A DNA stretch of 33,883 nt from an uncultured Clostridia bacterium (GTDB lineage Bacteria > Bacillota > Clostridia > TANB77 > CAG-465), in NCBI GenBank assembly GCA_947632225.1, contig CANROM010000003.1, positions 1-33,883 of the forward strand, written 5' to 3'. The notes under the pieces are model-generated. The model ran no database searches. It was given only the letters and a program-made list of their open reading frames with translations, and was not told the DNA's origin. Positions 1 to 33,883 of this stretch are shown here, in pieces; within the stretch, counting starts at the first letter, position 1; each line of letters starts with the position of its first letter. The translations under genes were made by a program, and so were the position numbers.

Positions 1-497
1 GAAATTTCAGATATTAGCAATGTTATACCAGATACTGTAGTTATTGCAAGCATTGCTGCAAATGGGTTAAATAGTATAACAATACCAAATACTAGATGTA
101 CAAGTGAGCTAATAAGCATCATTGACCAAGCAGGTGAAGATGATGATTTTAAATTAAATGCAAATTGGAATTTAATGATAAATTGTATAATTAACCAAGA
201 TCCAATTATTATTCCTAAGAATTCATTTAGTATAGCTGGTTTAAATATTAAAAATATACCAACTACTGTATAAAGTGTTCCTTCAATAAGCTCTGTACTT
301 ATAGCTCTAAATTCTTTGTTTGCAGTAAAATAAGAAACAATGTGTACAATACCAATTAAAGCAAGTACTGTTCCTATCAATATGACCATAAATGTAAGTG
401 AAGATTCTGGTCTAAAAATTAAAAACAAAGAAAATATTATTAGTAGTATAGATGTAGCAATTGACATCTTTTCATACTTTTTTATTGTATTTATCAT
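1..497 (-). CDS. HdeD/DUF308 family membrane protein (3' end outside window)
   Basis: Not in the ORF track; hand translation gives MINTIKKYEKMSIATSILLIIFSLFLIFRPESS...GIVILFNPFAA, with repeated hydrophobic helices ending in xxP as in DUF308; AAGGAG RBS upstream. Confidence 0.8.
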   Translation of the reverse strand, partial: MINTIKKYEKMSIATSILLIIFSLFLIFRPESSLTFMVILIGTVLALIGIVHIVSYFTANKEFRAISTELIEGTLYTVVGIFLIFKPAILNEFLGIIIGSWLIIQFIIKFQFAFNLKSSSSPAWSMMLISSLVHLVFGIVILFNPFAAMLAITTVSGITLLISEI

Positions 498-704
498 AAA
501 ATCTCTCCTTTTTTATTTAATTTAATATTAGCATAAAAAGAAAAATTATTCAATAATACCAAATTTAAAATATAATTTAATGGTGTTTTTTTATAAAAAA
601 ATGTGCATAATATATTATGATTAAATTGTGTAAAATTAGCACTATCGTTGACTTTAAAAGTTAAATGTGATAATATATTTTTAGTTATATTTGGAGGATA
701 TTTT

Positions 705-1163
705 ATGAAAAGTGTTATGTTTGTGTGCACTGGTAATATATGTAGAAGTGCAATGGCACATCACTACATGCAAAAAAGAGTGTATGACCTAAAAAAAGAA
801 AATGAAATTGTAGTTTCATCATGTGGAACACAAGCAGAAAATGGAGATAGATCTACTAATAATGCTATAGAAGTCATGAAAGAATATGGAGTAGATTTAA
901 CAAAGCATCGTGCTACTAATATGTTTGATATAGACATAGAAAACTACGATTTAATTATTTGCATGACACAACAGCATAAATATAGCATACTCGCATATTT
1001 TCCAAAACTAAAAGAAAAGGTTTTCACACTAAAAGAATATGTTTTTGGAGATAAAATAAATAATGTAGATATAGATGATCCATGGGGATATGGTATAGAA
1101 ATATATAAATCATGTTCTAAAGAAATTGTGGATTGTGTGGATAAACTCCTTGAAAAGATATAA
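705..1163 (+). CDS. Low-molecular-weight protein tyrosine/arginine phosphatase (YwlE/PtpB-like)
   Basis: FVCTGNICRS P-loop and DIDDPW acid loop; GGAGG RBS before ATG 705; next to rpiB as in the Bacillus ywlE-ywlF pair. Confidence 0.92.
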   Translation: MKSVMFVCTGNICRSAMAHHYMQKRVYDLKKENEIVVSSCGTQAENGDRSTNNAIEVMKEYGVDLTKHRATNMFDIDIENYDLIICMTQQHKYSILAYFPKLKEKVFTLKEYVFGDKINNVDIDDPWGYGIEIYKSCSKEIVDCVDKLLEKI

Positions 1164-1176
1164 AGGAAGTGAACTT

Positions 1177-1644
1177 ATGATTATAATAGGCTCTGATCAT
1201 ACAGGAATAGAGTTAAAAAAGAGCATAATAGCTCACCTAAAAGAGAAAGAAATTGAAGTTAAAGATGTCACAGACTTTTTAGATCAGACTGGAGATGACT
1301 ATCCAGATATTGCATATATAGTATGCCAAAATGTAAAAAAAGAAAATGCACTTGGTATAGCAATTTGTGGTACTGGAATAGGAATTTCTATAGCATGTAA
1401 TAAAGTTAATGGAATACGTGCTGCTGTCTGCACAGATAAGTATATGGCAAAGATGACTCGAAATGATAATAATGCAAATGTTTTGTGCTTAGGTGCACGC
1501 CTAGGAATAGAGAATGTTTTCGAAATTGTGGACGAGTTCTTAAACAGTGAATTCTTAGGTGGAAGACACCAAAAAAGAGTAGACAAAATTGCAAAAATAG
1601 AAAAGTGTCAAAAGGAAGGTGTAGAATATGTTCATAGTTTATAG
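1177..1644 (+). CDS. rpiB: Ribose-5-phosphate isomerase B
   Basis: GSDHTG, DDYPD, CGTGIG, NNANVLCLG and FLGGRH motifs. Confidence 0.95.
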   Translation: MIIIGSDHTGIELKKSIIAHLKEKEIEVKDVTDFLDQTGDDYPDIAYIVCQNVKKENALGIAICGTGIGISIACNKVNGIRAAVCTDKYMAKMTRNDNNANVLCLGARLGIENVFEIVDEFLNSEFLGGRHQKRVDKIAKIEKCQKEGVEYVHSL

Positions 1645-2701
1645 TGTAACCGTTGTAGCATTTCTATGCTGTTTTTGCTTAACACCATTTGTAATAAAAA
1701 TGTGCATAAAAAAAGGACTTGTTGATGTTCCTAAAGATAGCAGAAGAGTGCATTCTAAACCAATGCCAAGATGTGGTGGAATAGCAATCTTCACATCAAC
1801 TTTAATAGCTCTTTTTGTGTATTATTTTATAACAAAAGATATACCATCTATTGCTTTTAATACACAGTTTTGGGGATATTTAATTGGTGCTTTACTAATA
1901 TTTGCAATGGGAATAATTGATGACGTATTTACTTTAAAAGCAAGATATAAAGCTATATTTGAATTTGCGTCTATATTTATAGTGTTTGCTTTTGGAATAA
2001 GGATAGAGAATATAGGAAACTTACAGCTTGGCTATTTCTCTTTACCTGTAACTTTCCTTTGGATAATAACAGTTTTAAATGCCATGAATTTAATTGATGG
2101 ATTGGATGGACTTGCAGCAGGAATAACATCAATATCTGCACTAGCATTACTTATGCTATTTATATCCACATCAGCAAGCTTGGAAGCAATTTTAATAACA
2201 GCAGCAATAGTTGGAGCAAGCTTAGGCTTTTTACCATTTAACTTTAATCCTGCAAAAACTTTTATGGGTGATTGCAGTTCAAACTTTTTAGGATTTACAA
2301 TGGCGTGTGTAACAATAATGGGATTTTCAAGAGGATATACAGCAGTTGAATATTTAGCTCCTGTACTAATACTTGGTGTACCTATTTTTGATACTATATT
2401 TGCTATGGTAAGAAGAGCAATAAAGAGAAAACCACTTTTTGCTCCAGATGGTGGACATATTCATCATAGACTAATTAAATTTGGCTTTACACAAAGACAA
2501 GCAGTTCTAATACTATACACAATAACAAGTACTTTATGTATTATAGCTGTATCACTTATTACTCAGGATATGTGGAAACTAGCACTTTTAGTAGCAATGT
2601 CTACAATATTCATTGTATTATGGATTGCTAGTATGATAAAAAGTAGAGATATTAAAGTGGATCAGACAATAAATAGTAATTTTAAAGCAGATAATGTATA
2701 A
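1628..2701 (+). CDS. TagO/WecA-like undecaprenyl-phosphate GlcNAc-1-phosphate transferase (MraY/Glycos_transf_4)
   Basis: Multi-TM protein with GIIDD, NAMNLIDGLDGLA, FNFNPAKTFMGD and HIHHRL motifs. Confidence 0.92.
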   Translation: MFIVYSVTVVAFLCCFCLTPFVIKMCIKKGLVDVPKDSRRVHSKPMPRCGGIAIFTSTLIALFVYYFITKDIPSIAFNTQFWGYLIGALLIFAMGIIDDVFTLKARYKAIFEFASIFIVFAFGIRIENIGNLQLGYFSLPVTFLWIITVLNAMNLIDGLDGLAAGITSISALALLMLFISTSASLEAILITAAIVGASLGFLPFNFNPAKTFMGDCSSNFLGFTMACVTIMGFSRGYTAVEYLAPVLILGVPIFDTIFAMVRRAIKRKPLFAPDGGHIHHRLIKFGFTQRQAVLILYTITSTLCIIAVSLITQDMWKLALLVAMSTIFIVLWIASMIKSRDIKVDQTINSNFKADNV

Positions 2702-2739
2702 AATAGTAATATAATTAAATTGAAGGGAGATAATATATA

Positions 2740-3183
2740 ATGAAAGATGAATTATTACAAGATTTAAAAGAGGCAATGAAGCAAAAGGATACTTTGAAAA
2801 AAGATACAATTACTATGCTAAGAGCAGCAATATTGCAAGTTGAGAAAGACTCACAAAAAGTTTTAACAGATGATGAGATATGTGCAGTAGTTGCTAAGGA
2901 AGTTAAAAAGAGAAAAGAGTCTATTAAAGAATATGAGGAAGCAGGCAGAGAAGATATAGCAGAAAATTTGAAAAGGGAAATAGAAATTTTATCTAAGTAT
3001 CTACCTGAACAGCTAACACAAGAAGAGATTGAAAAACTAGTAGATGAAGCAATAGCTAAGTCTGGTGCTCAATCTCCAAGAGATATGGGTAAAGTAATGG
3101 GAATACTAAGACCACAAACTGCTGGAAAAGCTGATGGTAAATTAGTAAGTGATATAGTTAAAGAAAAACTTGCTAATATTTAA
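2740..3183 (+). CDS. GatB/YqeY domain protein
   Basis: DLKEAMK, YLPEQL, DMGKVMG and GKADGK motifs. Confidence 0.92.
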   Translation: MKDELLQDLKEAMKQKDTLKKDTITMLRAAILQVEKDSQKVLTDDEICAVVAKEVKKRKESIKEYEEAGREDIAENLKREIEILSKYLPEQLTQEEIEKLVDEAIAKSGAQSPRDMGKVMGILRPQTAGKADGKLVSDIVKEKLANI

Positions 3184-3187
3184 GTAA

Positions 3188-3218
3188 TAAGCCAAGTTAA
3201 GTCTTGGCTTAATTTATT
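3188..3218 (+). terminator. Probable intrinsic terminator
   Basis: TAAGCCAAG-ttaagt-CTTGGCTTA hairpin just after the YqeY stop, AT-rich tail. Confidence 0.6.
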
Positions 3219-3234
3219 GTAAAGGAGTAGTGAA

Positions 3235-4479
3235 ATGAGAGTATACAAAATAAATGATAATAAGTTTAAAAGCATATATGTATCATATAACTTAACTGTA
3301 GATGTAACTGATACTAAGCTTTATTCAAAGGGAGCTGTGCTTGCAGCTTTAATGGCCAAAAGCTCAGAAAAATATAAGACTCAAAAGGAGATAGAAAAAT
3401 ACTTAAATTATCTATATAGCTCAGTATATGATGTAAATATAGAGAAACTAGGTGATTTATATAACTTAGAAATAAGAGCTGAGTTTATAAATAAAGAATA
3501 CTTACCAAATCATGAAGAACTTTTAGATAAAATGTTAGAATTTCTAGAGGAAATGATTTATCATCCTGCAAAGTGGTCAGCTGAAAATATCGAAAGAGAA
3601 AAGCAGTTTATAATTGAGAGAATAAATGAAAGAAAAGATGAAAAGCTTAAATACGGAATTCAAAGAGCAGAAGAAATACTTTGTGAGGGCGAGCCTTTTG
3701 GTACATACCTATATGGTAGTACAGACGTTGTAGAAAAAGTAGGCCATGATGATGTTGAAGAGGCATATAAAAATATAACAAATGGTTGTGTTACAGTTAT
3801 TGTATCAGGAAATTTAACTGGTTACGAAGATATAGATAAGAAAATAGAAAATAGATTTAAAAAATATGTGACAAATGACACCTTAATTGAAGATTTAGTT
3901 TATGATAAGAAATTAAGTAAGTCTGGAGAATACAAAGAAGTAAAAGAATATCAAGATACAACACAAAGTGTTCTATCTTTAGGCTTAAGACTAAACAACT
4001 GCACACCTGATGATTTTTATAAAATAAGCATATATAATGCTATTTTAGGAACAACTCCATCTTCAAAATTATTCCAAAATGTAAGGGAAAAAGAATCTTT
4101 AGCATATACTGTAAGATCTAGATACTATAGATTTAAAGATATAATTATAATTTTTGCAGGTATAAATAAAGAAAATTACGATAAAGCTTTGTCAGTTATA
4201 AATAAACAGATAACAGACCTAAAAGAAGGAAAAATTACAGATGAAGAATTTACTAGTGCAAAAGATAGCTTGTTAGCAGATTTACTAGAGTGGAATGACT
4301 CAAAAATTGCAATGGCAAAGATGAAAATATCTAATCTAATTGCATTTAAGTCTGCAGATATTTCTATTGAGCAAATGAGAAAGGCAATGAGTGATGTCTC
4401 ATTTAGTGATGTTGTTGAAATTGCTAATAGGGTTAGTGTAGAAAAAGTATTTTTACTTGGAGGTGTTGAAAATGCGTAA
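3235..4479 (+). CDS. ymfF: M16 peptidase-like inactive subunit (YmfF-like)
   Basis: KFKS N-terminus, SKLFQNVREKESLAY motif, no HxxEH; paired with YmfH. Confidence 0.8.
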   Translation: MRVYKINDNKFKSIYVSYNLTVDVTDTKLYSKGAVLAALMAKSSEKYKTQKEIEKYLNYLYSSVYDVNIEKLGDLYNLEIRAEFINKEYLPNHEELLDKMLEFLEEMIYHPAKWSAENIEREKQFIIERINERKDEKLKYGIQRAEEILCEGEPFGTYLYGSTDVVEKVGHDDVEEAYKNITNGCVTVIVSGNLTGYEDIDKKIENRFKKYVTNDTLIEDLVYDKKLSKSGEYKEVKEYQDTTQSVLSLGLRLNNCTPDDFYKISIYNAILGTTPSSKLFQNVREKESLAYTVRSRYYRFKDIIIIFAGINKENYDKALSVINKQITDLKEGKITDEEFTSAKDSLLADLLEWNDSKIAMAKMKISNLIAFKSADISIEQMRKAMSDVSFSDVVEIANRVSVEKVFLLGGVENA

Positions 4480-5761
4480 AATGTGTGTACAGAATTCACC
4501 TGAATTAAATGAGACTACATTTAGTACAACTGTATCTAATGGACTTAATGTATATGTATGTAAAAAACAGGGATTTTCTAAGAAAATAGGACTATTTGGA
4601 ACTAAATATGGATCTATAGTAAATGATTTTGTGGATATACTTACAGGAAAAAGAATACAAGTGCCTGACGGAATAGCTCATTTCCTAGAGCATAAGCTAT
4701 TTGAAAAAGAAGGAGCAAACGCCTTAGATTTATTCTCAAAAATGGGTGTATCATCTAATGCATATACATCTTTTGACCAAACTGTATACTTCTTTGAAAC
4801 ATCTGAAAAGTATAAAGAGGCAATCGCTATGCTCGTTAAACTAATTAAAGAGCCATATTTTACAGATGAAAATGTTCAAAAAGAGCAAGGAATAATAGGT
4901 CAAGAAATAAGTATGTATGATGACGATCCAAGCTTTATGGTATATTTTAATGCGTTAAGAGCTATGTATCAAAAAAATCCAGTAAGAATAGATATAGCTG
5001 GTACAATAGAATCTATATCACATATAACTAAAGAATTACTTTATACATGTTACAATACATTTTATAGCCCACAAAATATGTTCTTTATAGTTATTGGAGA
5101 TGTTGATGTTGATGAAACAATAGACTTAATAGAAGAAAATATAAATAAATATGAAAATAATAGTGTGCCTAATACTAAGATTGTTAAGTATAATGCACAA
5201 GAACCAAAAGAAATTGCAAAGAAAGATATAGTACAGAAAATGGAAGTATATATGCCTCAACTATGCATTGGATATAAGCTAGATTTAGTAGATGGAATGC
5301 AGATAACAAAAAATGAACATATTGTAAGTATATTATCTGATATGTACTTCTCTAAACAAACAGAATTCTTTGAAAAAGAATATAAAGAGGGAAAAGTAAA
5401 TGAGAGTATAGATATGCAATATGAGGGAAGTGACGCATTTTCACATGTCTTAATATCTAGCACTTCAACTAATATAGATGAACTTGAAAAGGATATTTTA
5501 GAATACATGAACAAGATAAAAAACGAAGAAGTTAATGAAGAACTATTTGAAATAGTTAAAAGAAAGAAAATAGGTGAATTTATATTAGCATCAGATAATT
5601 TAGAGGTAAGCTATAGAAGAATTATAGATTCTATATTAAATAATATAGATGTATACTCAGATGTTGAAATATTAAAAAATATTACAAAAGATGATATTAA
5701 ACAATTTTTAAATAATTTAACAGAAGCTAATAGAGTAACATCAAAAATTATATCAAAATAA
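4472..5761 (+). CDS. ymfH: M16 family zinc peptidase (YmfH-like)
   Basis: PDGIAHFLEHKLFE (HxxEH), NAYTSF, EQGIIGQEI; GGAGG RBS before ATG 4472. Confidence 0.88.
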   Translation: MRKMCVQNSPELNETTFSTTVSNGLNVYVCKKQGFSKKIGLFGTKYGSIVNDFVDILTGKRIQVPDGIAHFLEHKLFEKEGANALDLFSKMGVSSNAYTSFDQTVYFFETSEKYKEAIAMLVKLIKEPYFTDENVQKEQGIIGQEISMYDDDPSFMVYFNALRAMYQKNPVRIDIAGTIESISHITKELLYTCYNTFYSPQNMFFIVIGDVDVDETIDLIEENINKYENNSVPNTKIVKYNAQEPKEIAKKDIVQKMEVYMPQLCIGYKLDLVDGMQITKNEHIVSILSDMYFSKQTEFFEKEYKEGKVNESIDMQYEGSDAFSHVLISSTSTNIDELEKDILEYMNKIKNEEVNEELFEIVKRKKIGEFILASDNLEVSYRRIIDSILNNIDVYSDVEILKNITKDDIKQFLNNLTEANRVTSKIISK

Positions 5762-5842
5762 ATAGAGAAATATCTAATTTTATATATGAAGTATTATCAT
5801 ATAAATAAATGCATAAAATACTTATATAGTCAAAAGAAGATA

Positions 5843-5909
5843 TATGTCGAAACTTGCGACCGATTTATCTTTTAAAAATATTGACTATACTTGTTATAAA
5901 TGGTATAAA
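5843..5909 (+). promoter_or_regulatory. Spo0A box plus sigmaA-type promoter
   Basis: TATGTCGAAACTTGCG (contains 0A box TGTCGAA) at 5843-5858; TTGACT(5881)-N17-TATAAA(5904) with extended -10 TG. Confidence 0.65.
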
Positions 5910-5936
5910 TATGTAAAATTGGGGTTGATGATTACG

Positions 5937-6083
5937 ATGATAAATGAAATTGAACTCTTAAAACAAAAATTAGACAAAGAAATAGAGCAAGGATGCTCAT
6001 ATGAACAAGTACTAAAAACAAGTAGAGAAATTGATGTTTTACTCGCTAAATATTACTTAGAAAAGGTTGAGGATATCACCTAA
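5937..6083 (+). CDS. Spo0E-family aspartyl-phosphate phosphatase
   Basis: Short two-helix protein with VLKTSREIDVLL matching the SQELD signature; start could be 5928. Confidence 0.8.
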   Translation: MINEIELLKQKLDKEIEQGCSYEQVLKTSREIDVLLAKYYLEKVEDIT

Positions 6084-6449
6084 GTTTATATTTAGTAGCA
6101 TTAGTCCGAGTATGATTATTAGAGCCATATTATTTTCTTCTGTATCCATGAATAGTAAAATAATAAGACCTATTAAAATTAAGTCGTCAATTTGAATTGA
6201 GTAGCCAAAAATATGTATTGTATTATTTTTAATACTAAATACTTTATTTTTAGGTGTATCACTCTCCTGGTTATCTTTAGGAGAGTAATTACAGAAATCT
6301 TGAAAAGGTATTGTGTCATTTTGTGATGCAGTATCTTTTTTTGGCTCCGTTTTAACTTGACTTGCAGTATTATTATAAATATTATTATGCATATAATTAT
6401 AATTTCTCATATAAAAAGGATTATAATTTGGATAAAACATATCAATCAC
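6057..6449 (-). CDS. Hypothetical membrane protein, likely sporulation/spore-coat related
   Basis: Asn/Tyr-rich N-terminus, C-terminal DDLILIGLIILLF hydrophobic hairpin; coupled to upstream gene. Confidence 0.7.
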   Translation of the reverse strand: MIDMFYPNYNPFYMRNYNYMHNNIYNNTASQVKTEPKKDTASQNDTIPFQDFCNYSPKDNQESDTPKNKVFSIKNNTIHIFGYSIQIDDLILIGLIILLFMDTEENNMALIIILGLMLLNINLGDILNLF

Positions 6450-6792
6450 CCTTATCTTTTAAAGAATCTAATGCTGTAATAACGTTTAGTATTGTCATAT
6501 ACTCATTGATTTTATCTTGTCTAGATTTTCTAAGGAATGGCTTTAGTGAAAGAAGCAAGTTCTTTTGAGGGTTTTCAGCATTCATGCGACTCATTATTTT
6601 TTGAAATTTGAGTAAAATTGAGGGATCAAAACTGCTATTAGAAGTACTAGAATTACCACTTAAGCTATTAAGAACACTTGAAAAATCTGTATTAGACTTA
6701 CTTTCACTCTTGTCGTTACTAGTGTCATTATTCATTTTTTCTTGGATGCTATTTATTAAATTGTTTATAGCATCCATATTATTTTCATCCAT
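6442..6792 (-). CDS. Hypothetical protein, likely sporulation related
   Basis: 116 aa ORF with NLLLSLKPFLRKSRQDKI motif seen in clostridial hypothetical proteins. Confidence 0.7.
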   Translation of the reverse strand: MDENNMDAINNLINSIQEKMNNDTSNDKSESKSNTDFSSVLNSLSGNSSTSNSSFDPSILLKFQKIMSRMNAENPQKNLLLSLKPFLRKSRQDKINEYMTILNVITALDSLKDKGD

Positions 6793-6793
6793 A

Positions 6794-6958
6794 CTAGTTC
6801 TTCTTATTATTTACGCCTAACATTTTAGCGATATTGTTTAAATCTTCACTAGACATACTTTGTACCATCCTTGTTACCTGCTCAATTTTCTCTTTGTCTA
6901 AAGAACCTAATATGTTCATTAGCTTTTGATTCATTTCATTATTATTTGTACTATTCAT
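6794..6958 (-). CDS. Small hypothetical protein (54 aa)
   Basis: Hand translation MNSTNNNEMNQKLMNILGSLDKEKIEQVTRMVQSMSSEDLNNIAKMLGVNNKKN; AGGAG RBS; stop 1 nt before the next ATG. Confidence 0.7.
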   Translation of the reverse strand: MNSTNNNEMNQKLMNILGSLDKEKIEQVTRMVQSMSSEDLNNIAKMLGVNNKKN

Positions 6959-6980
6959 AACATCATCTCCTATATATTTA

Positions 6981-7010
6981 AATTATATGCTGTACTTTTT
7001 CCTTTGTGAT
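6981..7010 (-). promoter_or_regulatory. SigmaK-like sporulation promoter
   Basis: Minus strand atcACa-aaggaaaaagtacag-CATATAATT fits AC-N16-CATAnnnT. Confidence 0.45.
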
Positions 7011-7029
7011 TATATTATAAAAATTTATG

Positions 7030-7096
7030 TATGTCGAAACTTGCGGTCAAAAGTTGATAGATAAATATTGACCAATTAAATAAATGGTGGTATAAG
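7030..7096 (+). promoter_or_regulatory. Spo0A box plus sigmaA-type promoter (paralog of 5843-5909)
   Basis: Identical 16-mer TATGTCGAAACTTGCG at 7030-7045; TTGACC(7068)-N17-TATAAG(7091) with extended -10 TG. Confidence 0.65.
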
Positions 7097-7106
7097 ATAT
7101 AGCAGA

Positions 7107-7652
7107 TTGGAGGGATGTACAATAAAATATGATAATATTAGCAAATTATATAATTTCATAGATGTTACTAATGAATGCATAATGCTAAAACATAATGAAA
7201 AAACGCAAAATATCTATATCTATGAAATTGAGCCAGTTACATTTTTAAATTTTTCAATAGATGTTCAATCTAATATATTAAATCTATATAGCGAGTTTCT
7301 TCGTGAATTAAATTTAGAATTTCAAATTTTTATTTCAAATAAAAAAGTAAATCCAGATATGTACATTAAAGGTATACAAAAAACAATGATAAAAAATTCA
7401 AGTAAAAGATATATTGAGCTGTATAATGAATATATAGCTAGTATTAAGGAACAAATAGAAAAGGAAGAAATTTATACAACTAAGTTTTATATTGTTATAT
7501 CGCTAGATAATTCCAGCTCTGTAGATATTATTACCATAGATAATATTATTAAAAGGCTAGAATCAATTGGTTGTCACGTAAATAGGATAGTATCAAAGAA
7601 TAAGCTTAAGACTTTACTTTATGAAAGCATAAATAAGGAAGTAGTAATATAG
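7107..7652 (+). CDS. VirB4-associated TrsD-like protein (true start possibly ATA 7122)
   Basis: YEIEPVTFLNFSIDVQ...LYSEFL and FYIVI pattern; same position and size as the ICE gene 29211-29822 before VirB4. Confidence 0.6.
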   Translation: MEGCTIKYDNISKLYNFIDVTNECIMLKHNEKTQNIYIYEIEPVTFLNFSIDVQSNILNLYSEFLRELNLEFQIFISNKKVNPDMYIKGIQKTMIKNSSKRYIELYNEYIASIKEQIEKEEIYTTKFYIVISLDNSSSVDIITIDNIIKRLESIGCHVNRIVSKNKLKTLLYESINKEVVI

Positions 7653-9349
7653 ATACTATAGATATACTACCAGATTTTATTGACAATCAAAACTTTCGGT
7701 ATATAAGCTTGGATAATAAATACATAGTTTCCCTAAACGTAAAGGCGTTACCAGAGTCAGTATACTTCTTGGATGTTATAAAGGATATAGATAGCCTTGT
7801 TGAGTATGATCTGGCAATGTACATAAACAAATTAGACCCAATAAAAGCTTTAAATAAAATTACATACAATTTATCTTTAAGTCAAAGTGAACTACATACA
7901 ATAAATAAAAATCAAAGAGATGTGGATGTAATAAACAAGTCTAGTGAGGATGCTAAAAATCTAAGGAAAAAAATTCAAATAGCAAATGAAGAAATATATA
8001 GTATCAATATAATCTTTACATTTTACTCAAGTAATTTAGAAAAAATTTTTAAAATCATATCAGCTTTTAAAGCAAAGCTTTATTCAAAACAAATTATTTC
8101 AGAAGTCACAAATTTTAGACATTTAGAGTTTTATCTTTCAAATTTACCATTAAACATAAGAAGCAAATATTTAAAAAATAATTTATATATAACTACAAGT
8201 GCTTTAGCTAATATATATCCATTTTATGCAACAAACATAATAGATACAAGTGGAGTGTTACTAGGATATACAAAAAATGATAGGAGAGTATGCATATTAG
8301 ATATTTTTTCAAATAAATATGAAAACCCTAATATGTGTATATTTGGTAGTAGTGGCACTGGTAAGTCATATTTTACTAAGCTTTTTATTTTGCGTAACTT
8401 TTTTAAAGGAAGAATACAAATAATACTAGATATTGAAAAAGAATATTCTGCCTTAGTAAATAATCTTGAAGGCTATGAAATTTCAAGTAATTCATACTAC
8501 AATATATTGCAAATTAAAAAGGAAGAGTCTACAAAAGATAATTTTCTAGCTTTAAAAATAGATCATGTAGTGGATGTATTTAAAAAATTAGCAGTTGTAA
8601 AAAATGTAGATATAGACATTATGAAAAAAGAACTCAAAGAACTATATAATGAGTTCAATATAACTGACGATGTTGACACTATAATACTAAAACAAGAAGG
8701 AGATACAATAGACTTAGAAGAGCAGATAATATCTAAAGAAGAGTTTCCAACATTAAGAGACTGGCTACGTTATACTAAAAATGAGAGTATAGAAAAAATG
8801 CTCAAAGACAATATTGATGGAGTACTTAACTTTTTCTCAAATACTACAAATATAGATATGAATAATTCATTATATAGTATAAGTAACAAAGAAATACTTG
8901 GAAATGGGCTAATTGTAAAATATATATTAGAATATGTATTAGAGGAGAATTTGGGTGAAAAGCAGACTATCATATATATAGATGAAGTATGGAAATATAC
9001 CAAAAACGAGGAGATTTTGTCTAGTATAACAAACATGTATAAAACAATAAGAAAACGCAATGGTGCAATAGTCACAATAACTCAAGATATAGCAGATTTT
9101 TTTACATATAAAGATGGAAGATATGCTAAGGGTGTGCTAAATAATTCTACCTTTAAATTTGTTTTTAGACTAAATTATGAAGATAGTCAGATATATTCTA
9201 AAATATTAAATACATCAAAAGAAGATTTTTCACAGCTTAAAAAAGGTGAGGCTTATCTTTCTGTTGCTAACAATAACTTGCCATTAGTAATAATTCCAAG
9301 TAATTTTGAAAGGAAGATACTAAATGAAGATGATAGTTTTTGTAAATAA
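7649..9349 (+). CDS. VirB4-like ATPase, chromosomal copy (start ATA 7649 or TTG 7709)
   Basis: NPNMCIFGSSGTGKS Walker A, ILDIEKEY, IYIDEVW Walker B, IRKRNGAIVTITQ; collinear with the ICE VirB4. Confidence 0.85.
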   Translation: MDTIDILPDFIDNQNFRYISLDNKYIVSLNVKALPESVYFLDVIKDIDSLVEYDLAMYINKLDPIKALNKITYNLSLSQSELHTINKNQRDVDVINKSSEDAKNLRKKIQIANEEIYSINIIFTFYSSNLEKIFKIISAFKAKLYSKQIISEVTNFRHLEFYLSNLPLNIRSKYLKNNLYITTSALANIYPFYATNIIDTSGVLLGYTKNDRRVCILDIFSNKYENPNMCIFGSSGTGKSYFTKLFILRNFFKGRIQIILDIEKEYSALVNNLEGYEISSNSYYNILQIKKEESTKDNFLALKIDHVVDVFKKLAVVKNVDIDIMKKELKELYNEFNITDDVDTIILKQEGDTIDLEEQIISKEEFPTLRDWLRYTKNESIEKMLKDNIDGVLNFFSNTTNIDMNNSLYSISNKEILGNGLIVKYILEYVLEENLGEKQTIIYIDEVWKYTKNEEILSSITNMYKTIRKRNGAIVTITQDIADFFTYKDGRYAKGVLNNSTFKFVFRLNYEDSQIYSKILNTSKEDFSQLKKGEAYLSVANNNLPLVIIPSNFERKILNEDDSFCK

Positions 9350-10451
9350 TCTGAGACTTGAGAAAAAGATATATCAAAAATACAAAGACGTGTACTATAT
9401 TGTAATACTTAAAGGTGTTGAAGAAATTCTGGATAATATACAGGAAGAAGATATAGTAATAATTAGATGTGATACAAACCTTCAAGAAAAGGTAATGTGC
9501 ATAATAGGTAACATCAAAAAGAAAGGTAAAAATATTAGAGTTGTTGTTATAGTAGATAAGCTAACAGAAGACTTAAAAGAAAAATTATTTGCAAAAGAAG
9601 TATTTAATATAGTAGAAGGGAAAAGTTTTTCATTTGAAGAACTGGTTGAGTGTATAGACTCACCTAAAATGGTAGTATATAAAAATAAAACACTAACAAA
9701 AAATAATAGCAAGATAATAATTGTATCAGGAATAGAAAAATCTGGTAAAACATTTATTGCTAAACTACTAGCTCAAAGTATAGCTAAAAATAAAGATAAA
9801 AAGATTTTGGTATTAGACTTTAATTTTATGAAACCGTGTTTGGATATATATACTCAGTGTGAAGCAAACTATTCACTCTCTAAGCTTATTGAAGATGTAA
9901 AAAGCAATGTGAAAAGGGATATTAGATACTATGAAAGTATAGATAAAAAATATGAAAACCTAAAGTACATACTAAATTTTAAATGTATATCTGTTATAGA
10001 TACTAGCAGTATGATTCAAGTTCTAAAATATTTAAAAGACTATTATGACTATATAATTGTAGATACAGCAAGCATAATGCTATATAAAATGTGCAGTGTT
10101 GCAAAAGAGCTAAATGCAAATATAGTATATGTTATGATACCAAGTATCAAGTCTGTAAGAGAATTTAGAATAGATACTTTATTTTTAGAAGATAAGGTAG
10201 TACAAGATATGCTTTTTATTGTAAATGAATATAAAAAGAAAAATATAATACAGCAAATTAAAAAATATAGCGATATAAACATATATGGAACAGTAAAATG
10301 GAGTAGATATATAAATTACTATATAGATAGAAACATAAAAATAGTTCTAAAGTATAATATACGAAAACTGTTAAAACAACTAGGAATAGTAAAATTTGAA
10401 AAGATTAGATCATCTTTAATTGAAAAAATAATAAATATAGAGGAGGAATAA
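9324..10451 (+). CDS. CpaE/MinD/ParA-like ATPase with receiver-like N-terminal domain
   Basis: IIIVSGIEKSGKT degenerate Walker A, ILVLDFN, YDYIIVDT; N-terminal alpha/beta domain. Confidence 0.7.
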   Translation: MKMIVFVNNLRLEKKIYQKYKDVYYIVILKGVEEILDNIQEEDIVIIRCDTNLQEKVMCIIGNIKKKGKNIRVVVIVDKLTEDLKEKLFAKEVFNIVEGKSFSFEELVECIDSPKMVVYKNKTLTKNNSKIIIVSGIEKSGKTFIAKLLAQSIAKNKDKKILVLDFNFMKPCLDIYTQCEANYSLSKLIEDVKSNVKRDIRYYESIDKKYENLKYILNFKCISVIDTSSMIQVLKYLKDYYDYIIVDTASIMLYKMCSVAKELNANIVYVMIPSIKSVREFRIDTLFLEDKVVQDMLFIVNEYKKKNIIQQIKKYSDINIYGTVKWSRYINYYIDRNIKIVLKYNIRKLLKQLGIVKFEKIRSSLIEKIINIEEE

Positions 10452-10454
10452 AAA

Positions 10455-11147
10455 ATGGAAGAAACAGATGTAAGTGTAAATAAAAATAGTCAACAAGTTA
10501 TAAATATAATAAAAAGTATATTAGATAAAGGTGCAAATTACGTAATTAAGTCAATGCCTGTAAACAAGCATATAAAAGATATACTAATCAATGTTAAAGA
10601 AGTCATAAATGAAAAAGATTTTGCAAATATTTTGGATGTTGCTATAAGAAGCAGTATTAAGGATGGGATGCAAATGGTTGGTCTAAACAAGTCAGATATA
10701 GAAGAGATAGATAGGTTTGTAGATACTGCTTTTAAAGGAGGACTAGCAAATTGTGTTAATATAGGAATAGATATAATAAGTGCAGGAAAAGAATGTGGAA
10801 ATATATTCTATACATATATTGAAGATTTTTTTGATAAATTAAAATCATTTGTTAAAAGTCCAGACTTTAAAGCTAAGATATATTCTAATATAGAAAAATG
10901 TTTAGATAAAGTTGATACATTTAAAGAGCTATGTAATGATTGGTATGATGCCTATGATAAATTCAATATGAGTGATATAAAGGAAATAGCCGGAAAATTA
11001 AATAAGCTAAAAAATAAGGTGGACTTTAATAATGATTGTATAAACGAGAATGCAATGATACAAAATGTGACTGAATTTGTTGGAAAAAGAAATAGAAAGC
11101 TTTCTAAAGTTCAGTTCGATATTTATACAGGTTTAAATCAAATATAA
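10455..11147 (+). CDS. Hypothetical helical protein
   Basis: 230 aa ORF, GGAGG RBS, 3 nt after the previous stop. Confidence 0.8.
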   Translation: MEETDVSVNKNSQQVINIIKSILDKGANYVIKSMPVNKHIKDILINVKEVINEKDFANILDVAIRSSIKDGMQMVGLNKSDIEEIDRFVDTAFKGGLANCVNIGIDIISAGKECGNIFYTYIEDFFDKLKSFVKSPDFKAKIYSNIEKCLDKVDTFKELCNDWYDAYDKFNMSDIKEIAGKLNKLKNKVDFNNDCINENAMIQNVTEFVGKRNRKLSKVQFDIYTGLNQI

Positions 11148-11208
11148 AAATCACTTTAAAATTATATAAAAATGTAGTATAATATTGTCATATGAAAGGA
11201 TGATATTT

Positions 11209-11547
11209 ATGAATTTTTATGATAATATTAACAATTTAGCTTCATCATTTAAAAATACAGATGAATATAAAGAATATTTACAATTGAAAGAAAAGCTAAA
11301 AGCAGATCAAGATACATACAACATGATAAAAGATTTTAAAGATAAGCAGAATGAGGTACAAATTGCATATTTAAATGGTCAAGATATATCAAAAGAAAAG
11401 CAAGAGGAAATGGAAAAATTATATGCCATTGTAATTAAAAATGAAGATTGTAGAAAACTACTTGAATGTGAAATGAAAATAAATGTTATATTAGCAGACT
11501 TACAAAAAGTTATTGGAGAAGCTGTAGAAGAGCTAATTAAGTTCTAA
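11209..11547 (+). CDS. YlbF/YheA/YmcA family regulator
   Basis: MNFYDNINNLASSFKNTDEYKEY, C-terminal INVILADLQKVI; AAGGA RBS. Confidence 0.85.
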   Translation: MNFYDNINNLASSFKNTDEYKEYLQLKEKLKADQDTYNMIKDFKDKQNEVQIAYLNGQDISKEKQEEMEKLYAIVIKNEDCRKLLECEMKINVILADLQKVIGEAVEELIKF

Positions 11548-11555
11548 GGTGTACT

Positions 11556-11711
11556 ATGTGGATAAAAGACATTAGAAATTACGACATAGAGGTATATAAA
11601 GATAACAGTGTTATATACTCTGGTAATGTAAATGATGCTCCAGATGACGTTAAAAATTATGAGTGTAAGAATGCAAAAATAGAACATAAAAAGATAATTA
11701 TAGAAGTGTAA
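11556..11711 (+). CDS. Small hypothetical protein (51 aa)
   Basis: Hand translation MWIKDIRNYDIEVYKDNSVIYSGNVNDAPDDVKNYECKNAKIEHKKIIIEV; AAGGTG RBS. Confidence 0.65.
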   Translation: MWIKDIRNYDIEVYKDNSVIYSGNVNDAPDDVKNYECKNAKIEHKKIIIEV

Positions 11712-11755
11712 ACTAATTATGAAATTAACTTATGTAAAATATGTGCTTTATACTA

Positions 11756-11784
11756 TTGAAAAAATAAGTTGAATGTGATATAAT
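11756..11784 (+). promoter_or_regulatory. SigmaA promoter
   Basis: TTGAAA-N17-TATAAT with extended -10 TG. Confidence 0.6.
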
Positions 11785-11841
11785 AAAACCCAGTAGAAAA
11801 ATTTTTTTCTATTGGTTTTTTTTGGTCGTATGGAGATAAAA

Positions 11842-12615
11842 ATGAATTATAGAGAAGTATTAAACAAATTTATCGATGATATGAATTATTTAAAAAATCC
11901 AGAAGTTGAAGGAATTGTTTTTTATGGAAGTTTTCACACTAATACATCAAATGAGTTCTCAGATATAGACTTAATGATTCTTTTTAATGATGATTCGGAC
12001 ATAAATCAGATTAAAGGGTATAAAACAGTAAATGGAATTCAAGTAGAATACTTTGAAAGAACAATCTCTAAAATGCATGAAAGAGCTAATTCAGATTATA
12101 TGAAGTGCGAAGATTCTTTATTATCAATAATTGGCTATGGTGAAGTAATTTTTGATAGAAGTGGAAAAGTAAATGATTTGGTCGAGTATGTAAAAGAGAA
12201 ATATGCAAGACCTTTACCATGTTATACAAAACATGAAGCCACTTATCATATAGCTGGAATAAAAAAAGCCGTACTCGGAGTTGAAGAGCTAATGCTACAA
12301 AATGATCCATACTTTGAGACATATTACTTTTTAACTGTTGAGAGAATAAGGGAATTTTATCATAAACTTAATGGGTTTTCGAATTTACCACAAACTAAGG
12401 TGTGTAAGTTATATATACATAAGGAACTACAAGAAGTGCAGCATAAAAAAGTTCCTGAAAAAGAATTTTTAGAATTATATTTTAAAGCTATAGAAGAAGG
12501 TACATCAAAAGAAGAAAAGATAATTAGAGTTAATAATTTATATGACTACTCAGTTAGAAATTATAATATAGATTTTGATGATTTAAGAATAGATTTAGGT
12601 AAAAAAAGATACTAA
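11842..12615 (+). CDS. Pol-beta superfamily nucleotidyltransferase with helical C-terminal domain
   Basis: GIVFYGSFHTNTSNEFSDIDL (GS-x10-DxD), QVEYF third acid. Confidence 0.85.
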   Translation: MNYREVLNKFIDDMNYLKNPEVEGIVFYGSFHTNTSNEFSDIDLMILFNDDSDINQIKGYKTVNGIQVEYFERTISKMHERANSDYMKCEDSLLSIIGYGEVIFDRSGKVNDLVEYVKEKYARPLPCYTKHEATYHIAGIKKAVLGVEELMLQNDPYFETYYFLTVERIREFYHKLNGFSNLPQTKVCKLYIHKELQEVQHKKVPEKEFLELYFKAIEEGTSKEEKIIRVNNLYDYSVRNYNIDFDDLRIDLGKKRY

Positions 12616-12642
12616 TAAATATTGAAAGTGAGGAAGTAAAAG

Positions 12643-13536
12643 ATGTTACAATTACCAAAGAATGAATATAGAATATCCATAACTTCAGGTTGCAACATGA
12701 AATGTGTATATTGTCATAACGAAGGAAATAAGGTTATTAACCAACTAACAAAGGACGATATAGAAAATTTAATAAAAAACTCTTATGACTTAGGACTAGA
12801 GCAAGTAAGACTTACTGGTGGAGAGCCTTTAATACATAAAGAAATATTTGAAATCTGTCAAATGCTAGCAGAGAAATATCATTTGAAGGTAGGAATAAAT
12901 ACTAATATTATTGAGATAGATAAACTAATGTATATGATTGAAAAAGGTTGGATCTATAGAGTTGTAGTAGGACTAGACTATTATGATGCTCCTATATCTA
13001 AACAGTCACCAGTTGGAATTAGCTCAAAACAAGTACTAGAAAACATCTTAAGAGTAAAAAATGCGGGTGTAAATGTTACTATATCAACTGTATATGATGG
13101 AGACTATAATAACTTATACAATCTTGTAAATTGGGCAAATAAAAATCAAATAAGAATTAAGATATTAGAAGAAGTTAAAAATGAAGTTGCAGATTCACCA
13201 GATAAGGAATACTTAAATATGAAGCAAAGAATTCTTAAAGACTTTAATTTAACTTCTAGATACGATGAAAAATTTAAAGAGTATCATGGAATGCAAGGAG
13301 ACTTTACTGCTGTAACATTTTTTCACTCCCATTGTAGAATTAGAGAATGTGATGTTTGCAAAAAAATGCATTTAAGAGTTACAAGCTCAGGAATGCTAAA
13401 GCAATGTATTCAATCAGATGATGATGATATAGATTATAGAGTAGGAAACATTAGAGAAAATATATTAAAATCATTAAATAGACCAGCAAACTTTAATGTT
13501 AAACCAGCAAGATATATAAACACTCAAGTTATATAA
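12643..13536 (+). CDS. MoaA-like radical SAM protein with auxiliary Fe-S (twitch-type) domain
   Basis: RISITSGCNMKCVYCHNEG (CxxxCxxC), RLTGGEP, CDVC...RVTSSG...C; no C-terminal GG. Confidence 0.85.
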   Translation: MLQLPKNEYRISITSGCNMKCVYCHNEGNKVINQLTKDDIENLIKNSYDLGLEQVRLTGGEPLIHKEIFEICQMLAEKYHLKVGINTNIIEIDKLMYMIEKGWIYRVVVGLDYYDAPISKQSPVGISSKQVLENILRVKNAGVNVTISTVYDGDYNNLYNLVNWANKNQIRIKILEEVKNEVADSPDKEYLNMKQRILKDFNLTSRYDEKFKEYHGMQGDFTAVTFFHSHCRIRECDVCKKMHLRVTSSGMLKQCIQSDDDDIDYRVGNIRENILKSLNRPANFNVKPARYINTQVI

Positions 13537-13574
13537 AACGGAAAAAATAAAAAAAAATACCTTAAAAAATGGTC

Positions 13575-13618
13575 AAAAATAGTAAAAAATTAAAAAAATT
13601 TCATTTTTTACTATTTTT
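13575..13618. repeat. 16-bp inverted repeat (terminator or operator)
   Basis: AAAAATAGTAAAAAAT-N12-ATTTTTTACTATTTTT. Confidence 0.5.
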
Positions 13619-13619
13619 T

Positions 13620-13646
13620 TGAAACATTTTGGCCTTTTAAATCGTC
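13620..13646 (+). promoter_or_regulatory. ECF sigma promoter
   Basis: TGAAAC-N17-CGTC, the SigM/W/X/V-type consensus, upstream of an operon containing an ECF sigma. Confidence 0.7.
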
Positions 13647-13680
13647 TATATAGTAGATGCAAAAAATAAAGGAGGTAATT

Positions 13681-14451
13681 ATGAGAGATAAGTACAGAGT
13701 ATTTATAATTGTAATGGTTCTTGCATTATGTTTAGGAGTGACAGGATTTGTTGGCTACAAGCTAGCAAATATGGATAAAGTGTCACAAGTCGATGCTTCA
13801 GTTGGCGATGAAGCAGATATTTATAAGGTGAAGTCTTATGTAACACAACAAATGAAAGACGAATCACCAGTTTGTGCTACTGAGTTATGCTTGGTAGAAG
13901 AATTTACACCTGAAAAACTAGAACGCGATGCTGATAGTATTGCTATTGTAAGTATAATATCTTTGGATGGTTCAGATCCTGAAGGTAGTATAGTAGGAAC
14001 TACAAATGGTAAATTATTAGTAAATAATGTTTTAGCTGGTAATTTGAAGGAAGGACAAGTTATAAATTACTCAAAACCTGGTGGCATGATGAAAATGTCT
14101 GAATGGGAGAAGAGTCAACCTGAAGCAGCTACACAAAAGCGTAAATATTTAAGGGAAAAATATGGAGTAAATATTGATTTAGATAATACATACATAAATG
14201 TATTAGTAGGTGGAGATATAGAAATCGAAGCTGGAAAAACATATTTAGCATATTTAAAAGAAAATAGCTCTGGCTATGAAATTATTGGTCTTGGAGTTGG
14301 TTTAAGAGAAGTAAATGTAGCACAAGAAACTACAACAATTTCAAGACAAGCTCTAGATATTAGCTCACTAGAAATTAAGGATAATACAACAGGTGAGTTC
14401 GAACCTTTACAGGCATACATAGATATGCATATTGGTAATACAGAGAAATAG
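13681..14451 (+). CDS. Membrane-anchored extracellular protein of unknown function
   Basis: AAGGAGG RBS; single N-terminal TM (VFIIVMVLALCLGVTGFVGY) then soluble domain. Confidence 0.8.
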   Translation: MRDKYRVFIIVMVLALCLGVTGFVGYKLANMDKVSQVDASVGDEADIYKVKSYVTQQMKDESPVCATELCLVEEFTPEKLERDADSIAIVSIISLDGSDPEGSIVGTTNGKLLVNNVLAGNLKEGQVINYSKPGGMMKMSEWEKSQPEAATQKRKYLREKYGVNIDLDNTYINVLVGGDIEIEAGKTYLAYLKENSSGYEIIGLGVGLREVNVAQETTTISRQALDISSLEIKDNTTGEFEPLQAYIDMHIGNTEK

Positions 14452-14514
14452 TTGTATTTAAGGGATTCGGGCTTTAACCGAATCCTGGATATGTTTTTTA
14501 ATAGAGGAGAAAAT

Positions 14515-15075
14515 ATGGAAGAGTATTTAGTGAAAGCATTGAAGTTAGGAGAAAAAGACGCTTTTGTCAAACTAATGGAAAGCTATGAAAAGAAGTTATA
14601 TGTTATAGCGAGAAGCAGGCTAGAATGCGAAGAGGATGTAAAAGATGCTTTGCAAGATACATCACTTGAAGTACTAGCTAGTATAGATAAATTAAAAAAT
14701 GATGATTCATTTAATGCATGGATAAGTAGAATACTTATAAATAAATGTAATGACATCATAAAGAAGAAAATTAAATATTGCTATTCGTATGAAGAATTAA
14801 GTGAGAATAATCCATCACTTATTGAATACTATGATAACTTCATATATGTAGACAGCAATATGGATCTATTTTCACTAGTAGATTTCTTACCAATAGAAGA
14901 GCAAACTATAGTAGTTTTGTACTTTTCAGAAGGATATACTACTAATGAAATAGCAAATATTTTAGATATGAATGAAAACACAGTAAGAACAAAAGTTAGA
15001 AGAATAAAGGAAAAAATACAGATGAAGTATGGAAAGGAATATTTAAATGACTGGAACAATAGAAGATATTATTAA
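14515..15075 (+). CDS. ECF RNA polymerase sigma factor
   Basis: AFVKLMESYEKKLY, DALQDT, FNAWISRILIN, EIANILDMNENTVRTK. Confidence 0.92.
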   Translation: MEEYLVKALKLGEKDAFVKLMESYEKKLYVIARSRLECEEDVKDALQDTSLEVLASIDKLKNDDSFNAWISRILINKCNDIIKKKIKYCYSYEELSENNPSLIEYYDNFIYVDSNMDLFSLVDFLPIEEQTIVVLYFSEGYTTNEIANILDMNENTVRTKVRRIKEKIQMKYGKEYLNDWNNRRYY

Positions 15076-15289
15076 GAAAAAGTATGATGAAATAGAAGTG
15101 CCAGCTAAATTGTTAGATTTAGATATAATAATTGAGATGGCTAGAAAAGACGAGAGAAAATTTAAAATAGTAACTGGAGTTGTACTTGCTATAGTTGTAG
15201 TACTTATGAGTCTAGTTATACATTTAAATTTTAAAAGTAACCAAATTAGTGATTATATATCACAACAAAATATATCTCACTTAGAGTAA
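15047..15289 (+). CDS. Putative short anti-sigma factor
   Basis: Overlaps the sigma gene; cytoplasmic YDEIEVP segment, one TM helix, about 20 aa tail. Confidence 0.6.
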   Translation: MTGTIEDIIKKKYDEIEVPAKLLDLDIIIEMARKDERKFKIVTGVVLAIVVVLMSLVIHLNFKSNQISDYISQQNISHLE

Positions 15290-15333
15290 TATTTTTTGCA
15301 TCTAAAAAGAATGCCTTGTGCATTCTTTTTTTT

Positions 15334-15362
15334 TCATTAAATTTGAGTACCTTACATATTAT
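15334..15362 (+). promoter_or_regulatory. SigmaE-like sporulation promoter
   Basis: TCATTAA-N14-CATATTAT; cwlD is sigmaE-controlled in Bacillus subtilis. Confidence 0.45.
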
Positions 15363-15377
15363 GTATTGGGTGGTTTT

Positions 15378-16085
15378 GTGAAAAATAAATATATTATTGT
15401 GGCAATACTTGCTGTTATTTTAATGTTAAATGTATGTGCTATGGTAATTAACATATATCAAGCTCCTAAGACACAGACAACAAATGCTACTGCCATTACT
15501 TCTCATGTTATAGTAGTTGATGCGGGACACGGAAAGCCTGATGAGGGTGCTGTTGGAGTATATGGAACAAGTGAAGAGGCAATAAATTTAAAGATAGCAT
15601 TAAAACTTCAAAAACTAATAGAGCAAAGTGGCGGAATTGTCTTTCTTACTAGAAGTGATGAGAATGGTATATATTCGAGCGATAGTAATACGTTAAGAGA
15701 AAAAAAGGTAAGTGATATAAAAAATAGGGTGCTAATAGGTAATCAAGAAGATGTAGATGCTTTTGTATCAATACATCTAAATAAGTATCCCTCTGGAATA
15801 TATAGTGGCTGGCAAACCTTTTTTCAAAAAGGAAATGAAGAAAGCACTAAACTAGCTAATTGCATACAAAATAGCTTAAATAATACAATATCTAAGCCTA
15901 ATAATAGAACACCATTACCACTAAGCGGTATATACATAATGGATCATCTAGAAAATACAGCTGTTACTGTTGAATGTGGCTTTTTATCTAACCCAGAAGA
16001 AGCTAAAGAGCTAGAGGATGAGAACTATCAAGATAAACTAGCATGGGGAATATACATAGGGCTACAAGAGTATTTTCAAAATTAA
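15378..16085 (+). CDS. cwlD: Germination N-acetylmuramoyl-L-alanine amidase (Amidase_3)
   Basis: N-terminal TM, VVDAGHG, EEAINL, SIHLN, SGWQTFF, VECGFLSNPEE. Confidence 0.8.
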   Translation: MKNKYIIVAILAVILMLNVCAMVINIYQAPKTQTTNATAITSHVIVVDAGHGKPDEGAVGVYGTSEEAINLKIALKLQKLIEQSGGIVFLTRSDENGIYSSDSNTLREKKVSDIKNRVLIGNQEDVDAFVSIHLNKYPSGIYSGWQTFFQKGNEESTKLANCIQNSLNNTISKPNNRTPLPLSGIYIMDHLENTAVTVECGFLSNPEEAKELEDENYQDKLAWGIYIGLQEYFQN

Positions 16086-16111
16086 AAAAAAGTAGTTTAA
16101 AAAACTACTTT
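16084..16111. terminator. Hairpin between convergent genes
   Basis: AAAGTAGTTT-aaa-AAACTACTTT with an A-run on the left. Confidence 0.55.
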
Positions 16112-16773
16112 AATTCATTTAGATACTTATCTAATAGTTTAGACAAGTCTGTGCTATAACTATAGTTAAGTAAGTCTAGTATTTCTGGACAATCTTCAAA
16201 TTTTTTATAATCATATTCATAGAATATGTCTGCTGGATCAGTACAACCATCTTTAATCATTTCCTGTACTTTAGGCGTTTTAAATACTGGTGAGTTAAAA
16301 TCTTTGTCGAGTACTATTTGCCCTTTATCTATATACAGTTTCATTTGTAAGTCGAAATCTAACTTATCACATAGATATGCAAATTTAGCCTCACGTGATT
16401 TTCTTTTATTAAATTCGTTAGTTAGAGCAATGTACTTATTTTCCTTAGTAAGTCCAGAAAGAATTTCTAGAACAGCTTTTTTTCCTATTGCTAGTTTTTC
16501 TTCTTCCGTTACATTATCAAAAGGAGTAATATCTCCAATAACAATTTCCTCAAGCTCGTGAATTATTAGCATCTCTAAAGTCTTCTTGATATCGATATTT
16601 AAATCAAGCTCAGAGTTTATAGATATTGCAAGTATACATGTATCATATATGTGTTCTGCAACACTTTCACGTCTTGGTGCTTGTACGTTCCAATATATAG
16701 AGCCCTGTCTTATTTTATTTTTTAGCGTTGTTGCTAAAAGATAAAATCTTAAAATTTTTTGATTTTTATTCAT
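16105..16773 (-). CDS. HD-domain phosphohydrolase (YfbR/HDDC2-like)
   Basis: RQG..W, RESVAEH, IIHELEEIVIGDITP, DKLD. Confidence 0.88.
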   Translation of the reverse strand: MNKNQKILRFYLLATTLKNKIRQGSIYWNVQAPRRESVAEHIYDTCILAISINSELDLNIDIKKTLEMLIIHELEEIVIGDITPFDNVTEEEKLAIGKKAVLEILSGLTKENKYIALTNEFNKRKSREAKFAYLCDKLDFDLQMKLYIDKGQIVLDKDFNSPVFKTPKVQEMIKDGCTDPADIFYEYDYKKFEDCPEILDLLNYSYSTDLSKLLDKYLNELK

Positions 16774-16926
16774 TCAAACCTTCCTTTCATAATTATACTT
16801 AAGGTGAATTTAAAATTATGTAGGAAGATTATATCATGTAATTTACATAAAATCAATAAAAGAAAATAAAAAAAGAGCAATAGTTGTAACACTATAAATT
16901 GTTTTATAAAAATATTCGAACTTTTG

Positions 16927-16955
16927 TTTACTTATAGCCTATAATATGTTATACT
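16927..16955 (+). promoter_or_regulatory. SigmaA promoter of toxin gene
   Basis: TTTACT-N17-TATACT with extended -10 TG, about 20 nt before the ATG; GAGGTGA RBS. Confidence 0.55.
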
Positions 16956-16974
16956 TAGAAGCCGAGGTGAGATT

Positions 16975-17460
16975 ATGGATAATGAAATTCACAATAATAT
17001 TGAGGAAACCGAAAAATTATTAAATAGTATTAATACTTTTGATGCAGTTCAATTTTCAGAATGGACTAAAGAAAAAGCAAATATAAGATATAATGGCAAA
17101 CTTCCTAAATTTCCAATATATAATAACTTTATCTATTGGTGCAATTTAGGAATAAATATTGGAAGTGAACAAAATAAATTAAGACCAGTTTTAATATTAA
17201 AAAACTTTAAAAACTCGCCTATATGTACAGTTCTTCCATTAACAACAAAAAGAGTACAAGATGAATTCTGGTTTCATATAGATTTAGAAGGAGTTGACTC
17301 AACAGTTTTAGTTGAACAATTGAAAGTTGTTAGTAAATTAAGAATTATAAATCCTTATAGAAGAAAAGGAAACTTAGTTTCTATTTCTTCAAATGACTGG
17401 GAAAAGATTAACTTACAACTTGAAAGTTTATATAGGTTAAGACCACTAAAATATGAATAA
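16975..17460 (+). CDS. PemK/MazF-family endoribonuclease toxin with N-terminal extension
   Basis: IYWCNLGINIGSEQNKLRPVLIL, VLPLTT, VEQLKVVSKLRI. Confidence 0.88.
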   Translation: MDNEIHNNIEETEKLLNSINTFDAVQFSEWTKEKANIRYNGKLPKFPIYNNFIYWCNLGINIGSEQNKLRPVLILKNFKNSPICTVLPLTTKRVQDEFWFHIDLEGVDSTVLVEQLKVVSKLRIINPYRRKGNLVSISSNDWEKINLQLESLYRLRPLKYE

Positions 17461-17510
17461 AGTTTGAATTTAACTTGACTTTATGATATTAAATAGTTTA
17501 TAATTAAATT

Positions 17511-17583
17511 AATAAAACATTAGTGTCCGTTCTGAAAAGAACGTAATCATTATGATCCGATAGCCGAAAGGCTATCGTTTTTT
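17511..17583 (+). ncRNA. Putative small RNA 1 (candidate RNA antitoxin)
   Basis: TTGACT(17475)-N18-TATAAT(17499); ACATTAGTGTCC, hairpin CGTTCT-GAAA-AGAACG, TCATTA, terminator CGATAGCC-GAAA-GGCTATCG-T6. Confidence 0.6.
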
Positions 17584-17617
17584 GCATATAATTTAAGTTC
17601 TTTCATATAATATTATT

Positions 17618-17697
17618 ACATTAGTGTCCATAGCATTTATGCTATGTTAGTCATTAGTAAAAGGAGAAAATCTAAAATATTGATTTTCTCCTTTTTT
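17618..17697 (+). ncRNA. Putative small RNA 2 (paralog of RNA 1)
   Basis: TTGCAT(17582)-N18-TATAAT(17606); ACATTAGTGTCC, hairpin CATAGCA-TTTA-TGCTATG, TCATTA, terminator AAAAGGAGAAAATC-N9-GATTTTCTCCTTTT. Confidence 0.6.
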
Positions 17698-17838
17698 AAA
17701 TACTGACTGATTTTTCATTCATCTTTTTTCTTTCTTGTAGAATGGAAATTTGATTTTAGTAGATATTTCTAATTTCCATAATTTTTATAAACTATAAAAA
17801 ATTAGGAGTGATTAAACAGCATATACTGAATAAAAAAC

Positions 17839-17871
17839 TAAAAAATATCATCCTAAAAAAGGATGATATTT
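17839..17871 (-). terminator. Intrinsic terminator downstream of the tRNA 3' end
   Basis: AAATATCATCCT-aaaa-AGGATGATATTT with A-runs on the left (U-tail on the minus strand). Confidence 0.65.
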
Positions 17872-17908
17872 GTATCTTTTCGTTCTATTAGTTGAACTGA
17901 TTCATTAC

Positions 17909-17958
17909 TGGTGCACCAGAAGGGATTCGAACCCCCAACCGTTCGGTTCGTAGCCGAA
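17909..17958 (-). pseudogene. 3' half of tRNA-Arg(ACG), attachment site of the ICE
   Basis: Reverse complement TTCGG-CTACGAA-CCGAA CGGTT GGGGG-TTCGAAT-CCCTT CTGGTGC A CCA; D arm and 5' acceptor strand absent. Confidence 0.9.
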
Positions 17959-18101
17959 GGTTTTATGAAAAAAGGCACTTTATAGAATAATTTAAAAATC
18001 AGTAAAAAACGATACAAGCATTGAAATAACTTAATTTGAGCAAAGTATTAAAAATTTAAAATAGTTTAAAAAGGATTAAAAAAATCCTAAAAAGTTTAAA
18101 A

Positions 18102-18223
18102 TTCTATGGGAATTTCTTGGGAAAGATTTTGGAAAAAATCGAAATTCCCAAAAAAACGACTTTTTGAGGTTGAATAAATGTTGAAATATCAATAAAAAAT
18201 GAACTTTTAACTTTCCCATAGAA
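18102..18223. repeat. TGGGAA-core repeats, probable integrase arm-type sites
   Basis: TTCTATGGGAA (18102) with perfect inverse TTCCCATAGAA (18213); TTCTTGGGAA 18114, TTTTGGAA 18127, TTCCCAA 18145. Confidence 0.55.
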
Positions 18224-18309
18224 AAGCAAAATACAAAAGAATTTTCTAAGCAATAGTAATTATACTATTGTCTTTTTTATGCCTATTTTCTGAAGGGAGA
18301 AAGGTTGAT

Positions 18310-18726
18310 ATGAACAAAGAAAAAATAAACAAAATACTATTTTATCTATATAACTATAATAATATAGATAATTTAATTGAAAAAAGAAAAACAGATATTA
18401 TAGAAAAAACAAATATATCTTCTATTGCTTGGAGAAAATCAAAACAAGGCAATGGAAATACATTAGAGGATCAAGTAATAAAAATTATAGAAGATCCAGT
18501 TATATTAGAATATAAACGATGGCAAGTATTCATTAAAGGAATGCTTGTTTTTTTATGTAAAAATAAACCCTTATTTTATAAATATGTAGAATCGAAATTT
18601 ATTTTAAAATTAGAAAATGATGAAATTATAGAACTTCTAAAAATCGATTTTAAGCAACTAAAAATTTTAAAAGTAAAATTACTAGACCTAATATATAAAA
18701 ATGCGAAAATAAGAAATTTAATTTGA
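18310..18726 (+). CDS. ArpU/RinA-like phage-type transcriptional regulator
   Basis: LYNYNNID...NTLEDQVIKI...KRWQ and C-terminal HTH-like segment. Confidence 0.55.
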   Translation: MNKEKINKILFYLYNYNNIDNLIEKRKTDIIEKTNISSIAWRKSKQGNGNTLEDQVIKIIEDPVILEYKRWQVFIKGMLVFLCKNKPLFYKYVESKFILKLENDEIIELLKIDFKQLKILKVKLLDLIYKNAKIRNLI

Positions 18727-18744
18727 AATTGGAGGTGTTAAATT

Positions 18745-18861
18745 ATGTTTTGGTTTGGACTATGTATAGGATTATTTATAGGAGCTAACCTAAGTTTAGT
18801 ATTATATGCTTGTATTATAGCAGGAAAGGAAAGCGATAAACGAAATGGATACAGAGAATGA
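18745..18861 (+). CDS. Small membrane peptide (DUF3789-like, 38 aa)
   Basis: Hand translation MFWFGLCIGLFIGANLSLVLYACIIAGKESDKRNGYRE; GGAGGTG RBS. Confidence 0.7.
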   Translation: MFWFGLCIGLFIGANLSLVLYACIIAGKESDKRNGYRE

Positions 18862-19606
18862 AGTAAATAGAATTGGCTATTTTGCTGTTATTCCTGCAAC
18901 TGTTTTATTTAATAACAGCTTAAAACCGAATGAAAAATTACTTTATGCTCTTATTACAGCTCTTTCTAATAAAGAAGGTTACTGTTATGCAAGTAATAAG
19001 TATTTAGGAGAAAAATTAGGAGTTGATCCTAAGACAATTACAAGTTGGTTAGCTGATTTAAGAAAGTACAATTATATAATGGTAGATCTTATTAGAAATG
19101 AGAATAAAGAAATTATACAAAGGAAAATTTATCCTCACGATGTACCCTACCCATTAAATAATGTGTACCCCCCTCCACAAAAAAATGGAGAGCCTACCCA
19201 TCAAAAAACGGAAGATAATATAATAAATAATATAAATATAAATACACACACAGTTACAAAAGAAAAATTTTTAGAAAATGTCTATTTATATGATTTTGAA
19301 TACACAGAGTTAGTTAATACTTATGGAGAAAAGAAAGCTAACAAGTGTATTGAAGAATTATCTTTATATAAAGAATCAAAAGGAATTGAATACAAAAGCG
19401 ATTTTGCTACTATAAAAAGATGGGTTGTTGCTAGAGTGGAAGAACTTGAACAAAGACAAGAAAAGCAAAATAGCAAAAATAAAACTAAGAAAAATAATTT
19501 TAGTAATTATGAACAAAGAGAATATCCAGAGGAATTTTGGAATAGTTTATATGAAAATCCACCTATTATTTCTTCAGAAGAAGATGAGATGGATCTTGAT
19601 ATGTAA
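18845..19606 (+). CDS. Phage-type replication initiator (HTH_36 N-terminal domain)
   Basis: YFAVIPA...EKLLY...EGYCYASNKYL, internal iteron-like linker, C-terminal NFSNYEQREY. Confidence 0.75.
   Translation: MDTENEVNRIGYFAVIPATVLFNNSLKPNEKLLYALITALSNKEGYCYASNKYLGEKLGVDPKTITSWLADLRKYNYIMVDLIRNENKEIIQRKIYPHDVPYPLNNVYPPPQKNGEPTHQKTEDNIINNININTHTVTKEKFLENVYLYDFEYTELVNTYGEKKANKCIEELSLYKESKGIEYKSDFATIKRWVVARVEELEQRQEKQNSKNKTKKNNFSNYEQREYPEEFWNSLYENPPIISSEEDEMDLDM
19141..19213. repeat. Iteron-like imperfect repeats (putative origin)
   Basis: Three units of about 23 bp: CCTACCCATTAAATAATG / CCCTCCACAAAAAAATGG / CCTACCCATCAAAAAACGG. Confidence 0.55.
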
Positions 19607-19633
19607 CACAACTAATAAGGTTGTGATTTTTTT
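19607..19633 (+). terminator. Terminator-like hairpin
   Basis: CACAAC-N7-GTTGTG-A-T7. Confidence 0.5.
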
Positions 19634-19652
19634 ATTTTAGGAGGAAATTTAG

Positions 19653-19910
19653 ATGAAAGTTAATAAATATAGTTTTAATGAAAATGTTTTTGGAGAACAA
19701 ATTGAATATATACTTATAGAAGATGAAAAAGAGAAAATTGTTATAGTTGAATATTATAATAAAATTCATATCATAAAAATTGAAAATGAAAAACAATTAC
19801 TAGAACGACTAATTGAATGTAAAATTTTAAATGATTATTTACAGGAAATTATACAAGAGCAAGATGAAGAAATTACAGAGTATGAAAATAATTCAGATAT
19901 GGAGGAATAA
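19653..19910 (+). CDS. Acidic hypothetical protein
   Basis: 85 aa ORF, AGGAGG RBS. Confidence 0.75.
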   Translation: MKVNKYSFNENVFGEQIEYILIEDEKEKIVIVEYYNKIHIIKIENEKQLLERLIECKILNDYLQEIIQEQDEEITEYENNSDMEE

Positions 19911-19915
19911 TCAAT

Positions 19916-20344
19916 ATGAGATTAAATAAAGTAAAAAAGGTTGTACGAAAAAAGCTCTGCGAATATCCTCTATTCTATAAAGACATAGAGGAATTAGAAA
20001 GCAAAAAATCTTTATCTGTAAATAAAGATGAAAATTCGTTTATAAGAAGTAAAAATAAAGTTAATAGAACAGTTGAAACAGAGGCTATTAGAAGTATTGA
20101 AATTGATAATAAAATTGCTGAAATTAAAGAATGGCAAAATATAATTGAAACAGTTTTTGAAGAATTTAAAGAGGATCATATAAAATCTAATGTTGTTGAA
20201 TATAAATTTATAGGCAATTTATCAGAAGATTCTATATGCGACCGATTATGTATTTCTAAAGGTTGTATTAGAAATTATATATTTGAATTCACATACGAAA
20301 TTGGAATATTAGCAATTCTAAAAGGTTTAATTACTTTTAAATAA
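19916..20344 (+). CDS. ArpU/RinA-like transcriptional regulator (second copy)
   Basis: LCEYP...RTVETEAIR...KEWQNIIE, C-terminal ICDRLCISKG HTH. Confidence 0.6.
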   Translation: MRLNKVKKVVRKKLCEYPLFYKDIEELESKKSLSVNKDENSFIRSKNKVNRTVETEAIRSIEIDNKIAEIKEWQNIIETVFEEFKEDHIKSNVVEYKFIGNLSEDSICDRLCISKGCIRNYIFEFTYEIGILAILKGLITFK

Positions 20345-20407
20345 TTATATAAAAAATATTATATAAAAAATGGTACACACAAAATGTAGTACAAAGAAAT
20401 TTTTGTA

Positions 20408-20495
20408 TTGAAACTAGATTTTTTAGTGCTATAATGTATATAATGAAACAAATGTAGGAGATGCAGAGAGTAAAAGCTCTTTGCACCTCTTTTTT
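20408..20495 (+). promoter_or_regulatory. SigmaA promoter followed by strong terminator (short RNA or attenuator)
   Basis: TTGAAA-N16-TATAAT with TG; hairpin GGAGATGCAGAGAGT-aaaa-GCTCTTTGCACCTC-T6. Confidence 0.5.
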
Positions 20496-20560
20496 GTTTC
20501 TAGGTTTGGTATAAACCCTTGGTGTATTGTAAAATTGATTATAGAATGGAGGTAATTAAA

Positions 20561-20836
20561 ATGATTTTTGGAAAGTATGGAGAAATGATATTAACAAATA
20601 TGGAAAATAATTATCCATATAGAAAAAAAGAATTAGAACTCACAGGCGAACTTGAAGTCAAAATATTTGAGCGAGAAAAGTATATTTTAGAGTTAAAGGA
20701 ACAAGTTGAAAAACAAATTAAAGAAAAATATAAAGCTCCTGATACACACGAAATATCTATACTTGCTAAATATCAACAAATGATAGATGGTTTAGTTGAT
20801 GAAGCTCTAATGAAAGATATTTTACAGAAAATATAA
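20561..20836 (+). CDS. TnpV-like protein
   Basis: GKYGEM...MENNYP...LELTGEL motif pattern. Confidence 0.7.
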   Translation: MIFGKYGEMILTNMENNYPYRKKELELTGELEVKIFEREKYILELKEQVEKQIKEKYKAPDTHEISILAKYQQMIDGLVDEALMKDILQKI

Positions 20837-20841
20837 AAATT

Positions 20842-20866
20842 GAGTTAGATTACTAGCTCTTTTTTT
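20842..20866 (+). terminator. Terminator-like hairpin
   Basis: GAGTTAG-atta-CTAGCTC-T7. Confidence 0.55.
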
Positions 20867-20884
20867 ATGGAAAGGAGCTTTTAT

Positions 20885-21883
20885 ATGCTTAATGTTTGGA
20901 TAGGAAATTTAGGCAAATACAATGAAGGAGAACTTGTTGGCGAATGGTTAGAACTTCCTGTTTCAAAGAAAGAGTTAGATACATTTTTAAGAGAAAAAGT
21001 TGGACTCCAGTTGACACAAAAAGAAGTTGATGAGGCACTTGCTAAAGATGGTGTATGCTATGAAGAATATATGATCAATGATTATGAAACAGATCTACCT
21101 ATTAAGGTTAGTGAATATAGTAATCTTAATATGCTCAATTTATTAGCAATGGCATCAGAAAAGGTTGACAATATGGAGGCTATTGAGGCTTATATTGATG
21201 CTCAAAATACAGATGATATTGAAGAAATAATAAATATTATGCTACAAGAAAATGATATACCTTTCTACTCTTATGATGAAGATTCCGAATTTCTTTCAAA
21301 TGAAGAAAAATACGGAATGACTAAGGCTAACCTTAATGGAGTGCAACAAGTGTTAGACGAACATAATATAACAGATTATTTTGACTATGAAAAATACGGT
21401 AATGATTTTGATGTTACTTTATATGATAGTGGTTATATTGATACTACTGCTATGAGTGAAGTCGATTTACATCGCTATTCTTTAGAAGAAATTAAAGATG
21501 AGTTAGATTATAACAATGAAGAAATTGAAGATAAAAAATTAAAAATCGTATATAAAGAAGTTGGAAAAGATCCTGTTGTAATGGAAATTGATAATACCTT
21601 AGAGGCTAAACAAAAATTAGTTGATGGACTAATAGAAGTTGTACCTTACAAAGAAAATCTACTCCTTATATGCAATGAAGAAGGTAAAATTACAAATTTA
21701 AAACCTAATATTCAATTTGATTATGATTACATTGCAGGGAACTGTTTTATAGTAGGAGATGACTTTGAAAATGCAGGTTTTAAGTCTATTGAAGAAAATC
21801 AAATAGAAGATATAAAAAAAGACTTAGAAAATCGAACAATTATCTTAGAAGAAATTGAGGAAACTGATGATATGGAATTTTAA
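20885..21883 (+). CDS. ardA: ArdA antirestriction protein fused to a DUF3846 domain
   Basis: NLGKYNEGELVGEWLELP, YEEYMINDYE, YFDYEKYG; C-terminal NTLEAKQKLVDGLIE...CNEEGK. Confidence 0.88.
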   Translation: MLNVWIGNLGKYNEGELVGEWLELPVSKKELDTFLREKVGLQLTQKEVDEALAKDGVCYEEYMINDYETDLPIKVSEYSNLNMLNLLAMASEKVDNMEAIEAYIDAQNTDDIEEIINIMLQENDIPFYSYDEDSEFLSNEEKYGMTKANLNGVQQVLDEHNITDYFDYEKYGNDFDVTLYDSGYIDTTAMSEVDLHRYSLEEIKDELDYNNEEIEDKKLKIVYKEVGKDPVVMEIDNTLEAKQKLVDGLIEVVPYKENLLLICNEEGKITNLKPNIQFDYDYIAGNCFIVGDDFENAGFKSIEENQIEDIKKDLENRTIILEEIEETDDMEF

Positions 21884-21956
21884 AAAAATTTTTCTAAAAG
21901 GGTTTTGGATTCGATTTTATTTAATTATATAATGCTTTACGAGGAGGTAAAATATT

Positions 21957-22250
21957 ATGCCAAAAGAAAAACTTTTAGAATCAATTTATTGGGATAGAGA
22001 ACAAGGAGAACTCTCAAAGAGAAGTGAATACGAAAAAGAAGTTATCTATGAAATAAAAAGAGATGGCAACGAGGAAAAACTTCGAGAACTTATTGAAAAA
22101 ATCTATAACAAAAAATTGAGTAAAAAAATTGACAAATACTTAGACTTAACTTTAGAAGATATGTTAAAAAAGCAATCTGCAACATTAGATAAATACTATA
22201 AGCAAGGTTTTAAAGATGGAATATGTTTGTTAATTGAATGTATTAGTTAA
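21957..22250 (+). CDS. Hypothetical protein
   Basis: 97 aa, AGGAGG RBS, upstream TTGGAT-N17-TATAAT, C-terminal YYKQGFKDG. Confidence 0.75.
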   Translation: MPKEKLLESIYWDREQGELSKRSEYEKEVIYEIKRDGNEEKLRELIEKIYNKKLSKKIDKYLDLTLEDMLKKQSATLDKYYKQGFKDGICLLIECIS

Positions 22251-22278
22251 GGGTTAGTTTTATACTAACTCTTTTTTT
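22251..22278 (+). terminator. Terminator-like hairpin
   Basis: GGGTTAGT-tttat-ACTAACTC-T7. Confidence 0.55.
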
Positions 22279-22289
22279 GGAGGCTTAAA

Positions 22290-22709
22290 TTGAAAAATAT
22301 ACGATTATTTATAAAAGATAAAAACTTAAATATGCTAAAAGCATTTTCAGATGAAAGCTATTTATATAATTATATTGTAAATAACTATTCAGAACTTCCT
22401 GAAGAAAATATATTTAGAAATCCTACCATTATAAAAAAGATAAATGAAATGATTTATATTTCTAAAGATAATATTTCAAGCGATGATGAAATTGTATGGA
22501 ACGAAACAAGCAAAGATTTAAAATCAAAAAATGTTTCTTTTTATGCAGTAGTTTTAGATCCTATAAATGGATCCTTTAATATATATAATAACTTAAAATC
22601 CTCTATTCCCTATTTACAAATAAGTTCAAATACAGACATATTTGATGCTGTAAATAAGATTGAACAATTTAATAAAGAGCTTGAATATGAGGAAGAAATG
22701 GAGATATAG
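22290..22709 (+). CDS. Hypothetical protein
   Basis: 139 aa, TTG start with GGAGG RBS. Confidence 0.75.
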   Translation: MKNIRLFIKDKNLNMLKAFSDESYLYNYIVNNYSELPEENIFRNPTIIKKINEMIYISKDNISSDDEIVWNETSKDLKSKNVSFYAVVLDPINGSFNIYNNLKSSIPYLQISSNTDIFDAVNKIEQFNKELEYEEEMEI

Positions 22710-22710
22710 A

Positions 22711-22992
22711 ATGAAGAACTTAAAATTACAATGGATTGATAAGATTCCTCCTCCTGAAGAAAGAAATCCTGAACTATTTTATTATGATATAAGAAATTCT
22801 GAAATAGATAATGGCTATACTGTTGAACGAGGTGTACTTGCAAACAATATAGGCTCTTTAGTTACAAATAAAGATATTTTAGGAGATAAAAAATTTATAA
22901 CAGATGAAGAATTAAATAGCTTACATTATGAGGAAGTTCAAGACTTATATGTAAAACAAAATTCTATTGAATCTGATATAGAACTTGAATAG
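22711..22992 (+). CDS. LPD28-like (large polyvalent protein-associated domain) protein
   Basis: LFYYDIRNSE...TVERGVLANNIGSLVT pattern. Confidence 0.6.
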   Translation: MKNLKLQWIDKIPPPEERNPELFYYDIRNSEIDNGYTVERGVLANNIGSLVTNKDILGDKKFITDEELNSLHYEEVQDLYVKQNSIESDIELE

Positions 22993-23003
22993 GAGGAAGT
23001 ATT

Positions 23004-23906
23004 TTGAGTATAGAAGATGCAAGAAAAAAGTTTGTGGTTGATAAAACACCTGAAACAATAGAAAAATCAGAAACAAAAAAAGTTGAAAACACTAATAATA
23101 TTATAAATATTGAATTAAGTAAATTGGTTGCTTTTAGAAAAAGGCAACCTTTTTCTATGTATGATGAAATAAAAAAACAAGAAGTTTTACAGAGTATAAA
23201 AGAAAATGGAGTTTTAGTACCTATTATTATTAGAAAAATTGCTAATGATAAATACGAAATTATATCAGGACATAATCGAGTAGAATGCTCAAAAGAATTG
23301 CAATTATCCACTATTCCTGCTCAAATTGTGGAATGTGATGATGATAAAGCTAGTTTGATTATGTTAGATACTAACCTTTGTAATAGAGATAAAATACCTC
23401 CTGTTGAAAAAGGTTATGCTTACAAAATGAAAATGGAAATATTAAAAAACAACCCTAATATAAGTAATATCAATGAGTTTAACGAAAATTCCCCTGAGGG
23501 TAATTCTGAAAGTAAAACACAGATTTATAGATATATAAGACTTACAGAACTTATAAAAGCACTACAAGAAAAAACAAATAATGAAATTATATCTATAAAA
23601 GCAGGAGTTGAATTATCTTATTTATCACAGGAAGAACAGGAAATTATAAATCAAGTAATAGATGATGAACAAATAAAACTCTCACTTGTTCAAGCACAAA
23701 AAATTAGATTAAAGAAAAATAAAATTACTTATGAATCAGTTTTAAATCTACTTAAAAACAAAAAAGAAAAGTCAGAAAAATTTACAGGTAAATTAAATAA
23801 ACAGGTTTTTAAAGAATATAAAGACAAGTTTAATTCTGATAAAGAATTCAGTATTTTAATTAAGAAATTATTAGATGATTATTTTAAGAGCGATAGCGAT
23901 ACATAG
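23004..23906 (+). CDS. ParB/Spo0J-family protein
   Basis: SIKENGVLVPIIIR, YEIISGHNR, DTNLCNR, TQIYRYIRLTEL. Confidence 0.88.
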   Translation: MSIEDARKKFVVDKTPETIEKSETKKVENTNNIINIELSKLVAFRKRQPFSMYDEIKKQEVLQSIKENGVLVPIIIRKIANDKYEIISGHNRVECSKELQLSTIPAQIVECDDDKASLIMLDTNLCNRDKIPPVEKGYAYKMKMEILKNNPNISNINEFNENSPEGNSESKTQIYRYIRLTELIKALQEKTNNEIISIKAGVELSYLSQEEQEIINQVIDDEQIKLSLVQAQKIRLKKNKITYESVLNLLKNKKEKSEKFTGKLNKQVFKEYKDKFNSDKEFSILIKKLLDDYFKSDSDT

Positions 23907-23975
23907 CAAGATTCCCCTTTGTCAGTACAAAGGGAGCAAAAAGTACCTTTTTTTGATCAAGTGGTTGCACCACAT
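23904..23975 (-). other. Putative oriT
   Basis: Upstream of mobC; minus strand AATCTTG|CT resembles MOBP nic sites; inverted repeats CCCTTTGT-cagt-ACAAAGGG and GTGGT-tgc-ACCAC. Confidence 0.55.
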
Positions 23976-24005
23976 AAGTTTTATTAGCACAAGGAAGGAG
24001 AAATA

Positions 24006-24314
24006 TTGAGAAAGACAGACAGAATAGAAATTAGAGTAACTCCTGAAGAAAAAATGAATATAACTTTAAAAAGCAAACAAGCTAATCAAAGTATTTCTGA
24101 ATTCTTAATAAACAGTTCTACTGGAAAAAATATTGTAGTAATAAATGAACTGCCTGAGATGGTAACTGAGCTTAGAAGAATCGGAAATAATATAAATCAA
24201 TTAACAAGACTTGCTAATAGCAGAGTTATTACTTGTGTTGATTTAGAAGGTACAAAAAAGGAGTTACAAAAATTATGGCAATCATTAAATTTATTAACAA
24301 TAAAGTCAGTTTAA
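24006..24314 (+). CDS. mobC: MobC relaxosome accessory protein (RHH)
   Basis: IEIRVTPEEK, ELRRIGNNINQL signature. Confidence 0.9.
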   Translation: MRKTDRIEIRVTPEEKMNITLKSKQANQSISEFLINSSTGKNIVVINELPEMVTELRRIGNNINQLTRLANSRVITCVDLEGTKKELQKLWQSLNLLTIKSV

Positions 24315-25213
24315 AAAAGACTTTAGATTATATATGCAAAGAAGAAAAAACAGATAAAAAGCTGATTACAGGTAAAGATTGCATACCTGAAAATGCTTAC
24401 GAAGAAATGATGACAGTTAAGAATATGTATAATAAGCTAATTGGTAGAGAAAAAATACATTTTGTTCAATCCTTCTCTCCTACTGATAAATTAACTTATG
24501 AACAAGCACACGAGATAGGAATTAGAATGGCTGAATATTTTAAAGGTTTTCAAGTAATAGTTGCTACACATATTGATAGAGAACATATACATAATCATAT
24601 TGTTTTAAATACTGTAAATTTTGAAACAGGTTTAAAGTTTCATCAAAGTAAACTTGACTTACAAAAAATTAAAGACTTGTCAAATAAAATATGCAAGGAA
24701 TATGGACTTACTGTAACAGAACAAAAATCAAAAGTTTCAGATATTAAAATAAATGAATATCAAGCAAAATTAAAAGGTATTAGTTGGAAACAACTATTAA
24801 CAAATGATATTGATTCTGTTATGGAAAAATCAAACAACAAATATGAATTTTTTAAAGGTATGAATAAGCTAGGCTATAAAGTAAATTGGAGTAAAGAAAA
24901 ATTAAGTATTATATACACTACTCCTACTGGTTATAAATGTAGTGATAAAAAACTCCATAAAGAAAAATACTTACGAGAAAATATGGAGCAATATTTTAAA
25001 GAAAAATCAAGAAAGAACATTAAAGGTATTAAGAATGAAAAAATTACTTATAAAAGTATTCATTCTAACCTTGCAGACATTATTGAACAAATAAGCAAAA
25101 ATAAACAATTAGATAATACAACCTCTTTAACTGGATTAAATGAAAGTGCTAAAAAACAATTTGCTATTGAGATGCATTATAGCACAGAAGAATTAGAAGA
25201 TATGGAACTTTAG
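24275..25213 (+). CDS. MOBP-family relaxase
   Basis: LDYI, HFVQSFSP, ATHIDREHIHNHIVLN (HUH). Confidence 0.92.
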   Translation: MAIIKFINNKVSLKKTLDYICKEEKTDKKLITGKDCIPENAYEEMMTVKNMYNKLIGREKIHFVQSFSPTDKLTYEQAHEIGIRMAEYFKGFQVIVATHIDREHIHNHIVLNTVNFETGLKFHQSKLDLQKIKDLSNKICKEYGLTVTEQKSKVSDIKINEYQAKLKGISWKQLLTNDIDSVMEKSNNKYEFFKGMNKLGYKVNWSKEKLSIIYTTPTGYKCSDKKLHKEKYLRENMEQYFKEKSRKNIKGIKNEKITYKSIHSNLADIIEQISKNKQLDNTTSLTGLNESAKKQFAIEMHYSTEELEDMEL

Positions 25214-25216
25214 GAG

Positions 25217-25576
25217 GTGGTAATTATTGATAAACAGAATATGTTAGTTCTCATAGTTGAAAATAATAAAGATCCTGAGTTAAAAAGAATTCCAAATAGA
25301 CTTAATACATTAAGAAGAATTGTAGGAAATGAACATATAGAAGTAATTAAATATAAAGATGTCCTTATAGTATATGATGAGGAGGCATTTAAAAAGTTAC
25401 TTCCTATAAATAGAATCATTGATGGATTAAATATAAGAGGAAATTTTGTAATAACAGGAAACGATACAAAAAATCAAGATTTTAAAGATTTAACTGAAGA
25501 ACAAATAAAAGCATATACTGTTGAATTTGAATTAGAAAATAACTTAGAACAAGGAGATGAGCTAGAAAATGAATAA
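25217..25576 (+). CDS. DUF3846 family protein (start uncertain)
   Basis: NRLNTLRRIVG..IE, YDEE, PINR, IRGNFVITG; resembles the ArdA C-terminal domain. Confidence 0.7.
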   Translation: MVIIDKQNMLVLIVENNKDPELKRIPNRLNTLRRIVGNEHIEVIKYKDVLIVYDEEAFKKLLPINRIIDGLNIRGNFVITGNDTKNQDFKDLTEEQIKAYTVEFELENNLEQGDELENE

Positions 25577-27371
25577 AAAGAAAATTAGTATTATAGCAAT
25601 TTTATCAATGCTGAACATTCCATTAATCATAATTTTAAGTGCTATAATTCATACTAAAATGGCTAAAATAGAGTTTGCACAAATAGTAGTTGATAAGCAA
25701 TTATTACTACTATTTTTTCTTTTATATTTGCTTGTAGAGGTTATAATAGTTATGCTTTTTGGTTTTGAAAATAAAAATAGTTTTCAAAGTGAAACAGTTA
25801 GTATTACAGATAAATTAAGAACTCCTGAAATAATGGGACAAGGGCAACATGGAACAGCACGATGGCTAACTAAAAAAGAATTTAGAAAGGCTTTTAAATG
25901 TAATACTTTAAGTAATACTAATGATACTTTTAATTCAGGTGGAATTATTGTAGGTTATGAAAAAAATAAAAAGCAGGAAAATATTTATTATATTGATGAT
26001 AATATACATAGTTTAGTAGTTGGTGCTACTAGAAGTGGTAAAACTAGAAGTATTGTTTTACAAACAGTTGGAAATTTAGGCTTGTCAGGCGAAAGTATGA
26101 TTATTTCAGATCCAAAAGCTGAAATATATCATTATACTTCAAAATTCTTAGAAAATTTAGGTTATGACATTATAACTTTAGATTTTAAAAATCCTACTAA
26201 AAGTACAAGTTACAATTTTCTACAACCTGTAATTGATGCAGTAAATAGAAATGACTTCAGAAAAGCTGAAGAATATGCTTGGGATATAACACAGAGTTTA
26301 GTTGGAAATGAAGAAACTAAGATGGAAAAAATTTGGCGAGATGGCGAGATGTCAGTAATTGCAGGTGCAATTATGAGTGTTGTTTTTGACAATAAAGAAA
26401 ATCCTGAATATCAGAATTTAACTAATGTATATTCTTTTATTTCAGAAATGTGTAAAACAACAGGACAACAAATGCCTATAAATAAATATATTGAAAGTTT
26501 GCCTCCTGAACATCCTTCAAGCACAATTTTTAGCATTGCACGAATTGCACCTGAAAAAACTAGAGGCTCTTTTTTTACTTCTGCCCTTACTACTCTTAGA
26601 TTATTTACAAGTAAAAGTATTTATGGAATGACTTGTAAAAGTGATTTTAGCTTAAAACAAGCAGGAGAAAAAAAGACTGTAACTTATATTATACTTCCTG
26701 ATGAAAAAACAACTTATTATCCCCTTGCCTCACTTTTTGTTTATCAAAACTATGTTTCACTTGTTGAATCTGCTGATGAACGAGGAGGCGAATTAAAAAC
26801 AAGAGTAAATTACATTTTAGATGAGTTTGGAAATTTTACAACTATTCCCTCATTTAGTAATATGCTCACAGTTTCAGGAGGTAGAAAAATTAGATTTAAT
26901 TTGTTCTTACAATCATTTTCACAACTTGAAAATAAATATGGTCGTGAAATTGCTGAAAATATTAGAGATAACTGTCAAACTTGGATTTATTTGAAAACTG
27001 CCTCAAATGAAACAGCTTCAGTAATTTCAAAAAAACTAGGTTGCTATACAACTTCTAGTTATAGTAGATCAAGTAGTTATAGTAAATATCAAAATGGCAG
27101 TAACTCAGAATCAGTAAATTTAATTAGTAGAAATTTATTGACTGAAGATGAAATACTTAGAATAGAAAGACCTTATGTTTTAGTAATTCAAACAGGTCTA
27201 TTCCCTATTATCACTAAACTTCCTGATATTTCAAAATGGAAATTTAATAGTTTATTTGGAATGGGAAATCAAGAGCATAACAGAAGATTAAGACTTGAAA
27301 GAGAAAATCAAAGACCTATAAAAGAAATTGAAGATATAAAACTATGGGGAATTTGGAATATGTATAGATAA
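25569..27371 (+). CDS. virD4: VirD4/TraG type IV coupling protein
   Basis: Two TM helices, HGTARW, GATRSGKT, SDPKAE, LDEFGN, LQSFSQL. Confidence 0.93.
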   Translation: MNKKKISIIAILSMLNIPLIIILSAIIHTKMAKIEFAQIVVDKQLLLLFFLLYLLVEVIIVMLFGFENKNSFQSETVSITDKLRTPEIMGQGQHGTARWLTKKEFRKAFKCNTLSNTNDTFNSGGIIVGYEKNKKQENIYYIDDNIHSLVVGATRSGKTRSIVLQTVGNLGLSGESMIISDPKAEIYHYTSKFLENLGYDIITLDFKNPTKSTSYNFLQPVIDAVNRNDFRKAEEYAWDITQSLVGNEETKMEKIWRDGEMSVIAGAIMSVVFDNKENPEYQNLTNVYSFISEMCKTTGQQMPINKYIESLPPEHPSSTIFSIARIAPEKTRGSFFTSALTTLRLFTSKSIYGMTCKSDFSLKQAGEKKTVTYIILPDEKTTYYPLASLFVYQNYVSLVESADERGGELKTRVNYILDEFGNFTTIPSFSNMLTVSGGRKIRFNLFLQSFSQLENKYGREIAENIRDNCQTWIYLKTASNETASVISKKLGCYTTSSYSRSSSYSKYQNGSNSESVNLISRNLLTEDEILRIERPYVLVIQTGLFPIITKLPDISKWKFNSLFGMGNQEHNRRLRLERENQRPIKEIEDIKLWGIWNMYR

Positions 27372-27384
27372 GGAGAATTTATGT

Positions 27385-27732
27385 ATGAAGAAAATAAAAG
27401 AAAAAACAAAAAGATATTTAGAAAAAATAGGAAAAGCAGGACTTGTTATAACAAGTCTTTTTTGTGCAACAGGCACTTGTTTTGCAGGAGTTCAAGACAG
27501 CAAAATAGCAACAGGAACTCAAAACTTAATAACTGATTTAACTAATTGGCTTTTAATACTTGCTCCTGTTTTAACAGTATTATTAGTTGGTTATTACTTG
27601 CTTAGAAAATCATCAAGCGATGAAATGGATGGCAAGAGATGGGACTCAAGAATAAAAGTAGCAATTATATGCTGTGTAGGTGTAATAGTTGCTAGTGGAC
27701 TTATAAATTTAATAGTTGGATATTATAAATAA
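27385..27732 (+). CDS. Pilin-like (VirB2-like) conjugation protein
   Basis: Signal peptide ending TCFA then two hydrophobic helices; position after VirD4. Confidence 0.6.
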   Translation: MKKIKEKTKRYLEKIGKAGLVITSLFCATGTCFAGVQDSKIATGTQNLITDLTNWLLILAPVLTVLLVGYYLLRKSSSDEMDGKRWDSRIKVAIICCVGVIVASGLINLIVGYYK

Positions 27733-27743
27733 GGAGGTACATT

Positions 27744-28601
27744 TTGGAATCAATTTTAACTGGTTTGATTACCAGTATTATTGGTGGTGCTGATAATGTA
27801 ATTAACTCTGCATTTAATGGACTTATTGATATGTGTTTTAATTCAGAAAACTATATATCTTCTAATTTTGGAAGTACAGTAGTTGATTTTTCAGGATTAA
27901 AAGCACTTATTTTAAGTTTAGCAATATCTTTAATAGTATTGAAGTTTCTAAAAAAAGGTTTCGATATGTATATTTTATGGACTGATGGAGAATCTGATAC
28001 TCCTCCACTTACATATATTGTTTATTTTATTAGAGCAATAGTTGTAGCTGTTAGTTTTTCCGTTTTATATGACTGGATAATTCAGATCGCTAAGTCTTTT
28101 GGAGAATCCATATTAACAGCAATGAATATGGCAAATAACATATCATTAACTACTACCATTGCTAATATTGCGACTTCAGGTTTATTCACAGCAATAGTAG
28201 CTTTAATTGCTTTAATACTATTATTTGTTTTATATATACAATTTTTAATGAGATCCTTAGAAATGTTTGTATTAAAACTTGGATTTCCTTTAGCTTGTGT
28301 TGGTTTAGTAAATCCTGATGGAGGAGTTTTTAAATCATATTCAGAAAAGCTAGTTAAAAGTATTTTAACAGTTTTAGTACAGATTATATTATGCAAAATC
28401 GCAATAATACTGATAATGAATGTAAAAATGTTGTTTGGAATCGCCTCAATTATAATGGCGATTAAAACACCTAAGTTCTTACAAGAATTTATGCTTGGTG
28501 GTGGAACTGGTGGCATTAGTAATGTAATAGTTACTACAAGTAAAACTATGGAACTTTCTTCTCAGATCAAGAGAAAACTTAGTACATTAAAGAAAGGGTA
28601 A
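27744..28601 (+). CDS. VirB6/TrbL-like membrane protein
   Basis: Multi-TM, RSLEMFVLKLGFPLACVG. Confidence 0.75.
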   Translation: MESILTGLITSIIGGADNVINSAFNGLIDMCFNSENYISSNFGSTVVDFSGLKALILSLAISLIVLKFLKKGFDMYILWTDGESDTPPLTYIVYFIRAIVVAVSFSVLYDWIIQIAKSFGESILTAMNMANNISLTTTIANIATSGLFTAIVALIALILLFVLYIQFLMRSLEMFVLKLGFPLACVGLVNPDGGVFKSYSEKLVKSILTVLVQIILCKIAIILIMNVKMLFGIASIIMAIKTPKFLQEFMLGGGTGGISNVIVTTSKTMELSSQIKRKLSTLKKG

Positions 28602-28604
28602 TTT

Positions 28605-28862
28605 ATGGATACTTTAAATGAAATAATAAGTTTATTAAGAGTTGTGATAATACCACTAGGAGTGGTATTTAGAGTTGTTTTTTGCTTAACAAAAATGATT
28701 TATGATGAAGATGCTCAAGGCTCATATAAGAAAAAAATTAGAAATACCATAGTTTTTGGAGTTATAGCAGAGCTTATATTTGTAGTTCTTGCTTTAATTC
28801 AAAATTATTATGGTACAGGAGATATTATACCTTCCCATTTCTCAGGTGGTGGAGGTAGATAA
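28605..28862 (+). CDS. Small two-TM conjugation protein (second pilin-like)
   Basis: Two hydrophobic helices around KKKIRN, ending ..YYG like the first pilin-like gene. Confidence 0.55.
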   Translation: MDTLNEIISLLRVVIIPLGVVFRVVFCLTKMIYDEDAQGSYKKKIRNTIVFGVIAELIFVVLALIQNYYGTGDIIPSHFSGGGGR

Positions 28863-28882
28863 TATGCTAAAGGAGGCTTTTA

Positions 28883-29206
28883 ATGAACAATGAAGATGAA
28901 TACAAACTATATATTCCTTCTAATGTAAAAACTAGAATGGAATTTTTTAAAGGGTATGGTGTTACAGAACTTATATCTACAATAATTGTTTTTGCTTGTT
29001 TACTCCCTATTAGTTTAATTATTTATAACTTAAAAGGTAATCTATTACTACCTGTTGTAATTGAGTTTATAGGAGTTGCAGGAACAATTATAGCAACTGC
29101 TAAAGATGAAAATAATTTATGTGTTACTAGACAAATAAAATTTTTAATTGACTTTGCTAATACACAAAAACAGTATAGATATAAATACTTTAATAAATGG
29201 AGGTAG
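28883..29206 (+). CDS. PrgI/VirB3-like protein
   Basis: YIPSNVKTRMEFFKG, two TM helices, QKQYRY. Confidence 0.65.
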   Translation: MNNEDEYKLYIPSNVKTRMEFFKGYGVTELISTIIVFACLLPISLIIYNLKGNLLLPVVIEFIGVAGTIIATAKDENNLCVTRQIKFLIDFANTQKQYRYKYFNKWR

Positions 29207-29210
29207 AAAA

Positions 29211-29822
29211 TTGTTTAAAATAATTAGTAATTTATTTGGTAAAAAATCAAAAGACATTACTTGCAATGAAGAAGTTGGAATCTTAGATATTAGAAATAAC
29301 TATATTTATACAAGGGATGGTAATGTAATTGCAGGACTTAAAATATATTCAATAAATACACAATTACTTACTGAAAGAGAAAAACAAAACCTAATAAATG
29401 AATTATCTGCTGAACTTTCTTCAGAACAAGGAGAACTTAAATACTTTAATATTGCTAGAGCTGTTGATATATCTCCTCTACAAGAATATTTAACAGAGAT
29501 TATAAATACAACAGATAATGCAATACAAAAAAGATTATTAAAAACACATTTAAAAGAAGTACAAAGATTGTCTTTGAATGGAGAAATCGTTGAAAGGCAA
29601 TCTTTTTTAATGATAAATGCTAAGCACGATGATAACTCAGAAAAAGACTTATTAAAAAGATGCTTAGATTTAAGTAATAAATTTGAGAGATGTAGCATTA
29701 AAACAGAAATTCTTGATGAACCTTCTCTGATACAATTATGCAACAGCTTTTTGAATATGAACTATGCACACAGAGAAGATACTGAAATTGAGGATAAAGT
29801 TTTAATGCTGAAGGAGGCTTAA
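29211..29822 (+). CDS. TrsD-like VirB4 partner protein
   Basis: TTG start with GGAGG RBS; LKIYSINTQLLTERE, RAVDIS; directly before VirB4. Confidence 0.65.
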   Translation: MFKIISNLFGKKSKDITCNEEVGILDIRNNYIYTRDGNVIAGLKIYSINTQLLTEREKQNLINELSAELSSEQGELKYFNIARAVDISPLQEYLTEIINTTDNAIQKRLLKTHLKEVQRLSLNGEIVERQSFLMINAKHDDNSEKDLLKRCLDLSNKFERCSIKTEILDEPSLIQLCNSFLNMNYAHREDTEIEDKVLMLKEA

Positions 29823-29823
29823 T

Positions 29824-31656
29824 TTGAAAAAAAGAGAAATTGAAAGAATAGTTGAAAATAATACATTACTTAATATTCTAAGTCCTATTGGAGGTATTGA
29901 ATATAAAAAGAATTATTTTAGAGTGGGAGATTATTTAGGTAGAGTATATGCTATTACAAAATATCCTCAAAAAGTTAGAGTTGGTTGGCTTGAAAGTATT
30001 GCAAATATTCCTAATACAGTATGTTCACTTAATATCTCTCCTACTGAAAAAGATACTTTAATGCAAAATATCAGTAAAGGTATAAGGCAAAATGAAATTC
30101 AGTACGATAGCATAAAAGATGAAATATTAAGGCAAAGAACAGAAAGAGAAATAAACGATGCTAGAGAGCTTATTGAAAAAATTGACCTAAACGGAGAAAC
30201 TGTTGTATATGTTACTATTTCAATAATGGTAATTGCTGAAGATATGGAAGAATTAAAACAAAGGTCAAAAGCTGTTTTGACAAAACTTGCAACTATGCAA
30301 ATGAAAGGGCGATTATTAACTAATTTGAGTAGAAACTCATTTAAGTTAATGTCGCCTTTTTCTATTACAGATCCAGTAATAAAAGAAATTGCTGATAGAA
30401 ATATGCTAGAAAGCTCTTGGATTGGTGGACTTCCCTTTTCTAGTTCAGGCTTTAATGATGGGAACAAATATTACTTTGCTAGAGATACAAAAGGTGGAAT
30501 CGTAATACTTGATCCTTGGAAAAGAGGTGGCGACAGAACTAACTCAAACTTTGTAATTATGGGTACAGCAGGTGTTGGAAAATCTACTGTTGCTAAACAT
30601 TTAATTTTAAATGAATATATGACAGATACAAAAGTTATTTTAATAGATCCTGAAAGAGAATATAAAGAAATGACTGAAAAACTAGGCGAAAAATGGATTG
30701 ACATGGGTAGTGGTAAAGGTGGAATTATAAATCCATTACAAATAAAAGCTGTACCACTAGATGATGAAGGCGAAGAAGAAATTGGATATAAAGATGAAGG
30801 CAAAGGAATGGGAGCTATGGCTCTACATTTTCAAACATTAAGAACATTTTTTAAACTATTATATCCTGAATTAAATTCAATACAAGTAGCTTATTTAGAA
30901 GAAGTTTTAGAAGAATTATATAAAAAATTCAATATAACTTGGGATACAGATATAACAGGTATTCCTAATAATAAATTCCCTATTATGATTGATTTATATA
31001 ACTTGCTTGGAGAAAAAGCAAATAATGAAAAAGATAAAGATAAACAAAAAATATTTGCAACTTTAAGAAGTTTGTTAAGAGGAATAAGTATAGGTGCTGA
31101 AAAAGGCTTATTTAATGGATATACCTCAGTAAATGATATAGCAAAAGTAGTATGCTTTGATACATTTAATTTACAAAATGCCTCAGATAGAATAAAAAAA
31201 GCACAATACTTTAATATACTAACTTATTGTTGGGAGATTATGAGTAAAGATAAAACTGAAAAAACTATGCTTGTATGTGATGAGGCTTATTTGCTTATTG
31301 ATCCTGAAGTCCCTCAAACATTGATATTTTTAAGAAATGTTGCTAAGAGATGTAGAAAATATGAAGGAAGTTTAATTATTATTTCCCACTCTATTGTTGA
31401 CTTTTTAGATGGCTCTGTAAAAATGTATGGTCAAGCAATACTTGATATGGCTACATATAAAATTCTTATGGGTACAGATGGTCAAAATTTAGAGGAATCA
31501 ACTGAACTTTTTAAATTAAGTGAGGCACAAGCAGAATTTTTATATAAAAAGAAAAGAGGTTTAGCTTTATTTATCATTGGCTCAAATAGAATATTTGTAA
31601 GGTTTGACATCTTCCCTATTGAGTTTGAGTTCTTTGGTAAAGGTGGTGGTCGTTAA
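29824..31656 (+). CDS. virB4: VirB4 conjugation ATPase
   Basis: NSNFVIMGTAGVGKS, IDPEREY, INPLQ, CDEAY, RCRKYEG. Confidence 0.93.
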   Translation: MKKREIERIVENNTLLNILSPIGGIEYKKNYFRVGDYLGRVYAITKYPQKVRVGWLESIANIPNTVCSLNISPTEKDTLMQNISKGIRQNEIQYDSIKDEILRQRTEREINDARELIEKIDLNGETVVYVTISIMVIAEDMEELKQRSKAVLTKLATMQMKGRLLTNLSRNSFKLMSPFSITDPVIKEIADRNMLESSWIGGLPFSSSGFNDGNKYYFARDTKGGIVILDPWKRGGDRTNSNFVIMGTAGVGKSTVAKHLILNEYMTDTKVILIDPEREYKEMTEKLGEKWIDMGSGKGGIINPLQIKAVPLDDEGEEEIGYKDEGKGMGAMALHFQTLRTFFKLLYPELNSIQVAYLEEVLEELYKKFNITWDTDITGIPNNKFPIMIDLYNLLGEKANNEKDKDKQKIFATLRSLLRGISIGAEKGLFNGYTSVNDIAKVVCFDTFNLQNASDRIKKAQYFNILTYCWEIMSKDKTEKTMLVCDEAYLLIDPEVPQTLIFLRNVAKRCRKYEGSLIIISHSIVDFLDGSVKMYGQAILDMATYKILMGTDGQNLEESTELFKLSEAQAEFLYKKKRGLALFIIGSNRIFVRFDIFPIEFEFFGKGGGR

Positions 31657-32384
31657 TGGCGATAGATCCACATACAGCAAAAATTATAGCACAAGCAGTT
31701 ATTAGTCAAATAACAGATGAAGAAAAAAGACAAAGACTAATTATAGGAATTATTATTACTATTGTAATTATAGTTTTTATACTCTTAATTCCTGTTTTTG
31801 CTATTACTTCTACTATTGATAAAATCAAAAGTTTTTTTGGCTTTGGAGATGATGGGACAACTTCAGATAGCTCTTATTATTCATTGGTAGAAATGCACGA
31901 TACTTATGCTCCTACTCTAACTGTTGGAGAATTAGAATATAACGGAACATTCCCTATGCCTGTTCAAGGTGCTACTGTTACAAGTGAATTTGGATCAAGA
32001 GTCCACCCTGTAACAGGAAAACAGAGTTTTCATACAGGTATTGACTTAGCAGGAGTTTGGCACTCTAACATAACTTCAGTTAATAGTGGTAATGTTGTTT
32101 GGGCAGGTGTTCAAAGTGGTTATGGAAATTGTGTAGAAGTACAACATACTACTGAAAGTGGAACAGTTTATTATACCTTCTATGCACATTTAGCTAGGAT
32201 TGATGTTATAGAAGGTCAAGAAATACAGCAAGGCACAGTTGTTGGAATTCAAGGAGGAGATCCGAATCGTGATCCGAATCCTGGATATAGTACAGGCTCA
32301 CACTTGCATTTTGAGATAAGAATGTCGCAAAGTGGCGACTTCATAAATCCTAGAGAATATTTATTTGAAAATAAGGAGGTGTAA
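31656..32384 (+). CDS. M23 peptidoglycan peptidase (VirB1 role)
   Basis: N-terminal TM, HTGIDL (HxxxD), YAHL, STGSHLHFE. Confidence 0.9.
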   Translation: MAIDPHTAKIIAQAVISQITDEEKRQRLIIGIIITIVIIVFILLIPVFAITSTIDKIKSFFGFGDDGTTSDSSYYSLVEMHDTYAPTLTVGELEYNGTFPMPVQGATVTSEFGSRVHPVTGKQSFHTGIDLAGVWHSNITSVNSGNVVWAGVQSGYGNCVEVQHTTESGTVYYTFYAHLARIDVIEGQEIQQGTVVGIQGGDPNRDPNPGYSTGSHLHFEIRMSQSGDFINPREYLFENKEV

Positions 32385-32385
32385 A

Positions 32386-32934
32386 TTGATAACAGATATA
32401 TATACAACTGATAAAACATATAATATAATCTATGCCGATCCTCCTTGGAAATACAAAACTTGGAGAGAAGGCTCAGGGACAGCAGAAAAACATTATCCTA
32501 CAATGGATATTGAAAGTATAGTAAATATGAAGGATACAATCAAAAAAATTTCAAATAGTGATTGTATTCTTTTTTTATGGGTAACCTTCCCTTGCCTATT
32601 AGAAGGTTTACGAACTATGAAAGAATGGGGTTTTAAATATAAAACTTGTGGTTTTAATTGGATTAAAAGAAATAAAAAAAGTGATACTTGGTTTTTTGGT
32701 ATGGGACATTGGACTAGAGCTAATTCAGAACTATGCTTAATTGGAACAAAAGGAACTATTAAAAGAAAGTCTAATAAAGTATTTCAAATAGTAGATACTC
32801 ATATTCAAGAGCATAGCAAGAAACCTGATATAGTTAGAGAAAGAATAATAGAGCTGGTTGGAGATCTCCCACGAATTGAGTTGTTTGCAAGACAGACTGC
32901 AGATGGATGGGATTCTTGGGGAAATGAAGTTTAA
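32386..32934 (+). CDS. MT-A70 family adenine methyltransferase
   Basis: IYADPPW, LFLWVT, HSKKP, RIELFAR; TTG start with AAGGAGG RBS. Confidence 0.92.
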   Translation: MITDIYTTDKTYNIIYADPPWKYKTWREGSGTAEKHYPTMDIESIVNMKDTIKKISNSDCILFLWVTFPCLLEGLRTMKEWGFKYKTCGFNWIKRNKKSDTWFFGMGHWTRANSELCLIGTKGTIKRKSNKVFQIVDTHIQEHSKKPDIVRERIIELVGDLPRIELFARQTADGWDSWGNEV

Positions 32935-32949
32935 AAAGAGGTGGTTTAT

Positions 32950-33771
32950 TTGGATATAAAAACAAAAATATTAGTTAATAAATTTAAAAATATATCATAC
33001 TTTAAAGATTTAGAAGATTATATTTCAGATCGAGTAAACGAAAATAAGCTAGATTATGATAAATTAAAATATTTATATGATAATCTTTATAAAGGTCGTT
33101 CAGAATTCATAAAACAAAACATATATCCTGTTGGAGAATTTTTATCAAGTGGCTATTCCTTTGAAGAATGCGAGAAAATAACTGATTTGCTAGAGGATGC
33201 AACAGGAAAAACAATATTTTTCTATGAGAAAAAAGAACAAGGGCATAGATTTAATAAACTATTTGTAGATTTAAAGTTTAGTTTTGACAAATATAATGAA
33301 TTTATAAAATGTGGCAATAGCAAAGATATTGCCTTTGAAAAATTAAAGTTTGAACTAGATAATACACCTCTGAAATTAAGAGAAATTATAGTTACTTTAA
33401 GCTCAAATAAATATATTTATCATTCTGAAATGGAATCCTATTGTAAGTATATAAATGATGAAATGGAAAAATTAAGAAATGACTTTAGAGAAGATACTAG
33501 CAAAGATGAAAAACTATTAAAACATTTTGAAAATGATAATCCTAAAAATAGGTTTCAGAGTATTAGGGTTGCAGGAACAATACTAGCAGGAATTGATCTA
33601 AGAAATTTACAAAGAGAAAATAATAATTTAACTGGTGCAAAAGAAGAATACCCCTACAATGATAAACAAGTTAAAATGATAGATTTATTTAATAGACTTG
33701 AAAATACAATGGAAAAAGCTGAACAATATATTGAGTTAAATTATGATCAGGAAAATAATATAGAAATGTAG
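32950..33771 (+). CDS. Hypothetical protein
   Basis: About 273 aa ORF, GAGGTG RBS before TTG 32950. Confidence 0.75.
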   Translation: MDIKTKILVNKFKNISYFKDLEDYISDRVNENKLDYDKLKYLYDNLYKGRSEFIKQNIYPVGEFLSSGYSFEECEKITDLLEDATGKTIFFYEKKEQGHRFNKLFVDLKFSFDKYNEFIKCGNSKDIAFEKLKFELDNTPLKLREIIVTLSSNKYIYHSEMESYCKYINDEMEKLRNDFREDTSKDEKLLKHFENDNPKNRFQSIRVAGTILAGIDLRNLQRENNNLTGAKEEYPYNDKQVKMIDLFNRLENTMEKAEQYIELNYDQENNIEM

Positions 33772-33831
33772 ATATATTTTATCTTGTGTGATATAATCAT
33801 AAGCGAAAATAGTAATTTGTAGGGAGGAACA

Positions 33832-33883
33832 ATGTCTTTAATAAGTGTAAATAATTTGACTTTTGGATATGATGGAAGTTTTA
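33832..33883 (+). CDS. Start of Lsa-like ABC-F ribosomal protection protein (partial)
   Basis: MSLISVNNLTFGYDGSL resembles Lsa N-termini; GGAGG RBS; TAGATA(33769)-N17-TATAAT promoter; only 17 codons visible. Confidence 0.55.
   Translation, partial: MSLISVNNLTFGYDGSF

Follow-up and report, generated by a model that had tools for sequence, protein, structure and literature searches.

A mobile PemK/MazF cassette with two downstream small RNAs as a candidate RNA-antitoxin system in Clostridia

A gene for a long PemK/MazF-family endoribonuclease recurs, in many related genomes, directly ahead of two paralogous small RNA genes. We describe this association starting from a stretch of 33,883 nucleotides of an uncultured Clostridia bacterium (the window), in which positions 16915-17697 form a self-contained cassette: a promoter with a LexA box, pemK, and two small RNAs, each with its own promoter and terminator. 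The cassette is best explained as a compact, horizontally mobile element of three genes. The reading we favour, to which we give about an even chance, is that it is a toxin-antitoxin system resembling type III systems, where a MazF-family toxin is paired with RNA antitoxins that bind the RNase as mimics of its substrate or product. The original prediction had the PemK RNase neutralised by downstream RNA decoys. The linked RNAs, and a recurrent cassette that carries no protein partner, speak for it, while neutralisation itself is still what we infer from them.

The gene pemK occupies 16975-17460 on the forward strand, like all elements of the cassette, and encodes 161 amino acids; upstream of it, the ORF list and Pfam show an ORF with an HD domain, which runs the other way (16105-16773). 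The promoter that had been claimed for pemK was indeed found by promoter scan at 16927-16955 (TTTACT, a 17-nt spacer and TG-n-TATACT), ending about 20 nt ahead of the ATG, and a LexA (Cheo) box-like operator, CGAACTTTTGTTTA (16917-16930), revealed by a motif search of the genome, overlaps its -35. The first small RNA has a promoter matching 11 of 12 consensus positions (TTGACT-18-TATAAT, 17475-17504); the RNA itself is assigned to 17511-17583, with a putative start near 17511. It holds two modules, the first made of ACAUUAGUGUCC (17517-17528) and a hairpin (17528-17543), the second of UCAUUAUGAUCC (17547-17558) and the terminator hairpin (17558-17577), which is followed by six U. Since the interval between the stop codon of pemK and this unit lacks a terminator, the pemK mRNA, too, likely ends in small RNA 1. 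The promoter of the second RNA was read from the sequence at 17582-17611, with TTGCAT (17582-17587) and TATAAT (17606-17611) 18 nt apart; it is not listed by the promoter scan because its -35 matches only three of six positions. Small RNA 2 spans 17618-17697 and consists of one module, ACAUUAGUGUCC (17618-17629) with its hairpin (17629-17646), and a tail with a degenerate UCAUUA (17651-17656), a terminator stem of 14 bp (17659-17695) and a U run. Hence, the two downstream units were correctly described at the outset, each with promoter, 12-mer, hairpin, TCATTA (at 17547 and 17651) and terminator, down to the C-G pair that closes both hairpins at 17528-17543 and 17629-17646. It was also right that no antitoxin ORF adjoins the toxin gene, as none of at least 25 amino acids fits that role in 16773-17808.

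The PemK protein has a single Pfam match, PF02452, over residues 53-150 (E=1.5e-15, 57.8 bits against a curated cut-off of 23.1), and no NCBIfam model matches it. The AlphaFold2 model (pLDDT 91.6) has as its top PDB matches in Foldseek the MazF proteins of S. aureus and B. subtilis (E around 1e-7), with about 20-26% identity to the nearest solved MazF relatives. Five residues (E65, R70, P71, P88 and R123) are invariant among 38 aligned sequences. The PLT(T/S) motif aligns with the active-site loop of MoxT/EndoA, and both R70 and the Thr/Ser are kept. Given the modelled MazF fold and the conservation of the Arg and Thr/Ser aligned with those of MoxT/EndoA, PemK is likely an active RNase. An extension of about 50 amino acids precedes the MazF core and is confidently folded by AlphaFold2 as a helical hairpin (about residues 3-40); it is common to the wider clade of long PemK proteins, in which W30 is nearly invariant. 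The family is narrow: we found 7 representative clusters at E<=1e-30, and a query with a subfamily member was matched in 4 of 399 genomes sampled across the class. The cut site of Bacillota MazF enzymes is given as U^ACAUA in a preprint (bioRxiv 10.64898/2026.08.06.743204). PemK would likely recognise a site containing ACAU; the link to U^ACAUA rests on these MazF relatives of about 20-26% identity. Among 53 distinct pemK coding sequences ACAT is rarer than in synonymous shuffles (38 occurrences against 59 +/- 6), which, given the relatedness of the sequences, is no more than a hint.

The operator ahead of pemK is a rare motif. CGAAC-N4-GTTY has 5 sites in the whole genome, three of which precede lexA, recA and pemK. 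The copy of lexA, CGAACTTTTGTTTG, lies 70 nt ahead of the gene, that of recA 37 nt ahead, and the pemK operator shares 13 of 13 bases with the lexA operator. Because pemK and the lexA gene of this genome have one and the same operator, SOS induction of the toxin is probable: LexA would control the predicted operator and DNA damage would induce the gene. The overlap between operator and promoter implies, in turn, that basal transcription would be low until such damage occurs. The pemK promoter is conserved among related loci and a similar LexA-like box lies upstream of pemK in 60 of 74; it is absent from the other 14, more distant members among them, and is not general in other clades. Two genomes with the cassette have CAAACTTTTGTTTG and CGAAATTTTGTTTG in their lexA promoters. 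The idea that the system senses a shut-off of transcription had overlooked this operator, which suggests induction by DNA damage instead of, or besides, such sensing.

A LexA-controlled toxin gene adjoining constitutively promoted small RNAs also fits the regulatory logic of type I-like systems. On this view, pairing of the small RNAs with the pemK transcript, whether around the ribosome-binding region or at another place, would stop its translation or set off its decay. The RNAs have an invariant single-stranded 5' end that resembles a small-RNA seed, and the window has short complementarities, e.g. UCAUUA against UAAUGA at codons 3-4. Yet, duplex energies between the RNA cores and positions -30 to +45 of pemK in 45 loci are no better than in dinucleotide shuffles (mean z: unit 1, +0.58; unit 2, +0.20). 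When the two conserved RNA segments are matched to the whole mRNA in 38 loci, the mean z values are -0.03 and +0.15, with the best sites dispersed. Nor do the RNAs overlap pemK in cis-antisense, as their genes follow it downstream on its own strand. Moreover, a motif that comes in repeats is typical of arrays that bind protein, and not of a seed. We thus regard control by base-pairing as improbable.

The favoured reading, with the RNAs as antitoxins of the protein, draws on what the RNAs look like. In the genome of 1,325,725 bases the 12-mer ACATTAGTGTCC has only two sites, 17517 and 17618 of the window, and the reversed control has 0. Both units fold more stably than expected (unit 1 at -22.9 kcal/mol with z -5.0, unit 2 at -28.6 kcal/mol with z -7.3), and none of 200 shuffles was as stable in either case. 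Terminator-like sites are enriched in the window (4 against 0.3 expected), among them the hairpin of unit 1 at 17558-17577 followed by T6. Promoter-like sites are not enriched (9 against 10.6 +/- 3.7 expected), and allowing the 12-mer up to 2 mismatches yields about as many sites as chance would (2, with 1.93 expected). The window taken alone is thus limited evidence, and the decisive support comes from other genomes.

Minimum-energy folds of the RNAs include a pairing of UAGUG with the second CAUUA, from which a shared fold of stem, internal loop and stem had been proposed. This outer stem did not hold up in unit 1: none of its 7 pairs shows compensatory change, and it is only 79.9% paired. 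In unit 2 a double change affects one pair only, and the stem is not recurrent in other clades. We left it out of the structure for want of compensatory change in unit 1 and of recurrence in other clades, where what was taken for the second CAUUA clearly repeats the first motif. Judging by these comparisons, a better description of the RNAs is that a single module recurs in them, namely a single-stranded [A/U]CAUU(A/G)-N3-6-UCC whose last C opens a hairpin. The locus has three clear modules within 102 nt of the window, and 7 of 9 loci of other clades have 1-3 within at most 320 nt, against a whole-genome background of 45 modules per 2.65 million strand-bases. Two GAAA loops had also been pointed out; they are present here and are not conserved in relatives. 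We considered small peptides within the RNA units and rejected them, as there is no conserved ATG or ribosome-binding arrangement and the terminator of unit 2 is exchanged among loci, in several cases for unrelated terminators.

To assess conservation we used 80 loci returned from other species-level genomes, 63 of which combine an intact pemK with 250 nt or more of downstream sequence. Two RNA units lie beside pemK in 60 of these, one hybrid unit in 2 and none in 1. A covariance model (R1), which scores small RNA 1 at 54.9 bits and small RNA 2 at 61.1 bits, found 140 matches in 87 sources, every one at these cassette places. The collection of regions downstream of homologous genes and the covariance model, both suggested in the original prediction, thus show that we are dealing with two genuine, paralogous RNAs in tight linkage with long PemK genes. 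Across related loci there is next to no variation in the 12-mer ACAUUAGUGUCC. The hairpin is 97.7% paired, 4 of its 6 pairs show compensatory change, and it has 110 doubly changed cells against 36 +/- 4 in shuffles; for unit 1, compensatory change concerns 4 of 6 pairs in the hairpin and 4 of 8 in the terminator. Promoters are kept as well. The -10 box is found in 68 of 68 copies of unit 1 (TTGACT in 58) and in 66 of 69 copies of unit 2, where its end lies 6 nt ahead of ACAUU in 59. The same distance recurs in the loci L004, L005, L007, L114, L115 and L141. Small RNA 1 has a leader of 5-6 nt ahead of ACAUU.

Neighbouring genes, on the other hand, differ among loci: 46 flanks on the upstream side form 32 clusters, and 43 on the downstream side form 30. 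From a relative there is a metatranscriptome contig that agrees with the window over 16915-17697 and diverges beyond both ends. Four RNA runs cover the cassette of relatives, as assembled contigs that do not show transcript ends, strand or level; the 21 sequencing runs listed have only 5-9% of sampled words each.

Toxin and RNAs decay differently. The RNAs are present at 5 of 7 pemK pseudogenes, and two genomes (G011 and G012) have lost pemK and kept both RNAs. The toxin is thus lost with the RNAs kept, and almost never the reverse, which is the asymmetry expected of a toxin and its antidote. The single reverse case is L059, in genome G451, where the pemK ORF is intact but no RNA lies within 2.5 kb of it; the genome has no exact 12-mer, and two matches with 1 mismatch look like chance. 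The protein of this locus carries S81F and E105G, at positions that are identical in 52 of 53 other copies. Three other apparent toxins without RNAs (L086/L087 and L070) turned out to be interrupted, and the exact 12-mer was not found in G454, the genome of L087. In G452 pemK and the RNAs are separated by an insertion that has inverted ends and has duplicated 7 bp of its target, and in G453 the RNAs are on a different contig from pemK.

The RNAs might also be dedicated substrates or working partners of PemK and not its antidote, for example regulatory small RNAs that PemK would process or destroy upon DNA damage, as an SOS-triggered RNA switch, or cofactors that guide the enzyme. Linkage and co-divergence are equally strong under this explanation, the RNAs hold the ACAU core of the Bacillota MazF site, the leader of small RNA 1 could be trimmed, and the toxicity of PemK is itself presumed. 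But the decay pattern fits an antidote, since a substrate should be useless once the enzyme is lost, and the cassette has no conserved target gene. Furthermore, among 60 related genomes the RNAs were matched in 5, always at cassette sites with pemK or its remnants, so that no independent cellular role is visible. A substrate or partner role therefore seems unlikely to us.

The antidote reading gains from distant relatives. Down to 27% protein identity, these keep downstream small RNAs that start with ACAUU. The RNA motif is ACAUUGUAAUCC in L114 and L115, ACAUUAC(AU/GC)G(U/A)UCC in L141, ACAUUAGA(U/A)UCC in L142, ACAUUAAUUCUUCC in L143 and L144, ACAUUAGAUUAA in L005 and ACAUUUAGAGUUG in L007 and L008. 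The RNA sequence varies with the protein clade, yet ACAUU stays; the UCC part of the module is absent from the two most distant clades (L005 and L007/L008). Two further loci (L145 and L146) were matched in a metagenome scan, with short matches at 32% identity.

Such persistence bears on whether a protein restrains PemK. The N-terminal extension could be a built-in inhibitor, or a MazE-like antitoxin could be encoded elsewhere, with the RNAs as passengers or as elements for termination or stability. The confident fold of the extension, its wide presence in the long-PemK clade and its nearly invariant W30 are compatible with this, as is the open pemK without RNAs of L059. However, passenger RNAs would not persist to such low identity while keeping ACAUU and the two-unit layout, and their strong promoters are conserved, although a mere terminator would have no need of them. 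The cassette travels with no conserved protein gene, and a search of the host genome found just one PemK-like gene. We find restraint by a protein distinctly unlikely.

Searches for partners and known families were equally negative. The cassette has no mazE/pemI gene, as ORFs are absent both from the stretch between promoter and pemK and from that between pemK and the RNAs, and the flanks are unrelated among loci; nor does any conserved protein gene or target gene accompany the cassette in the compared flanks. The RNAs appear novel, as anticipated: none of 4227 Rfam families, the pemK motif included, was matched, at gathering score for the window and 10 related loci and at E<=10 for 16780-18000. 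A role in abortive infection had been envisaged, but we found no link to phages: a search of IMG/VR found no relative of the cassette and PADLOC gives no match to it. A full-text literature search returned no report of RNA-controlled MazF/PemK.

If the RNAs are antitoxins, one may sketch how the system would work. The two small RNAs, of about 70-85 nt, would be transcribed from their own near-consensus promoters right downstream of pemK, and would bind and neutralise the protein. The PemK dimer would take the modules as uncleavable or slowly cleaved mimics of its substrate or product. Small RNA 2 probably begins exactly at pppACAUU, and would then resemble the 3' product of a cut at U^ACAUA, while the clade-specific helical extension may hold the adjacent hairpin of the module. 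A surplus of RNA would keep the RNase silent, and the toxin would act once its synthesis outruns that of the RNA, as upon SOS induction, or once RNA synthesis stops. Naturally, the presence of RNA 1 in cis on the pemK mRNA complicates simple titration.

One might go further and see in the cassette the founding member of a new class of RNA antitoxins. A genuine MazF/PemK would there be neutralised, in place of MazE, by repeat RNAs mimicking the cleavage product, with a 5'-ACAUU end and a UCC-hairpin gripped by the clade-specific N-terminal helical domain. Such an SOS-wired system would be a living intermediate between type II and type III, and a damage-triggered RNA-cleavage switch borne by mobile elements in gut Clostridia. 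We hold this more tentatively, as possible but somewhat short of an even chance.

MazF/PemK are among the best-studied bacterial toxins and, to our knowledge, have always been described with protein antitoxins. An RNA in place of the usual protein antidote would, if true, be a new route of control for the family. It would blur the boundary between type II and type III, suggest how RNA antitoxins may evolve from a substrate, and explain a class of 'orphan' MazF genes. It would also add an SOS-controlled RNase to abundant uncultured gut Clostridia and their mobile elements. Because the RNA module is small and sharply defined, direct tests of the antidote idea are feasible, and a sequence-specific RNase with an RNA off-switch could serve as a tool.

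Among known systems, type III is defined by a toxin that cuts the RNA into its units and is held inactive in a complex with it, and one of its toxins, ToxN, has a Kid/MazF-like fold. Type III systems (ToxIN, CptIN and TenpIN) are presented in the literature as an endoribonuclease toxin with an adjacent repeat RNA (PMC3401426, PMC5086642, PMC8860590). The cassette shares with them an endoribonuclease toxin without protein antitoxin, an adjacent non-coding RNA of repeated units with short structured elements, transcription set for an excess of RNA over toxin, and the location on mobile elements. It differs in that the toxin is a PemK/MazF (PF02452) and not ToxN/AbiQ, CptN or TenpN, and is under a LexA operator. 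The RNA lies downstream of the toxin, whereas the type III array is upstream. It comes as two self-promoted transcription units instead of one array with a leaky terminator before the toxin. The repeats are few (about 3) and imperfect, each ending in an ordinary hairpin, one of which doubles as terminator.

The SOS-induced type I systems (tisB/istR-1, symE/symR and dinQ/agrB) pair a LexA-repressed toxin gene with an adjoining constitutive small RNA gene by which it is silenced; IstR-1 controls the SOS-induced tisB and SymR controls symE. The cassette resembles them in having a toxin gene with a LexA box beside small RNA genes. Yet, the toxin is here a 161-aa RNase and not a small membrane peptide, and complementarity between RNA and mRNA is at chance level. 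Another structured RNA, the pemK RNA motif, is associated with pemK genes of Bacillota. It appears as an Rfam family in a preprint (bioRxiv 10.1101/2024.10.12.618037), and the cassette RNAs are unlike it in giving no covariance match to it. The closest solved relatives of the toxin are found in the Bacillota MazEF/PemIK systems (EndoA/MazF and MoxT), with which it shares the fold and the catalytic Arg and Thr/Ser. It departs from them in lacking mazE/pemI and in bearing the extra N-terminal helical hairpin of about 50 amino acids.

The pemK gene of the window (16975-17460, + strand) encodes a protein of 161 aa and is read from a promoter at 16927-16955 (+; TTTACT-17-TG-n-TATACT in the promoter scan), whose position implies a leader of some 13 nt. 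No terminator was found between its stop codon and the first of two downstream RNA genes, unit 1, the promoter of which (17475-17504, +; TTGACT-18-TATAAT, 11 of 12 consensus positions) begins 15 nt past that stop. Then come the 12-mer ACATTAGTGTCC at 17517 (+), a 6-bp hairpin, TCATTATGATCC and an 8-bp GC-rich hairpin with T6, scored as a terminator by the scan. Directly after it, unit 2 has its own promoter (17582-17611, +; TTGCAT-18-TATAAT), an identical 12-mer ACATTAGTGTCC at 17618 (+), a 7-bp hairpin, TCATTA and a 14-bp stem whose T run stops at 17697. Against their shuffles both units fold much more stably (z -5.0 and -7.3, respectively), and the 1.33-Mb genome holds the 12-mer at these two sites only. 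The original prediction of a toxin followed by two RNA units thus describes the locus correctly, and its promoters, 12-mers, hairpins and terminators could all be located.

The association between toxin and RNAs is inherited as a unit. Our scan of one genome per species gave 84 relatives, of which 80 loci were kept, nearly all from uncultured gut Clostridia. Where pemK is intact and followed by at least 250 nt (63 loci), two RNA units were found in 60 loci, one in two, both recombinant between the two 12-mers, and none in one. Five loci with intact pemK have less than 250 nt downstream (none with two units, two with one, three with none), and in two of the three lacking units the RNAs sit on a separate contig of that genome. 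In one of these two (genome G452; loci L086, about 3010-3040, and L117, about 95-135) they are parted from pemK by an element that has inverted ends, is flanked by a 7-bp target duplication (GAAAATT) and sits between the stop codon of pemK and the RNA 1 promoter, where the assembly breaks. The genome of the third (L087; G454) gave no exact 12-mer. The single true exception is L059, whose genome has no 12-mer copies beyond chance-level one-mismatch matches, and whose PemK has two substitutions, S81F and E105G, at sites where 52 of 53 other copies are the same. When pemK has an early stop or a deletion (seven loci), two units were found in four loci, one in one and none in two; in the remaining five loci a contig end cuts pemK. 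Searched with a covariance model built on the RNA core, 60 genomes from the same genus and order gave matches in only five: two with the cassette, two with both RNAs and pemK deleted (G011 and G012), and one with a single degenerate remnant (G016). Pseudogenes of pemK occur in five species-level genomes: a TGA replaces the conserved Trp30 codon in L092, and the frame is lost with an early stop in L104 and L105, all three keeping both RNAs; L099 and L106 have no RNAs.

The RNAs themselves are conserved in a manner that speaks of structure. The 12-mer is exact in 130 of 137 copies, and the hairpin 3' of it varies in sequence while keeping its pairing: across 81 distinct cores in the combined alignment 97.7% of cells are paired, four of six pairs show compensatory change, and doubly changed cells number 110 against 36 ± 4 in shuffles. 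This pairing was lost in a control where the partner strand was slid. The terminator of unit 1 also covaries (4/8 pairs). That of unit 2 has been exchanged for unrelated terminators in several loci, hence the conserved part is roughly the first 45 nt. Promoters are conserved too, with a -10 box in 68/68 copies of unit 1 (TTGACT in 58) and in 66/69 of unit 2. The covariation and the conserved promoters uphold the prediction of two paralogous structured RNAs. In 59 copies of unit 2 exactly 6 nt separate the end of the -10 box from ACAUU, so RNA 2 should begin with ACAUU; the gap of 10-12 nt in unit 1 would give RNA 1 a short leader.

The outer stem first proposed, between UAGUG and the second CAUUA, did not hold: it is possible in the window, yet in unit 1 none of seven pairs shows compensatory change and the stem is only 79.9% paired. 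Layouts in more distant clades show that the second CAUUA is instead the second copy of one module. Unit 1 of L114 and L115 reads ACAUUGUAAUCC-hairpin-GUAA-UCAUUGUAAUCC-terminator, the downstream RNA of L141 has ACAUUACAUGUCC, UCAUUACGCGAUCC and ACAUUACGCGAUCC, each ahead of a hairpin, those of L143 and L144 have ACAUUAAUUCUUCC and UCAUUAAUUAUUCC, and L142 carries several units on one transcript. The module is [A/U]CAUU(A/G), 3-6 variable bases and UCC, the last C opening a hairpin. Our simple detector found three within 102 nt of the window against 45 over both strands of the genome, and seven of nine other clade loci have one to three in at most 320 nt downstream of pemK. More divergent loci (L005, 35% identity; L007 and L008, 27%) encode two promoted, terminated RNAs, each starting with ACAUU, from which the UCC part is absent.

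Surroundings are not shared. Clustering gave 32 groups for the 46 upstream flanks and 30 for the 43 downstream flanks, and a 3-kb contig of a relative from an RNA library matches exactly window 16915-17697, with diverged sequence to either side. What is conserved is therefore promoter, pemK, RNA 1 and RNA 2. By this comparison, the cassette spans about 780 bp and has no protein partner, as anticipated from the lack of an antitoxin ORF beside the toxin. Upstream of it lies an HD-domain ORF (16105-16773, -), preceded at 14452-16085 by ordinary chromosomal context: a gene for an ECF-type sigma factor, a small membrane ORF, possibly the matching anti-sigma factor, and an Amidase_3 (CwlD-like) gene. 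Downstream, a perfect 12-bp inverted repeat bordered by T runs (17843-17871) resembles a bidirectional terminator. About 200 nt past the cassette is a tRNA 3' fragment (17905-17958, -; RF00005, 23.4 bits, under the gathering score); no whole tRNA was found in the window. Beyond it, a + strand run of genes of the kind carried by integrative conjugative elements (18268-33771) encodes an HTH protein, ArdA, ParB, a relaxase, a TraG/VirD4 coupling protein, TrbL, a VirB4-like ATPase, an M23 peptidase and an MT-A70 methylase, and the fragment is probably one of its attachment sites. Contexts are often mobile. In the largest group with shared flanks, that of L037 (coordinates 3232-5386, - strand, and 1201-2375), the cassette lies between genes for TnpV, DUF6664 and a NikA-like mobilisation protein and a convergent pair, PRTase-like and TPR-HEPN_LA2681, which looks like a defence or abortive-infection module.

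PemK residues 53-150 match Pfam PemK_toxin (PF02452, E=1.5e-15); NCBIfam and PADLOC models gave no match to the protein. Its AlphaFold2 model (pLDDT 91.6) places a helical hairpin (helices 3-19 and 22-40) ahead of a MazF core. The top Foldseek and profile-search matches are S. aureus MazF, B. subtilis EndoA, B. anthracis MoxT and B. cereus MazF; all of these Bacillota enzymes leave about the first 52 residues uncovered. Among 38 members, E65, R70, P71, P88 and R123 are invariant and W30 of the N-terminal extension nearly so. R70 and the PLT(T/S) loop line up with Arg and Thr in the active site of the solved enzymes, the catalytic residues there. The family is narrow, with seven representative clusters at E<=1e-30 in a search of 1.84 billion proteins, but abundant in metagenomes. 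Of 615 metagenome candidates, 590 matched at E<=1e-3; the 120 matches listed have 149-165 aa and at least 77% identity. A distant member used as query found relatives in 4 of 399 genomes taken from across the class, and IMG/VR returned no relative.

A LexA-like box, CGAACTTTTGTTTA (16917-16930, +), lies upstream of pemK and overlaps its -35. The genome has five CGAAC-N4-GTTY sites, including, besides this one, one 70 nt before the LexA ORF (CGAACTTTTGTTTG; TIGR00498, 3.2e-70) and one 37 nt before the RecA ORF (TIGR02012, 1.5e-170). Of 74 loci, 60 have the box ahead of pemK, usually as CAAACTTTTGTTTA, and 14 lack it; it is not general in distant clades. From these sites we infer that pemK is LexA-repressed and induced by DNA damage. 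The lexA promoters of carriers have CAAACTTTTGTTTG (G458) and CGAAATTTTGTTTG (G459), and those of three others (L136-L138) the right half-site only, ATATGTTTGACA, so LexA sites in this clade may work with a left arm that is weak. In the distant cassette L143 a good GAAC-N4-GTTC box, AGAACAAAAGTTCG (about 1835-1850), stands ahead of another gene some 230 nt past the RNA unit; further SOS genes may be grouped with such cassettes.

How might the RNAs act? Pairing with the toxin mRNA, as in type I systems, found no support, duplex energies being at shuffle level. The pattern left comprises an RNase without protein partner, an RNA of repeated modules, strict co-inheritance, loss of the toxin before the RNA and almost never the reverse, an ACAUU kept in the RNA motif while the remainder varies with the protein clade, and strong constitutive RNA promoters as opposed to a repressible toxin promoter. 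Since an RNA antitoxin that binds its protein would be expected to show this pattern, the system most likely works like type III. [quoted passage not shown] An RNA starting with ACAUU would resemble the 3' product of such a cut; its end could occupy the recognition groove with no scissile bond on offer, and the hairpin and UCC might add affinity, possibly via the N-terminal extension. ACAT is rarer than expected in pemK coding sequences (38 observed, 59 ± 6 expected), weak evidence since these sequences are related.

The literature searched, mostly at abstract level and including parts of PMC2701414, PMC7354611 and PMC7470975, describes no RNA antitoxin for a MazF or PemK. The cassette falls outside type II, as it has no antitoxin gene, and outside type I, as it has no RNA-mRNA complementarity beyond chance. 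It also departs from type III in its toxin family and in having its RNAs downstream with promoters of their own. Yet its proposed mechanism resembles that of type III, and its regulation that of SOS-controlled type I systems.
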